Shown here piece by piece: positions 1 to 55,246 of a DNA stretch of 55,246 bases. Source of the stretch: a virus (lineage: Duplodnaviria > Caudoviricetes); the IMG/VR virus record IMGVR_UViG_3300032074_000004, positions 1-55,246 of that record. One strand, given 5' to 3'. The notes under the pieces were generated by a model. It was not told the DNA's origin and searched no databases. It saw nothing but the letters and a program-made list of their open reading frames with translations. The translations under genes and the position numbers were made by a program. Position 1 is the stretch's first letter. Each line of letters starts with the position of its first letter.

Positions 1-105
1 AAGGCTGCGCCCGCGACCGAGCTTCTTCCTGCTGCTTCCACGCCTGCACCTCAGCCTGCATGGCGTAACGGTCGATAACAACACGGGGATATAAGGGGGA
101 CAACG

Positions 106-498
106 ATGCCTAACCCGCTGGTTCAGCACGCACGTCGAGAGCTCGAGGCGATCGGGGAAGACCCGGACGTCATCGACTGGTACTGCAAGGTCGTCGAGGT
201 ATTTACCGAGGCTGGTCACTCCGGTAGTTCCGCAGGGGTTGCGATCCCTACGCTCAGCCGACTTCTGCAGTTCAAGAACCTTGGACCGCTGACCAACGAC
301 CCGGAGGAGTGGTTCTTCCACGGTCCGGATATGTGGGATGGCAAGGAGGGCATCTGGCAGAACAAGCGGGATGGCGAAGCGTTCTCCTCTGATGGCGGCG
401 TGACGTACACGCTTCTGTCCGAGCGAGACCGAGTTCTTCATGTCAGCGCCAAGGCCAAGGAGCCGAAGCCTGAGGAGCCGACGCTCTTCGAGTTGTGA
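106..498 (+). CDS. Hypothetical phage protein
   Basis: RBS AAGGGGG before ATG, genome-typical codon usage. Confidence 0.75.
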   Translation: MPNPLVQHARRELEAIGEDPDVIDWYCKVVEVFTEAGHSGSSAGVAIPTLSRLLQFKNLGPLTNDPEEWFFHGPDMWDGKEGIWQNKRDGEAFSSDGGVTYTLLSERDRVLHVSAKAKEPKPEEPTLFEL

Positions 499-561
499 CT
501 GTTGTGGGGGTAGGGTTCACGCCTTGCCCCCACGGCATGTCTTTTTTGAAAGGGGAGAGAC

Positions 562-1257
562 TTGACTGTCACCATGTCAAGCGATATTACGGTCAAGCTG
601 GTTCGGGCTCTGGCCTCTGATGAGATGGTTGTGCAGGCAGCACAGGTGTCAGTCAAGGGCGAGAACAAGCCGGGTACGGACGAGGCGCGACTGATCAACT
701 ACCTGATGAAGCACCGTCACGGTAGTCCGTTCGAGCACAATGCTTTCACCTTCTTCGTGGAGGCACCCATATTCGTCTTCCGTGAGTGGCATCGACACCG
801 CATCTCAAGCATCAACGAGATGAGCGGTCGGTACACGAAGCTGTTGCCGAAGTTCTACACGCCGAACACTCACCGTAAGCTGCGGAATATCGGTACGTCC
901 GCGCGTCCCGAGTTCGCTGAGGGCACTCACGAGCAGAAGCTTCTGGTCCACGGAGGCAACCGCAAGATCGCTGAGGCCTGCTGGCGTGAATATCAGCTGC
1001 AGCTTGACGCTGGAGTAGCCAACGAGGTTGCTCGAGCCGTCCTGCCTGTCAGCGTATATTCGCAGATGTACTGGACGGTCAATGCCCGGTCGCTGATGAA
1101 TTTCCTCTCTCTTCGGATTGACTCTCCTGATTCTCTTGTCAAGTCCCGCCCGCAGGCGGAGATCCAGATGGGGGCTGAGCAGATGGAGGCATATTTCGAG
1201 GAGCAGATGCCGCTTACTCACTGGGCTTGGACGAACAATGGTCGGGTCGCGCCTTGA
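562..1257 (+). CDS. thyX: FAD-dependent thymidylate synthase ThyX
   Basis: HGSPFEH, signature RHRISSINEMSGRY (RHRx7-8SxR), ARAVLP, NARSLMNFLSLR, QAEI. Confidence 0.95.
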   Translation: MTVTMSSDITVKLVRALASDEMVVQAAQVSVKGENKPGTDEARLINYLMKHRHGSPFEHNAFTFFVEAPIFVFREWHRHRISSINEMSGRYTKLLPKFYTPNTHRKLRNIGTSARPEFAEGTHEQKLLVHGGNRKIAEACWREYQLQLDAGVANEVARAVLPVSVYSQMYWTVNARSLMNFLSLRIDSPDSLVKSRPQAEIQMGAEQMEAYFEEQMPLTHWAWTNNGRVAP

Positions 1258-1385
1258 CCTTGGGGCGCCCTCCTGCAAGAACTGTGGACACACAGCAGTC
1301 CTTCACTGGGGGAGCTTATTCAAGGGGAAAGATTACTGCAGCATTCCAACGTGCAGTTGCCAACACTATAAGAGAGAGGTGGGGA

Positions 1386-1970
1386 GTGAAGTCGCCGTCG
1401 GAGGAGTTGTTGAAGCGGCCTAAGTTGAAGTGCGCCAAGTGCGGGCACACGGATAAGAAGCACAATGTGACATGGGACGGCGGTCATGAGCACTGCAACG
1501 CGATCGGGTGCCCGTGTCCGAAGTTCTACCACGTAGCCGAGGCGACTACCGCAGCTATCGAGGCGGCTGTCAAGGCGGGGGAGCTGTGCAAGGAGTGCAA
1601 TCACTCATATTCCAGGCACAAGCAGGTGGACGACCATCAGAAGCAGCAGGCGCACTGGCCGTGCATGGACTGTTTCTGTGATGAGTTCCGCTTCTACTCG
1701 AAGATCAGATCGGTGGATGGCATCATGGCGCTACTTGATGAGAAGTGTAAGGACGACGATCCCGTCAACCACCCGTCTCACTACACAGCATATCCCGGTG
1801 TGGAGGTGATCCAGCTTACTCGTCATATGTCGTTCAACCGTGGCAATGCGGTCAAGTACACGGCGCGGGCGGGTCTGAAGGATAAGAACACCGAGATCCA
1901 AGACTTGGAGAAAGCAGTCTGGTATCTCCAAGACGAGATCAAACTCCTGAAGGGGGAGTACGAAGTATGA
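1386..1970 (+). CDS. Cys/His-rich (zinc-finger-like) N-terminus fused to DUF3310-type domain
   Basis: Two CxxCxH...HxxC clusters; C-terminal DPVNHPSHY...GNAVKY...DLEKAVWYL typical of DUF3310; GTG at 1386 after GAGGTGGGGA. Confidence 0.75.
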   Translation: MKSPSEELLKRPKLKCAKCGHTDKKHNVTWDGGHEHCNAIGCPCPKFYHVAEATTAAIEAAVKAGELCKECNHSYSRHKQVDDHQKQQAHWPCMDCFCDEFRFYSKIRSVDGIMALLDEKCKDDDPVNHPSHYTAYPGVEVIQLTRHMSFNRGNAVKYTARAGLKDKNTEIQDLEKAVWYLQDEIKLLKGEYEV

Positions 1971-2197
1971 AGGTTCATGCCGACATCACTGAGTCTGGGG
2001 CTCTGACAGCTGGGAAGCTGCACGAACTCCTCGATCAGGTGCCAGCAGACGCCACGATCGTCATCAAGTGTGAAACTGATGGTCGAGACGGCACGAAGTC
2101 CTGGAGCTTCAAGGCCGAGTGGGATCACCCTAACCGGGTTAAGTTCCCGATTCATCAGCCCGCATATCGCGGCCAGGGACAGTTTGGAGATCACTAA
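1967..2197 (+). CDS. Hypothetical protein
   Basis: ATGA overlap with upstream stop, RBS GGGGAG. Confidence 0.7.
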   Translation: MKVHADITESGALTAGKLHELLDQVPADATIVIKCETDGRDGTKSWSFKAEWDHPNRVKFPIHQPAYRGQGQFGDH

Positions 2198-2620
2198 GTG
2201 GCTAGACCGCTTATCAGTCTCGGGGTCTTCATCCTGAGTGTCCTGGCAATCATCTGTTTCGCCGCGTTCCTCGTCGCACCGCAGTATATCGGTGAGGGTC
2301 GCACGCTTAGCCCGTTGGCACTGGCGTCATGGATATTCGGGTCGGCCTCCGTCATTGGGTTCCTTCTCATCGGGCAGCGTGTCTGGTGGGCTTGGTACAT
2401 CAACGTGTTCGTGCAGGTGTGCTGGGTCGTCTTCTGGGTCTGGCGTGGTGAGTACGGACCGATCATCACCAGCGTCATCTACATCCTTGTCTTCGTTCAG
2501 AACGCCCTCAGGTGGTCTCGCGAGTACATCGTAGATGAAAGGGATATCCCGAAGGGTCAGCGCACTCTTCGACGCTTCGGTAACCACCCCAACGAGGAGA
2601 CGAATGAGGAAGCTCTCTGA
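2198..2620 (+). CDS. Membrane protein, PnuC-like helices
   Basis: Several TM segments with WWAW...QVCW...YG pattern, similar to 7829-8077. Confidence 0.6.
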   Translation: MARPLISLGVFILSVLAIICFAAFLVAPQYIGEGRTLSPLALASWIFGSASVIGFLLIGQRVWWAWYINVFVQVCWVVFWVWRGEYGPIITSVIYILVFVQNALRWSREYIVDERDIPKGQRTLRRFGNHPNEETNEEAL

Positions 2621-2822
2621 GCTAACGATTGTGACGGGATTGATCTTGGTATCGATCCTGCCTACGATTCCGGGCCCTAAGGACTCGGATGACCCGCCTA
2701 CAGGAAGGACGGCAATCATTTCTCAGAGTGACGACGACTTCGCCACTTACGCCGAGGATGATATCCCCGACGAGGACGACACCGATGATGAGGACGCTCA
2801 GCCAACTAGGGTAGCTGAGTAA
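2604..2822 (+). CDS. Small protein with hydrophobic N-terminus and acidic tail
   Basis: RBS GAGGAG before ATG 2604. Confidence 0.5.
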   Translation: MRKLSELTIVTGLILVSILPTIPGPKDSDDPPTGRTAIISQSDDDFATYAEDDIPDEDDTDDEDAQPTRVAE

Positions 2823-3142
2823 CTCATGCAAGATGACCAGTTCACCTATGCTCCAGACGGAAAGGCATATTGCCTGAAGTGTGGTACCCGAGCAATGTCA
2901 TCAGCCGCTGCCCACGTGATGCTACACCGATATTTCCTCAACAACTCGGTGTGGTACCAGGCGGCGTGAACAGATCGTCTGAGCGATCGCAAAGAGCCCC
3001 TTAAGCTCAGAGCGCCCCCGGTGAGAGCGGGGTGTGGGGCCATCCTAGCTATGCACTCGTTTAAATGGACGAGATTCAAAAGCCCCTGGCTAGATGATGG
3101 GCAAAAATATCCGACAACAGGGAATCCGACCAGGAAGGAGAG

Positions 3143-3568
3143 ATGTGGACCGAGCAGCATAGGGGCGCTACAACCTCTATGTCTGCTCGGTCCATGTCCT
3201 ATATTTTTGTGGTTAATAAAACGGGGGAGCACATCGAGGATTCAGAGATCCTTCTCGATGAGCTGTGGGTGGGGTTCGAGGACTTCCCGAACTACGAAGT
3301 GAGCAACTACGGACGCGTTGTGAATATCCGAACTGGTCGGGACCTGAGGCCCTCTGTGGACTTCAATGGTTTCCACCATGTCGCGCTATATCACAAGGGG
3401 CTGCGTACGGACGTGATGGTCCATCGTCTGGTGGCTAAGGCATTCTTCCTTAACTATCAGGATGGGCTGGAGGTCAAGCATATCAATGAGGACCGTAATG
3501 AGAACACGGTGCTCAATCTGACACTGACGGGAGAGCCAGTGAGAAAAGGGGCAAGATCATGGCGCTAG
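3143..3568 (+). CDS. NUMOD4-HNH homing endonuclease-like protein (start uncertain)
   Basis: FPNYEVSNYGRV (NUMOD4), VHRLVAKAF, VKHINEDRNEN. Confidence 0.75.
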   Translation: MWTEQHRGATTSMSARSMSYIFVVNKTGEHIEDSEILLDELWVGFEDFPNYEVSNYGRVVNIRTGRDLRPSVDFNGFHHVALYHKGLRTDVMVHRLVAKAFFLNYQDGLEVKHINEDRNENTVLNLTLTGEPVRKGARSWR

Positions 3569-3692
3569 TCGGCTATATCTTGGGGGCGTTCGTTCGAGGA
3601 TTCCTCTTCGGACTGAATATGGACAAGCACAACACCAATGGGGGGAAACAACACCAATGACCATGCAATGATGCACACGAAAGGACACAGCC

Positions 3693-4160
3693 ATGGATGC
3701 AGAGGTTTGGAAGGTCGTTATCGACGACCCGCAGTATTCGGTCAGCAGTTGGGGCCGTGTGAGGAACCGCGTGACGGGTAAGGACCTGAAGGTCACTATC
3801 TCGGCTAACGGATATCCCACAGTTGCCCTTCGTGGGCGGTCGGTCTTGTTGCATAGGTTGGTTTACATCAACTTCATCGACGAGAACCTTCCTGACCGGC
3901 AGCATATCCGTCACATCGACGGAGACCTGCTGAACTGTCGACCCAACAATCTCATATCGAGAGGTCGGCAGCACTACATCCCGACAGGCAATCCTCCGGG
4001 ACGACCCAAGAAGCGCGTTCGCGTTGTAGAGACGGGCCATGTCTATCCTTCACAGATAGAGGCGGCTGCAGCTCTCGGCGTTCGGACGAGCTTCATCAAC
4101 AACGTCCTTCGTGGGCGTTCGAAGACGGTGAAGGGTCTGCACATTGAGTACGTGGACTGA
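3693..4160 (+). CDS. NUMOD4-HNH-NUMOD1 homing endonuclease-like protein
   Basis: YSVSSWGRV, LHRLV, RHIDGDLLNCRPNNL, C-terminal VETGHVYPSQIEAAAALG HTH. Confidence 0.8.
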   Translation: MDAEVWKVVIDDPQYSVSSWGRVRNRVTGKDLKVTISANGYPTVALRGRSVLLHRLVYINFIDENLPDRQHIRHIDGDLLNCRPNNLISRGRQHYIPTGNPPGRPKKRVRVVETGHVYPSQIEAAAALGVRTSFINNVLRGRSKTVKGLHIEYVD

Positions 4161-4294
4161 TTGGGTCCCAACCATATTGATAGCTCTCTGCGTCGGGGTG
4201 ATGACCTACCTCGCCGCAGGGACTATCTGGTTCGCAGCTTGGAGAGTCACCATGTGGCGCGACAGGAGACGAAGACACAAACAGAGGGGGTGAC

Positions 4295-5518
4295 ATGGGG
4301 GTAGAGCTATATCCGCATCAGTGGAAAGCATTGGGGGAGATGTCGAATGGATGCGTCCTACGAGGAGGAGTTGGCACAGGCAAATCAAGAACCGCTCTTG
4401 CTTATTTCTTTACGCAAGTGTGCCTGGGGTCAATTAGAGTTAACGGTCGCGGCGATTTCGGGGCCATGGAACGGCCACGTGACCTCTACATCATTTCGAC
4501 GGCCAAGAAGCGGGACAATGGAGAGTGGCTTGGTGAAGCAGCTGCTTTTGCTCTCTCTACCAGTCGGGATGCCTCTTTCCAAGGAGTTCAAGTCACGGTT
4601 GATAGCTGGAATCGAATCGGAGATTACGTCAATGTTAAGGACGCGTTCTTCATATTCGATGAGCAGAGGCTTGTTGGCTCGGGTGCTTGGGTTAAGGCGT
4701 TCCTCAAGATAGCGAAGCAGAACGAGTGGATTCTCCTCTCGGCGACGCCGGGCGACACGTGGATGGACTATATTCCAGTCTTCGTGGCCAACGGGTTCTA
4801 CAAGAACAAGACGGAGTTCGTCCGGCGTCACGTTGTCTTCAGCAACTACTCCAAGTTCCCCAAGATCGATCACTTCATCGAGACCAGTAGGCTCGAGCGC
4901 TTCCGTAAGCAGATCGTAGTGGATATGCCATACGTGCGGCACACAAAGCGGCACGTCCTGAATATCATGGTTGAACATGACAAGGAGCTCTTCGACAAGG
5001 TTACGAAAGAGCGATGGCATATCTACGAGGATCGTCCGCTTAAGGATGTTGGCGAGATGTTCGTCGTCATGCGTAAGTTGGTCAATGGGGATCCATCAAG
5101 GTTGGGAGCGGTGATGCAGCTGTGGGAGAAGCACAAGCGCCTCATCATATTCTACAACCACAATCACGAGCTAGACGCACTGCGAACTCTCGCGAACACA
5201 TGCAACGCACCGGTGGCCGAGTGGAACGGGCACAAGCATCAGGAGATTCCTGACAGTGACAAGTGGCTATATCTTGTCCAGTACACCGCAGGAGCTGAGG
5301 GATGGAACTGCACGGCTACGGACGCCATGGTGTTCTACTCGCTCAACTACTCATATCGTCTAACGGAACAGTCCAAGGGGAGGATCGACCGACTCAACAC
5401 TCCATATATTGATCTGTGGTACTACGTGCTCAGATCCAATTCAGCGATTGACAATGCCATCATCCGCTCGCTAGCCCAGAAGCGAGATTTCAACGAGAAG
5501 GAGTTGTTCAGTGAGTGA
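4295..5518 (+). CDS. SF2 (SNF2-like) DNA helicase
   Basis: LYPHQ Q-motif, Walker [34 protein letters not shown]. Confidence 0.88.
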
Positions 5519-5774
5519 TCACACTACGAGCAGGCTCCTAGTCGTCCTAGCCATATTCGCCATCGGTTTCATGGTGACGATCATGGTAATGCTTATGGAT
5601 GCGAACGCCAAGCGTGTTCCGCGCTGTAAGTGGTGCGGCGTCAAGTTGCGATGGTGGCAATTCTACTGGTGCCGCGTCTGTTCTTTCTTCATGCGATGGA
5701 ACTATCCCAGTCCTCCATGTCGAGAGAACGGACGACGGCTTGCCAGTCCCGACAGATTCTTTGGAGTTAAGTAA
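5511..5774 (+). CDS. Small membrane protein with CxxC pairs
   Basis: TM segment then CKWC...CRVC; overlaps helicase stop. Confidence 0.5.
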
Positions 5775-5984
5775 GTGGATACGGAGTGGCGACGGATTCC
5801 CGAGTTCCGTCAGTATGAGATCAACACACAGGGACAGATCCGTCATCGGATCAATCTGAACATCCTCAAGGTTCAGCAACCAGACAAGAACCCATTCGTC
5901 GGGCTTCAGAAGGACGGCAAGCAGCATAGCCGTTCTCCCAAGAAGCTCGTGCTTACTGCCTTCCCGGAGCTGCGCAGTAAGTAA
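5775..5984 (+). CDS. Stand-alone NUMOD4-like protein
   Basis: EWRRIPEFRQYEINTQGQIR...LVLTAF. Confidence 0.65.
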   Translation: MDTEWRRIPEFRQYEINTQGQIRHRINLNILKVQQPDKNPFVGLQKDGKQHSRSPKKLVLTAFPELRSK

Positions 5985-6520
5985 TGGAAGACTGGCGCTA
6001 CATCCTCAACTCGAAGGACTGCTATATCAATCTCGATGGGGACGTCGTTCAAAACGACAGAGAGGTTGAGCCCTTCCGTCACGGGCGCAGTGGATATCGA
6101 GCTGTGGAGCTCCTGCTCAGCACTAACGAGTATGACCATGGTACTCGGGAGTGGAAGAGGGGAGCGCAGGTTGTGTACGTATGGGAGTTGATGATCCAGG
6201 CTTGGTTCACAAGATTCCCGGATGGAGCAGAGCCATATTTCCTTGATAGGGACGTGTGGAACTGCTCGGCCGAGAACTTGCGGGCGGTCATTTTCGACCC
6301 TAGTACCGGCACTGAAAGAGTCGTTCACGCACGAGAGGAGTCGTGGGGGTACTCGTTTGACAAGCGTTTGAAGGGTAGAGTGGAAATACTCGAAACAAAC
6401 GCAACATTTTCGAGTCCCGCGGAGGCCGCAAAAGCGGTCAATGGGACCCGATCTGGGGTGAGTTTGGTGCTCTCAGGACGCCTTGAGACGCACTGTGGGT
6501 ACCATTTTCGGTGGGCCTAA
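5984..6520 (+). CDS. Degenerate HNH/NUMOD1 DNA-binding protein
   Basis: FLDRDVWNCSAENL (HNH remnant lacking His); C-terminal ILETNATFSSPAEAAKAV...SLVLSG HTH. Confidence 0.6.
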   Translation: MEDWRYILNSKDCYINLDGDVVQNDREVEPFRHGRSGYRAVELLLSTNEYDHGTREWKRGAQVVYVWELMIQAWFTRFPDGAEPYFLDRDVWNCSAENLRAVIFDPSTGTERVVHAREESWGYSFDKRLKGRVEILETNATFSSPAEAAKAVNGTRSGVSLVLSGRLETHCGYHFRWA

Positions 6521-6582
6521 TTCTGAAAAGCTTCAGGGAACTACACTGAACTTCCGCATGTTTCCGGGCTTTTTGGTAGTGG

Positions 6583-6705
6583 CTCTGGCCAAATCCCAAA
6601 AATTTGTATCTAAAACTCCCTAGAGAAGAATCAGATAGTTTTAATTAAAACAATCTCGTTTCTCCCAGAGAAGTTTTGGCGAAAATTTTTGGGATTTGGC
6701 CAGAG
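6583..6705. repeat. AT-rich ~120 bp palindromic element, candidate replication origin
   Basis: Perfect 23-bp inverted repeat CTCTGGCCAAATCCCAAAAATTT (6583-6605 / 6683-6705) around a central GTTTTAATTAAAAC palindrome. Confidence 0.7.
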
Positions 6706-6743
6706 GGTTATGATAGGTTAAAACAATCATTAGGGGGAGAGCA

Positions 6744-6917
6744 ATGCCACTAGAGCGTACCCGGCGTCAGGTTCGGGTTGTTGAGACGTCCGAGATCTTT
6801 CGGAACCAGTCTGTCTGTGCCGAAGCACTTGGGATATCCCAGCCTCTCGTCAGCGTCGTGCTGGCATCGGATGGTAAGCGCACCGCCAAGGGCTTCCACC
6901 TGGAATATGTCGATTAA
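6744..6917 (+). CDS. 57-aa NUMOD1-like HTH protein (below ORF-track cutoff)
   Basis: RBS AGGGGGAG; MPLERTRRQVRVVETSEIFRNQSVCAEALG...KGFHLEYVD, clearly paralogous to the C-terminus of 3693-4160. Confidence 0.75.
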   Translation: MPLERTRRQVRVVETSEIFRNQSVCAEALGISQPLVSVVLASDGKRTAKGFHLEYVD

Positions 6918-6925
6918 AACAATCG

Positions 6926-6950
6926 TCGCGCCAAAAACACACGCTATGAT
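6926..6950 (+). promoter_or_regulatory. Phage repeat promoter variant (TCGC-N15-TATGAT) upstream of the nuclease/RNAP operon
   Basis: TCGCGCCAAAAACACACGCTATGAT, same spacing as the ten early-region copies. Confidence 0.6.
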
Positions 6951-7009
6951 AGAAGGAGTAAAGTGCCTGTGGTAATCACAGCCTCTCATTTTTGCGATCG
7001 GAGCACCGG

Positions 7010-7327
7010 ATGAAGGAAAGCGCCTTTCAGGCAGAGGTCATCAGAGACCTCAAGGATATCTTCCCAGGATGCATCGTCCTGAAGAACGATCCTAACTACC
7101 TGCAGGGCTTTCCTGATCTGCTGATTCTCTTCCGTAACCGATGGGCAGCTCTCGAAGTCAAGGCTAGCTACCTTGCCGAGCATCAGCCCAACCAGGACTA
7201 CTACGTCGACCTGCTCGACGGGATGAGTTTCGCAGCATTCATATTTCCCGAGAACAAGGATGCGATCTTCAATGAACTTCAACACACATTTCGAGCTCGC
7301 AGGCAAGCACGCCTTCCTCAGCGCTAG
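7010..7327 (+). CDS. VRR-NUC-family nuclease / resolvase
   Basis: MKESAFQ...GFPDL...ALEVK...QPNQ PD-(D/E)xK pattern. Confidence 0.85.
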   Translation: MKESAFQAEVIRDLKDIFPGCIVLKNDPNYLQGFPDLLILFRNRWAALEVKASYLAEHQPNQDYYVDLLDGMSFAAFIFPENKDAIFNELQHTFRARRQARLPQR

Positions 7328-7832
7328 CAAATATGCGTGGATCCGTTACGACCTCGACAAGCTCGAGTCTGTCTACCGGAACCACCAGGAAGCACAGCGC
7401 GGGACAGAGCTCCACGAATTCGCCGCCAACGCGATCCGCCTGGGCATCAAACTGCCTAGGACCAAGAAGACGATCAACGCCTTCGTGAACGACGCGCTGG
7501 GATATCGGATGGTGCCTGAGCAGATCCTCTTCTACTCGAGCAACGTCTTCGGCACCACGGATGCAATCTCGTTTCGTCAGAACATGCTGCGGATCCACGA
7601 TCTGAAGAACGGCGTCACCAAGGCCTCGTTCGATCAGTTGCTGATCTATACAGCGCTCTTCTGTTTGGAATATCGAGTCGACCCCTCAACGATCGACATC
7701 GAGCTTCGTCTCTACCAGGAGAACGAGGTTCGCGAACTGATCCCTGACCTTGACGACATCGTCGAGATCATGGCAAAGGTCGTTTCGTTCGACAAGCGAA
7801 TCGAAGAGCTGAAGCTGGCGGCCTTCGCGTGA
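7272..7832 (+). CDS. Cas4-like/DUF2800-type PD-(D/E)xK exonuclease
   Basis: HAFLSAS, GTELHE, EQ, FGTTD, IHDLK, QLLIY. Confidence 0.75.
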   Translation: MNFNTHFELAGKHAFLSASKYAWIRYDLDKLESVYRNHQEAQRGTELHEFAANAIRLGIKLPRTKKTINAFVNDALGYRMVPEQILFYSSNVFGTTDAISFRQNMLRIHDLKNGVTKASFDQLLIYTALFCLEYRVDPSTIDIELRLYQENEVRELIPDLDDIVEIMAKVVSFDKRIEELKLAAFA

Positions 7833-8077
7833 GCGGGAACCTGATCTGGTCCCTCGTTCTTAGCGCGATTGGCATCTACGGCATATTCCTCGCTGGCTCC
7901 AAGAACATCTGGGGTTGGGCCGTATCCTTTAGCGCTCAGGCGCTTTGGATTATCTTCGCTCTCGTGACTGGGCAGTATGGGTTCATCCTGTCTGCTCTGG
8001 TCTATGGGTGGGTCTACGGTCGCAACTATATTCGATGGCGCAACGAAAAGCGGAAGGAGGTCCGTGATGATGACTGA
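7829..8077 (+). CDS. Small PnuC-like membrane protein
   Basis: Three hydrophobic helices, WGW...Q.LW...YG. Confidence 0.6.
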   Translation: MSGNLIWSLVLSAIGIYGIFLAGSKNIWGWAVSFSAQALWIIFALVTGQYGFILSALVYGWVYGRNYIRWRNEKRKEVRDDD

Positions 8078-10736
8078 CGAAGCAGAAGAATTCCTCGCTC
8101 ACTACGGCATCCTCCGTAAGAGCGGAAGATATCCGTGGGGCTCTGGAGACAACCCCAACCAGCGCAACAAGGCGTTCCTGGATCATGTCGACTCTCTCAA
8201 GAAGAAGGGCCTGACTGAAGTCCAGATCGCTGAAGGACTCGGCATCAAGACCACCGAGCTCCGAGCCGCTAGGTCCATCGCCAAGAACGAGCTTCGGAAG
8301 GCTGATATTTCCCAGGCCCAGCGCCTGAAGGAAAAGGGCCTCTCGAATGTCGCCATTGGTGAGAGGATGCAGATCAACGAATCATCCGTTCGTGCTCTGC
8401 TCAATCCCAGCATGCAGGAGAAGGCCGATAACCTCGAGACCATCTCCAACTTCCTGAAGGATCAGGTAGGCGAGAAGGGATATTTGGACATCGGCTCTGG
8501 CACCGAGAACCACATTGGCATTAGCGCAACCAAGCTCAACACGGCAGTCGCCCGACTTGAGGAAGAAGGATATAAGCGCTACTACGTCAAGGTGGATCAG
8601 CTCGGCACCGGCAAGCAGACGACGATCAAGGTTCTGGCTCCTCCTGACACGCCATATTCTGATGTGTACAGGAACCGAGCCAGCATCAAGTCGGTTGCAG
8701 GATATAGCGAAGACGGTGGTCGCACCATCCTCGGCATCGAGCCGCCCAAGGCTATCGACTCCAAGAGGGTCGAAGTCAAATACGGGTCTGAAGGCGGTGC
8801 TCAGAAGGATGGTGTGATCGAGGTCCGTCGTGGCGTTGATGACGTCTCGCTCGGTGGCGCCAAATATGCGCAGGTCCGCGTGGCTGTCGATGGGACTCAC
8901 TATCTCAAGGGCATGGCCATGTATGCCGATGATCTGCCTCCTGGGGTCGATATTCGCTTCAACACCAACAAGGAGAACACGGGCAACAAGCTCGACGCTC
9001 TGAAGCCGTTGAAGACGGACAAGACCACTGGTCAGGTCGATCAGGACAATCCCTTCGGTGCTGTTATTCGCCAGCGTCACTACACTGACGCACATGGCAA
9101 GGATCAGCTCTCGCCCATGAACATCGTCAACGAGGAAGGCAACTGGCTCGCGTGGTCATCTAGCCTCTCTTCGCAGATGCTGTCTAAGCAGAGTCCTGCT
9201 CTTGCCAAGAAGCAGCTGGAACTCGCTTTCCAGTCCAAGCAGCGTGAGTTCGACGAGATCAACAGTCTCACGAACCCGACGATCAAGAAGAAGCTGCTCG
9301 AGTCGTTCGCCGATGACGCGGATTCCTCAGCAGTCCACCTTAAGGCAGCCGCACTGCCACGACAGGGCACGCATGTGATCCTCCCCATCAACACGATGAA
9401 GGAGAACGAGATCTACGCGCCCAACTATCGCAATGGCGAGAAGGTCGTGCTGGTTCGATATCCTCATGGTGGAACCTTCGAGATCCCGGAACTGACGGTC
9501 AACAACCGACAGGCCGACGCTAGGCGGATCCTAGGAAATGCGAAAGACGCGGTTGGCATCCATCACAAGGTTGCCGGTCGTCTGTCTGGTGCTGACTTCG
9601 ATGGCGACACCGTTCTGGTTATTCCCAACAACGACCAGAAGGTGAAGAACTCACCGCCTCTTGCCGGGCTCAAGGGTTTCGACCCTCAGGCGGCCTATCC
9701 CAAATATGATGGGATGAAGGTCATGTCGGCAAGAACCAAGCAGTTGAAGATGGGTGACGTCTCCAACCTCATCACAGATATGACTATTCAGGGTGCTCCT
9801 CAGTCCGAGATCGCTCGGGCCGTTAGGCACTCGATGGTTGTTATCGATGCGGAGAAGCACAAGCTGAACTGGAAGCAGTCAGCCATCGACAACGGGATCG
9901 CAGAGCTCAAGCAAAAATATCAGGGTAGCTCAAAGGCCGGTGCGTCGACGCTTATATCTAAGGCGTCTTCAAGCGTACGAGTTCCTGATCGCAAGCTTCG
10001 CTCAGCAGCAAACGGTGGACCGATCGACCCCGAAACGGGCCGTAAGGTGTATGAGAATATAGATTCCTCTTACACTAACAAGTCGGGCAAGGTTGTGGCC
10101 AAGTCCATATCCTCCACCAAGATGGCCGAGACTCATGACGCATATTCTCTCTCCTCAGGCACGCCTATGGAGACGGTATATGCTGACCATGCCAACAAGC
10201 TGAAGAGTCTCGCCAACACCGCACGCAAGAATATACTGTCCACGCCCAGCATCCCATATTCTCCTAGCGCAAAGAAAGCGTATGAACCCCAGGTGACGTC
10301 CCTCAAGGCTAAGCTAAATATAGCCTTGAAGAACCAGCCCCTTGAGAGGCAGGCCCAGCTACTGGCCAATGCCACCGTCACTGCCAAGAGGCAGGCCGAT
10401 CCAGAGATGGAAGCAGCGGATCTCAAGAAGATTAAGGGTCAGGCGCTCACTGCTGCACGCATTAGGACTGGGGCACAGAAGCAACGCATCGAGATCACAC
10501 CTGAAGAGTGGAATGCTATTCAGGCAGGCGCACTCAGCACCAACACGCTTAGCCAGATCCTGAACAACACTGATCTGGACAAGGTTAAGCAGTTGGCCAC
10601 TCCTCGAGAGTCTAAGGCGATGACCCCTGACAAGCTCGCGTTGGCTAAGGCCAGACTTGCAAGCGGCTACACCCAAGCAGAGATCGCTGATTCCTTGGGC
10701 GTGTCTACCACCACACTCAATGAAGCCCTATCGTGA
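8067..10736 (+). CDS. Putative single-subunit two-barrel (YonO/RdRP-like) RNA polymerase with HTH motifs and N-terminal FLAHYG tag
   Basis: LSGADFDGD at ~9582-9608 (DxDGD metal-binding motif) preceded by VLVRYPH; HTH-like segments near both termini; RBS AAGGAGG before 8067. Confidence 0.72.
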   Translation: MMTDEAEEFLAHYGILRKSGRYPWGSGDNPNQRNKAFLDHVDSLKKKGLTEVQIAEGLGIKTTELRAARSIAKNELRKADISQAQRLKEKGLSNVAIGERMQINESSVRALLNPSMQEKADNLETISNFLKDQVGEKGYLDIGSGTENHIGISATKLNTAVARLEEEGYKRYYVKVDQLGTGKQTTIKVLAPPDTPYSDVYRNRASIKSVAGYSEDGGRTILGIEPPKAIDSKRVEVKYGSEGGAQKDGVIEVRRGVDDVSLGGAKYAQVRVAVDGTHYLKGMAMYADDLPPGVDIRFNTNKENTGNKLDALKPLKTDKTTGQVDQDNPFGAVIRQRHYTDAHGKDQLSPMNIVNEEGNWLAWSSSLSSQMLSKQSPALAKKQLELAFQSKQREFDEINSLTNPTIKKKLLESFADDADSSAVHLKAAALPRQGTHVILPINTMKENEIYAPNYRNGEKVVLVRYPHGGTFEIPELTVNNRQADARRILGNAKDAVGIHHKVAGRLSGADFDGDTVLVIPNNDQKVKNSPPLAGLKGFDPQAAYPKYDGMKVMSARTKQLKMGDVSNLITDMTIQGAPQSEIARAVRHSMVVIDAEKHKLNWKQSAIDNGIAELKQKYQGSSKAGASTLISKASSSVRVPDRKLRSAANGGPIDPETGRKVYENIDSSYTNKSGKVVAKSISSTKMAETHDAYSLSSGTPMETVYADHANKLKSLANTARKNILSTPSIPYSPSAKKAYEPQVTSLKAKLNIALKNQPLERQAQLLANATVTAKRQADPEMEAADLKKIKGQALTAARIRTGAQKQRIEITPEEWNAIQAGALSTNTLSQILNNTDLDKVKQLATPRESKAMTPDKLALAKARLASGYTQAEIADSLGVSTTTLNEALS

Positions 10737-10749
10737 GGAGGGATTGACA

Positions 10750-11049
10750 ATGGCTACTGCAACACTGCACATGCTGACTACGGTCGACAATCCCTACAAC
10801 CCTTACACCCAATGGGATGAATGGTCAGAGTACGACACGAGTCATGGCTATCACACGAGCGCGCTGCTTGCTCGCATCGCTCACACATCTGACGAACTCT
10901 CTGATGCCGACCAAGACTTGGCATTGGAGCTAGCAATCGATGAGATCGTGCGTGTGAACGCGCTTGGACTGTATAGGAAGATTCCCATCGGCACTGTGGA
11001 GACTTCCGATCCTGCGTTGCTGCAGATGCAGTCATCGTCAAGCGTGTGA
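10750..11049 (+). CDS. Hypothetical phage protein
   Basis: RBS GAGGAGGG; MLTTVDNPYNPYTQWDEW. Confidence 0.75.
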   Translation: MATATLHMLTTVDNPYNPYTQWDEWSEYDTSHGYHTSALLARIAHTSDELSDADQDLALELAIDEIVRVNALGLYRKIPIGTVETSDPALLQMQSSSSV

Positions 11050-11566
11050 ATCGAGGCTGAAGAGGAGGCCGTAGTTGATTAAAATTCCATGGCAACCCCA
11101 TGGTCTCAGCTACGGTCCTCTTCAGTTCTCCCAATTGAGATCGCTTCCATCGCGAACTTCACAAGGCCTCTTTAGTTTTTGCCAAAACTGTAATAGTTAT
11201 GGTATAATACTTGGGGAATGTGAAGACCGGGGGGAGGGGTCTCGCAAAAGTACCCCCCTTGCGCATCGCCGCTGTCCCCAAAAATGCCCCGGGGGTCAAA
11301 AGAACTAGAAGTCCGCCGTTTGGAACGGGGTAGGAACCCTAGTAGAAGTAGTAGAAGGGCCGCCAAGTGCTGCCCAGAAGTACCCCAGAACTGTTTTCAC
11401 TTTCCCTCCATGCCGTGAGCGGTTCTGGTGGGTGCATCAAGGCCGCCAACAAACGGGTTTCATCAGGCCCATCTCCTTTCAAGCAGCGCACTACCCAGCG
11501 CTGAAGGTCTTGGTGCATCCTCCAGAGCTACTCACGTTTCCTCAGTCCGATAGAAAGGAGTGTCAC

Positions 11567-12451
11567 ATGGTACAGAGCAAGCTGACCAACCAGGTTCACA
11601 TCTCGAAGCAGAGCTCGTCTCGTCAAGGCGCGACGATCGACACCTTCCTGATCCACCACCAGGCGAGCACCAGCGACGACGCCACGATCAAGATGATGGT
11701 CGAGGCCACCCGAGAGGTTTCCGCCAACTACACCATCAGCAACGAGGGTCGCCTCACGCTGGTTGTCCCCGAGGAGCTTCGCGCTTGGACCTCTGGCTCG
11801 ACTGACGATGGCGGAAAGGGCGCTGCCTGGGATCGTCGTTCGATCACCGTCGAGATCGAGAACCAGACCGGAGACCCCGACTGGAAGATCAGCGACGCTG
11901 CCCTCAACAAGGCGGCCGAGCTTCTCAATGACCTCAAGAAGCGGTACAAGATCGCGCACGTCCTCGGGCACCGCGACCTCTGGGAGAAGTACCAGGCGTC
12001 CTACCCGACGTACTGCCCCGGCCCGCACACCGTCGCCGAGATCGTCAAGCGTGCTGCGGCTCACCCCGCTCCGGCTCCGGCGCCCGCTCCTAAGCCTGCG
12101 CCCAAGCCCGCTCCTAAGGGGACGGACCTGGTCAAGTCGGCCAAGGGTGACGGCTGGGAGTTCAACATCCCGAGCGCTGCTCTGACGGTTCGACTCCAGC
12201 GTGCTCTCGGTGCTCGGGGTCGCTACAAGGGTCCGGCGAACGGCAAGTTCACGGTCGACACCGCCAAGGGCGTTCAGCTCACCATTGAGCACGTCGGCTA
12301 CTCCGGTCCCATCGATGGCGACATCGAGAAGAATGGCTGCCACCTTATCCAGGTGTACGCCCAGAAGTTCGGTAGCTACATCGGGCCTGTCGACGACCGG
12401 CTCGGATCATTCAGTTGGACAGGCTTCTGCCTGGGATTGGAGCGCCCCTGA
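11567..12451 (+). CDS. Endolysin, N-acetylmuramoyl-L-alanine amidase (Amidase_2-like) with PA/PK linker and C-terminal cell-wall-binding region
   Basis: IHHQA, SANYTI, RAWTSG, SITVEIE, GHRD, TYCPG; RBS AAAGGAG. Confidence 0.9.
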   Translation: MVQSKLTNQVHISKQSSSRQGATIDTFLIHHQASTSDDATIKMMVEATREVSANYTISNEGRLTLVVPEELRAWTSGSTDDGGKGAAWDRRSITVEIENQTGDPDWKISDAALNKAAELLNDLKKRYKIAHVLGHRDLWEKYQASYPTYCPGPHTVAEIVKRAAAHPAPAPAPAPKPAPKPAPKGTDLVKSAKGDGWEFNIPSAALTVRLQRALGARGRYKGPANGKFTVDTAKGVQLTIEHVGYSGPIDGDIEKNGCHLIQVYAQKFGSYIGPVDDRLGSFSWTGFCLGLERP

Positions 12452-12543
12452 TGATGGGCCCCGAAGACAGCATCGACATCCTCGACGGGATCGTCGTTCC
12501 GCAGGATCCCATGGATCTCCTGCAGTGTGACTCCTGCCAGTAA
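12451..12543 (+). CDS. 30-aa microprotein ending in CDSCQ
   Basis: MMGPEDSIDILDGIVVPQDPMDLLQCDSCQ*; start coupled to endolysin stop (TGATG). Confidence 0.5.
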   Translation: MMGPEDSIDILDGIVVPQDPMDLLQCDSCQ

Positions 12544-12712
12544 AATGGTAGGTGGCTGGGTTGTTACTTCTGGGAGGAAGTAGGGGGCAACTCAGTAGCT
12601 AGAAAATCTGTCTGGGCCTTCCTAAAGGTTCTATGCCTTAACAGCCAGGGGTGGTTGGGGAAGGCCCAGACAGAAAGCTGACCAACAGACCCAAACAGTG
12701 GAGGTGAAATCT

Positions 12713-13051
12713 TTGGTCACGTCTCGTAGAAATTCTGAGTCGGATCGACCACGGAGACCACCCGCCACCACACCTGAGGCTCGAGAGAATCAGATGATTT
12801 CTCTGGCGGTCTCCCTAGCCGAGAGGCAGTTGTCGGAAGGCACGGCCTCGTCTCAGGTCATCACGCACTACCTCAAGCTCGCAACGACTCGAGAGCGCCT
12901 CGAGCAAGAGAAACTCGCCAGAGAAAACGAACTGCTTCGTGCTCGCACAGAGTCGATGGCTTCGGGCAAGCGAGTTGAAGAACTCTACGACCAGGCCATC
13001 AGCGCCATGCGCTCATACCAGGGTCAGGAGATCGACGAGTATGAGGATTAG
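12713..13051 (+). CDS. Putative terminase small subunit
   Basis: Helical/coiled-coil ~110 aa, directly upstream of HNH and head module; RBS GGAGGTG before TTG; assignment by position. Confidence 0.5.
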   Translation: MVTSRRNSESDRPRRPPATTPEARENQMISLAVSLAERQLSEGTASSQVITHYLKLATTRERLEQEKLARENELLRARTESMASGKRVEELYDQAISAMRSYQGQEIDEYED

Positions 13052-13451
13052 AACTTACAGGGAGCTTCGTCGGCTTCGCACCTTCGAAGAGCGATTCGAA
13101 TATCTGTCGCTCAGAGGACAAGTCGGCGAAGCTACCTTCGGCTTCGATCGGTACATGAACCAACAGTTCTACCGGTCAACTGAGTGGAAGCAGATCCGTC
13201 AGAAGGTTATTGCTCGGGACCTGGGGTTGGACCTCGGGGTTGAAGGACATGAGATCTATGACAAGATCATCATCCATCACATGAATCCGATGCGAGCCGA
13301 AGAGATCGAGCACGGCGACTCGGCGATCCTGGAACCAGATTTCCTGATCACCACGACGCATGCCACTCACAACGCAATTCACTACGGCGACAGCTCACTG
13401 CTTCCGCAGCCAATGGTCGATCGTAGACCCGGTGACACCAGACTCTGGTGA
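13041..13451 (+). CDS. Packaging-associated HNH endonuclease
   Basis: FYRSTEWKQIR..VIARD, IIHHMNP, THNAIH. Confidence 0.8.
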   Translation: MRIRTYRELRRLRTFEERFEYLSLRGQVGEATFGFDRYMNQQFYRSTEWKQIRQKVIARDLGLDLGVEGHEIYDKIIIHHMNPMRAEEIEHGDSAILEPDFLITTTHATHNAIHYGDSSLLPQPMVDRRPGDTRLW

Positions 13452-13472
13452 TGAAATTTAAGGAGGCGACAA

Positions 13473-13853
13473 TTGGCCGACACTAGCATTCTCGATAGCA
13501 CCAAGAAGGTGCTCGGGTTCGACTCGGATTACACCGCCTTCGATCTCGACATCATCATGCACATCAACGCTACCCTCTTCACGCTCCAGCAGCTTGGGGT
13601 TGGTCCCGACGATGGCTACCTGATCACCGGCAACACGGAGACCTGGGACCTGTTCCTTACGGATACCAAGCTTCTCTCCGCGGTCAAGAACTACGTCTAC
13701 CTCAAAGTTCGGATGCTCTTCGATCCTCCCGCGACTTCGTTCGCGATCGATGCGATCAACAAGCAGATCGCCGAACTCGAGTGGCGGATGAACGTCCAAA
13801 GCGAGAATAACAAGATGGTCGTTGTAATCACGGATCCGGAGCTCACGCCATGA
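13473..13853 (+). CDS. Head-tail connector/adaptor-like protein
   Basis: SILDSTKKVLG...FDLDIIMHIN...YVYLKVRMLFDPP; head-module context. Confidence 0.6.
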   Translation: MADTSILDSTKKVLGFDSDYTAFDLDIIMHINATLFTLQQLGVGPDDGYLITGNTETWDLFLTDTKLLSAVKNYVYLKVRMLFDPPATSFAIDAINKQIAELEWRMNVQSENNKMVVVITDPELTP

Positions 13854-14932
13854 CCGACGTCAACGATTTCCTTGCTCACTACGGGGTACTCGGCATGAAG
13901 TGGGGTCATCACAAAAGTGCAGACTCTGGTTCCGGTGCCGCGAATAAGCCCACTCTCGTTCTTACGAAGAAGTTCTCTTCCGGCGAATCGGTCTCCATCT
14001 ACCAAGAGCCAACTCCGCTGCTTGGCCGAGCGCTAGCCAAAGTCTTCCCGGGCCTAAAGGCTCAGCAGGCTAAGGTTGCCTCTTTCCACCTAAAGGACCA
14101 GGATGGGAAAAAGGTGGGAGACGCATCCTTCTTCCGCACGTCGAAAGAAGAGATGTATCTCGACTGGATCGGCATCAAGCCTCAGCATCGCGGTAAGGGC
14201 TATGCCAGCGCGGCACTGCAGGGGGTTGTGAAATACGCCCAGCATGAAGGCGTTAAGAAGTTGACCCTTGAGGTTCCGGGTAACGCTCCAGACGCCAGGC
14301 ATATCTATTCGAAGCTCGGCTTCAAGGACACTGGCGAGACCAGCGGTTCGAAAAACGACTACTGGGGCGGCCTAAGCAAGATGGAGTTGCGCGTCGACTC
14401 TATCAAGCATGCGGCAGAAGACGTTGCCTGGGAGCAAAAGTTCGCAGACGAGTTCGCTCAGTTCCTTATCGAGAACCTAGCTAACTTCCCAGTGGCCGAT
14501 TCAGAAATTTCTCATACAGACGAAGGAGGTGACACCATGACGGATGACAACGTCGAAGATTTCCTTGCTCACTACGGAGTCCTCGGCATGAAGTGGGGGC
14601 ATCGTAAGTCTCAGAGCACGGTCGATGCTCTTGGCGGTAAGGGCACCACGCACGTCAAGGAGATTTCTCTTGACGCAGCTAACGCTCATGCGGTGGCCAA
14701 GAAGATCAAGACGCATGGTCTGGACTCCCTTTCCAATAAGGAGCTCCAGGACTTCGTCAATCGGACCAACCTGGAGCAGCAGTATTCCAGGCTGAACCCG
14801 AAGAAGACACTCCCGGGTCAGAAGTTCGCAACGGACGTTCTGACTAACACGGGCAAGACCCTTGCCTCGCAATATGCCGCCAAGGCTGCGAAGCAGGGCA
14901 TTGAGGCCCTACTCAAGGGCGCAATGAAGTAG
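13850..14932 (+). CDS. FLAHYG-tagged protein with GNAT acetyltransferase domain, fused in frame to a second FLAHYG module
   Basis: FLAHYGVLGMKWG at 13868 and 14561; GNAT motif A YLDWIGIKPQHRGKGYAS and motif B ARHIYSKLGF. Confidence 0.8.
   Translation: MTDVNDFLAHYGVLGMKWGHHKSADSGSGAANKPTLVLTKKFSSGESVSIYQEPTPLLGRALAKVFPGLKAQQAKVASFHLKDQDGKKVGDASFFRTSKEEMYLDWIGIKPQHRGKGYASAALQGVVKYAQHEGVKKLTLEVPGNAPDARHIYSKLGFKDTGETSGSKNDYWGGLSKMELRVDSIKHAAEDVAWEQKFADEFAQFLIENLANFPVADSEISHTDEGGDTMTDDNVEDFLAHYGVLGMKWGHRKSQSTVDALGGKGTTHVKEISLDAANAHAVAKKIKTHGLDSLSNKELQDFVNRTNLEQQYSRLNPKKTLPGQKFATDVLTNTGKTLASQYAAKAAKQGIEALLKGAMK
14537..14932 (+). CDS. Internal in-frame gene: second FLAHYG-tagged small protein
   Basis: Strong RBS GAAGGAGGTG before ATG 14537; N-terminus mirrors the other tagged proteins. 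Confidence 0.65.
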   Translation: MTDDNVEDFLAHYGVLGMKWGHRKSQSTVDALGGKGTTHVKEISLDAANAHAVAKKIKTHGLDSLSNKELQDFVNRTNLEQQYSRLNPKKTLPGQKFATDVLTNTGKTLASQYAAKAAKQGIEALLKGAMK

Positions 14933-14949
14933 ATCAAGAGAGGACTAAA

Positions 14950-15960
14950 ATGTCGCTTCCCTGGGACGAGCCTGCACCCTCGTACACGGTCAGCCCGACT
15001 CCGACCGACACCACGTCCACCGACGCTGCCACGACCGATGCTTCGGCTCCGGCTGACACCACGTCGACGGACACGACCACGACCGAGGCATCCGCTCCGG
15101 CCGACACGACATCTTCGACGGACACCACGTCCACCGATGGCGTCGTCGTCACCTCGGACCAGGAGATTCCTCCTGCCGACAGCTACACGGTTACGCCGAA
15201 CGACTCCACTGAGGCGCCGAACGACTATGTCGTGACCCCGGCCACCCCTATCGAGACCGTCGCCGATGCTCCGGCTGAGACGACCACGACCGATGCTCCG
15301 GCTGAGGCCCCCGTCGAGGAGCCCGCGCCTGCTGACGCCCCGGTGGACACTGCGGTTGATGCTCCGGCTGACACCGCGCCTGTCGATGGCTCGGCCCCCA
15401 CGGAGACGACCGACACTCCTACGGAGGGGACTGACGCTTCCGCCGACGTTCCTGCCGAGCAGCCGGTTGTTTCCGAGGAGCCCGCCCCGACGGAGGTTTC
15501 TCCCGAGGTGACGCCGGAGGCCCCCGCTGAGGAGCCTGCTCCTGTCATCGGCGAGACGGCTCCCGAGGCCCCCATCGAGACGGCTCCTGAGGTCACCACG
15601 ACCGACGGCGCTCCCTACGAGGGCGGCAACGCGATTCCTGCTCCGGCTGACACCACGGTTGAGGCTCCGGCTGACACCACGGTTGAGGCTCCGGCTGACA
15701 CCACGGTTGAGGCTCCGGCTGACACCACGGTTGAGGCTCCGGCTGACGCTCCCGTCGAGGCGCCCGCGCCTGTCGAGATCGGCTCCAACGGCAGCACGTT
15801 CGAGGCGTCCTTCCAGGTGTCGGTGCTGGTCAGTGCTCAGAAGAGCACGGATGGCCAGTTCAGCATCAACATTCCGCAGGGTCAGACGGTTCCTGCTGAG
15901 ACCGCTGAGGCGCTTGCCCGCTACATCCTTTCGGGTGAGGGCGGTCGGCCTCTCGACTAA
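14950..15960 (+). CDS. Acidic Pro/Ala/Thr/Glu-rich low-complexity protein
   Basis: RBS AGAGAGGA; biased composition, short folded-looking C-terminus. Confidence 0.75.
   Translation: MSLPWDEPAPSYTVSPTPTDTTSTDAATTDASAPADTTSTDTTTTEASAPADTTSSTDTTSTDGVVVTSDQEIPPADSYTVTPNDSTEAPNDYVVTPATPIETVADAPAETTTTDAPAEAPVEEPAPADAPVDTAVDAPADTAPVDGSAPTETTDTPTEGTDASADVPAEQPVVSEEPAPTEVSPEVTPEAPAEEPAPVIGETAPEAPIETAPEVTTTDGAPYEGGNAIPAPADTTVEAPADTTVEAPADTTVEAPADTTVEAPADAPVEAPAPVEIGSNGSTFEASFQVSVLVSAQKSTDGQFSINIPQGQTVPAETAEALARYILSGEGGRPLD
15640..15747 (+). repeat. 24-bp tandem repeat x4.5 (APADTTVE)
   Basis: GCTCCGGCTGACACCACGGTTGAG four times exactly plus a 12-bp partial copy. Confidence 0.95.
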
Positions 15961-15973
15961 GTAGAAAGGAGGG

Positions 15974-17725
15974 TTGGCGATGAGCCTCTCAAACACGGCT
16001 ACACCTATTTACTATGGCCGCTTTCGTGAAGCAGTTATTCGCGGAGAGATTCCGGTGAATAGAGAAGTTGCACTTGAGATGAATCGCATCGACGAACTCA
16101 TCGCCAACCCTTCGTTCTACTACGACGACCAAGCCATCAACGGATTCATCAGGTTCTGTGAGAACGAGCTGACCCTGACTGATGGCAGTGATCTCCACAT
16201 GCTCGATTCCTTCAAGCTGTGGGCTGAGCAGATCTTTGGGTGGTACTACTTTGTCGAACGCAGTGTTTACGTTCCCGCTCCGGACAACCATGGCGGGCGT
16301 TATGTTCGCAAGATGGTCAAGAAGCGTCTAGTCACAAAGCAGTACCTGATCGTCGCTCGAGGAGCGGCTAAGTCGATGTACGCTGAGATGATTCAGGCCT
16401 ACTTCCTGAACGTGGACACGGCGACGACTCATCAGATCACGACGGCTCCTACGATGAAGCAGGCGGAAGAGGTCATGGCGCCCTTCCGAACAGCCATCAC
16501 TAGAGCCAGAGGTCCGCTCTTCGCCTTCCTTACCGAGGGTTCCCTACAGAACACCACCGGTTCGAAGGCCATGCGAGTTAAGCTCGCCTCCACCAAGAAG
16601 GGCATCGAGAACTTCCTTACGGGTTCGATGCTCGAGATTCGCCCCATGTCGATCAACAAGCTCCAGGGTCTCCGACCCAAGGTGTCAACGGTCGATGAGT
16701 GGTTGTCTGGTGACATCCGAGAGGACGTCGTCGGCGCCATCGAACAGGGCGCATCCAAACTGGACGACTATCTCATCGTGGCGATCAGCTCCGAGGGTAC
16801 CGTCCGTAACGGTAGTGGCGACACTATCAAAATGGAACTAGCTGACATTCTCAAGGGCGACTATCCTGCGCCACACGTTTCGATCTGGCACTACAAACTC
16901 GATGAGCTTGAAGAAGTCAACGATCCGAGCATGTGGCTAAAGGCGAATCCTAATCTTGGGAAGACCGTCACCTATGAAACTTACCAGCTTGACGTAGAAC
17001 GAGCCGAGAAAGCGCCTGCTTCTAGGAATGACATTCTCGCAAAGAGGTTCGGTATCCCCATGGAGGGCTACACGTACTTCTTCACTTACGAGGAGACCCT
17101 TCCGCACCGTCCCCAGAATTTCTGGAGCATGCCGTGTGCCATGGGTGCCGACCTTTCTCAGGGCGACGACTTCACCGCGTTCACATTCCTGTTCCCGCTG
17201 CCTAATGGCAAATTCGGGATCAAGACTCGAAGCTACATTTCGTCACTGACGCTGATGAAGCTTCCCGGTGCTATGCGAGCGAAGTATGACGAGTTCATCA
17301 ATGAGGGCAGCCTTCATGTTCTTGAAGGCACTGTCCTTGACATGATGGATGTTTACGACGATCTCGACAAATTTATCCAGGACCAGCAGTACGACGTCCG
17401 CGCGTTTGGGTTCGACCCTTATAACGCTAAGGAATTCGTCACTCGCTGGGAAGCGGAGAATGGTCCTTTCGGGATCGAGAAGGTTATTCAGGGAGCGAAG
17501 ACCGAGTCTGTCCCTCTGGGCGAACTCAAGCATCTGAGCGAAGAGCGCATGCTTATTTTCGACCAGGAGCTTATGACATTCGCCATGGGTAACTCGGTGA
17601 CCCTTGAGGACACCAATGGAAACCGAAAGCTCTTGAAGAAGCGACAGGATCAGAAGATCGATAATGTCGCAGCTCTGATGGATGCTTACGTCGCCTACAA
17701 GGCAAACAAGGATCAGTTCGATTAG
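15974..17725 (+). CDS. terL: Terminase large subunit
   Basis: Walker A ARGAAKS, Walker B STVDE, KANPNLG, nuclease GADLS, FDPYN, KIDNVAALMDA. Confidence 0.93.
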   Translation: MAMSLSNTATPIYYGRFREAVIRGEIPVNREVALEMNRIDELIANPSFYYDDQAINGFIRFCENELTLTDGSDLHMLDSFKLWAEQIFGWYYFVERSVYVPAPDNHGGRYVRKMVKKRLVTKQYLIVARGAAKSMYAEMIQAYFLNVDTATTHQITTAPTMKQAEEVMAPFRTAITRARGPLFAFLTEGSLQNTTGSKAMRVKLASTKKGIENFLTGSMLEIRPMSINKLQGLRPKVSTVDEWLSGDIREDVVGAIEQGASKLDDYLIVAISSEGTVRNGSGDTIKMELADILKGDYPAPHVSIWHYKLDELEEVNDPSMWLKANPNLGKTVTYETYQLDVERAEKAPASRNDILAKRFGIPMEGYTYFFTYEETLPHRPQNFWSMPCAMGADLSQGDDFTAFTFLFPLPNGKFGIKTRSYISSLTLMKLPGAMRAKYDEFINEGSLHVLEGTVLDMMDVYDDLDKFIQDQQYDVRAFGFDPYNAKEFVTRWEAENGPFGIEKVIQGAKTESVPLGELKHLSEERMLIFDQELMTFAMGNSVTLEDTNGNRKLLKKRQDQKIDNVAALMDAYVAYKANKDQFD

Positions 17726-17756
17726 AGCTGCTCCCGACTAAACACTAGGAGAAGAA

Positions 17757-18206
17757 ATGACTGACACGGCGAACGTGGATGACTTCCTCGCTCACCATGG
17801 CGTCCTCGGCATGAAGTGGGGGCACCACAAGGCGCAGACGTCCGGTGGCAGTGGCGGCTCTTCCGCTCCGGCCAAGAAGTCTCGGGCCGAGCTTCGCGCC
17901 CTGGACAAGGCCAGCGTGAAGAACGACAAGGCAGCTCGCAACGCTGAGATCGACGCTGCTCGTCAGCGCTACGACACCAGCGCTCGTTCGAACTACCTCA
18001 AGGCCAAGGCCCAGTACAAGGTCGACCGCCACCAGATCGGCAAGCGTGAGGCGCTGAAGGCCTTCAACAAGGTCAAGGACCAGAATATGGCCGACTACGA
18101 GAAGGCTAGCGAGCTCAAGAGCGGTAAGGAGACGGTCGTGGCGGTTCTCGCTACCATCGGCGTTACCGCGGCTTCCGTCGCCCTTCAGGCTGCGATCAAG
18201 CGCTAG
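17757..18206 (+). CDS. FLAHHG-tagged basic head-module protein
   Basis: FLAHHGVLGMKWG at 17784; lies between terL and portal. Confidence 0.8.
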   Translation: MTDTANVDDFLAHHGVLGMKWGHHKAQTSGGSGGSSAPAKKSRAELRALDKASVKNDKAARNAEIDAARQRYDTSARSNYLKAKAQYKVDRHQIGKREALKAFNKVKDQNMADYEKASELKSGKETVVAVLATIGVTAASVALQAAIKR

Positions 18207-18240
18207 GCTCATCCCCCGTAGAATAGAAAGGAGGTGAGAA

Positions 18241-19512
18241 ATGGGCTTTAGAGATCGTCTATCACACGCATGGGATGCCTTCACCAGCAGCGGTCAGCAG
18301 GATGGACTCCAGACAACTTCGAGTTTCGGAGTGAGTTACGGAAGTCGTCCTGATAGGATTCGTTTCCGAGGCGCCGACCGATCGATCATCACCTCCATCT
18401 ACAACCGCATCGGTATCGATGTCGCGGCTATCGATATTCAGCATGTTCGTTTGAATGAGGATGGGCAGTTCCTTGCCTCTATCAAGTCGGGTCTGAACAC
18501 CTGCCTTACTCAGGAAGCGAACATCGACCAGGCAGCTCGAGCATTCCGACAGGACATCGCCATGACGCTCTTTGAAAAGGGTGTCGCGGCGGTAGTTCCA
18601 GTGGAAACCACGCTTGATCCGTCACAGTCAACGGCCTATGACATCCGCTCGATGCGGGTCGGTGAGATCATGGCGTGGTTCCCCGGACACGTTCGGGTAA
18701 ATCTCTACAACGAGCGGACCGGCAAGAAGCAGGAAATTACCCTGCCGAAGGATCAGGTCGGCATCATCGAGAATCCTCTGTTCTCGGTAATGAACGAGCC
18801 GAACAGCACCCTCCAGCGACTTATTCGTAAGCTGAGTCTTCTCGACTCGGTCGACGAGCAAGCTAGCTCGGGGAAGCTCGACCTGATCATCCAGCTCCCT
18901 TACGTCATTAAGTCTGATGCTCGTAGAGATCAGGCCGAACAGCGACGCAAGGATGTCGAGATGCAGCTGAAGGGATCGCAGTACGGTATCGCCTATACTG
19001 ATGGTACCGAGAAGATCACTCAGCTGAATCGACCAATCGAGAACAACATGCTGAGCCAGGTCGAGTACCTGACGAAGATGCTGTATGGACAGCTCGGACT
19101 TACCGAGGAAGTCTTCAATGGAACGGCTAGCGAGGCAGTAATGCTGAACTACTACAACCGGACCATTGAGCCCATTCTCTCCGCCATTACGGAGGAGATG
19201 CGTAGGAAGTTCCTGACCAAGACGGCCAGGAGCCAGCTTCAGTCCATCGAGTTCTATCGCGACCCGTTCCGACTGGTCCCGATGGCGACTATCGCCGACA
19301 TCGCTGACAAGTTCACCCGTAACGAGATCATGAGCTCTAACGAGATCAGGTCCAAGATCGGTATGAAGCCGTCAAGCGACCCGAAGGCGAACCAGCTCGT
19401 CAACAGCAACATGCCACAGCCTAATGGCGGTCCGCCAGCAGCTGCACCCGCACCCGACCCCTCGTCTCCAGGCCAAGTTGGCCCGGCTGTCGATCCCGGG
19501 CCGGTGAACTAA
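18241..19512 (+). CDS. Portal protein
   Basis: Position, 423 aa, IYNRIGIDVA, NYYNRTIEP, IMSSNEIR. Confidence 0.88.
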   Translation: MGFRDRLSHAWDAFTSSGQQDGLQTTSSFGVSYGSRPDRIRFRGADRSIITSIYNRIGIDVAAIDIQHVRLNEDGQFLASIKSGLNTCLTQEANIDQAARAFRQDIAMTLFEKGVAAVVPVETTLDPSQSTAYDIRSMRVGEIMAWFPGHVRVNLYNERTGKKQEITLPKDQVGIIENPLFSVMNEPNSTLQRLIRKLSLLDSVDEQASSGKLDLIIQLPYVIKSDARRDQAEQRRKDVEMQLKGSQYGIAYTDGTEKITQLNRPIENNMLSQVEYLTKMLYGQLGLTEEVFNGTASEAVMLNYYNRTIEPILSAITEEMRRKFLTKTARSQLQSIEFYRDPFRLVPMATIADIADKFTRNEIMSSNEIRSKIGMKPSSDPKANQLVNSNMPQPNGGPPAAAPAPDPSSPGQVGPAVDPGPVN

Positions 19513-19538
19513 GAATCTAAGGAAGGAGGATCTTCAAA

Positions 19539-21584
19539 ATGGAACCTGATTTCAGCGGCTGGGCCACGAAGAACAACCTTCGTTGCTCGGATGGTCGGAC
19601 GATTATGCCCGACGCGTTCGCTCACCAGAACCAGATGAAGGTCCCGCTCGTCTGGCAGCATCAGCATAACCAGCCGGTCAACGTTCTCGGTCACGCCGTG
19701 CTCGAGAACCGCAAGGAGGGCGTGTACGCCTACGCGTACTTCAACGACTCTCCGGCCGCGGACAACGCCAAGACCCTCGTCAAGCACGGGGACATCACGT
19801 CGCTGTCCATTTATGCCAACAACCTCTCCCAGCAGGGCAAGAATGTCATGCACGGAGACATCAAGGAGGTCAGTCTCGTCCTCTCTGGTGCAAATCCTGG
19901 CGCGTTCATCGACAATGTCAACATTGCTCACGCAAGTGGCATGGAGACCCTGGTGGACGAGGCCATTATCTACACCGGGCTCGAACTCGAGCACGCTAAC
20001 ACTCAAGGAGATAACGTGGCTACCCCCACTCAGAGCGACAAGACCGTGCAGGATGTCTTTGACACCCTGTCGGAGGAGCAGAAGAACGTCGTCTACTACC
20101 TTATCGGCGAGGCCATGAAGGGCAACGGCGGTAACGGCGGTTCGGCGTCTCACAGCGACCTCGGCGAGGACGCGACGATCGAGGAGGTGTTCGACACCCT
20201 CTCTCACCAGCAGAAGGATGCCGTCTACATCATCCTCGGCGAGGCCCTCGACGGTCAGGAGTCCGGTGGCTCCATCAACCACAGCGACATCGACACGGAG
20301 TCGATCGCGAACGACATCATCCAGCACTTCAAGGAGGACGGCATGAGCCGCAACGTTTTCGACCAGAGCACCGGCGGCGGTTCCAGCGCCCGTCCGACGC
20401 TCACCCACTCGCAGCTCAAGGAGATCGTTGAGGACGCCCAGAAGATGGGTTCCTTCAAGGAGTCCTTCCTGGCGCACGCGGGCACCTACGGCATCGACGA
20501 CATCGACATCCTGTTCCCGGACGCCAAGGCGCTCTCGAACAGCCCGGAGATCATCGGTCGCCGCACCGAGTGGGTCGCCGCTGTCATCAACGGCACGAAG
20601 CACTCCCCGTTCTCGCGCATCAAGTCGACCGCTGCGGACCTGACCGCGGACGAGGCTCGTGCGAAGGGCTACGTCAAGGGCAACCTGAAGAAGGACGAGG
20701 TCATCAAGCTCCTGAAGCGAGTGACCACGCCGACCACGATCTACAAGAAGCAGAAGCTGGACCGCGATGACATCATCGACATCACGGACCTCGACGTCGT
20801 CGCCTGGCTGAAGGCGGAGATGCGGCTCATGCTGGACGAGGAGCTCGCTCGCGCGGTGCTCATCGGTGACGGTCGTGCTGCCGACGACGAGGACCACATC
20901 GACAGCGACCACATCCGCCCCATCGCGGACGACGACTCGATGTACGCCCACCAGGTCACGATCGGCAACGACCTCGACCCGGGCGCCACGGTGGAGGCCA
21001 TCCTCCGCAGCCGCACCTTCTACAAGGGCACGGGCACCCCGACCCTCTTCACCACGGACGGCGTCCTCACGGACCTCATCCTGCAGAAGGACAAGGTCGG
21101 CCGTCGTCTCTACGCGACCGAGGCTGAGCTGGCTGCGGCGCTGCGCGTCGACAAGATCGTGACCGTCGAGGTCATGGAGGACCGTCCGGACATCCTGGCG
21201 ATCCTCGTCAACCTGGCGGACTACACGCTGGGTGCGGACCAGGGCGGCAACGTCTCGATGTTCGACGACTTCGACATCGACTACAACCAGTACAAGTACC
21301 TGATCGAGACCCGCGTGTCTGGCGCGCTCACCAAGCCCAAGTCGGCTCTGGTGCTCAAGCAGACCGTCGGCACCTTCGTGACCCCGGGTACCCCGTCGTA
21401 CAACGGCACGACTCACGTCATCTCGATCCCGGCGACCGCTGGTGTGGTCTACTCGATCGACGGCAACGATGTCTCTGGCGATGTCACCATCTCCGAGACC
21501 ACCGAGGTCGACGCGCGTCCGGCCGCTGGTTACACCTTCCCGGCGAACACGGTCACCAACTGGACCTACGTCTACACGGCGTAG
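19539..21584 (+). CDS. Prohead protease-scaffold-major capsid fusion protein (HK97-like) with C-terminal Ig-like extension
   Basis: DFSGWAT, VPLVWQH, LSIYA, IKEVSLV..GANPGA (HK97-type protease); acidic linker; LDEELARAVLIGDG capsid core. Confidence 0.9.
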   Translation: MEPDFSGWATKNNLRCSDGRTIMPDAFAHQNQMKVPLVWQHQHNQPVNVLGHAVLENRKEGVYAYAYFNDSPAADNAKTLVKHGDITSLSIYANNLSQQGKNVMHGDIKEVSLVLSGANPGAFIDNVNIAHASGMETLVDEAIIYTGLELEHANTQGDNVATPTQSDKTVQDVFDTLSEEQKNVVYYLIGEAMKGNGGNGGSASHSDLGEDATIEEVFDTLSHQQKDAVYIILGEALDGQESGGSINHSDIDTESIANDIIQHFKEDGMSRNVFDQSTGGGSSARPTLTHSQLKEIVEDAQKMGSFKESFLAHAGTYGIDDIDILFPDAKALSNSPEIIGRRTEWVAAVINGTKHSPFSRIKSTAADLTADEARAKGYVKGNLKKDEVIKLLKRVTTPTTIYKKQKLDRDDIIDITDLDVVAWLKAEMRLMLDEELARAVLIGDGRAADDEDHIDSDHIRPIADDDSMYAHQVTIGNDLDPGATVEAILRSRTFYKGTGTPTLFTTDGVLTDLILQKDKVGRRLYATEAELAAALRVDKIVTVEVMEDRPDILAILVNLADYTLGADQGGNVSMFDDFDIDYNQYKYLIETRVSGALTKPKSALVLKQTVGTFVTPGTPSYNGTTHVISIPATAGVVYSIDGNDVSGDVTISETTEVDARPAAGYTFPANTVTNWTYVYTA

Positions 21585-21604
21585 TTCTAGCTGCGTAGTT
21601 CAAA

Positions 21605-21928
21605 ATGGCAAGGTTCTACGGCGAAATCGGTTACGGTCAGTCTGTAGAAAAGAAGCCAGGGGTGTGGGAGGACGTCATCACAGTAAAGAAATACTATGGT
21701 GACGTCCTCCGCAACTCCCGACAGGTGCAAAATGGGGAATCCGTTAATTCGAACATTAACGTGAACAACTCCATCAGCATCCTGGCGGACGCCTATGCCT
21801 ATGAACATTTCTTCGCAATCCGCTACATAAGATGGGCTGGGGCTCTCTGGACGGTTAGTTCCGTCGAAGTGCAGAGACCCCGGCTTATCTTGCAGATCGG
21901 GGGGAAGTACAATGGGCCAGCGACTTGA
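21605..21928 (+). CDS. Head closure/stopper-like protein
   Basis: Position after capsid, beta-rich 107 aa. Confidence 0.6.
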   Translation: MARFYGEIGYGQSVEKKPGVWEDVITVKKYYGDVLRNSRQVQNGESVNSNINVNNSISILADAYAYEHFFAIRYIRWAGALWTVSSVEVQRPRLILQIGGKYNGPAT

Positions 21929-22217
21929 TCTTCATAAGATTCTTACGGAGATCACTGGAGTAGCGAACGCTTATTTCCAGCCCCCTTCGAACCTGCAGAT
22001 GAACTACCCCTGCATCGTGTATTCCCGTGACAATGCGCGTAGTATTTTCGCGGATAACTCGCCTTACCGCTACACCCAGCGGTATCAGGTCACGGTAATC
22101 GATAGGGATCCTGACAGTGAGATCCCTAAGCAGGTCGCCATGCTTCCGCTGTGCTTATTTAATAGGCACTATACGGCAGACGGTCTGCATCACGATGTTT
22201 TTTCACTATACTTCTAA
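21912..22217 (+). CDS. Tail terminator/completion protein
   Basis: YFQPP...YPCIVY...YQVTVI; upstream of major tail. Confidence 0.7.
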   Translation: MGQRLDLHKILTEITGVANAYFQPPSNLQMNYPCIVYSRDNARSIFADNSPYRYTQRYQVTVIDRDPDSEIPKQVAMLPLCLFNRHYTADGLHHDVFSLYF

Positions 22218-22230
22218 GGAGTAACTAACC

Positions 22231-22923
22231 ATGGCAAACGCCCTTCAGTGGGACCAGGTTGGTGACCGGACTTACGAGACCGGTGTCGACCACGGTGTTC
22301 TCTACATCCCGGACGAGACTGGTGCATACGACACCGGCTTCGCCTGGAACGGTCTCGTCACGGTCACCGAGAGCCCCTCGGGTGCCGACGCGAACCCGCT
22401 CTACGCCGACAACATCAAGTACCTCAACCTGATCGCGGCTGAGTCGTTCGGCGGTCACATCGACGCCTACACGTACCCGGACGAGTTCGCTCAGTGCGAC
22501 GGTACCGCTTCGCCCTCGGCGGGTGTCTCGATCGGTCAGCAGTCGCGCAAGTCCTTCGGCCTCTCTTACCGGACCCGTTTCGGTAACGACGTCGCTGGCA
22601 CGGACCACGGCTACAAGCTGCACCTCATCTACGGCGCCCTCGCGGCCCCGTCGGAGCGTGCGTACAACTCGATCAACGACTCGCCCGAGGCCATCACCTT
22701 CGGCTGGGACATCTCGACCACTCCGGTGGACGTGCCCGGCCTGAAGCCGACCGCGCTCGTGACGATCGACTCGACCAAGGTGGCGGCTGACGCCCTCGCC
22801 AACCTCGAGGCCATCCTCTACGGCACGGCTGCGACCACGGGCGGCACGCCGACCCCGGAGGTGGCACCTCGGCTCCCGCTCCCCGCGGAGATCATCACGC
22901 TGTTCGCCCCGGCGGCTCCGTGA
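22231..22923 (+). CDS. Major tail protein
   Basis: YETGVDHGVLY, WNGL, YADNIKY, FGLSYRT; strongly biased codons. Confidence 0.88.
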   Translation: MANALQWDQVGDRTYETGVDHGVLYIPDETGAYDTGFAWNGLVTVTESPSGADANPLYADNIKYLNLIAAESFGGHIDAYTYPDEFAQCDGTASPSAGVSIGQQSRKSFGLSYRTRFGNDVAGTDHGYKLHLIYGALAAPSERAYNSINDSPEAITFGWDISTTPVDVPGLKPTALVTIDSTKVAADALANLEAILYGTAATTGGTPTPEVAPRLPLPAEIITLFAPAAP

Positions 22924-22935
22924 GCTGAGTAACAC

Positions 22936-22982
22936 TCCTGAGAGGGGCTAAGCATTCCTGCTCTGCTTGGCCCCTCTCAGGG
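22936..22982 (+). terminator. Long hairpin after major tail gene
   Basis: CCTGAGAGGGGCTAAGCA / TGCTTGGCCCCTCTCAGG inverted repeat; weak U-tract. Confidence 0.55.
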
Positions 22983-23002
22983 CTCTCTTGAAAGGAGAAC
23001 CC

Positions 23003-23302
23003 TTGCGACTGCCGCTCGACAAGATGCGCTGGACACTGCAGGAGGTAAGCCTCCCCCATATCTGGCCTGCCGAGACGACAGCCTGTGAGGAAGGTCCCGT
23101 TGTAGTGAGTCAGCTCAGCGATGGAAATTGGTTCGTGCACAACGGCCGCCATCGTTGCATTCGCGCCCTACTTCGTGGCGAGAAAGACATCGAGGCTGAA
23201 GGCCTCTACGAGATCGATAAGGAGCGTCTTAAGTGCCTGATGGAAACGGTTCCGGAGTCACCGCATACGACTTCCCGCAGATCTATGAGCGCCTCGGTCT
23301 GA
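23003..23302 (+). CDS. Small ParB/Srx-like domain protein
   Basis: PVVV...WFVHNGRHRCIRA (xGxHR motif); RBS GAAAGGAG before TTG 23003. Confidence 0.5.
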   Translation: MRLPLDKMRWTLQEVSLPHIWPAETTACEEGPVVVSQLSDGNWFVHNGRHRCIRALLRGEKDIEAEGLYEIDKERLKCLMETVPESPHTTSRRSMSASV

Positions 23303-23826
23303 AGCTTGGCAACTTCGGTTGCATCATGCTCGACGTTGAGCCCATCCCGGTTTCGGAGTACCTCGGCGTCAACGACCCCAGCTGGTACTACTACTCCAAG
23401 AACCCCCTGCTTCGCTACGTCAAGGGCCCCGTTGCCGAGACGATCGCGCATGCGACCCTTCTCTACGGGCTTACCCCCGATGACAAGGCTGGCATTCAGC
23501 AGAAGGTGTCAGTCGATGAGCTTCTTAGTGGTCTGGATCTCTCTACGGTCACTGTGGACTATGTCGATGCCTTCCCTGCACAGTTCGGTGAGCCGTATTC
23601 GTGCATCGTGGCGAAGCTGCAGGCCGATGGTAACGACCTCGAAGAGGCCAACCGACGTCTGAGGTTCCTTCCTCACATCGACACATTCGTCAAGTTCAAG
23701 GCGCACGTCACCCTGGCCTACGTCAACGTCCAGGACACCGAAGAGACTATCGGAAGTCTGAACGACGCCCTCTATGGGCAGACCCTCAAGGCGACCGGTA
23801 TCAACTACGGCGGGCCCATCGTCTAG
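23233..23826 (+). CDS. 2H phosphoesterase, Acb1 (T4 gp57B)-like
   Basis: Two HxT motifs AHATLLYG and AHVTLAY about 85 aa apart; RBS AAGGAG. Confidence 0.75.
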   Translation: MPDGNGSGVTAYDFPQIYERLGLKLGNFGCIMLDVEPIPVSEYLGVNDPSWYYYSKNPLLRYVKGPVAETIAHATLLYGLTPDDKAGIQQKVSVDELLSGLDLSTVTVDYVDAFPAQFGEPYSCIVAKLQADGNDLEEANRRLRFLPHIDTFVKFKAHVTLAYVNVQDTEETIGSLNDALYGQTLKATGINYGGPIV

Positions 23827-23839
23827 AAAGGAGGAGAGA

Positions 23840-24382
23840 GTGCTCGTACTTAATGTCGGAGAGGTTGAAGCCCTCAACGAAGAGACGAACGTATTCGTCA
23901 TGATCGGCGGAACGCCAATCGAGCTCGAGCACTCTCTCGTCTCCGTTTCAAAATGGGAGTCACTCTGGGAGAAGCCCTTCCTAACGCAGGGCCAGAAGAC
24001 GACGGAAGAGACCATTGGCTACATCAAGGCCATGGCTATCGACCCCAATCTTCCCCCGGAGCTTTTCGAGAAGTTGACAGAAGAGAACCTTCTCGCGGTT
24101 AACAAGTACATCGAGGCTAAGATGACGGCGACCTGGTTTAGGGAGAATCCGAACCAGCCTCGCTCAACCGAGGTCATCACTTCCGAGCTCATCTACTACT
24201 GGATGATCGCTCTGAATATTCCATTCGAGTGCCAGCATTGGCATCTCAATCGACTGCTGACCCTAATCAAGGTCTGCAACCAGAAGAACCAGCCTGCCAA
24301 GAAGATGAGCAGAGCTGAAGCTGCCGCACAGCAGAGATCGCTTAATGCGCAGCGTAAGGCCCAGCTCGGAACCAGAGGTTAG
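23840..24382 (+). CDS. Tail assembly chaperone-like protein
   Basis: LEHSLVSVSKWES..., WHLNRLLTLI; tail-module position. Confidence 0.6.
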   Translation: MLVLNVGEVEALNEETNVFVMIGGTPIELEHSLVSVSKWESLWEKPFLTQGQKTTEETIGYIKAMAIDPNLPPELFEKLTEENLLAVNKYIEAKMTATWFRENPNQPRSTEVITSELIYYWMIALNIPFECQHWHLNRLLTLIKVCNQKNQPAKKMSRAEAAAQQRSLNAQRKAQLGTRG

Positions 24383-24390
24383 GAGGGATC

Positions 24391-25026
24391 ATGTCGAGGA
24401 TTATTTGGGGGGCCGCTGGAGAGCGAGTCTATGAGGCCGGAGTAGACCGCGGCGTGCTCTACGTCGGCGGCATCGGGGTTGCCTGGAACGGCCTTACGGC
24501 TGTTAAGCAGTCTTCATCCGGTGGCGATCCGTCACCCTACTACTTGGATGGCGTGAAGTACGCAAACGTCGCAGGCTCTGAAGAGTTCGAAGCCACGATC
24601 GAGGCATATTCCAGCCCTCAAGAGTTCGGGCAGTGCGATGGTACGGTGGGGATCCAGAACGGCCTCTTCATCACCCAGCAGAAGCGCAAGTCCTTCGGTC
24701 TTTGCTATCGCGTAAAGCTAGGAAATGACGTGAAGGGTCTCGAGTACGGCTATGCGCTGCATCTCGTGTACAACGCTCTGTCTGCGCCTACCGATCGCGA
24801 CAACTCGACCATCTCTGATTCGGTGGACGTGAACAAGCTCAGCTGGGCTCTCACGACCACGCCGCCCGTAGTTGCTGGCTATCGGCCTAGTGCCCACATG
24901 GTCATCGACTCGACTAAAACCCCGGCTGCGAAACTTAGCGCAGTCGAGGATATCCTGTACGGCACGGACTCAGCTGCTCCGCGCCTTCCCTCACAAGAGG
25001 AGTTAATCGCCCTGTTCAGCGCTTGA
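24391..25026 (+). CDS. Major tail protein paralogue 2
   Basis: YEAGVDRGVLY, WNGL, FGLCYR, APRLP; aligns by eye with 22231-22923. Confidence 0.85.
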   Translation: MSRIIWGAAGERVYEAGVDRGVLYVGGIGVAWNGLTAVKQSSSGGDPSPYYLDGVKYANVAGSEEFEATIEAYSSPQEFGQCDGTVGIQNGLFITQQKRKSFGLCYRVKLGNDVKGLEYGYALHLVYNALSAPTDRDNSTISDSVDVNKLSWALTTTPPVVAGYRPSAHMVIDSTKTPAAKLSAVEDILYGTDSAAPRLPSQEELIALFSA

Positions 25027-25042
25027 GAATGAAGAAGGAGCC

Positions 25043-25762
25043 ATGACCAGATTAAGCTGGGGAAGCTCGGGGGAGCGAATCTACGAGACCGGAGTCGACC
25101 GGGGAGTTCTATATCCCTACGGCAAAGGCGGAGTCCCGTGGAACGGCTTGATCTCTGTCAAGGAGTCTTCTTCTGATTTCAACGTGAGCGCGAACTATGT
25201 GGATGGTCGCAAATTCAATCAGCAGCACGTTCCCGGGAGCTTCGCTGCGACGATTGAGGCCGTCACATATCCGGACGAGTTTGAGGAGCAGAAACCATTT
25301 GGCCTCTGTTACCGTACGTCTTACGGCGCCGGTTACAGACTGCACCTCGTTTATAATGCACTGGCAACCCCAGCGGACAAGGATTACTCTTCACTCGATG
25401 GGGATCCCAACGTTACGACGTTCTCGTGGGATATTTCCACTCGTCCTGCTCGGCTAGAGGGTTCGATGCCCAGTGCGCACCTAATCATCGACACAAACCT
25501 GGCATATTCTTGGACTGTCAAGGCCTTTGAAGACCTTGTTTACGGTACTGAGGAAAACCAGGCACGGTTGCCTAGCCCACAAGAGGTGCTGGGTTTGTTC
25601 GATGATAATTCCATCCTCAAGATCACGGATCATGGGGACGGGACTTGGACGGCCGAGGGTCCGGATAACGTTGTGCAGATGATTTCTGACACCGAATTCC
25701 AGATCAACTGGCCCTCGGCCGTCTACATAGACACAGTCACCTATAAAGTCAGTTCGCTTTAG
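25043..25762 (+). CDS. Major tail protein paralogue 3 with C-terminal extension
   Basis: YETGVDRGVLY, WNGL, FGLCYRT, ARLPSP. Confidence 0.85.
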   Translation: MTRLSWGSSGERIYETGVDRGVLYPYGKGGVPWNGLISVKESSSDFNVSANYVDGRKFNQQHVPGSFAATIEAVTYPDEFEEQKPFGLCYRTSYGAGYRLHLVYNALATPADKDYSSLDGDPNVTTFSWDISTRPARLEGSMPSAHLIIDTNLAYSWTVKAFEDLVYGTEENQARLPSPQEVLGLFDDNSILKITDHGDGTWTAEGPDNVVQMISDTEFQINWPSAVYIDTVTYKVSSL

Positions 25763-25776
25763 GAAGGGGGAACCCG

Positions 25777-26895
25777 TTGGGCGTTGTTACCGGCATTACT
25801 GCCGAAGAAATGACCAGGATCAAGAATCTTTCGATCTACCATGGCTTGGTAGACGTCAACGGGCACCTCATCCTGAAGAACGTCGCCGAGCAAGACATCG
25901 ACGCGGGTCTCGTCAAGGGGCCTAAGGGCGACCAGGGCATCCAAGGCATTCAGGGCCTCAAAGGCGATAAGGGAGACCAGGGCCTTCAGGGCATCCAGGG
26001 CATTAAGGGCGATAAGGGAGACCAGGGCCTTCAGGGCATCCAAGGTATCCAGGGTGTTAAGGGTGACAATGGCTACTACAGCATTAGCGGTAGCGGTGGA
26101 ACCCGGACCTATGTTCGCCTAGCGAGCATTAACGGTAACGGTACCAACGGTGGCGCGTATATCACCATGCTCCTTAGCGGACTTGGTGACTATGGCGACT
26201 CCGACAAGGCGACCGTGCTCATCCATTTCGCCCAGCGAGGCGATAACTCAGTCAACGTTCGAGCCTGGGGCTGGGGAATCGAGGCGCTTAGCTCTAACTA
26301 CCTGACTCTGTACACCAAGCAGATCAGCACGTGGACCTTTGAGCTTTGGGGTTTGTTCGCGAACTACACGTTCAACGAGGGCATGACCGTTCTCTCGCAG
26401 TCTGCGGGTCAGAGCGGCCAGTCGATGATCTACAACGACAGCCGCACGACTACCGCCCCGACAGGCCTTAGCTCCGCGTACACTATCGACCCGGCAGTTC
26501 CGGACGATAATGACACGGGATGGACCGACATAACGTCGAGCATCACCTGGCAGAGCGGTTGTTCATACATCGCCGACTCTGGTAACTGGGCAGGGCTTAG
26601 AGCTCGTAGAATCGGAAGCACAACGCAGCTGATTCTGGCGAATGTGCGAATCCCTTCCGGAGCATTCACGGTAGGAACTAACGGTAACATTGCGAACACT
26701 AAGCTGCTATCAGGTGTTCCCTCACAGTTCCGTCCAACACCAGGCACTCTGGGGTCCTTGTCGATTACTGCGGCGGGCCCGCTAGGTACTGCGTACATCG
26801 ACGACACCGGAATGGTCACCCTTGGCGCCATCGCCCCGGGCACTAGCACGTCTGGTGTCAACGATGTTGGTATCGTTGGTAACTACTTCAACTAA
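25777..26895 (+). CDS. Collagen-repeat tail fibre / minor tail protein
   Basis: About 17 G-X-Y triplets (GPKGDQGIQG...), including a 45-bp direct repeat. Confidence 0.8.
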   Translation: MGVVTGITAEEMTRIKNLSIYHGLVDVNGHLILKNVAEQDIDAGLVKGPKGDQGIQGIQGLKGDKGDQGLQGIQGIKGDKGDQGLQGIQGIQGVKGDNGYYSISGSGGTRTYVRLASINGNGTNGGAYITMLLSGLGDYGDSDKATVLIHFAQRGDNSVNVRAWGWGIEALSSNYLTLYTKQISTWTFELWGLFANYTFNEGMTVLSQSAGQSGQSMIYNDSRTTTAPTGLSSAYTIDPAVPDDNDTGWTDITSSITWQSGCSYIADSGNWAGLRARRIGSTTQLILANVRIPSGAFTVGTNGNIANTKLLSGVPSQFRPTPGTLGSLSITAAGPLGTAYIDDTGMVTLGAIAPGTSTSGVNDVGIVGNYFN

Positions 26896-26924
26896 TTCAA
26901 AATGGTAGTAATCCCGGAGTCAAC

Positions 26925-27302
26925 ATGATCTCGTTTACATCAAGCGGCTCCTTCGCAAAGACGGAAGCCTTCCTTAGACAAATGTCCAAAGGAGATATTC
27001 TCAGGACACTGGAAAGCTTCGGCCAACAGGGAGTATCTGCGCTTGCCGCCGCGACTCCTGTTGACTCCGGGGTTACTGCTCAGAGTTGGGGCTACGAGGT
27101 CAGAAGATCTGGTAGCTCTTATTCTATCGAGTGGACGAATAGTCACATCGAGGATGGTGCGCCGATCGCCATTCTCTTGCAATATGGCCACGGCACGGGC
27201 ACGGGCGGTTACGTCCAAGGCCGGGATTACATCAATCCTGCCATCAAGCCCATTTTTGACCAAATCGCAGAGAGTGTATGGAAGGCGGTGACATCTGCAT
27301 GA
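26925..27302 (+). CDS. HK97 gp10-like neck/tail completion protein
   Basis: TPVDSG, LQYGHGT, DYINPA. Confidence 0.75.
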   Translation: MISFTSSGSFAKTEAFLRQMSKGDILRTLESFGQQGVSALAAATPVDSGVTAQSWGYEVRRSGSSYSIEWTNSHIEDGAPIAILLQYGHGTGTGGYVQGRDYINPAIKPIFDQIAESVWKAVTSA

Positions 27303-30300
27303 GTAGTATCGACGAGCGCGTCGTTGAAATGAAGTTCAACAACGAGAAGTTCCAGTCTGGCGTTCAGTCAACTCTGAGCGCCCTGGACAAGCTTAAGAGT
27401 GGACTTAATCTCGACGGCGCTAAGAAGAGTCTTGACGGCGTACAGTCATCTGCTGACCGCTTCAACCTTTCGCGCATCGCCGACGGCGTCGACAACATCA
27501 GCTCGAAGTTCACAGCTCTTGGCGTCATTGGCGTTACCGCTCTTGCGAATATCGCCAACCGCGCAATCAATGCGGGAACCACCCTTATCAAGTCGCTTAC
27601 GGTCGACCCGATCAAGGCCGGTCTAGATGAGTACAACACTCAGCTGACCTCGGTTCAGACGATTCTGGCCAACACTGCTGCTTCCGGCGCAACGCTCAAG
27701 GACGTTAACTCGACGCTTAACGACCTGAACACCTACGCGGACAAGACGATCTACAACTTCTCCGAGATGACTCGGAACATCGGTACCTTCACGGCCGCCG
27801 GTGTGGATCTGAAGACCTCGCAGGAGTCGATCAAGGGTATCGCGAACCTCGCGGCACTCTCGGGATCGAACGCGCAGCAGGCGTCGACGGCTATGTACCA
27901 GCTCTCGCAGGCCATTTCCTCCGGGAAGGTCGGTCTTCAGGACTGGAACTCGGTCGTCAACGCGGGCATGGGTGGTACGGTCTTCCAGCGAGCCCTGGCC
28001 CAGACGGCCGTGGCAATGGACAAGCTTCCGGCCAGTGCGCTGAAGCTTTCCGGCGCGATGAAGAACGTCAAGATCAACGGAGAGTCGTTCCGAGAGTCTA
28101 TTTCCGCTAAGGGCGGCAAGGGCTCCTGGCTTACCTCCGACGTCCTGACCAACACCCTGAAGATCCTCTCCAACGACCTGAGTGCTGCTCAGATCAAGGC
28201 GATGGGCTTCACCCAGGCACAGGCCGTAGCGATGAAGGGCCAGGCCGAGCTTGCCATGCAGGCGGCCACGGTTGTTAAGACTCTTCCGGATCTTATCGGC
28301 ACCGTCAAGGAGTCGGTTGGTTCTGGCTGGACGACTACCTGGCAGCTCATTTTCGGTGACTTCAGCCAGGCCAAGACTCTCTGGACCGGCGTCTACAAGA
28401 CGCTGAACACTCTGGTGAGCGCTTCGGCTAATGCGCGTAATGCGATGCTGAAGGACTGGCAGGATAACGGCGGTCGCACTGCGGCCATCGACGCTCTCGG
28501 TACTGCATTCAAGGTGCTGATGGCGATCCTGGCTCCGATCAAGAAGGCCTTCCGGGAGATCTTCCCGGCGACCACTGGCAAACAGCTTGCGGATATCACT
28601 AAGGGTATCGACACCTTCGTCAAGACCCTGATGCCTGGCAAGATTGTCACGCAGGAGCTCCACGACACGTTCAAGGGACTCTTCGCTCTGCTGGATATCG
28701 GCTGGCAGGTCCTCAAGGGCGTCATTGGCGTCTTCGTCGATCTGATCAAGCAGGTCGGTGGCGGTGGTGGAGAGTTCCTCGATATTACTTCGACCATTGG
28801 CAAGTTCCTGGTCAAGCTCGATGAGGCCGTCAAGAGCGGCACTGGGCTTACGACCTTCTTCCATGGGCTTAGTGCTGTTCTGTCCGTTCCTGTCGCGCTG
28901 ATCCGGGGGCTTGTTAGCTACCTTGCTCAGCTCGCTGTGAATATGGACGACGCCACGAGTGGTGGTACTAGCTTCCTGGGCACCATGAAGGACGCCCTTA
29001 GCCAGATCACTCCTCTGAATATCGCCATCGTGGTCATCACCGCCGTGTGGAAGCGCATGGGCGATGCGGTCCAGAAACTCTGGAGCTTCTTCGAGCCTAT
29101 GGCGCAGGCCATGGGTGACATGCTCAAGGGTCTTGGGGACGCGATCTCGAGCGCCTTCGCGAATATGGACTACAGCGCAGTTCTGGACACGATCAACACT
29201 GGTCTGTTCGCTGCGCTTATCCTGATGGTGAAGAAGTTCCTGAGCAAGCCGGTTAAGCTGCCTGGTGGAGGTTTCCTCGACTCGATCAAGGGGATCTTCG
29301 ACGGCATCACTGGCACGTTCGAGGCGATGCAGCAGAACCTGAAGGCTAACGTCCTTCTGAAGATTGCTGGCGCGCTTGCGATCATGACGGCTGCTGTTGT
29401 GGCCCTCTCGATGATTGACTCGGCACGGCTCACGGCGGCCCTCGCGGCTATGACCACCATGTTCATCCAGCTGGGTGCATCCATGGCGGTCTTCGGTAAG
29501 ATATCGGTTCCTGGTCTCGCCAAGATGCCGATCCTCACCTCGTCGATGATCCTTCTCGCCATCGCGATCGATATTCTGGCTAACGCGGTTACCAAGCTGT
29601 CGAAGCTGGACTGGGAGGGTCTGTCTAAGGGCCTTCTCGGCGTGGGCGTCCTCATGGGCGAAATGGCTGGCGCGGTCAAGCTGATGGGCGACCCCAAGTC
29701 GCTTATTGGTGCGGGGCTGGGCATGCTGGCTATCGCTGGTGCTATCAATATTCTGGCCACGGCCGTCGGGACACTTGGCTCGATGGACCTCGGAACCATG
29801 ACTCAGGGCCTCATCGGCGTTGCCGGTGGGCTTGCCATCATGGTAGGGGCAATGGCTCTGCTTAACCTTATGGGTCCCGGCATCATCATCGGTGCCGGAG
29901 CCTTGGTTATTGCGTCTGCAGCCATGGTCGTTCTGGCCCAGGCGATGCAGGCGTTCGGCGGTATGTCGTGGGCGGAGATCGGTCAGGGCCTTACGGTCAT
30001 GGCTGGCTCGCTTGCGATCCTCGCTGGCGCGCTATATCTGATGACCGGCGCCCTTCCGGGGGCTGCTGCTCTGATCATCGCTGCTGGCGCTCTTATGATG
30101 CTGGCTCCGGCCATGGTCATGCTCGGTGGTATGGAGTGGGCGAATATCGGTCAGGGCCTTGTGGTTCTGGGCGGAGCGCTCGTTCTCCTTGCCGGTGGAC
30201 TATATCTGATGTCGGCGGCCCTTCCTGGGGCTGCTGCTTTGGTCGTGGCCTCCGGTGCTCTGCTGATGCTGGCTCCAGCTATGGCGGCTTTCGGCGCAAT

Positions 30301-33043
30301 GGACTGGGGAACGATTCTTCAGGGGCTTGTCGCCCTCGGCGGATCGCTTCTTATTCTTGCTGTCGGCCTTACGGCGATGATCGTGGCTCTTCCGGGAGCA
30401 CTCGCGCTCACCGTTGCCGCTGGTGCTCTGGCAGTCTTCGTTCCGCTCCTCGCGATCCTCGGCACTATGTCGTGGGCCACGATCGGAACTGGACTGGGGG
30501 CCCTTGCCGCGTCCTTCACGGTGCTCGGCATTGCAGGCGCATTGATGACTCCGGTTATTCCGACTCTGCTCGGACTCGCCGGAGCTATCGCGCTCCTTGG
30601 CGTTGGTGTCGCTCTTGCAGGTGCTGGGGTTCTTGCGTTCTCCGCGGGCATGACTGCTCTCGGTGTGGCTGGAGCTGCTGGTGCTGCCGGGCTCACCGCC
30701 GCGTTCTCCGCCATCATCGGTCTTATTCCGGCGTTCATCACGTCCATCGGAACCGGGATCGTTGCGGCGGCTAACGTCATCGCTAAGGGTGCTCCGGCGA
30801 TTGTGAATGCTCTGGTCGCGATCCTCAAGTCGCTGATCGGTGCAATTACGACGCTTGCGCCTCAGATCATCAATATGATCGTCACGCTGGTTACGAAGCT
30901 CGTCAGTATCCTCGCGGCAAACGTTCCGACGTTCGTCTCAAAGGGTATGGCGCTCATCACGGGTATCCTGAACGGCATCGCTAGCAAGGCGGGAGCACTG
31001 GTTACGGCCGGTGTCAACGTCGTTGTTAACGTGCTTAACGGTATCGCCAGAAATGTTGGCCGGATGGCTGGGGCGGCAACTAACGTTGTCATCGCATTCA
31101 TCAATGCAGTCGGTAGCAATGCCGGTCGCATCGCCGACGCTGGTATGACGATGATCGTCAACTTCGTAAATAGCCTTGCTGGTAGCATCCGCTCTCACAC
31201 GGCGCAGATGCGTTCCGCTGGTCTGAACCTCGCGACTGCCATCATCGATGGTATGACCGGCGGTATCGCTGGCGGTATCGGTCAGGTCATCAGCGCGGCT
31301 AAGAATATGGCCCAGAATGCTCTGGATGCCGCTAAGAACCTTCTTGGGATTCACTCACCTTCGAGGGAGTTCTACAAGGTTGGTGACTTCATCAACCAGG
31401 GTCTGGCGAACGGTATTACCGGTACGCACGATCAGGTGGTTAGCGCTATTCAGACTCTGCAGGACGACCTTAAGAGTCTGGTCGACTCCTCCGCGCAGGA
31501 TATCCAGTCCTACCAGGACAAGATCGCCAGCATGAAGGACAAGATCACCAAGGATGGCGACGCCATCGCTAAGCAGCAGGCCGCGGTTAACAAGGCAAAG
31601 GCCGACCTTAAGGCCGGTACCGCCGTTGACCAGGACACTGTCAAGCTCCAGCAGCTCAACGCTACTCTGGCTAAGCAGCAGGCAGCCGTCAAGAAGTACC
31701 AGGCAGCTTCAACTGCCAGTTACAAGAAGGACGGCACGGCGAAGCGGGCTCAGGCTCGACTCGACCTCGCCTCGGCTAAGGCTAGTGTGGCTGCGACTCA
31801 GCAGACGATCAAGCAGACCAACGCTAAGAAGAAGGCCGACCTGGCCGATCGGAAGAGCCAGAAGTCTGTGAAGGACGCTCAGCACCAGCTTGACCTGCTT
31901 AAGGCGGCTCGCACTAAGGACAACGCGACTCTCGCCGATTACCAGGCAGCACTCAAGGCTGCACAGGATGAGAACAAGAAGGGTACGGCTGCCACCAACG
32001 AGCTCAATGCTCAGTTGGCCCAGCAGCAGGCCCATCTCGAGGATCTCGCTAATCAAAATGACACTCTTACGGAGTCGATTAAGAATCAGCAGAAGGTCCT
32101 TGACGACGCGACCAAGGTTCGGGATGACTACAATCAGACCATTACCGATCAGTACGACGCTCTGGATCGAATCAACACCGATACAGTGCTCACGGACTAT
32201 GAGGCGAACCTTCAGAAGCAGATTGACGACACCAAGTCGTTCGCTGCGCAGCTCGCGGAGCTTCGTGCAAGGGGTCTTAACGACACCCTGTACAAGAAGT
32301 TCCTCAGCGAGGGCACGGCGGATATTCCGTTCCTCGAGCAATTGCTCGATAGCGGTAAGGCTGGCGTCGACACGCTCAACGGGCTGACTGATCAGCTCGC
32401 TAGCACTGCTGGGTCGCTCGGACAGGCCGCATCTACCTCGCTGTACCAGGCAGCTGTTGACTCCGCCGCAGGCCTCCTCAAGGGTCTGCAGGATCAGCAG
32501 GCTGCCATCGAGGCGCAGATGGAGACGATTGCTACTGCGATGGTGAATTCCATCAAGAAGCAGCTCGGTATCCACTCTCCGTCTCGAGAGTTCGCGAAGG
32601 TGGGCGACTACTCTGCTCAGGGCCTCGTTGAGGGGCTCAAGCAGTCGTCCGATGTGGTTAACAAGGCGGCGGAGGGCGTCGGTAACACGGCACTCACCTC
32701 GCTCAAGAGGTCTATGGCGGGGATCGCAGATGTGGTCTCGGCAAATATGGAACTCAACCCCACCATCACACCTGTGCTCGACCTCTCGGCAATCCAAAGT
32801 GGCGCTGCGGGGCTCGGCAATATGCTGGGCGCTCAGACTATTGCGGTCAACGGGACGTACGCAAGTGCTACCGCTGCGGCGAACGGATATGGCTCCAACC
32901 AGGAGGCGATCCTTGCTGCTAAGTCCGAGGTTGCGGGTGGCAACACCATCTACAACCAGTACAACAACTCGCCGAAGGCACTCACTTCGGCAGAGATCTA
33001 TCGTCAGACGAAGAACCAACTGTCAGTCACGAAGGGAGGCTGA
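27299..33043 (+). CDS. Tape measure protein
   Basis: ~1900 aa, Ala/Gly-rich helical repeats, tape-measure N-domain (YADKTIY...QLSQA), two LGIHSPSREF motifs. Confidence 0.95.
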   Translation: MSSIDERVVEMKFNNEKFQSGVQSTLSALDKLKSGLNLDGAKKSLDGVQSSADRFNLSRIADGVDNISSKFTALGVIGVTALANIANRAINAGTTLIKSLTVDPIKAGLDEYNTQLTSVQTILANTAASGATLKDVNSTLNDLNTYADKTIYNFSEMTRNIGTFTAAGVDLKTSQESIKGIANLAALSGSNAQQASTAMYQLSQAISSGKVGLQDWNSVVNAGMGGTVFQRALAQTAVAMDKLPASALKLSGAMKNVKINGESFRESISAKGGKGSWLTSDVLTNTLKILSNDLSAAQIKAMGFTQAQAVAMKGQAELAMQAATVVKTLPDLIGTVKESVGSGWTTTWQLIFGDFSQAKTLWTGVYKTLNTLVSASANARNAMLKDWQDNGGRTAAIDALGTAFKVLMAILAPIKKAFREIFPATTGKQLADITKGIDTFVKTLMPGKIVTQELHDTFKGLFALLDIGWQVLKGVIGVFVDLIKQVGGGGGEFLDITSTIGKFLVKLDEAVKSGTGLTTFFHGLSAVLSVPVALIRGLVSYLAQLAVNMDDATSGGTSFLGTMKDALSQITPLNIAIVVITAVWKRMGDAVQKLWSFFEPMAQAMGDMLKGLGDAISSAFANMDYSAVLDTINTGLFAALILMVKKFLSKPVKLPGGGFLDSIKGIFDGITGTFEAMQQNLKANVLLKIAGALAIMTAAVVALSMIDSARLTAALAAMTTMFIQLGASMAVFGKISVPGLAKMPILTSSMILLAIAIDILANAVTKLSKLDWEGLSKGLLGVGVLMGEMAGAVKLMGDPKSLIGAGLGMLAIAGAINILATAVGTLGSMDLGTMTQGLIGVAGGLAIMVGAMALLNLMGPGIIIGAGALVIASAAMVVLAQAMQAFGGMSWAEIGQGLTVMAGSLAILAGALYLMTGALPGAAALIIAAGALMMLAPAMVMLGGMEWANIGQGLVVLGGALVLLAGGLYLMSAALPGAAALVVASGALLMLAPAMAAFGAMDWGTILQGLVALGGSLLILAVGLTAMIVALPGALALTVAAGALAVFVPLLAILGTMSWATIGTGLGALAASFTVLGIAGALMTPVIPTLLGLAGAIALLGVGVALAGAGVLAFSAGMTALGVAGAAGAAGLTAAFSAIIGLIPAFITSIGTGIVAAANVIAKGAPAIVNALVAILKSLIGAITTLAPQIINMIVTLVTKLVSILAANVPTFVSKGMALITGILNGIASKAGALVTAGVNVVVNVLNGIARNVGRMAGAATNVVIAFINAVGSNAGRIADAGMTMIVNFVNSLAGSIRSHTAQMRSAGLNLATAIIDGMTGGIAGGIGQVISAAKNMAQNALDAAKNLLGIHSPSREFYKVGDFINQGLANGITGTHDQVVSAIQTLQDDLKSLVDSSAQDIQSYQDKIASMKDKITKDGDAIAKQQAAVNKAKADLKAGTAVDQDTVKLQQLNATLAKQQAAVKKYQAASTASYKKDGTAKRAQARLDLASAKASVAATQQTIKQTNAKKKADLADRKSQKSVKDAQHQLDLLKAARTKDNATLADYQAALKAAQDENKKGTAATNELNAQLAQQQAHLEDLANQNDTLTESIKNQQKVLDDATKVRDDYNQTITDQYDALDRINTDTVLTDYEANLQKQIDDTKSFAAQLAELRARGLNDTLYKKFLSEGTADIPFLEQLLDSGKAGVDTLNGLTDQLASTAGSLGQAASTSLYQAAVDSAAGLLKGLQDQQAAIEAQMETIATAMVNSIKKQLGIHSPSREFAKVGDYSAQGLVEGLKQSSDVVNKAAEGVGNTALTSLKRSMAGIADVVSANMELNPTITPVLDLSAIQSGAAGLGNMLGAQTIAVNGTYASATAAANGYGSNQEAILAAKSEVAGGNTIYNQYNNSPKALTSAEIYRQTKNQLSVTKGG

Positions 33044-33047
33044 GTAA

Positions 33048-33869
33048 ATGCTTACCAGCGTTGATGTCCGTTCCGATCACGGCGGGCTGCTCAACCTCCC
33101 CCTGGAAGAGGTAACCGAAGGGTTCATCATCCAGGAGATCACCGGCCTAGACCCAGTGAAGGCGAATATCGTCTCTTCTAGTTTCGCAAGAATGGATGGC
33201 GAGCAATACCAAGCTAGCCGTCGAGAGAAGAGAAATATCGTCATTACACTGGGTCTAGAGCCGGACTGGTCTATGTCTACAGTTCGTCAGTTGCGAAAGC
33301 GGCTGTACGACTTCTTCATGCCGAAGTCGGGGGTTAACCTCACCTTCAACATGGATGACGACGACTCGGTGAATATCGACGGGAAGATCGAGTCTTTTGA
33401 CGCGCCTCTTTTCGCCAAGGAGCCGACGGCGACGATCTCAATCCTGTGCTTGGACCCTGATTTCTACGAGGAATCGTCCATCACAGTTAACGGCAACAGC
33501 GTGAGCGATCTGTCAACTCAGACAATCACGTATGACGGAACAGTCGAGACGGGGATACTCTTCCGCCTGCTTGTCAACGCGACGATTAGTAGCTTCTCGG
33601 TTATTAACACGCCGCCTGATGGAGTTGTTCGGAAGATGGACTTCTCGGCCACTCTTAACTCCGGCGATGTCTTGGAATTCTCCAGCGTCGCCGGGGCTAA
33701 GAGGGTCACTCTGATCCGTAACGGGAGCTCTAGCTCTCTGCTCTACGCCCTCTCACCATATTCTGACTGGATCAACCTCTTTCCGGGGGACAACCAGTTC
33801 CGAGTCTCGGTGTCGGGGGTGACAATTCCTTTCACCGTGCAGTACACGAATAAGTATGGGGGGCTCTGA
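33048..33869 (+). CDS. Distal tail protein (Dit)
   Basis: Follows TMP; RNIVITL, ILCLDP, LFPGDN. Confidence 0.8.
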   Translation: MLTSVDVRSDHGGLLNLPLEEVTEGFIIQEITGLDPVKANIVSSSFARMDGEQYQASRREKRNIVITLGLEPDWSMSTVRQLRKRLYDFFMPKSGVNLTFNMDDDDSVNIDGKIESFDAPLFAKEPTATISILCLDPDFYEESSITVNGNSVSDLSTQTITYDGTVETGILFRLLVNATISSFSVINTPPDGVVRKMDFSATLNSGDVLEFSSVAGAKRVTLIRNGSSSSLLYALSPYSDWINLFPGDNQFRVSVSGVTIPFTVQYTNKYGGL

Positions 33870-35041
33870 TGGAACTTTACACTCTTGACAGCCTCCTGCG
33901 TCGTACGGAGGTCATCGACCGGTTCGAATCTCTCATTTGGACCGAGCGGTACTCCAAGCCGGGAGACTTCCAGCTGGATATCCTCGCGGATAACAGCACT
34001 CGGAGTCTTCTTCAGCAGGGCACTAGGCTTGCGCTGAGTGACTCATATCGTGTCATGACGGTGGAAGAAATCGAGGACAAGGACGACTCTGAGGGGCGGT
34101 CTCTTCTTACAGTGAAGGGGCCGTCTCTCGAGTCCGTTCTCGATGACCGAACCACTCGCGGTGCTGGACCAGGTCTCGGTGACGGTGGTAAGTGGACCCT
34201 CACCAACCAGACGCCTGTTGGGATCATCAACACGATCTTCAACTCGATCTGCGTCGGCAACACGAATATCCCAGCGGACAACATTCCGTACTACACGTCC
34301 GGTAGCCTTTATCCTGCTGACACTATCGCCGCGCCTACGACGGTCTTTGCGACGTACGACGTCCCAACGGACTCGCTGCTCAACCTATTTTCGGCTATCT
34401 CGGACAACTACGGTATCGGCTTCCGTCTATATCGCAGCCTTGACACGTCGAAACTGTACTTCAACGTGTACACAGGCAGTGACCGTACGTCTAAGCAGAC
34501 GAACCTCCCGCCGGTTATTTTCAGCTCGGATCTCGACACGCTTGACGAGGTCTCCGTGCTCACGACCGCGGCTGGCGCAAAGAACACGGCGTACGTGTAT
34601 CACCCGAGCGCATCGGTTGTGGTCTACGCATCGGGATATGAGAACGTCACCGGCCTAGATCGGCGAGTTCTCAAGGTTGACGCCAGCGACATCACTGGTC
34701 TGACCGGGACCGCCCTTACTGATGCCCTTACCCAGCGTGGCAAGGACGAGCTCTCCAAATACCGAACCGTTCGAGCGATCGATGGTAAGGCGCCCGAGAC
34801 GACTCTGTTCAAATATGGTGTCGACTACAACCTTGGCGACCTCGTTGAGATGCGTAACGACGATGGCGTGGCCAGCTTCATGACCGTCACCGAGCATATC
34901 TATGTCTCAGACGGTGAAGGCGAGCGTTCTTACCCGACTCTGGCAGAGAACCTGTTCATCATCCAGGGCTCGTGGAACGCGTACGACATCGGCAAGACAT
35001 GGGACAACGTGGACGCCACGCTCACCTGGAACACTGTTTAA
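33869..35041 (+). CDS. Minor tail / baseplate hub protein
   Basis: FESLIWTERY..GDF, YGVDYNLGDLV. Confidence 0.8.
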   Translation: MELYTLDSLLRRTEVIDRFESLIWTERYSKPGDFQLDILADNSTRSLLQQGTRLALSDSYRVMTVEEIEDKDDSEGRSLLTVKGPSLESVLDDRTTRGAGPGLGDGGKWTLTNQTPVGIINTIFNSICVGNTNIPADNIPYYTSGSLYPADTIAAPTTVFATYDVPTDSLLNLFSAISDNYGIGFRLYRSLDTSKLYFNVYTGSDRTSKQTNLPPVIFSSDLDTLDEVSVLTTAAGAKNTAYVYHPSASVVVYASGYENVTGLDRRVLKVDASDITGLTGTALTDALTQRGKDELSKYRTVRAIDGKAPETTLFKYGVDYNLGDLVEMRNDDGVASFMTVTEHIYVSDGEGERSYPTLAENLFIIQGSWNAYDIGKTWDNVDATLTWNTV

Positions 35042-35053
35042 GAAGGAGGATAA

Positions 35054-35281
35054 ATGGCTACAGGAGACGACGCCAAAGCAGCCGGATATTCACTTGTCTC
35101 GGGTGGCGACAGCATGCGCAACGGTGACGACGAGATCAACAAGACTCGTGACTACGTCGCGCAGGTCAAGGCGCTTATTCCGACGAGCAAGTCCGGCTAC
35201 CGTACGGCAGCAGGCATCACATCCGGCACCGCTGCTCCTACGGGTGGCGCTGACGGCGACATCTACTTCCAGATCCTGTAG
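35054..35281 (+). CDS. Small minor tail protein
   Basis: SGTAAPTGGADGDIYFQ motif; RBS AAGGAGG. Confidence 0.7.
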   Translation: MATGDDAKAAGYSLVSGGDSMRNGDDEINKTRDYVAQVKALIPTSKSGYRTAAGITSGTAAPTGGADGDIYFQIL

Positions 35282-35295
35282 ACGAGGGGGTGTGA

Positions 35296-36675
35296 ATGTC
35301 TACTGAGCGCATTTCGTGGACGTCAAGCGCCCCGTCCACCGAGTTCATTCTGTATTGTGACCGTATTGGCCAGAGCGTATCTGGTAACTACACCACAATC
35401 CGAATCATCATCAAGGCCTATAACCGCGGTAGCACGAGTTCCTGGGATGGAGCTGGTGGTTACCACCACGGTTGGCCGGATGGTTATTCGCAGGTAACGC
35501 ACGACACGAGTAGTAACTTCCTTCCGTCTGGATATTCCACTGGAGAGCTTCGGTGGTCTGTCCAGAAGGACTACAACATCCCGCATAACTCGGATGGTAC
35601 TCGTGGACCGCTAAACCTCAACCAGCATGTCAACTTCGACGGCCAGGATAGCGACAAGAACTACTCGTTCAACGACTTCCCGGATATCGACCTGACGACG
35701 GCGCCCGCTGCACCAACGGCCCTGGCCATGTCACAGATCACCGACAACTCGATGCTCTTCGATATGAACCAGAACGACACGGGCGGTCTCTCGATCACCA
35801 ATGCCGAGGTTCGTTGGGGTACGGACGCCAATGCGGTTGGGGCATCCACCAAGACTGGCTTGCCGAGCTACTACCAGTTCCCAATCACGGGACTGGCTCG
35901 CTACACCACGTACTATTTCTGGGGTCGTATCTACAACTCCAAGGGATGGAGCCCGTGGTCTAACCGAGTCTCGGCAAGGACGTTGGCCGATCAACCGGGT
36001 GCACCATCACCCATCGCTCTTGATAGCGCAACGCAGTCATCCTTGAGATATCGGTTCTCCGATCCTACGGACGATGGCGGCGCGCCTATCGATGACCGAC
36101 AGATCGGATATGGGACCGACCCAAACACTGTACAGACGACCGTATCGTCTAACGGTGACTCAACAATTACGGGGCTCTCCAGATACACAACCTACTATTT
36201 CTGGTCGCGTGTTCACACGGCCTGGGGTTGGAGTAACTGGTCCGCTAGATCTCAGGCAGCTACGCTTGCGTATGTGCCAGGGGCCCCTACTCCGGCCGCA
36301 CTTGACACCGTCACGATGATATCTGTGCACTACAAGTTCACGGATGCAACGGACAATGGTGGAGCGGCGGTCGACTCGCGTCAAATTGGGTATGGAACTG
36401 ATCCTAACAACGTTCAGACAACCATATCCTCCGATGGAGACGACACAATCAGTGGTCTTTCTCCAGGCACCACGTACTACTTCTGGTCAAGAACTCACAA
36501 CGTACAAGGTTGGAGTAACTGGTCGAGCAGTATGAGCGCCCACACCTATGCTGGCGCACGCGTTCGCGTTGCTGGCGTTCAAAGGGAAGCTATTCCATGG
36601 GTCAGAGTCGCTGGCGTATGGAAGAAAGCACAGCCCTGGGTGAACACGGCGGCTGTCTGGAAGAAGACCGGGTGA
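35296..36675 (+). CDS. Minor tail protein with three fibronectin type III repeats
   Basis: Three P.AP...GG..I...ITGL..TTYYFW.R..N..GWS.WS units. Confidence 0.85.
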   Translation: MSTERISWTSSAPSTEFILYCDRIGQSVSGNYTTIRIIIKAYNRGSTSSWDGAGGYHHGWPDGYSQVTHDTSSNFLPSGYSTGELRWSVQKDYNIPHNSDGTRGPLNLNQHVNFDGQDSDKNYSFNDFPDIDLTTAPAAPTALAMSQITDNSMLFDMNQNDTGGLSITNAEVRWGTDANAVGASTKTGLPSYYQFPITGLARYTTYYFWGRIYNSKGWSPWSNRVSARTLADQPGAPSPIALDSATQSSLRYRFSDPTDDGGAPIDDRQIGYGTDPNTVQTTVSSNGDSTITGLSRYTTYYFWSRVHTAWGWSNWSARSQAATLAYVPGAPTPAALDTVTMISVHYKFTDATDNGGAAVDSRQIGYGTDPNNVQTTISSDGDDTISGLSPGTTYYFWSRTHNVQGWSNWSSSMSAHTYAGARVRVAGVQREAIPWVRVAGVWKKAQPWVNTAAVWKKTG

Positions 36676-36693
36676 GTAAAGAGGGCAGGAAAA

Positions 36694-37155
36694 ATGAGTA
36701 AGTGGAAAGTGAGCTTCGCGTCTCGCTTGGAACTGTGGGATGCCAAAACGCGAATTCCGTTCATCCATGGGATGTTCATGAGGATTGCAGAACCTCGAGT
36801 CATTCGACTTCTGCATTTCCTGGTGTATCTCTGCATGCTGGTTACGGGGGTTGCGATTGTATTTCAGCCTCCACACCATCTGCAGTCCGTCCTTGGACTG
36901 ACGCTCCTTTATGTGTTCGCAGGATTTGTGGTCATAGGGGCGTTGTTCTCGGCGGTTGCTGTTCTCCCTGGAATATGGTGGCTAGAGAGAGTCGGCATCA
37001 TCATGCTTACCACTAGCATGAGTATGTACGTCGTAGTCATCCTTGCGCTCGGCACCTCGGTTGTCGCGGTAGCGGTAGCCCTGGCGTTAACGATCACATT
37101 CGCACAACGCTGGGTCGAGATTAGGGGAGCGCAGTTAGCACCGAGAGAGGTCTAA
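36694..37155 (+). CDS. Multi-pass membrane protein (lysis region)
   Basis: Four hydrophobic segments; start uncertain. Confidence 0.65.
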   Translation: MSKWKVSFASRLELWDAKTRIPFIHGMFMRIAEPRVIRLLHFLVYLCMLVTGVAIVFQPPHHLQSVLGLTLLYVFAGFVVIGALFSAVAVLPGIWWLERVGIIMLTTSMSMYVVVILALGTSVVAVAVALALTITFAQRWVEIRGAQLAPREV

Positions 37156-37157
37156 AC

Positions 37158-37463
37158 GTGGACACAGCACAGCTGCTAGTAACTGTTCTGGGGGCCGGTG
37201 GCGGCGGTGCGGCATTACTCGCGTTGATTAACGGTCTGCTTAAGTGGTTGTCGGGGGCGGCAACACGAGAGCGGAACCGCAATAGCGATCTCATATCTCA
37301 ACGTAGAAAGGCGATTGAGGAAAGAGAGGAAGCTGAAAAGGCCCGCGACGAGGCTGATGAGAAGCGTCGTGAAGCCGATGAGTACGCAGCCAAGCTTCGA
37401 CGACAGCTGATCGAAGCCGGACTGGAGCCCGAACCAATCAATCCAGGATCAAGCTACAAATAA
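37158..37463 (+). CDS. Membrane-anchored coiled-coil protein (lysis region)
   Basis: N-terminal TM then charged coiled coil. Confidence 0.7.
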   Translation: MDTAQLLVTVLGAGGGGAALLALINGLLKWLSGAATRERNRNSDLISQRRKAIEEREEAEKARDEADEKRREADEYAAKLRRQLIEAGLEPEPINPGSSYK

Positions 37464-37472
37464 GGAGATAGC

Positions 37473-37835
37473 ATGACCAGTACCACGCCCGTGAAGAAGT
37501 CTCTGCTGACGAACCAGACGTATGACGTTCTCAAGTTCATCGCGCAGATCCTTCTGCCTGCCCTGGGCACCCTTTATTTCGCCGTTGCGGCGATCTGGGG
37601 GCTCCCCAAGCCCGAGCAGGTTATCGGCACGATCACGGCGGTCGACGCCTTCCTCGGAGTGGTCCTCGGTCTGAGCACCTCTTCGTACAACAAGAGCGAC
37701 AACCAGCATGATGGCTCGCTCGTGGTGGACCTTACCAACCCGAATAAGGACACCTACTCCTTGGAGCTCAACACTCCGCTGGAGGACCTGCAGAACAAGA
37801 AGGTAGTATCATTTAAGGTGGCTGGCCCCTTCTGA
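37473..37835 (+). CDS. Holin (Dp-1-like)
   Basis: YDVLKFIAQILLPALGTLY...IWGLP...ITAVDAFLGVVLGLS. Confidence 0.85.
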   Translation: MTSTTPVKKSLLTNQTYDVLKFIAQILLPALGTLYFAVAAIWGLPKPEQVIGTITAVDAFLGVVLGLSTSSYNKSDNQHDGSLVVDLTNPNKDTYSLELNTPLEDLQNKKVVSFKVAGPF

Positions 37836-37894
37836 TGGGGGGTTCGCGATTTTTACACGCCTTATAATGAGAACCCTCTTGAAAGGAGAACCGT

Positions 37895-38179
37895 ATGTTC
37901 ACTAAGGCCAATGCCGAACCCACGCGCCTTGAGAAGGTAATCGACGACACGCTCTCGAAGCTTCAGGAAACCGACCCGACTTCAGACGAGTTTGCCAAGA
38001 TCGTCGATCAGCTCGAAAAGCTTCACAAGATGCTCCCGAAAAAGGAGTCTTGGGCGAAGCCCGACACGCTGATCCCCGTCATTGGTAACCTCGCTGGAAT
38101 CGTTGCGATCCTCAACTTCGAGCGCGCGAACGTGATTACCACCAAGGCACTCGGATTCGTCATGAAGACCCGCGCGTAA
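37895..38179 (+). CDS. Early hypothetical protein
   Basis: Promoter plus RBS GAAAGGAG. Confidence 0.8.
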   Translation: MFTKANAEPTRLEKVIDDTLSKLQETDPTSDEFAKIVDQLEKLHKMLPKKESWAKPDTLIPVIGNLAGIVAILNFERANVITTKALGFVMKTRA

Positions 38180-38205
38180 GTACGGTCGACATCAAGTCGA
38201 TCGAA

Positions 38206-38254
38206 GAGAGAAGGGCCTGTATAGACTAAAAACCTATGCAGGCCCTCTCTTTTT
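38206..38254 (+). terminator. Intrinsic terminator
   Basis: GAGAGAAGGGCCTGTATAG / CTATGCAGGCCCTCTC followed by T-run. Confidence 0.75.
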
Positions 38255-38319
38255 CGGTAGTTTTACAAGGGATTTAAAAAATTGCGCGGGGTCGCGTAGA
38301 ATACATGGGATATAATAGA

Positions 38320-38470
38320 ACATAGCGCGGAGCCAAGCCCGTCATTAGACGGACCTGGTGAATCCACTATACGTGTAGACCCCATGGATTCATCCAGAAT
38401 CTATTGCTTAGAAATCCCCGCACACAGTTCGGATAGTACGAGACCCACCGGTTACTCGTGCTATTTTTTT
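38320..38470 (+). ncRNA. Candidate ~150-nt structured small RNA
   Basis: Own repeat promoter (38292), no RBS/ORF, hairpins CCGTC/GACGG and TGAATCCA/TGGATTCA, terminal hairpin plus T7. Confidence 0.6.
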
Positions 38471-38579
38471 GTGTGAAAACACTTAGTAAGCTTGTACTAG
38501 AACGTTTGAGGCCACCCGGACTTGCGTCGCAGAAAAAACATGGGTTATAATGAGAACCATCAACCCGAAAGGACATCCC

Positions 38580-38813
38580 ATGGACAACACCATCGAGATC
38601 ACCTACCTCCGCAACCGCAAGGACGCGCTCGAGAAGAACCTGAAGGAGATCGAGAACCAGTTCCTCATCACTACCGACGCCAGCCGCTATTTCCTGCTGT
38701 CGGAGCTTGAGGAGACGTACCTCGCCTACTTCACCCTGCTCGACCACCTGCGTGCGCTGGAGGCCCCGGTGACGACGAAGAAGTCGTTCTGGAAGAAACT
38801 CTTCCGCAAGTAG
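38580..38813 (+). CDS. Early hypothetical protein
   Basis: Promoter, RBS GAAAGGA, downstream hairpin. Confidence 0.8.
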   Translation: MDNTIEITYLRNRKDALEKNLKEIENQFLITTDASRYFLLSELEETYLAYFTLLDHLRALEAPVTTKKSFWKKLFRK

Positions 38814-38911
38814 TTCAAAACGCGAGCCCCTAACAAGGGCTTTCGTTTTTGCCCGGTGGGGTCGCAAATATTACAAAGGTTATAATGAGAACCAACCACG
38901 AAAGGACCACC

Positions 38912-39079
38912 ATGAACAAGGTTGACATCGCTTGCATCACCTTCGCAGCTACCGTCCTCGTTTGCAACCACCCCATCAACAAGATGGTTAAGGCTGCTTC
39001 CGAGAGCCGGAACCTGCGTCGCCTCAAGCGTGACTACCCCCAGACCTACGCCGCCCTCAAGCGTCACGGACTCATCTAA
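38912..39079 (+). CDS. Early small protein
   Basis: Promoter plus RBS GAAAGGA. Confidence 0.75.
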   Translation: MNKVDIACITFAATVLVCNHPINKMVKAASESRNLRRLKRDYPQTYAALKRHGLI

Positions 39080-39176
39080 CCCAAACGCGAGCCCCCTAAC
39101 AAGGGCTTTCGTTTTTCGCTCGCAGAATTTACACGGGTTATAATGAGAACCCTCACCACTCTACCAAGGAGACATC

Positions 39177-39365
39177 ATGGACATCGACACCACCCTCGAC
39201 ACCCCTGAGACCAGCCTCGGTGCAGACGTGGCTAAGGCATTCATCATCAGCGTCGCCAGCACCGCAGGCACGATGGTGGGAATGCTCGCCATCGGATACA
39301 CCATCAGCAAGGTCAAGGACGTCAAGGCCAAGCGTTCAGCCAAGAAGAACCAGACCGAGAACTGA
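39177..39365 (+). CDS. Early small membrane protein
   Basis: Promoter, RBS AAGGAG, one TM, basic tail. Confidence 0.75.
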   Translation: MDIDTTLDTPETSLGADVAKAFIISVASTAGTMVGMLAIGYTISKVKDVKAKRSAKKNQTEN

Positions 39366-39462
39366 ACACCTCAAACTAGAAGACCCCTAAACAAGGTCTT
39401 TTAGTTTCTGTCTCGCAGAATTTACACGGGTTATAATGAGACCCAACCGAAAGGAAATCATT

Positions 39463-39636
39463 ATGACCACCGCCGAGATCATCATGACCGCCCCGATCGA
39501 GCAGGTCCGTAAGGCCAATGCCAAGCTCGTTAAGCGCTTCATCATCACTACCGCAGTGACGATGACCGCCACCGTCGCAACCATTGTCCTCGCGGACATG
39601 ATCGACAAGCGGCTTGACAACGCCGACGAGGAGTAA
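39463..39636 (+). CDS. Early small membrane protein
   Basis: Promoter, RBS GAAAGGA, one hydrophobic segment. Confidence 0.75.
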   Translation: MTTAEIIMTAPIEQVRKANAKLVKRFIITTAVTMTATVATIVLADMIDKRLDNADEE

Positions 39637-39712
39637 TCCCCCCGATCCCCCACCCCTCAGAATGGGAGCCCCTTAAACAAGGGCTTTCATTTTCTCTTGA
39701 AAGGAGAGAGCA

Positions 39713-39865
39713 ATGCAGAAGAAGACCATCGGTACCCACGAGGTCTCGTTCACCGAGTTCCGTAACGGAGTGTCCAAGGACACCTTCGGGAAGCCCTACA
39801 CGAAGCTGACCAAGGACGAGAAGCGCGTGATCGACAACGCCCTGACCGAGATGACCGGTAGCTAG
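39713..39865 (+). CDS. 50-aa early protein (not in ORF track)
   Basis: RBS GAAAGGAG; MQKKTIGTHEVSF...EMTGS*. Confidence 0.7.
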   Translation: MQKKTIGTHEVSFTEFRNGVSKDTFGKPYTKLTKDEKRVIDNALTEMTGS

Positions 39866-39920
39866 TCGCAGAAAATACACGGGTTATAATGAGAACCATC
39901 TACTTTGAAAGGACACCACC

Positions 39921-40130
39921 ATGCTCACCGGATTCCAGTTCGACCTCGTCGTCGCAGCTATCCTCGTGGCCGTCGCCCTCATCGTGCTCATCGTAACCTT
40001 CGCCCGCAAGACCATCACTCGCGCGCGCCGGAACGCGCTGATCCGATCGAACCGACGTGCCCACCAGGCCAAGCTCGACGCCGAGAAGAACAAGACCAAC
40101 CGCATGTGGAACATGCTCGACAAGCAGTAA
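39921..40130 (+). CDS. Early small membrane protein
   Basis: Promoter, RBS, one TM, basic tail. Confidence 0.75.
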   Translation: MLTGFQFDLVVAAILVAVALIVLIVTFARKTITRARRNALIRSNRRAHQAKLDAEKNKTNRMWNMLDKQ

Positions 40131-40201
40131 TCCACGGACTCGAAAGCCCCTTAAACAAGGGCTTTCAGTTTCTCTCATTCAAAACGAAAGGAGCGTCAAA
40201 A

Positions 40202-40402
40202 ATGACGCAGACCCAGGGCACCATCCTCATCGTCATCACCGGCGCTAGCCTCGTGGTTACGCTTGCCACCGTCGGAACCGCCGCATATTTCGCCCTCAAG
40301 GCGAAGCGCAAGATCGAGAAGATCAAGGCCGACGCCGAGGCGAAGGTCCAGAAGTACAAGGACGAGCTGGCCAACTTCGCCACTCGCATCGCCAGCATCT
40401 GA
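40202..40402 (+). CDS. Early small membrane protein
   Basis: RBS GAAAGGAG; TM plus coiled coil. Confidence 0.75.
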   Translation: MTQTQGTILIVITGASLVVTLATVGTAAYFALKAKRKIEKIKADAEAKVQKYKDELANFATRIASI

Positions 40403-40429
40403 CACTCATATCTCTTGAAAGGAGACATC

Positions 40430-40597
40430 ATGGACATCAACAAGGTGAAGGACCACCTGAAGAGGAACCGCAAGTCGTACGCCATCGCCGCCGGAGCCTT
40501 CGCGCTCGGGACCGGCTTCGGGGTGCTTATCTCGCCTTGGAAGGTCAAGGTGCAGCCCATCGTCAACCCCATCCCTGTCCCGTTCATCATCGGCTGA
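40430..40597 (+). CDS. Early small membrane protein
   Basis: RBS GAAAGGAG; one TM. Confidence 0.7.
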   Translation: MDINKVKDHLKRNRKSYAIAAGAFALGTGFGVLISPWKVKVQPIVNPIPVPFIIG

Positions 40598-40608
40598 AAG
40601 GCTCCCTC

Positions 40609-40857
40609 ATGGACAAGAAAATCCTCATCCCGCTCCCGGTCTTCGCCGGACTCGTCGCCGCGCCAATCGTGATCATCGCGGTTGCCCGTCGTAACAACAA
40701 GATCAACGACCGTTTCGTCAAGAAGGCGGCCATGGACGGCGCTGCTCTCGACGGAATCGCGAAGGTCCTCACCGATGACGAGGACTGGAACGCCGACACG
40801 ACGGCCAAGATCTTCAGGATCGTCGACCGCGTCCGCGACGTCAACATCACGCACTAG
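40609..40857 (+). CDS. Early small membrane protein
   Basis: RBS GAAAGG; N-terminal TM. Confidence 0.7.
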   Translation: MDKKILIPLPVFAGLVAAPIVIIAVARRNNKINDRFVKKAAMDGAALDGIAKVLTDDEDWNADTTAKIFRIVDRVRDVNITH

Positions 40858-41000
40858 GAGGAACCGTGCTCAAGCTCCTTATCCTCAAGTGGATCGTAAT
40901 TGGTACACTGGTGGACCTCTCCCGGAGGCTCCTCAAGTAGTCGGCTCGCAAAAATTACACGTCCTATAATGAGAACCAGTTTGTCACGAAAGGACACCCC

Positions 41001-41174
41001 ATGCACGACCTCATCATCGGTTACGCCGCCCTCATCATGACGGTCCTCGCAGTGCTCTTCGCAGCCGCCGCCATCATCACGAAGGCGTGGCGCGAAGGGT
41101 CGCTGCAGGCCGACATCAAGTGGGTGCGTAACTACATCCGCATCTACATGAACCACTACCTCCGCCACAACTGA
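41001..41174 (+). CDS. 57-aa early membrane protein (not in ORF track)
   Basis: Promoter 40946, RBS GAAAGGA, MHDLIIGYAALIMTVLAVLF... Confidence 0.7.
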   Translation: MHDLIIGYAALIMTVLAVLFAAAAIITKAWREGSLQADIKWVRNYIRIYMNHYLRHN

Positions 41175-41229
41175 CCACCCAAATATAGGGCCCCTAACAA
41201 GGGCTCTATGTTTGTCTGAAAGGAGACAC

Positions 41230-42009
41230 ATGAGCAAGCTCAATATGCTCATCAAGGGCTTCGGACGCGCCGTAGCTCATAATTCCCCGACCATCCTGAC
41301 GGCCATGGGCGTTGCTGGAACCATTTCCACAGCGGTCCTGGCGGTCAAGGGCACGCCTCAGGCGCTTCGGATCATCGACGAGAAGGAGCACGCGCACGAC
41401 GGGCTCTACGAGAAGATCTCGGTCTGGGAGAAGGTCAAGGCGACCTATCCGTGCTATATCCCGGCGGCCTCGGTCGGCGCTGTGACGATTGCCTGCATCA
41501 TCGCGGGTAACTCGATCAGCACCAAGCGGAATGCGGCTCTCATGAGCCTCTACTCCATCACCGAGACCGGCTTCCGTGAATATCAGGACAAGGTCATCGA
41601 GACGGTCGGTGCTCAGAAGGAGCAGAAGATCCGCGACGATATCGCTCAGGACAGGGTTGACCGTAACCCCGTATCTGACCGCGAGGTCGTCATCATCAAC
41701 GGGTCTGACGTTCTCTGCTACGACACCATTTCCGGGCGTTACTTCAAGAGTGACGTCGAGACGATCCGCCGTGCTGTCAACGACATCAACGAGCTGGTCA
41801 TCAACAACGGATATGCGTCTCAGAACGACTTCTACGCTGCGATCGGCCTTCCGAGGGCCATCGTCGGCGAGGAGCTGGGCTGGAGCACCGACAACATGCT
41901 CAACGTCGAGTTCTCGGCCACCTTGGCGGAGGACGGCAAGCCGTGCATGGCGCTGAACTACCGTATGTTTCCCATGCGGGGGTACTACGTCATGGGCGAC
42001 CCTCACTGA
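41230..42009 (+). CDS. Conserved phage protein, paralogue of 46403-47341
   Basis: HNSPTILTAMG...YIPAASVG...KRNAAL. Confidence 0.8.
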   Translation: MSKLNMLIKGFGRAVAHNSPTILTAMGVAGTISTAVLAVKGTPQALRIIDEKEHAHDGLYEKISVWEKVKATYPCYIPAASVGAVTIACIIAGNSISTKRNAALMSLYSITETGFREYQDKVIETVGAQKEQKIRDDIAQDRVDRNPVSDREVVIINGSDVLCYDTISGRYFKSDVETIRRAVNDINELVINNGYASQNDFYAAIGLPRAIVGEELGWSTDNMLNVEFSATLAEDGKPCMALNYRMFPMRGYYVMGDPH

Positions 42010-42171
42010 GCGACGCGTGCCTCTACGAGGACGAGACAGAGGAGCTCTGCACCTGCGAGATTTGTCAGGCGTAGAGCATCTCTGTGATCGTCCGATGGCA
42101 CTTTGTGACGTATGCGCGCGTCGCTCAAGTGAACGATTCACCGCTGAAGAAATGTTGGGGGAGATTTACTG

Positions 42172-42396
42172 ATGGCGCTCACGAATGAGCCACCGCACGT
42201 CGAGGGGAGGAAGGAGCATGTGGATATCAAGCTTCTTCCGCCCTTGGGCGGCGATCCGAAGGAGAAGGTCCGATTCGAGTGCTTGGAAGAGGGGTGCGGC
42301 GATATCTTGATGGGCAAGGACGTCAAGCTGCACGCTCTCGAGAAGCACGGATGGGTCGAGATCCACGTCGACAACTCGGCGCTGTGGGGGAAATAA
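42172..42396 (+). CDS. Small C2H2-like zinc-finger protein
   Basis: CLEEGC...HALEKH; RBS GGGGAG. Confidence 0.6.
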   Translation: MALTNEPPHVEGRKEHVDIKLLPPLGGDPKEKVRFECLEEGCGDILMGKDVKLHALEKHGWVEIHVDNSALWGK

Positions 42397-42680
42397 TGGC
42401 CTGGCACCTTCCGATTCCACCGGAGACTAGGTTCATCGATCCGATCCAGGACGCTACCAAAGCGATCGTGGATCAGGTCGTAGCCGAAGAGAACCGCTAC
42501 TACGCGTCCATGTTCGGCCCAGGAATGCCTCTGGAGGGCATGCAAGATCAGTTCGAGATCGAAGTATTCCCTCCGGAGTTCTACACATCAAGCGACAACT
42601 TCAATCCCGATTGCGTAAATTTCGGGATCCGAACGAAGTTCCGCATCAAACCTAGGAGAAAGGTTGAGAGTGAAGCGTAA
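42396..42680 (+). CDS. Hypothetical protein
   Basis: TAATG coupling with upstream gene. Confidence 0.65.
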   Translation: MAWHLPIPPETRFIDPIQDATKAIVDQVVAEENRYYASMFGPGMPLEGMQDQFEIEVFPPEFYTSSDNFNPDCVNFGIRTKFRIKPRRKVESEA

Positions 42681-43074
42681 GGTCATTTCTGCGGTTATCG
42701 CGGCCGTTGCGCTGGGGGGTCTACTCTCCGGTTGCACGAGCGATGCCCAGCGAGTCAGCGACACTCTGTCGCAGGACGCCGATCAGTTCAAGGTGCAGCG
42801 TAGGATCATCTTCTACAACAGCATCACAGACAAGTACATCATGACGGTCGAGGGCCTCTGCTCCATCGAGCCGTCCAGCACGAAGCTGCAGGTCATCTGC
42901 GAGGTCGGCCCTGGTAAGTACGTCAAGGACTACCTGGGGCTGTCGGACAACGTCACATATTTCGTCCAGCAGGCCGAGAACGACGCGACCGGCGCTTCGA
43001 AGTACCACCACAAGGTCGTTCTCAAGCCCGAGAATATCATTCCCGACTTCGACGTGGAGCTCGGGAACGGTTGA
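42670..43074 (+). CDS. Lipoprotein
   Basis: Basic N-terminus, hydrophobic stretch, lipobox LSGC. Confidence 0.8.
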   Translation: MKRKVISAVIAAVALGGLLSGCTSDAQRVSDTLSQDADQFKVQRRIIFYNSITDKYIMTVEGLCSIEPSSTKLQVICEVGPGKYVKDYLGLSDNVTYFVQQAENDATGASKYHHKVVLKPENIIPDFDVELGNG

Positions 43075-43143
43075 CCTCCTGCGCTCGCAGGAAATACAAG
43101 CACTATAATGACATCCGTCATTTCTCTTGAAAGGAGAACCACC

Positions 43144-43350
43144 ATGGACCGCCTCAAGACCGCCCGCACCATCATCCTCAACAACAAGGAGACGATCAAG
43201 CGCAAGGTTATCGTGGGCGTCGGTACCGCCGTTGGCATGATCATCGCCAGCGCCGTCATCGACCGCCTCAACGACCGCCAGCCTGACGTCATCTACGTCG
43301 AGGTCCCGGTGCCCGTGACTGAGCCGTCCTCGGAGACCCCCGCCGAGTAA
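43144..43350 (+). CDS. Early small membrane protein
   Basis: Promoter 43085, RBS GAAAGGAG. Confidence 0.75.
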   Translation: MDRLKTARTIILNNKETIKRKVIVGVGTAVGMIIASAVIDRLNDRQPDVIYVEVPVPVTEPSSETPAE

Positions 43351-43359
43351 CGGACCACC

Positions 43360-43404
43360 TAGAAGGAGCTTCTGTAACCACCATATTACAGAGGCTCCTT
43401 CTTT
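43360..43404 (+). terminator. Intrinsic terminator
   Basis: AGAAGGAGCTTCTGTAA / TTACAGAGGCTCCTTCT followed by TT. Confidence 0.7.
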
Positions 43405-43575
43405 GTCTCAGCAGATCTACCAAATATAGGAGGCACGATGCCCGAGAACCAGAGAAGCGAAGATCAAGCTCCCAACGGCCCGCGACACAGGGCGGAGCAG
43501 GATCCCGAGCAGCTTCACAAGGGCGAGACCGTGTACCCCCGACACCGAGCAGAAGACAACAAGGAGAACTAGAAA

Positions 43576-44142
43576 ATGCTCAAGAAGACCATCCAGTACG
43601 TCGACTTCGACGGGAACCAGCAGACCGAGGACGTCTACTTCAACCTGTCCAAGGCGGAGCTGATCGAGACCGAGCTTTCCGCAGAGGGCGGCTCGTTCCG
43701 GGACCAGCTCCAGAAGATCATCGACTCGAAGGACCCGAAGGTCATCATCGGTGCCTTCAAGGACCTCCTCGGCAAGGCGTACGGCGTTCGCTCGGAGGAC
43801 GGCAAGCGCTTCGTCAAGTCCCCGGAGTTGTTCGAGGAGTTCACGCAGACCGCCGCGTATGACGCGCTGTTCTCGGAGCTGGCTACGGACGGTGACGCTG
43901 GTGCCGCGTTCGTTCGGGGCATCATCCCGCGCGACCTGAACCCGGACGGCTCGGAGAAGTCGGCTTCGCAGATCGCTCGTGAGCGTTCGGAGGCTCAGCT
44001 CCAGGGTCACCAGGCCAAGAAGGCCGTCGATGCGACCGTCCAGCAGGTTCCGGACCTTCCCACCGTGGAAGCCGAGAAGCCTGAGGACCTCGACAGCCTC
44101 TCCATCGAGGAGCTTCGGGCCCGCCTGGCCGCTCGTCAGTAG
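43576..44142 (+). CDS. Conserved phage hypothetical protein
   Basis: MLKKTIQYVDFDG...YFNLSKAE...AYGVRSEDGKRF; RBS AAGGAG. Confidence 0.8.
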   Translation: MLKKTIQYVDFDGNQQTEDVYFNLSKAELIETELSAEGGSFRDQLQKIIDSKDPKVIIGAFKDLLGKAYGVRSEDGKRFVKSPELFEEFTQTAAYDALFSELATDGDAGAAFVRGIIPRDLNPDGSEKSASQIARERSEAQLQGHQAKKAVDATVQQVPDLPTVEAEKPEDLDSLSIEELRARLAARQ

Positions 44143-44149
44143 TACCCCA

Positions 44150-44386
44150 AGGGGGATATCCCAGTGCTTCTATGGTTCTCAGCCTGCCGGAGGGATATCT
44201 TAAACGACCGCCTATACCTAAAGGCGCCCCACCTCGAGACGGGTCGAATTGCCTCTTGGTAAGGAGACCGTGGCTAAAAGCACGTGCCGTTGAAGTCCGG
44301 TGACTCGGATTGTACCCAGGTCGTTAAATACGTGGAGCGGGTTTTAGCGTGATGAATGGCAACCTAGTGCGGCTCACCCGTCTCAC
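44150..44386 (+). ncRNA. Candidate ~235-nt structured RNA with pseudoknot
   Basis: Intergenic; nested complementary segments plus a crossing pair (see finding). Confidence 0.55.
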
Positions 44387-44445
44387 CCTCGCAGAAAATA
44401 CACCTACTATAATAGGACCAACCAACCACCCCGAAAGGAAACATC

Positions 44446-44721
44446 ATGACCGCCCTCAGCATCGCCAAGACCGCCGCAGGCCTCATCGCCTCGCTGGGTA
44501 CTGGTGCCGTCGTTAGCAACGCCATCAAGGCAAGCATCCCCGCCAACTCGAAGACCATCCAGAAGATCTCGATCGGCATCGGAGGCTTCGTCTTGAGCAG
44601 CATGGTTAGCGAGATGGCCACCAAGTACGTCAGCGAGAACATCGACCAGGCCGCGCAGCAGTTCAAGCTCGCCAAGGAGAACATCGTCGTCATCCACCAG
44701 GACCAGACGGACGAGTCCTAA
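44446..44721 (+). CDS. Early hypothetical protein
   Basis: Promoter 44389, RBS GAAAGGA, conserved-loop hairpin after stop. Confidence 0.8.
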   Translation: MTALSIAKTAAGLIASLGTGAVVSNAIKASIPANSKTIQKISIGIGGFVLSSMVSEMATKYVSENIDQAAQQFKLAKENIVVIHQDQTDES

Positions 44722-44787
44722 CCATCCAACCGAAGAGACCCTTAAACAAGGTCTCTAAGGTTTTCTTTGTCTCTGAAAGGAGGCGAC

Positions 44788-44949
44788 ATGCATAGATATA
44801 CGTACAAGTTCTCCTGGAAGGACAAGGACGGAGTTCTCCAGGTTAAATATCTGGACAACCGTTCTCAGGTGGAAGCCGAAGAGGATTTCGAGCGAACCTT
44901 CGGTATGTCTATCACTGGCGATAAGGTCTTCGTGAGGAGGCTTCGCTAG
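44788..44949 (+). CDS. Small hypothetical protein
   Basis: RBS GAAAGGAGG. Confidence 0.65.
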   Translation: MHRYTYKFSWKDKDGVLQVKYLDNRSQVEAEEDFERTFGMSITGDKVFVRRLR

Positions 44950-45167
44950 CAGTTATCTTTTGAAAGGAGAGAACTGATGAAATATAAGGTTTACACCGAG
45001 AACAGCGCCATGACCGGCTTCGACAAGATCGCCTCGACTAGATATCGACACGATGCCGACGCCGTTCTCAAGGGTTACGCGAACGGCTACATCGAGTTCA
45101 ACGGCAAGCGAATTCACAGCAAGGGTCTGTGATGCGTCGCTACTACGAGAGAGAGGTTATCTACATC

Positions 45168-45290
45168 ATGTCCACCAACAAGAAGAAGTACGGTCTGCTG
45201 CATTTCCTGTTCGATGTCTTCATGGTCGGGATCACCGGCGGCCTCTGGCTGCTCTGGATCCTGTTCAAGTTCCTTCGCAAGAACTCGTGA
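45168..45290 (+). CDS. 40-aa membrane protein (not in ORF track)
   Basis: MSTNKKKYGLLHFLFDVFMVGITGGLWLLWIL; RBS GAGAGG. Confidence 0.6.
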   Translation: MSTNKKKYGLLHFLFDVFMVGITGGLWLLWILFKFLRKNS

Positions 45291-45407
45291 GCTACACGGT
45301 CCACCAGCTTAAGAGCATGATCGTGCTTGCTCGGAAGCTGGGATATATGGACGACGTCAAGCACTGGCAAAAGGAGCTTGACAAGCTCCAGAATGGGGAG
45401 AGCCAAA

Positions 45408-46121
45408 ATGGCTGAGGAGAACATGCACGTCGACGACGGCGCCCAGGGGGAGCGAGTTGTCAAAGTGAACTACAGCGGCAACTCGAACAAGGCGCGCGAC
45501 AACGCCAAGAAGGAGAAGCCCGAGAAGACGGAGGAGGCCGACGAGAAGAAGGTCAACAAGGTCATCAAGGGCGAGGTCGTCAAGCGGAAGAAGCCTCTGG
45601 GCCGAAAGATCGCTGAGACCTTCAAGGGAGACGACATGCACAGCGTCGGGAACTTCATCCTCATGGAGGTGATCGTCCCGGCAGCGAAGCAGATGATCTC
45701 CGACGCGATCAGCCAGGGAGTTGACCGTTCTCTCTACGGGGAGTCTCGGCGACGTCCCTCCAGCAGTGGCGGAAGCACTCGGTACACCAACTACTCGAGC
45801 TACAGCCGGTCTTCGAGCCCGGTTGGACGTGCTGGAGAGGCGGATGGCCCGAGAAACGTCAGTCGTCACTCGCGTGCCGTGCACAACTTCGACGAGGTCG
45901 TGCTGGAGTCCCGTGGGGAGGCCGAGGAAGTTCTCGACAGCCTCACGGAGCTGATCAACCGGTACCAGGTGGCCAGCGTCTCGGATCTGTACGATCTCGT
46001 GGGCGTGGCGAGCCAGTTCACGGACGAGAAGTGGGGTTGGACGGACCTTCGTGACGCTCGCATCCAGCGGGTTCGCGACGGATATCTGCTCAACCTTCCT
46101 CGGACGCAGCCGATCGACTAA
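45408..46121 (+). CDS. Conserved phage hypothetical protein
   Basis: RBS GGGGAG; SRGEAEEVL...ASVSDLYDLVG...GWTDL. Confidence 0.8.
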   Translation: MAEENMHVDDGAQGERVVKVNYSGNSNKARDNAKKEKPEKTEEADEKKVNKVIKGEVVKRKKPLGRKIAETFKGDDMHSVGNFILMEVIVPAAKQMISDAISQGVDRSLYGESRRRPSSSGGSTRYTNYSSYSRSSSPVGRAGEADGPRNVSRHSRAVHNFDEVVLESRGEAEEVLDSLTELINRYQVASVSDLYDLVGVASQFTDEKWGWTDLRDARIQRVRDGYLLNLPRTQPID

Positions 46122-46402
46122 TGAACGAGAAGGCGCTTGAGCAGGTCTCGATTCGGACCGGCCTTTCTAGGGAGGCTTGTCTGAATATGCTCAACGGGGG
46201 CTGGGCCTATGTAGAACGCATGGGTCAGCCCCCACGATGGGAAAAGGCGGTGATTGCCCATGTCCATTGAACAGATGCGCGCGAAGATATCCGTCATGTA
46301 CCAGGGCACCTGGGCGGATCGCGTGGCAAAAATGTCCGACGCTCAGGTCTACTCGATCTATCAGCGTCAACTCAACAAGGAACGACAGAAGGAGAAAATC
46401 TG

Positions 46403-47341
46403 ATGGTAAACATCGGTACTGCGCTCATCGCGCTGAAGAACACGGAGCGGGCTCGGAAGCTCACTCTCGTGTCGAGCCGGGCGCTTCGTCCGGTCATCAA
46501 GGTCGCTCACAACCACGGTCCGGCCATCCTCACGGGTGCTGGCATCGTCGGCGGTGTCACGACGGTCGTCCTCGCTTCTCGGGCAACCCTGAAGGTCGAG
46601 CCTGTCATCGACGAGGCGGCTGCGGATATCGTCCTCCAGAAGGAGCGTGCTGAGCTTCTCAAGGATGGGGAGCGGGTCGTCACCGACGCGGAGATCAACT
46701 ACGAGATCCGCAAGATCAAGATCCACACGGCGCTCAAGGTCGCGAAGCTGTATATCCCTGCGGCTTCCATCGGCGTGGCGTCCGCCTCGTGTGTCCTCGC
46801 GGCTCACGGCATCATGAAGAAGCGCAACGTGGCCCTGGTGGCGGCGTACAACGCTCTCGAGAAGAGCTTCGAGACGTACCGCAAGCGGGTCGTCGACGAG
46901 TACGGTGAGGAGAAGGACGCGGACTACCGCCGTGGCTTCACCGACGAGACGCGGAAGAAGAACGGCGAGACCAAGACGGTCACTTCGGTGAACCCGAACG
47001 GCATCTCGCAGTACGCGCGCTTCTTCGACGAGGGCAACGGCAACTGGAGCAAGACCCCTGAGTACAACCTGGTGTTCCTTCGGGCGCAGCAGCAGTACGC
47101 CAACGACCTTCTCCAGGCGCGCGGTCACGTGTTCCTGAACGAGGTCTACGACCAGCTCGGCCTCGAGCGTTCGCAGGCTGGCCAGGTCGTGGGCTGGGTC
47201 ATCGGCAAGGACGGCGACAACTACGTCGACTTCGGGATCTACGACTTCGACAACGAGCGCAAGCGTGAGTTCGTCAACGGTCGTGAGCGCTCCATCCTCC
47301 TCGACTTCAACGTCGATGGGGTCATCGTCGACCGGATCTAG
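46403..47341 (+). CDS. Conserved phage protein, paralogue of 41230-42009
   Basis: HNHGPAILTGAG...YIPAASIG...KRNVAL...GHVFLNEVYDQLG. Confidence 0.8.
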   Translation: MVNIGTALIALKNTERARKLTLVSSRALRPVIKVAHNHGPAILTGAGIVGGVTTVVLASRATLKVEPVIDEAAADIVLQKERAELLKDGERVVTDAEINYEIRKIKIHTALKVAKLYIPAASIGVASASCVLAAHGIMKKRNVALVAAYNALEKSFETYRKRVVDEYGEEKDADYRRGFTDETRKKNGETKTVTSVNPNGISQYARFFDEGNGNWSKTPEYNLVFLRAQQQYANDLLQARGHVFLNEVYDQLGLERSQAGQVVGWVIGKDGDNYVDFGIYDFDNERKREFVNGRERSILLDFNVDGVIVDRI

Positions 47342-47682
47342 CTTGACCGCTAAGAGTCGGAGACGCAGGAATATGCAGAGGGTCGAAACGGCCGGGATTA
47401 AGACTTATCGGTTCTTCACGAACTCGAAAGAGGTCCATATCCCGGCCGCTAGCCTCAACGAGGCGAAGCACAAGTTCCAAGAACGCTACGGCTACTGGCC
47501 AGCGTAGATATCTAAGGGGAGAATCTGATGGGGGAGAACACCAACGTTCCGAAGCCGAAGCCGCCGGTGCGCAAGCCGGAGCCGAAGCAGGAGAAGAAGC
47601 CGTTCGTGCGTAAGGAGCACCTGACGGTCAGGCCGTTCAAGAATCACCCGGGTCTCGAGGCGCTCAAGAAGGGAGCGAGCAA

Positions 47683-48525
47683 GTGAACAAGAATATCGCT
47701 ATCACGGCTGTTGCTGCCTTCGTGGGCGGCGCGGCTGTCGGAACTGGAGTCACGTTCCTCGTGGTCAACAAGCGAGCCCAGCGCAAGTGGGAGGCTATCG
47801 CCAACGAGGAGATCCAGAACGTCAAGGACACGTACAAGCTGCTTCGGAAGGAGCCGCCGTACGACAACCCGGTGACGGCCGTCAAGGCATATATCGACCG
47901 TGTCAACGAGCTCCAGTACCTCTCGGAGAACGCTGAGGAGGCTGCCGTCATGGCCGCTAACGAGGCTGCTGAAGAGGCTATCGACGAGGCCGAGGAGGCT
48001 GTCGAGGAGCTCAAGGAGACGATCGATATCGTCGAGGAGGGTCACGTCGATGAGTTCATCGTGACTGACGAGGAGGCTGAGGCAGCTCAGAGCCCCGTCG
48101 TCCGGAATATCTTCGATGAGATCCGTCGTCGATCGGCCGAGATCGAGTCCACGCACAGCCCTGAGGAGTTCGACGCTCTGAAGGCACGAGACGCTTCTGG
48201 TCCGTTCAAGATCTCCACCGAGGAGTTCATGGACGACGAGAATGGGTTCTCCAAGATCACCATCACGTATTTCGACGGGGACGACACCCTGGTCGACGAG
48301 CGTGAGGCGGTCATCCCGGATATCGATGGCACTGTTGGGCGCGACAACCTTCACCGTTTCGGTGAGGATAGCGACAGCAAGGACACCGTGTTCGTTCGTA
48401 ACGAGAAGCTCCGCACTGATTTCGAGGTTGTTCGTGAAGAGGGGACCTACACCCAGATGGTCCTCGGTCTGCGCGACTTCAAGGACGACCGACCCAAGAT
48501 CAAGAAAATGAGGGATGATGAGTGA
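47683..48525 (+). CDS. Membrane-anchored acidic protein
   Basis: N-terminal TM, Glu-rich coil, VFVRNEKL C-domain. Confidence 0.8.
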   Translation: MNKNIAITAVAAFVGGAAVGTGVTFLVVNKRAQRKWEAIANEEIQNVKDTYKLLRKEPPYDNPVTAVKAYIDRVNELQYLSENAEEAAVMAANEAAEEAIDEAEEAVEELKETIDIVEEGHVDEFIVTDEEAEAAQSPVVRNIFDEIRRRSAEIESTHSPEEFDALKARDASGPFKISTEEFMDDENGFSKITITYFDGDDTLVDEREAVIPDIDGTVGRDNLHRFGEDSDSKDTVFVRNEKLRTDFEVVREEGTYTQMVLGLRDFKDDRPKIKKMRDDE

Positions 48526-49091
48526 GTGAAGGCACCCTGGATGACAGATATCTAGAGTGGATCTACGGACAGATCGGTGCTGTTCGTAACCGCAATCCCG
48601 CCAAGTCATATTGGCGTCTCACCAAGCAGCTGTTCACGGTGCCTTTTTATTGGTTCGTCCCGAACGACGATAACAGGGCCCTGGACGGCTGTGAGCTGAG
48701 GTTTGAGTTCATCGATGAGATGGGCCTCCAGGAAATGGTCGATCCCGCGTGGATGGCCATGGAGTGCTCGGTTCTCGAGATGCTAGTCGGTCTTGCTCGC
48801 CGCGCGGCTTTCGAGTCGTATAGCGAGACCGGCACCTGGTTCCGTATTTTCATGCGGAATCTTGAGCTGTACGGCTACACAGATGCAGTTTGGAGCACCG
48901 CAATTGAAAGGGAGGTGAACAATACACTAGAGAGAGTCATGCACCGGACATACCGGGCTAACGGGGTAGGCGGGTTATTCCCGCTCCGGCTTCCAGGCCG
49001 GGACCAACGGAAAGTCGAGCTGTGGTATCAGTTGTCGGCGTATTTGCTGGAAGGCGATTACATTGATCACGGGCCACCGCGCGACTCGTGA
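48522..49091 (+). CDS. Conserved phage hypothetical protein
   Basis: NDDNRALDG, CSVLEMLVGLA, GGLFP, ELWYQ; upstream of polymerase. Confidence 0.8.
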   Translation: MSEGTLDDRYLEWIYGQIGAVRNRNPAKSYWRLTKQLFTVPFYWFVPNDDNRALDGCELRFEFIDEMGLQEMVDPAWMAMECSVLEMLVGLARRAAFESYSETGTWFRIFMRNLELYGYTDAVWSTAIEREVNNTLERVMHRTYRANGVGGLFPLRLPGRDQRKVELWYQLSAYLLEGDYIDHGPPRDS

Positions 49092-49110
49092 AACCGGGGA
49101 GGGAGGTTAA

Positions 49111-52100
49111 GTGGATTTCTATCGGATCAAGGAGCGGAACACCAAGAACAATGGAATAGAGATATATCCAGACTTCCGGATCATGCGGTCTCAGGACCTG
49201 ATGATTCGAGGCAAGGGTTTCTACGCCATTTGGGATGAGGAAAAGGGCCTGTGGTCCACGGACGAATATGACGTTCAGCGGTTGGTTGATGCCGACCTGC
49301 AGCGTTATAAGGACGAGCGAGAGGCCTCTGTCGAAGGAAACGTGACGGTCAAGTACCTGAGCGACTTCTCTTCGAGCAGTTGGCTGCAATTCCGTAACTA
49401 CATGCAGCACCTGTCTGACTCCAGCCGCGAACTCGATGAGAACCTGACCTTCAGCAACACCGAGGTGAAGAAGGGCGATCACGTAAGTCGTCGCCTGCCA
49501 TATCCCCTTGCCGCGGGTGACATCAGCGCTTATGACGAACTCATGAGTGTTCTGTATGCACCCGCGGAACGGGAGAAGCTCGAATGGGCTATTGGCGCCA
49601 TCGTATCCGGAGACGCGAAGCACATCCAGAAGTTCCTCGTTCTGTATGGCTCTGCTGGTACCGGTAAGTCCACAGTCCTGAATATCGTGCAGAAGCTCTT
49701 CGAGGGCTACTACACGACGTTCGAGGCTAAAGCGCTTACTGGTAACAACAACTCCTTCGCTACTGAGGCATTTCGTACGAACCCGCTGGTAGCCATCCAG
49801 CACGACGGCGATCTGTCTCGTATCGAAGACAACACGAAGCTCAACTCGATCGTATCCCACGAGGATATGGTCATGAACGAGAAGTACAAGCCGAGCTACA
49901 CGTCTCGGATCAACGCATTTCTCTTCATGGGGACGAACAAGCCGGTCAAGATTACGGACGCCAAGTCAGGCATCATCCGTCGTCTTATCGACGTTCAGCC
50001 CACGGGTGAGAAGCTTTCGCCTCGGAAGTACCAGACCCTATATTCGCAGATCGACTTCGAGCTTGGTGCAATTGCGCATCACTGCCTGGAGGTCTATCGG
50101 AGCCTGGGTAAGGACTACTACTCCGGATATCGGCCGGTCGAGATGATGTTGCAGACTGATGTGTTCTTCAACTTCATCGAGGCCAACTTCGACGTGTTCA
50201 AGGCTCAGGACGGCGTTACCTTGAAGCAGGCGCATGCCATGTACAAGGAGTTCTGTGACGAGAGTGAGATCGAATTCCGCATGCCTCAGTACAAGCTTCG
50301 TGAGGAGTTGAAGAACTACTTCGACAACTTCGAAGACCGTGCTGAGATCGATGGGGCTCGTGTGAGGTCATATTTCTCTGGCTTCAACGCGGACCACTTC
50401 AAGAGCCAGACAACGAAGGCTGAGCCGCAGGTATTCTCTCTCGTCATGGATGAGGATGAGTCCCTGCTGGATCGCGACCTTCTCGACTGCCCTGCGCAGT
50501 TGGCTGGCCCTAGCGGATATCCGAAGAAGACCTGGGCCGAGGTCGAGACGAAGCTGTCGGATATCGACACGAAGAAGCTCCACTACGTCAAGGTTCCAGA
50601 GAACCATATCGTGATCGACTTCGACCTTACCGATGAGGATGGGAACAAGTCAGCGGAGCGTAATCTGGAGGCTGCTAGCCAGTGGCCTTCAACGTATGCC
50701 GAATATTCCAAGTCTGGACACGGCATTCATCTTCACTACAACTACCAAGGAGACGCATCTGAACTAAGCAGAATATACGAGGACGGCATCGAGATCAAGG
50801 TATTCACTGGGGATTCCTCCCTTAGGCGGATGCTATCGAAGTGCAATAACGTGCCGGTAGCGCCCATCAGCAGTGGTCTGCCGCTTAAGGAGAAGAAAGT
50901 GATCAAAGCAGATTCGGTCAAGAGCGAGAAGTCGCTTAGAGACCTGATCGCAAGGAACCTGCGTAAGGAGATTCATCCGGGTACGAAGCCGAGCGTCGAC
51001 TTCATCCACAAGATCCTGGAAGAGGCGTTCCTCAGTGGGCTGAGCTATGACGTGACCGATCTTCGGCCGCGCATCTTGGCCTTCGCGAACAACTCGTCGA
51101 ACAACTCCCTGTACTGCATCAAGATGGTGCAGAGCATGCAGTTCAAGTCCGAGATGGATCCTCAGGATATCGGTCCTCATGCGACCGAGTGCACCTGTGA
51201 TGAGTGCAAGAAGCTGACGGACAGCCGGGTCGTGTTCTACGACGTCGAGGTCTTCCCGAACCTGTTCATGGTGTGCTGGAAGTACCAGGGCTCCGACAAC
51301 GTGGTTCGGATGATCAACCCGGAGTCGCATCAGATCGAGGATATCCTTGGTCTGAAGCTCGTCGGCTTCAACTGCCGTCGATACGACAACCACATCCTGT
51401 ACGCCCGACTCATGGGTTACGACAATGACCAACTCTACAAGCTCAGCCAGAAGATCATCTCGGGTTCTCCGAATGCTCTCTTCCGGGAGGCTTACGACCT
51501 TTCTTACGCTGACATCTACGACTTCTCGTCCAAGAAGCAGTCGCTCAAGAAGTTCGAGATCGAGTTGGGCATTCCGCACATGGAGTCGAGCCTTCCGTGG
51601 GACAAGCCAGTTCCCCCGGAGAAGTGGAAGCTCGTCGAGGAATACTGCGTCAACGATGTGAACGCGACTGAGGCCGTGTTCGAGGATCGGAAGCAGGACT
51701 TCATCGCTCGGCAGATCCTGGCAGAGCTCTCTGGGCTGTCGGTCAACGCCTCCACGCAGCAGCACACCTCGAAGATCGTGTTCGGGAACGACAAGCGACC
51801 TCAGGAGAAGTTCGTCTACACGGACCTCTCGGAGGAGTTCCCCGGATATAAGTACGAGATGGGCAAGAGCACTTACCGTGAGGAGATCACTGGTGAGGGC
51901 GGATATGTGTACTCGGAGCCCGGCATCTACCACAACGTGGCGCTGCTGGATATCCAGTCCATGCATCCGACGACGATCGAGGTTCTGAACCTCTTCGGCG
52001 AGTACACCAAGAACTTCTCGGAGCTCAAGGCTGCTCGTCTGGCGATCAAGCACGGTGATTACGATTCGGCGAAGCAGATGCTGGGCGGTAAGCTCGCTCC

Positions 52101-52902
52101 GTATCTGGATGACCCGGCCAACGCGGAGGCTCTCTCCTACGCGCTGAAGATCGTGATCAATATCGTGTACGGTCTCACGTCGGCTCGTTTCGACAACTCC
52201 TTCCGTGATCCTCGGAATATCGACAACATCGTCGCTAAGCGTGGCGCTCTGTTCATGATCGATCTCAAGCACGAGGTTCAGGCACGCGGTTTCACCGTGG
52301 CGCACATCAAGACGGACTCCATCAAGATCCCGGACGCAACTCCGGAGATCATCGAGTTCGTCATGCAATATGCGCAGGAGCGTGGGTATTCCTTCGAGCA
52401 CGAGGCTACCTACGATCGGATGGCTCTGGTCAACGACGCGGTCTACGTGGCGAAGACTCAGCCTGGCAAGAAGCCCGCATATTGGACGGCAACTGGTGCG
52501 CAGTTCCAGCACCCGTATGTGTTCAAGAAGCTCTTCAGCCACGAGCCGATCGAGTTCCGTGACTACTGCGAGGCGAAGACGGTCACCACGGCCCTATATC
52601 TCGACTTCACCGGTGTGGAAACGCCGATGGCGCTCGAGGACGGCGAGATGCACTTCGTCGGTAAGGCCGGTCTCTTCGTTCCGATCAAGCCTGGCCATGG
52701 AGGTGGTCGACTCGTTCGGGAGAAGGATGGGAAGTTCTATGCGGCAACCGGAGCTAAGGATTACTTCTGGCTCGAAGCGGAGGTCGTGAAGGAGCTTGGT
52801 AAGCAGGACGATATCGATCTGTCCTACTACGAGGCTCTGCTGAACGAAGCAGTTGACACCATTTCCAAGTTCGGGGATTTCGAGGCGTTCATCGATGAGT
52901 GA
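49111..52902 (+). CDS. Fused SF3 helicase - primase (prim-pol-like) - family B DNA polymerase with 3'-5' exonuclease
   Basis: Walker A GSAGTGKS and motif C FMGTN; VIDFD and SKSGHGIHLHY; Exo FYDVE/GFN..YD/YCVND; PolB DIQSMHP, KIVINIVYG, KTDS. Confidence 0.88.
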   Translation: MDFYRIKERNTKNNGIEIYPDFRIMRSQDLMIRGKGFYAIWDEEKGLWSTDEYDVQRLVDADLQRYKDEREASVEGNVTVKYLSDFSSSSWLQFRNYMQHLSDSSRELDENLTFSNTEVKKGDHVSRRLPYPLAAGDISAYDELMSVLYAPAEREKLEWAIGAIVSGDAKHIQKFLVLYGSAGTGKSTVLNIVQKLFEGYYTTFEAKALTGNNNSFATEAFRTNPLVAIQHDGDLSRIEDNTKLNSIVSHEDMVMNEKYKPSYTSRINAFLFMGTNKPVKITDAKSGIIRRLIDVQPTGEKLSPRKYQTLYSQIDFELGAIAHHCLEVYRSLGKDYYSGYRPVEMMLQTDVFFNFIEANFDVFKAQDGVTLKQAHAMYKEFCDESEIEFRMPQYKLREELKNYFDNFEDRAEIDGARVRSYFSGFNADHFKSQTTKAEPQVFSLVMDEDESLLDRDLLDCPAQLAGPSGYPKKTWAEVETKLSDIDTKKLHYVKVPENHIVIDFDLTDEDGNKSAERNLEAASQWPSTYAEYSKSGHGIHLHYNYQGDASELSRIYEDGIEIKVFTGDSSLRRMLSKCNNVPVAPISSGLPLKEKKVIKADSVKSEKSLRDLIARNLRKEIHPGTKPSVDFIHKILEEAFLSGLSYDVTDLRPRILAFANNSSNNSLYCIKMVQSMQFKSEMDPQDIGPHATECTCDECKKLTDSRVVFYDVEVFPNLFMVCWKYQGSDNVVRMINPESHQIEDILGLKLVGFNCRRYDNHILYARLMGYDNDQLYKLSQKIISGSPNALFREAYDLSYADIYDFSSKKQSLKKFEIELGIPHMESSLPWDKPVPPEKWKLVEEYCVNDVNATEAVFEDRKQDFIARQILAELSGLSVNASTQQHTSKIVFGNDKRPQEKFVYTDLSEEFPGYKYEMGKSTYREEITGEGGYVYSEPGIYHNVALLDIQSMHPTTIEVLNLFGEYTKNFSELKAARLAIKHGDYDSAKQMLGGKLAPYLDDPANAEALSYALKIVINIVYGLTSARFDNSFRDPRNIDNIVAKRGALFMIDLKHEVQARGFTVAHIKTDSIKIPDATPEIIEFVMQYAQERGYSFEHEATYDRMALVNDAVYVAKTQPGKKPAYWTATGAQFQHPYVFKKLFSHEPIEFRDYCEAKTVTTALYLDFTGVETPMALEDGEMHFVGKAGLFVPIKPGHGGGRLVREKDGKFYAATGAKDYFWLEAEVVKELGKQDDIDLSYYEALLNEAVDTISKFGDFEAFIDE

Positions 52903-53137
52903 TGTGCAGAACCAGGTCAAGGCAGAAGTTCCGGCCGAGACCGCAGAGTCAGTCGACCGAATGCTTCTTATTCAGGAGCAGGTCGGTAAGCCATGGAGTG
53001 AGCAGAACACGGCTGCGAAATATCTTCGCAAGCTGATGGTCGAGCACTTCAAGGCGAACGTGGAGGACGTTGACGCCTTGTGGAAGGACGGTCTTGAGCC
53101 GCCCCTCTGCGAGTCGGACTTCATCATCTACGGGTAG
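52895..53137 (+). CDS. Hypothetical protein
   Basis: Overlaps polymerase stop. Confidence 0.6.
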   Translation: MSDVQNQVKAEVPAETAESVDRMLLIQEQVGKPWSEQNTAAKYLRKLMVEHFKANVEDVDALWKDGLEPPLCESDFIIYG

Positions 53138-53254
53138 TACCGAAGGGGCATGCCAGAGAGGGCCCGCAGTCTAGGAATGACTAGGCTAGCGGGCCCTCTG
53201 GGGGAATGGGGGATATTTACCAATGTACCACCACTCTACAGGAGAAATGCAACA

Positions 53255-53530
53255 ATGAATCAGGCTCAGGCTATGTACGCACAGGCGTCTCAGGAATATG
53301 GCGTCGCTAGTAAGTACAGGTCTAACTACGAGTTCTGGAAGATTGTGCTGGGGGCTCTGTACGAGGAGATCGATATTCACGCCGATCACCTGGGGGAGTT
53401 CAAGCGACAGGCCAGGCAGATTCGGGGCCGTATGCGTCGCAACCTTCGCATGTGCAAGAAGATCAAGAAGAGGGCTGACCGGGCCCTCGAGAAGTACAAC
53501 CGTTGGCTGAGGAAGGAGAGCAATAACTGA
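53255..53530 (+). CDS. Basic hypothetical protein
   Basis: RBS AGGAG. Confidence 0.6.
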   Translation: MNQAQAMYAQASQEYGVASKYRSNYEFWKIVLGALYEEIDIHADHLGEFKRQARQIRGRMRRNLRMCKKIKKRADRALEKYNRWLRKESNN

Positions 53531-53871
53531 TGAGCGATACGGATAATCCGACTCGCAACGTCTTCGAGAACCAAGAGAAGACTTTCCCGACCGTGCCTGT
53601 CACCATTTTCGTTGGTGGTGAGAGGAAGGTCGTCGGCTTGGCGGCTTACGTCGAGCATGAGGGACACGTCCATGTGAGCATGGATATCGACGGGCTCACG
53701 GGTGATGAGATCCGGTCCTTCCTCGGCGATGGGATGACCGCTTTCTCAAGTGAGGTGTTCGAGGAGAACGTCGAGAAGGCGCCTGTGACGAGCATTCGGC
53801 ACGAGTCCCACAAGCCTGCAACCAATTTCGGATTCCCGGAGCCTCCGGGTCCGATCAACCGTAGTGAGTAA
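53530..53871 (+). CDS. Hypothetical protein
   Basis: RBS AAGGAG, TGATG coupling. Confidence 0.7.
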   Translation: MSDTDNPTRNVFENQEKTFPTVPVTIFVGGERKVVGLAAYVEHEGHVHVSMDIDGLTGDEIRSFLGDGMTAFSSEVFEENVEKAPVTSIRHESHKPATNFGFPEPPGPINRSE

Positions 53872-54036
53872 GAGCCTTATTCGTTACGTGCTCAGTAGTA
53901 ATGTGCGCGTGATGAAAATGCGAAAGCTCATCTACATCTTGGGTGCTCGACCCAAACCTGGGTCAATTTGGCACAGCCCATCGCTGTCCTTTATTTATGG
54001 GTACCACAAGAGATCACACAAGAAGGAGAACAACTG

Positions 54037-54540
54037 ATGGCTTCGAATATCACGCTCGAGGGCGTGCGCATCGCCTTCCGCAACTTCAGCGGTAAGGAGG
54101 GGCAGTACAACCGTGAGGGCGACCGCAACTTCGCCGTCATCCTGCCCAAGGACGTTGCTGACGACATGCGCGCCGAGGGGTGGAACATCAAGCAGCTTCG
54201 TCCCCGCGAGGAGGGCGATGACCCGCAGGACTACATCCAGGTCTCGGTCGGCTTCAAGGGTCGTCCGCCGCGCATCGTCATGATCACGAGCCGTGGCCGG
54301 ACCAACCTTGGCGAGGACGAGGTGAATATCCTCGACTGGGCCGAGATCGCGAACGTCGACCTGATCATCCGCCCCTACGAGTGGACGGTCAACGGCAAGA
54401 CCGGCATCAAGGCATATCTGCAGTCCATCTTCGTCACCATCGAGGAAGACGAGCTGGAGCGCAAGTACGCCGACCTTCCCGACAGTGCACAGAGCGCTGT
54501 CCAGACCCCGAACGACCCTGATGAGGAGAACTACCGATGA
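54037..54540 (+). CDS. Single-stranded DNA-binding protein (phage type)
   Basis: FRNFSG..YNREGDRNF, GIKAYLQS, acidic tail. Confidence 0.75.
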   Translation: MASNITLEGVRIAFRNFSGKEGQYNREGDRNFAVILPKDVADDMRAEGWNIKQLRPREEGDDPQDYIQVSVGFKGRPPRIVMITSRGRTNLGEDEVNILDWAEIANVDLIIRPYEWTVNGKTGIKAYLQSIFVTIEEDELERKYADLPDSAQSAVQTPNDPDEENYR

Positions 54541-54989
54541 GCATGGCCAACCCGACGACGATCCCCGACCTCGCGATCCAGCCGAGCCCCGCAAGCCCGA
54601 CGGATATGCCGACGATGAAGATGTTCCTGAACCAGTCGGGGACCATCCGGAAGTTCAGCCCGATCCAGCAGGACGTGGACGCTGTCCAGTTCCAGGGCTG
54701 GTCCAACGCGTCTCGCATCTTCGGATGGATCGATGGCGTGATGTACGTGCCGAAGGGTTTCGACCACGCGCTGCGTCTTCCCGAGGAGTTCGACCCGAAC
54801 ACGCGGGCTCTCCACCCGGAGGCGCCTGAGTTCCTCTCCGTCAAGTCCGGCGGTCAGGAGTTCCGAGTCGACCTCAACTTCTGGCTCGTTCGTCTGGCCA
54901 GCGGTGAGATGCACGTGTACAACAACGATATGTTCGCCTCCATCTTCGCGGAGTCGTTCGATGCGGATCGGGCTTACTCGAACCGTTAA
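54537..54989 (+). CDS. Hypothetical protein
   Basis: ATGA overlap; VDAVQF motif. Confidence 0.7.
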   Translation: MSMANPTTIPDLAIQPSPASPTDMPTMKMFLNQSGTIRKFSPIQQDVDAVQFQGWSNASRIFGWIDGVMYVPKGFDHALRLPEEFDPNTRALHPEAPEFLSVKSGGQEFRVDLNFWLVRLASGEMHVYNNDMFASIFAESFDADRAYSNR

Positions 54990-55072
54990 GTGGTAGAGGT
55001 CGTCGGGTTGGTCAGGGACTTCCTGGCCACCCGGCGCCTCGCCAAGGCATCACCTAGAAAGGGGTATATCTG

Positions 55073-55246
55073 ATGCTTGAAATGTTCTGTGGCGCTCTTG
55101 TGATGGGCGTCGGTGTCATCGTGGGGGCCGCGCTGACGCTTTCTGCTCTCAGCCCGAAGCGGGGTAACGGGGGCACGGATGACGATGGTGAGCGTGCTCC
55201 GGTTCGCAAGCTCTCCAGCAACAAGCGCCAGGAGGAGCAGTACGAC
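55073..55246 (+). CDS. Membrane protein spanning the window junction (continues at 1-78)
   Basis: RBS AAAGGGG; 58 codons to window end, in frame with AAG GCT GCG...TAA at 1-78. Confidence 0.7.
   Translation, partial: MLEMFCGALVMGVGVIVGAALTLSALSPKRGNGGTDDDGERAPVRKLSSNKRQEEQYD

Follow-up and report, generated by a model that had tools for sequence, protein, structure and literature searches.

A short motif heading diverse head-module proteins in a phage lineage with a protease-capsid fusion: a candidate signal for prohead loading

Results

The head module and the RNA polymerase

The window, the whole stretch of DNA analysed, is 55,246 nucleotides of a Caudoviricetes genome (IMG/VR record IMGVR_UViG_3300032074_000004). 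The source phage is a member of the lineage of Lactococcus phage 1706, Arthrobacter phage Mudcat and Rhodococcus phage Pepy6. Phages of this lineage are siphoviruses with HK97-type capsids whose hosts are Actinobacteria and gut and dairy Firmicutes, and many of them are cultured SEA-PHAGES isolates.

All the features described here lie on the plus strand. The head-tail connector gene (13473-13853; Pfam Phage_connect_2, E 1.4e-38) forms the left border of a first slot of motif-bearing genes, and the gene for the terminase large subunit (TerL, 15974-17725; TerL_nuclease, E 4.5e-38) divides this slot from a second one, between TerL and the portal gene (18241-19512). The endolysin gene is in the same gene block, and the window holds no separate scaffolding gene for this lineage.

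The portal gene is followed by a single reading frame that joins an HK97-type prohead protease to an HK97-fold capsid protein. The serine protease domain (Peptidase_S78, 19539-19925) scores 30.9 bits against a Pfam cut-off of 21. H41, S90 and E110, which probably include the catalytic residues, are invariant in 46 fusions, and the AF2 model has pLDDT above 90 over residues 1-129. A linker, or scaffold-like region (19923-20480), leads to the major capsid domain (20481-21584). By sequence this domain reaches 21.1 bits with Pfam Phage_capsid, below the 24.2 cut-off; its HK97 fold comes from Foldseek against the PDB, which matched the Muddy, Ziko and HK97 capsids and encapsulins with E about 1e-10 to 1e-11.

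Further upstream, 8067-10736 encodes an 889-residue protein that matches phrog_4291 across residues 2-889 (E=0), starts at an ATG (8067) preceded by a Shine-Dalgarno sequence, has HTH ends and carries GADFDGD in its translation. It is predicted to be a single-subunit RNA polymerase of the YonO/crAss-like DxDGD class. According to the available text of bioRxiv 10.1101/842583, which describes this class, the polymerase is the signature gene of the lineage. A phmmer search of PDB sequences gave no relevant match to a solved structure.

A motif already catalogued as DUF7211

The earlier note on this DNA had reported five FLAH sequences, in the polymerase, the head-module proteins and the capsid precursor. 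All five are present in real open reading frames on the plus strand, at 8091, 13868, 14561, 17784 and 20466. About 0.5 copies are expected from residue frequencies in the six-frame translation of the window, and 200 triplet shuffles gave a mean of 0.6 and a maximum of 3. Three of the five are part of a longer motif of some 20-25 residues, with an acidic leader, the pattern hydrophobic-L-x-H-[Y/H/F]-G-V-x-G-M-K-W-G, and then basic residues. This motif, which we call the tag, is already known to Pfam as DUF7211 (PF23847; gathering cut-off 27 bits), a family of unknown function that covers 51,868 representative proteins. Our literature search found nothing on DUF7211, nor on GMKWG in a phage context. 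The available text of papers on the capsid and protease fusion does not treat the motif, and that of an Arthrobacter phage paper (PMC5513430) contains neither mass spectrometry nor the motif.

In the AF2 model of one tagged module the tag itself is predicted to be disordered (pLDDT about 50), which suits a motif used for docking or processing. An origin of the tag at the DNA level, as a recombination boundary, was rejected because the copies differ at synonymous sites and the motif is retained in the low-GC Lactococcus phage 1706.

The tagged proteins of the window

Two of the tags, those at 13850-13921 and 14546-14617, had been read as belonging to two proteins. They share a single open frame, 13850-14932 (360 residues; DUF7211 91.3 bits in two stretches, above the cut-off), in which a GNAT acetyltransferase domain (Acetyltransf_1, residues 78-158, E 7.9e-13) stands between the first tag and the second. 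As there is no stop between the tags, and as the internal ATG at 14537 is served by a strong Shine-Dalgarno sequence of its own (GAAGGAGGTG, 6 nt upstream), the gene encodes a tag-GNAT-tag-helical protein and probably also a nested in-frame product, 14537-14932. The nested start would thus give a long enzyme-bearing form and a short form made of the C-terminal module alone, an arrangement known from lambda C/Nu3.

This C-terminal module, which we call the anchor module, consists of a tag, a basic and Ser-rich linker, a helix with the conserved pattern S..EL.....R..LE..Y and, at the C-terminus, an amphipathic helix, with the helices at residues 45-60 and 67-86 modelled by AF2 at pLDDT 80-89. 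It forms the extreme C-terminus of most multi-tag proteins. A fold search against BFVD returned sequence relatives only, such as Pepy6 gp013, and no annotated fold; in the ESM Atlas the matches were all viral DUF7211 clusters, and PADLOC gave only weak matches, all with E above 1e-4.

The third full tag (17772-17837) heads a small protein of 149 residues with a hydrophobic C-terminal helix, encoded between terminase and portal (17757-18206; DUF7211 46.4 bits over residues 6-27, above the cut-off). The proposal that each motif follows closely on a start holds for residue 9 of the polymerase, residue 7 of the 13850-14932 frame and residue 10 of the small protein; the copy at 14561 comes 9 residues after the internal ATG.

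Distribution and cargo in relatives

Among relatives the tag heads 228 open reading frames that fall into 177 sequence clusters, which bears out the view that it marks otherwise unrelated, hypervariable head-module proteins. The first tag is within 20 residues of the start in 190 of the 228. The TerL-portal interval accounts for 122 of the frames and the connector-TerL interval for 78, all on the head-gene strand. The TerL-portal slot holds 0-7 tagged frames in 66 relatives, so that arrays reach seven genes, and the connector-TerL slot holds at least one in 62 of 68 loci. A TerL homologue is present in 76 of 80 tag-bearing IMG/VR loci. Most tagged frames have a single N-terminal tag; the multi-tag proteins have 2-5, spaced about 150-230 residues apart, the tag being repeated inside polyproteins. 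In five near-complete genomes matches above the cut-off are confined to the head module, and below it polymerase N-termini are all that is added.

A tblastn search of 50,697 phage records with a 22-residue tag as query (E<=1) matched 178 records: Arthrobacter 95, Gordonia 55, Streptomyces 11, Curtobacterium 4, Rhodococcus 4, "Bacteriophage sp." 4, Lactococcus 3, Microbacterium 1 and Caudovirus 1. The name groups that bear the tag are those that hold the polymerase and the protease-capsid fusion, by tallies of names in which unclassified records cannot be assigned. By these tallies the tag is restricted to one widespread phage lineage.

The earlier note had proposed a catalogue of the domains that accompany the tag, and had predicted interchangeable enzymes. 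The few domains recognised are GNAT, papain-like deamidase, 2H phosphoesterase and ADP-ribosyltransferase. DUF7211 was matched in all 150 representatives scanned, and in 14 of these Pfam also recognised an enzyme or toxin-like domain (Gln_amidase 6, GNAT 3, 2H 2, ADPrib_exo_Tox 1, others 1 each); 47 long multi-tag proteins contain 2H (10), GNAT (4) and Gln_amidase (2). Enzymes are therefore present, but the description fits only a minority of the cargo, because about 135 of the 150 have no recognisable domain. Domains of these kinds are known from phage effectors that are injected. Phage_Mu_F (MuF) is absent from the Pfam matches of 10 window proteins, the 150 tagged frames and the 47 multi-tag proteins.

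The tagged proteins are basic (K+R 18%, D+E 11%). One hydrophobic segment of at least 19 residues, like a membrane helix, occurs in 48 of the 177 clusters, usually past the tag and linker, and is lacking in the other 129. One cargo protein carries a CW_7 cell-wall-binding repeat, some tagged proteins of relatives are annotated as membrane proteins, and the doubly tagged gp07 of Lactococcus phage 1706 was annotated by its depositors as a structural protein.

A half-tag on the RNA polymerase

The polymerase was thought to carry the same tag. It has the first half only: the DUF7211 match (8073-8111) covers profile positions 1-13 at 17.6 bits, below the 27-bit cut-off, and past HYG the protein diverges into a conserved continuation specific to the polymerases. 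The half is conserved on every polymerase of the lineage, as acidic-FLxHY heads 23 of 23 polymerase N-termini and is found nowhere else in these loci, and hhalign aligns tag and polymerase N-termini over 15 columns (probability 95.3%, E 2.2e-8). Relatives also have an acidic-FLxHY half-motif at the head of a scaffold-like gene, which lies between portal and capsid. The polymerase's own motif, divergent past HYG, could serve the polymerase itself.

His sites in the fusion, the portal and the polyproteins

The linker of the fusion contains six sites of the type hydrophobic-x-His-small. LEHA, ASHS, INHS and LTHS, four sites named earlier, are at residues 150, 203, 246 and 288; IAHA at 129 is additional, and LAHA at 311 directly precedes the conserved capsid N-terminus. 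Among 46 fusions H131 is invariant and H152 and L288/H290 are kept in at least 90%, while AF2 leaves linker residues 130-168 and 241-283 disordered. The pattern L.H[AGSD] occurs 178 times in these fusions against 19 expected, nearly always in the protease-plus-linker half upstream of the LFPD motif, including the end of the protease and the capsid junction. The controls gave 1 copy against 10 expected in TerL and 2 against 7.5 in the polymerase. In portals there are 32 copies against 5.6 expected, and 31 of 57 distinct portals have R-L-x-H-A-W inside the first 8-48 residues; L-S-H-A at residues 7-10 of the window's portal (18259-18270) is a candidate N-terminal processing site. These statistics, drawn from related and non-independent sequences, suggest that the S78 protease cleaves after His at hydrophobic-x-His-small sites.

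Similar sites precede half of the internal tags of the polyproteins. Of 120 such tags, 60 have H[SADGT] at a distance of 3-16 residues on the upstream side, whereas the frequency in control windows is 8.75%. All but two of these 60 sites have a hydrophobic P3 residue (58 of 60), the type being hydrophobic-x-His-Ser/Asp. The spacing from site to tag, 8-11 residues, equals the Met-to-Leu leader of N-terminal tags. After cleavage there the tag would stay on the released module. In the tagged proteins outside the tags L.H[AGSD] is not significantly enriched (17 against 11 expected, a number reached in 11 of 200 shuffles).

It had also been suggested that FLAH itself is cut after the His. This is doubtful for the tag, because its His is followed by Tyr, His or Phe, whereas the putative sites have a small residue there. 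FLAHAG in the capsid precursor does have L-x-H in common with the tag, but its F and A are specific to this window. Over the 47 loci that have both junction and tag, all of them with the junction His, the two do not covary at P4 (0.124, shuffle mean 0.122) or P2 (0.212, shuffle mean 0.206). We therefore dropped full FLAH identity as meaningful, leaving L-x-H as the shared part, and the profile match between tag and junction is weak (probability 35.6%, 10 columns). Docking of a 40-residue tag to the full fusion gave ipSAE 0.00 in both runs, a result that counts neither for nor against binding.

Discussion

The tag has the appearance of a short linear signal that would act through a partner. We think there is about an even chance that it is a head-targeting and processing signal for ejected cargo, resembling the capsid-targeting sequence (CTS) of T4 and tied to the capsid-fused S78 protease. 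The tagged proteins would be made late in infection alongside the head proteins, and the tag would dock them to the inner side of the assembling prohead. Its partner might be the capsid fusion, through the protease or the linker, or the conserved anchor module, which would co-assemble with its nested short form. The protease would then cut after His at hydrophobic-x-His|small sites, releasing itself and fragmenting the linker, and the same cleavage would free the mature capsid N-terminus, trim the portal and split the tagged polyproteins so that each module begins with its own tag. The basic cargo may remain with the DNA and be ejected into the next host. This cargo would include the four recognised kinds of domain (GNAT, deamidase, 2H phosphoesterase, ADP-ribosyltransferase), many unrecognised ones and proteins that have a single hydrophobic helix; the RNA polymerase would probably be part of it too. 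The structural annotation of gp07 in phage 1706 is the one entry that points to the virion.

A more specific version is that DUF7211 is a portable loading tag which docks to the protease as a pseudo-substrate through L-x-H, is spared by its aromatic P1' residue, and loads an arsenal together with the half-tagged polymerase for injection. We put this forward tentatively, and would on the whole expect at least some of it to be wrong.

In T4, a short conserved N-terminal sequence takes highly diverse proteins into the prohead core, and the internal-protein cargo is hypervariable and defence-related (available text of PMC3012670). The likeness, one of arrangement, is to the CTS of IPI-III and Alt: a conserved short N-terminal sequence (190 of 228 frames) on unrelated proteins encoded in the head module (200 of 228). 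T4 internal proteins are basic, as the tagged proteins are, and T4 Alt is an ADP-ribosyltransferase, a domain also found among the tagged cargo. The T4 CTS ends in a consensus site for the prohead protease gp21, with Glu at P1. The tag differs in being longer, rich in Gly and aromatic residues, repeated in polyproteins and probably kept after processing. The protease differs too: it is of the S78 family, is joined to an HK97-fold capsid protein in siphoviruses and has His as its putative P1 residue.

The tagged proteins might instead form the structural core or scaffold of the often prolate prohead and be degraded or expelled at maturation, with nothing delivered. This would suit a window without a separate scaffolding gene, the helical anchor module and small tagged proteins, the half-tag on the scaffold-like gene of relatives, and a connector-TerL slot that is almost always occupied, as for a core gene. 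A scaffold, however, would hardly vary from 0 to 7 genes per slot and spread over 177 clusters, it does not need to be fused to acetyltransferase, ADP-ribosyltransferase, deamidase or 2H domains, and it leaves the half-tag of the polymerase unexplained. We consider a scaffolding role unlikely. That the tag is a polyprotein or maturation processing signal, or a folding or stability element, without any targeting, so that its products act in the infected cell, is in our judgement distinctly unlikely. The His-Ser/Asp sites before half of the internal tags, and the L-x-H common to the tag and the putative sites, are what such a role would predict, but most tagged frames have a single tag and only an 8-residue leader to remove. 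HK97-type prohead proteases act inside the prohead, and as this one is fused to the capsid protein its substrate must be there as well.

The 48 clusters with a hydrophobic segment, the membrane-protein annotations, the CW_7 repeat and the endolysin gene in the same block raise the question of whether the tagged proteins act at the host membrane or envelope, in exclusion, lysis timing or envelope remodelling, with the tag as an N-terminal handle in the cytoplasm that has nothing to do with the capsid. Ejection proteins, too, typically have helices that insert into membranes. The other 129 clusters lack such a segment, the polymerase and the GNAT protein are cytoplasmic enzymes, and the genes sit among those for terminase, portal and capsid rather than with lysis genes; a role at the envelope seems to us very improbable. 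Chance or low complexity might account for the weak match at the capsid, which comes down to L-x-H and an F and A peculiar to the window. As the origin of the resemblance among tags, polymerase N-terminus and capsid site as a whole it has next to nothing in its favour, given the excess of FLAH, the size of the Pfam family, the half-tag on all 23 polymerases with its hhalign match, and the junction His in all 47 listed fusions; for the tags and the polymerase it is already refuted.

If the tag is a head-targeting signal, it would be a second capsid targeting system, independent of that of T4, in HK97-type siphoviruses of Actinobacteria and of gut and dairy Firmicutes. A Pfam family of 51,868 representative proteins would gain a function, thousands of "hypothetical" head-module genes would become candidates for injected effectors or for counter-defence, and phage heads could be loaded with proteins by means of a simple tag. 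The S78 prohead protease would have an unusual specificity for His at P1.

Loading of the polymerase would place an RNA polymerase in the virions of a lineage that has this enzyme as its signature gene. Virion-packaged polymerases include N4 vRNAP and gp66 of crAss-like phages, and we know of no packaging signal for either. The polymerase described here, likewise a phage enzyme not of the T7 type, could ride in the particle and start transcription after injection; it is much smaller (889 residues), and it is the half-tag that suggests its packaging. With the enzyme in the virion, early transcription would no longer depend on host promoters, which might go some way to explaining how the lineage ranges across Actinobacteria and Firmicutes.

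Two other systems offer partial parallels. The MuF-domain polymorphic toxins of temperate phages, reportedly described by Jamet et al. in 2017, similarly combine a conserved head-associated module with interchangeable domains, among them ADP-ribosyltransferases and deamidases, beside the portal gene. The tagged proteins differ in having no Phage_Mu_F domain, in a constant part that is a 25-residue motif, with a C-terminal helical anchor in one gene, and in arrays of up to seven genes. Encapsulin cargo-loading peptides are short and usually C-terminal, and their shells have neither protease nor DNA. The tag is mostly N-terminal, protease and DNA are present, and binding of tag to shell is putative; the two nevertheless share short terminal peptides, diverse enzymes and an HK97-fold shell, and encapsulins are structural neighbours of the capsid domain itself.

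Results

The window, an IMG/VR virus record of 55,246 bp, belongs to the phage supercluster described in bioRxiv 10.1101/842583; the accessible part of that preprint names an HTH/RNAP-like protein as the supercluster's signature and makes no mention of the tag motif. Homologues of the window's RNA polymerase (RNAP) were found in 250 phage records and of its protease-capsid fusion in 244, with nearly identical name tallies (Arthrobacter 95, Gordonia 55, Streptomyces 54, Lactococcus 13, Curtobacterium 7, Rhodococcus 4, Microbacterium 4, Faecalibacterium 2). The gene order is shared with Arthrobacter phage Circum. The window is circularly permuted relative to cos-ended relatives: its replication genes (DNA polymerase/primase 49111-52902, helicase 4295-5518, exonuclease 7260-7832) span the junction of its two ends and are followed by the RNAP gene (8067-10736), after which come a conserved small ORF, an amidase endolysin and an HNH gene. 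The head module then runs from the connector (13473-13853) through ORF 13850-14932, a low-complexity ORF, TerL (15974-17725), ORF 17757-18206 and the portal (18241-19512) to the protease-capsid fusion (19539-21584) and the tail genes. No tRNA genes were found in the window.

The five FLAH copies that an earlier note had read from the sequence were all recovered at the same coordinates by six-frame translation, where about 0.5 are expected and 200 shuffles gave a maximum of three. Three of the five are full matches to Pfam DUF7211, and synonymous sites differ among the DNA copies of the tag. On the + strand, which has 861 candidate starts, L.H[YHF] falls within the first 20 residues only in the three full tags, in the RNAP tag and in two unrelated places. 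The tags at 13868 and 14561 are both present, but they lie in one 360-aa frame (13850-14932) rather than in the separate ORFs that had been assumed. This frame runs tag, GNAT, tag, helical module. An internal in-frame ATG (14537) with a strong Shine-Dalgarno sequence (14523-14539 for the two together) precedes the second tag, which makes it likely that a nested product carrying only the C-terminal helical module, the anchor module, is produced beside the full GNAT fusion.

The search of related phages with a tag HMM, which the earlier note had proposed, was run and gave 261 tags; cargo domains were catalogued in cluster representatives and in long multi-tag proteins. A three-tag profile matched 896 proteins among 1,817 word-sharing candidates, and a profile of 104 tags, run against 1.84 billion proteins, matched 51,868 representatives at E<=1e-3, with 4,425 of them reaching E<=1e-10. 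At the top of the ranking, which favours multi-copy proteins, each protein has 2-5 tags at intervals of about 150-230 aa, the first usually N-terminal. We fetched the best 80 of 376 tag-bearing IMG/VR loci, a sample biased to close relatives, in which homologues of the window's TerL (76), portal (67), protease (54) and RNAP (27) were present. The original observation generalised strongly: in these loci and the window the 261 tags, every one on the head-gene strand, fall in 228 ORFs and 177 clusters at 60% identity, and in 190 of the 228 the tag begins no more than 20 residues from the ORF start.

Placement is equally regular. The TerL-portal slot holds 122 of the 228 tagged ORFs (0-7 per locus in 66 loci) and the connector-TerL slot 78, with at least one in 62 of 68 loci. 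Eight others lie upstream of the connector, one between portal and capsid and two downstream of the capsid gene; the remaining 17 could not be placed because their loci are cut. ReqiPepy6 has seven tagged genes in succession (gp015-gp021). In five near-complete relatives, matches above the cut-off were confined to the head module, and the sole sub-threshold extras were the N-termini of 909-aa and 940-aa open frames near the right end, which by length and position are RNAPs. When a 22-residue tag was searched by tblastn (E<=1) against 50,697 phage records, the 630 places found, in 178 records, all fell within the lineage's name groups. In L052, L058, L071, L072, L074 and other loci of relatives, a subfamily of tags extends into a longer stretch of conservation (…GMKWGVRRYQNKDGSLT.AG…), which hints that one branch of the lineage has a further conserved element behind the tag.

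The tag claimed for the RNAP stood in part: the first half of the motif is at its N-terminus, but a full DUF7211 match is lacking (17.6 bits). In each of the 23 complete RNAP N-termini from the loci and window, [L/I]-x-H-[Y/..]-G leads into a conserved R-x-S-G-R-Y-P-W-G-S-G block; this variant was found nowhere else in this set. Comparing tags with RNAP N-termini by hhalign gave 95.3% (E 2.2e-8) over 15 columns at equal distance from the start. The RNAP gene closes the right end of cos-ended relatives, so that joining the ends brings it next to the late genes, the arrangement seen in the window.

DUF7211 was matched by all of the 150 longest cluster representatives. Their other Pfam matches were few, namely Gln_amidase (papain-fold toxin 1; 6), GNAT (3), 2'-5' RNA ligase/2H (2), ADP-ribosyltransferase exoenzyme (1), MT0933 antitoxin-like (1) and three weak single ones, so most cargo has no known domain. 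The 47 long multi-tag proteins gave 2H (10), GNAT (4), Gln_amidase (2) and CW_7 (1). Tagged proteins are basic (K+R 18%, D+E 11%) behind an acidic 8-residue leader. The motif S..EL.....R..LE..Y, found in 25 of the 177 clusters, is part of the conserved anchor module (residues 232-360 of ORF 13850-14932). Most multi-tag proteins end in this module. AF2 modelled this module with a disordered tag (pLDDT about 50), a confident helical hairpin (45-86; 80-89) and a long helix (93-130), and structure searches with the model gave no annotated neighbour. In ReqiPepy6 gp013 (L086 10681-12276; P0037), a connector-TerL slot gene, the N-terminus has no tag and is a 2H phosphoesterase with a pair of H-x-T motifs; the only tag comes after it, internally, ahead of the anchor module. 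The enzyme may thus stand before the tag as well as behind it.

The AF2 model of the fusion, built on an alignment of 46 sequences, has a confident protease domain (1-129) and a capsid domain of HK97 fold. Residues 130-168 and 241-283 are disordered, and the model also has repeated helices and one helix over the FLAHA site. The pattern [LIVMFA].H[AGSD] lies at residues 129, 150, 203, 246, 288 and 311 of the window's fusion and nowhere in its capsid domain; H131 never varies, and conservation reaches 90% or more at H152 and L288/H290. Against shuffles, which overstate independence in such sets of related sequences, L.H[AGSD] was observed 178 times in the 46 fusions (19 expected), 32 in portals (5.6), once in TerL (10), twice in RNAP (7.5) and, not significantly, 17 times in tagged proteins minus their tags (11). 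Every fusion listed has hydrophobic-L/I-x-H-[A/G/D] directly before the conserved capsid N-terminal block.

Similar sites precede internal tags. H[SADGT] lies 3-16 residues upstream of 60 of 120 distinct internal tags, compared with 210 of 2,400 control windows. At P3, 58 of these 60 sites have L/V/I/M/A/F; at P1', 35 have Ser and 12 have Asp. The distance from His to the tag's Leu peaks at 8-11, that of the Met-to-Leu leader in N-terminal tags. From these patterns we infer that the fusion protease would cut at hydrophobic-x-His|small, and that polyprotein modules would be released with the tag intact. The proposed cleavage pattern formally resembles the consensus patterns of herpesvirus assemblin and T4 gp21. 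Within the tag itself, L and H reach 90% conservation or more, but an aromatic residue comes next; the tag's profile matches that of the linker/capsid junction weakly (35.6%), and no covariation between tag and junction was detected.

Discussion

The explanation best supported by anatomy, distribution and analogy is that the tag marks cargo, to which we would give an even chance. The closest known system is the T4 capsid targeting sequence, a conserved element that PMC3012670 describes on internal defence proteins which in other respects vary widely. Two tagged proteins carry the label 'structural protein': gp07 of Lactococcus phage 1706, with two tags, in its record, and Pepy6 gp019, by similarity. 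A literature search for the term 'DUF7211' found no paper.

The tagged proteins might instead play a scaffold or core role. We consider such a role unlikely. Some relatives have, between the portal gene and the capsid fusion, a gene for a coiled-coil, scaffold-like protein (Circum gp11, L005 7441-8052; also L028, L036, L060, L063 and L082) that starts with acidic-F-L-x-H-Y and continues into a conserved YYDP..A.EYY.RTRELKGR block. The window lacks this gene, its portal and capsid genes being directly adjacent. That the tag is a signal for processing and nothing else seems somewhat less likely still. A membrane function for the tagged proteins is, in our judgement, improbable. A single hydrophobic segment occurs in 48 of the 177 clusters.

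Other features of these genomes deserve record. Between the tagged GNAT gene and TerL, the window has a very acidic 336-aa ORF (14950-15960, +), rich in Thr/Ala/Pro/Glu/Asp, with a perfect 24-bp tandem repeat (x 4.5, 15640-15747) and a second of 48 bp (x 2.9, 14999-15139). It carries no tag, Pfam and PHROG searches gave no match, and Circum has no gene at the matching place. The linker of the Amidase_2 endolysin (11564-12451, +) is a Pro-Ala/Pro-Lys repeat. The endolysin gene precedes the packaging genes, an arrangement that PMC5513430 notes for clusters AM and AU. About half of the relatives have R-L-x-H-A-W near the portal N-terminus (window 18241-18285; portals in L006-L085), possibly an N-terminal trimming site akin to those of the capsid linker.
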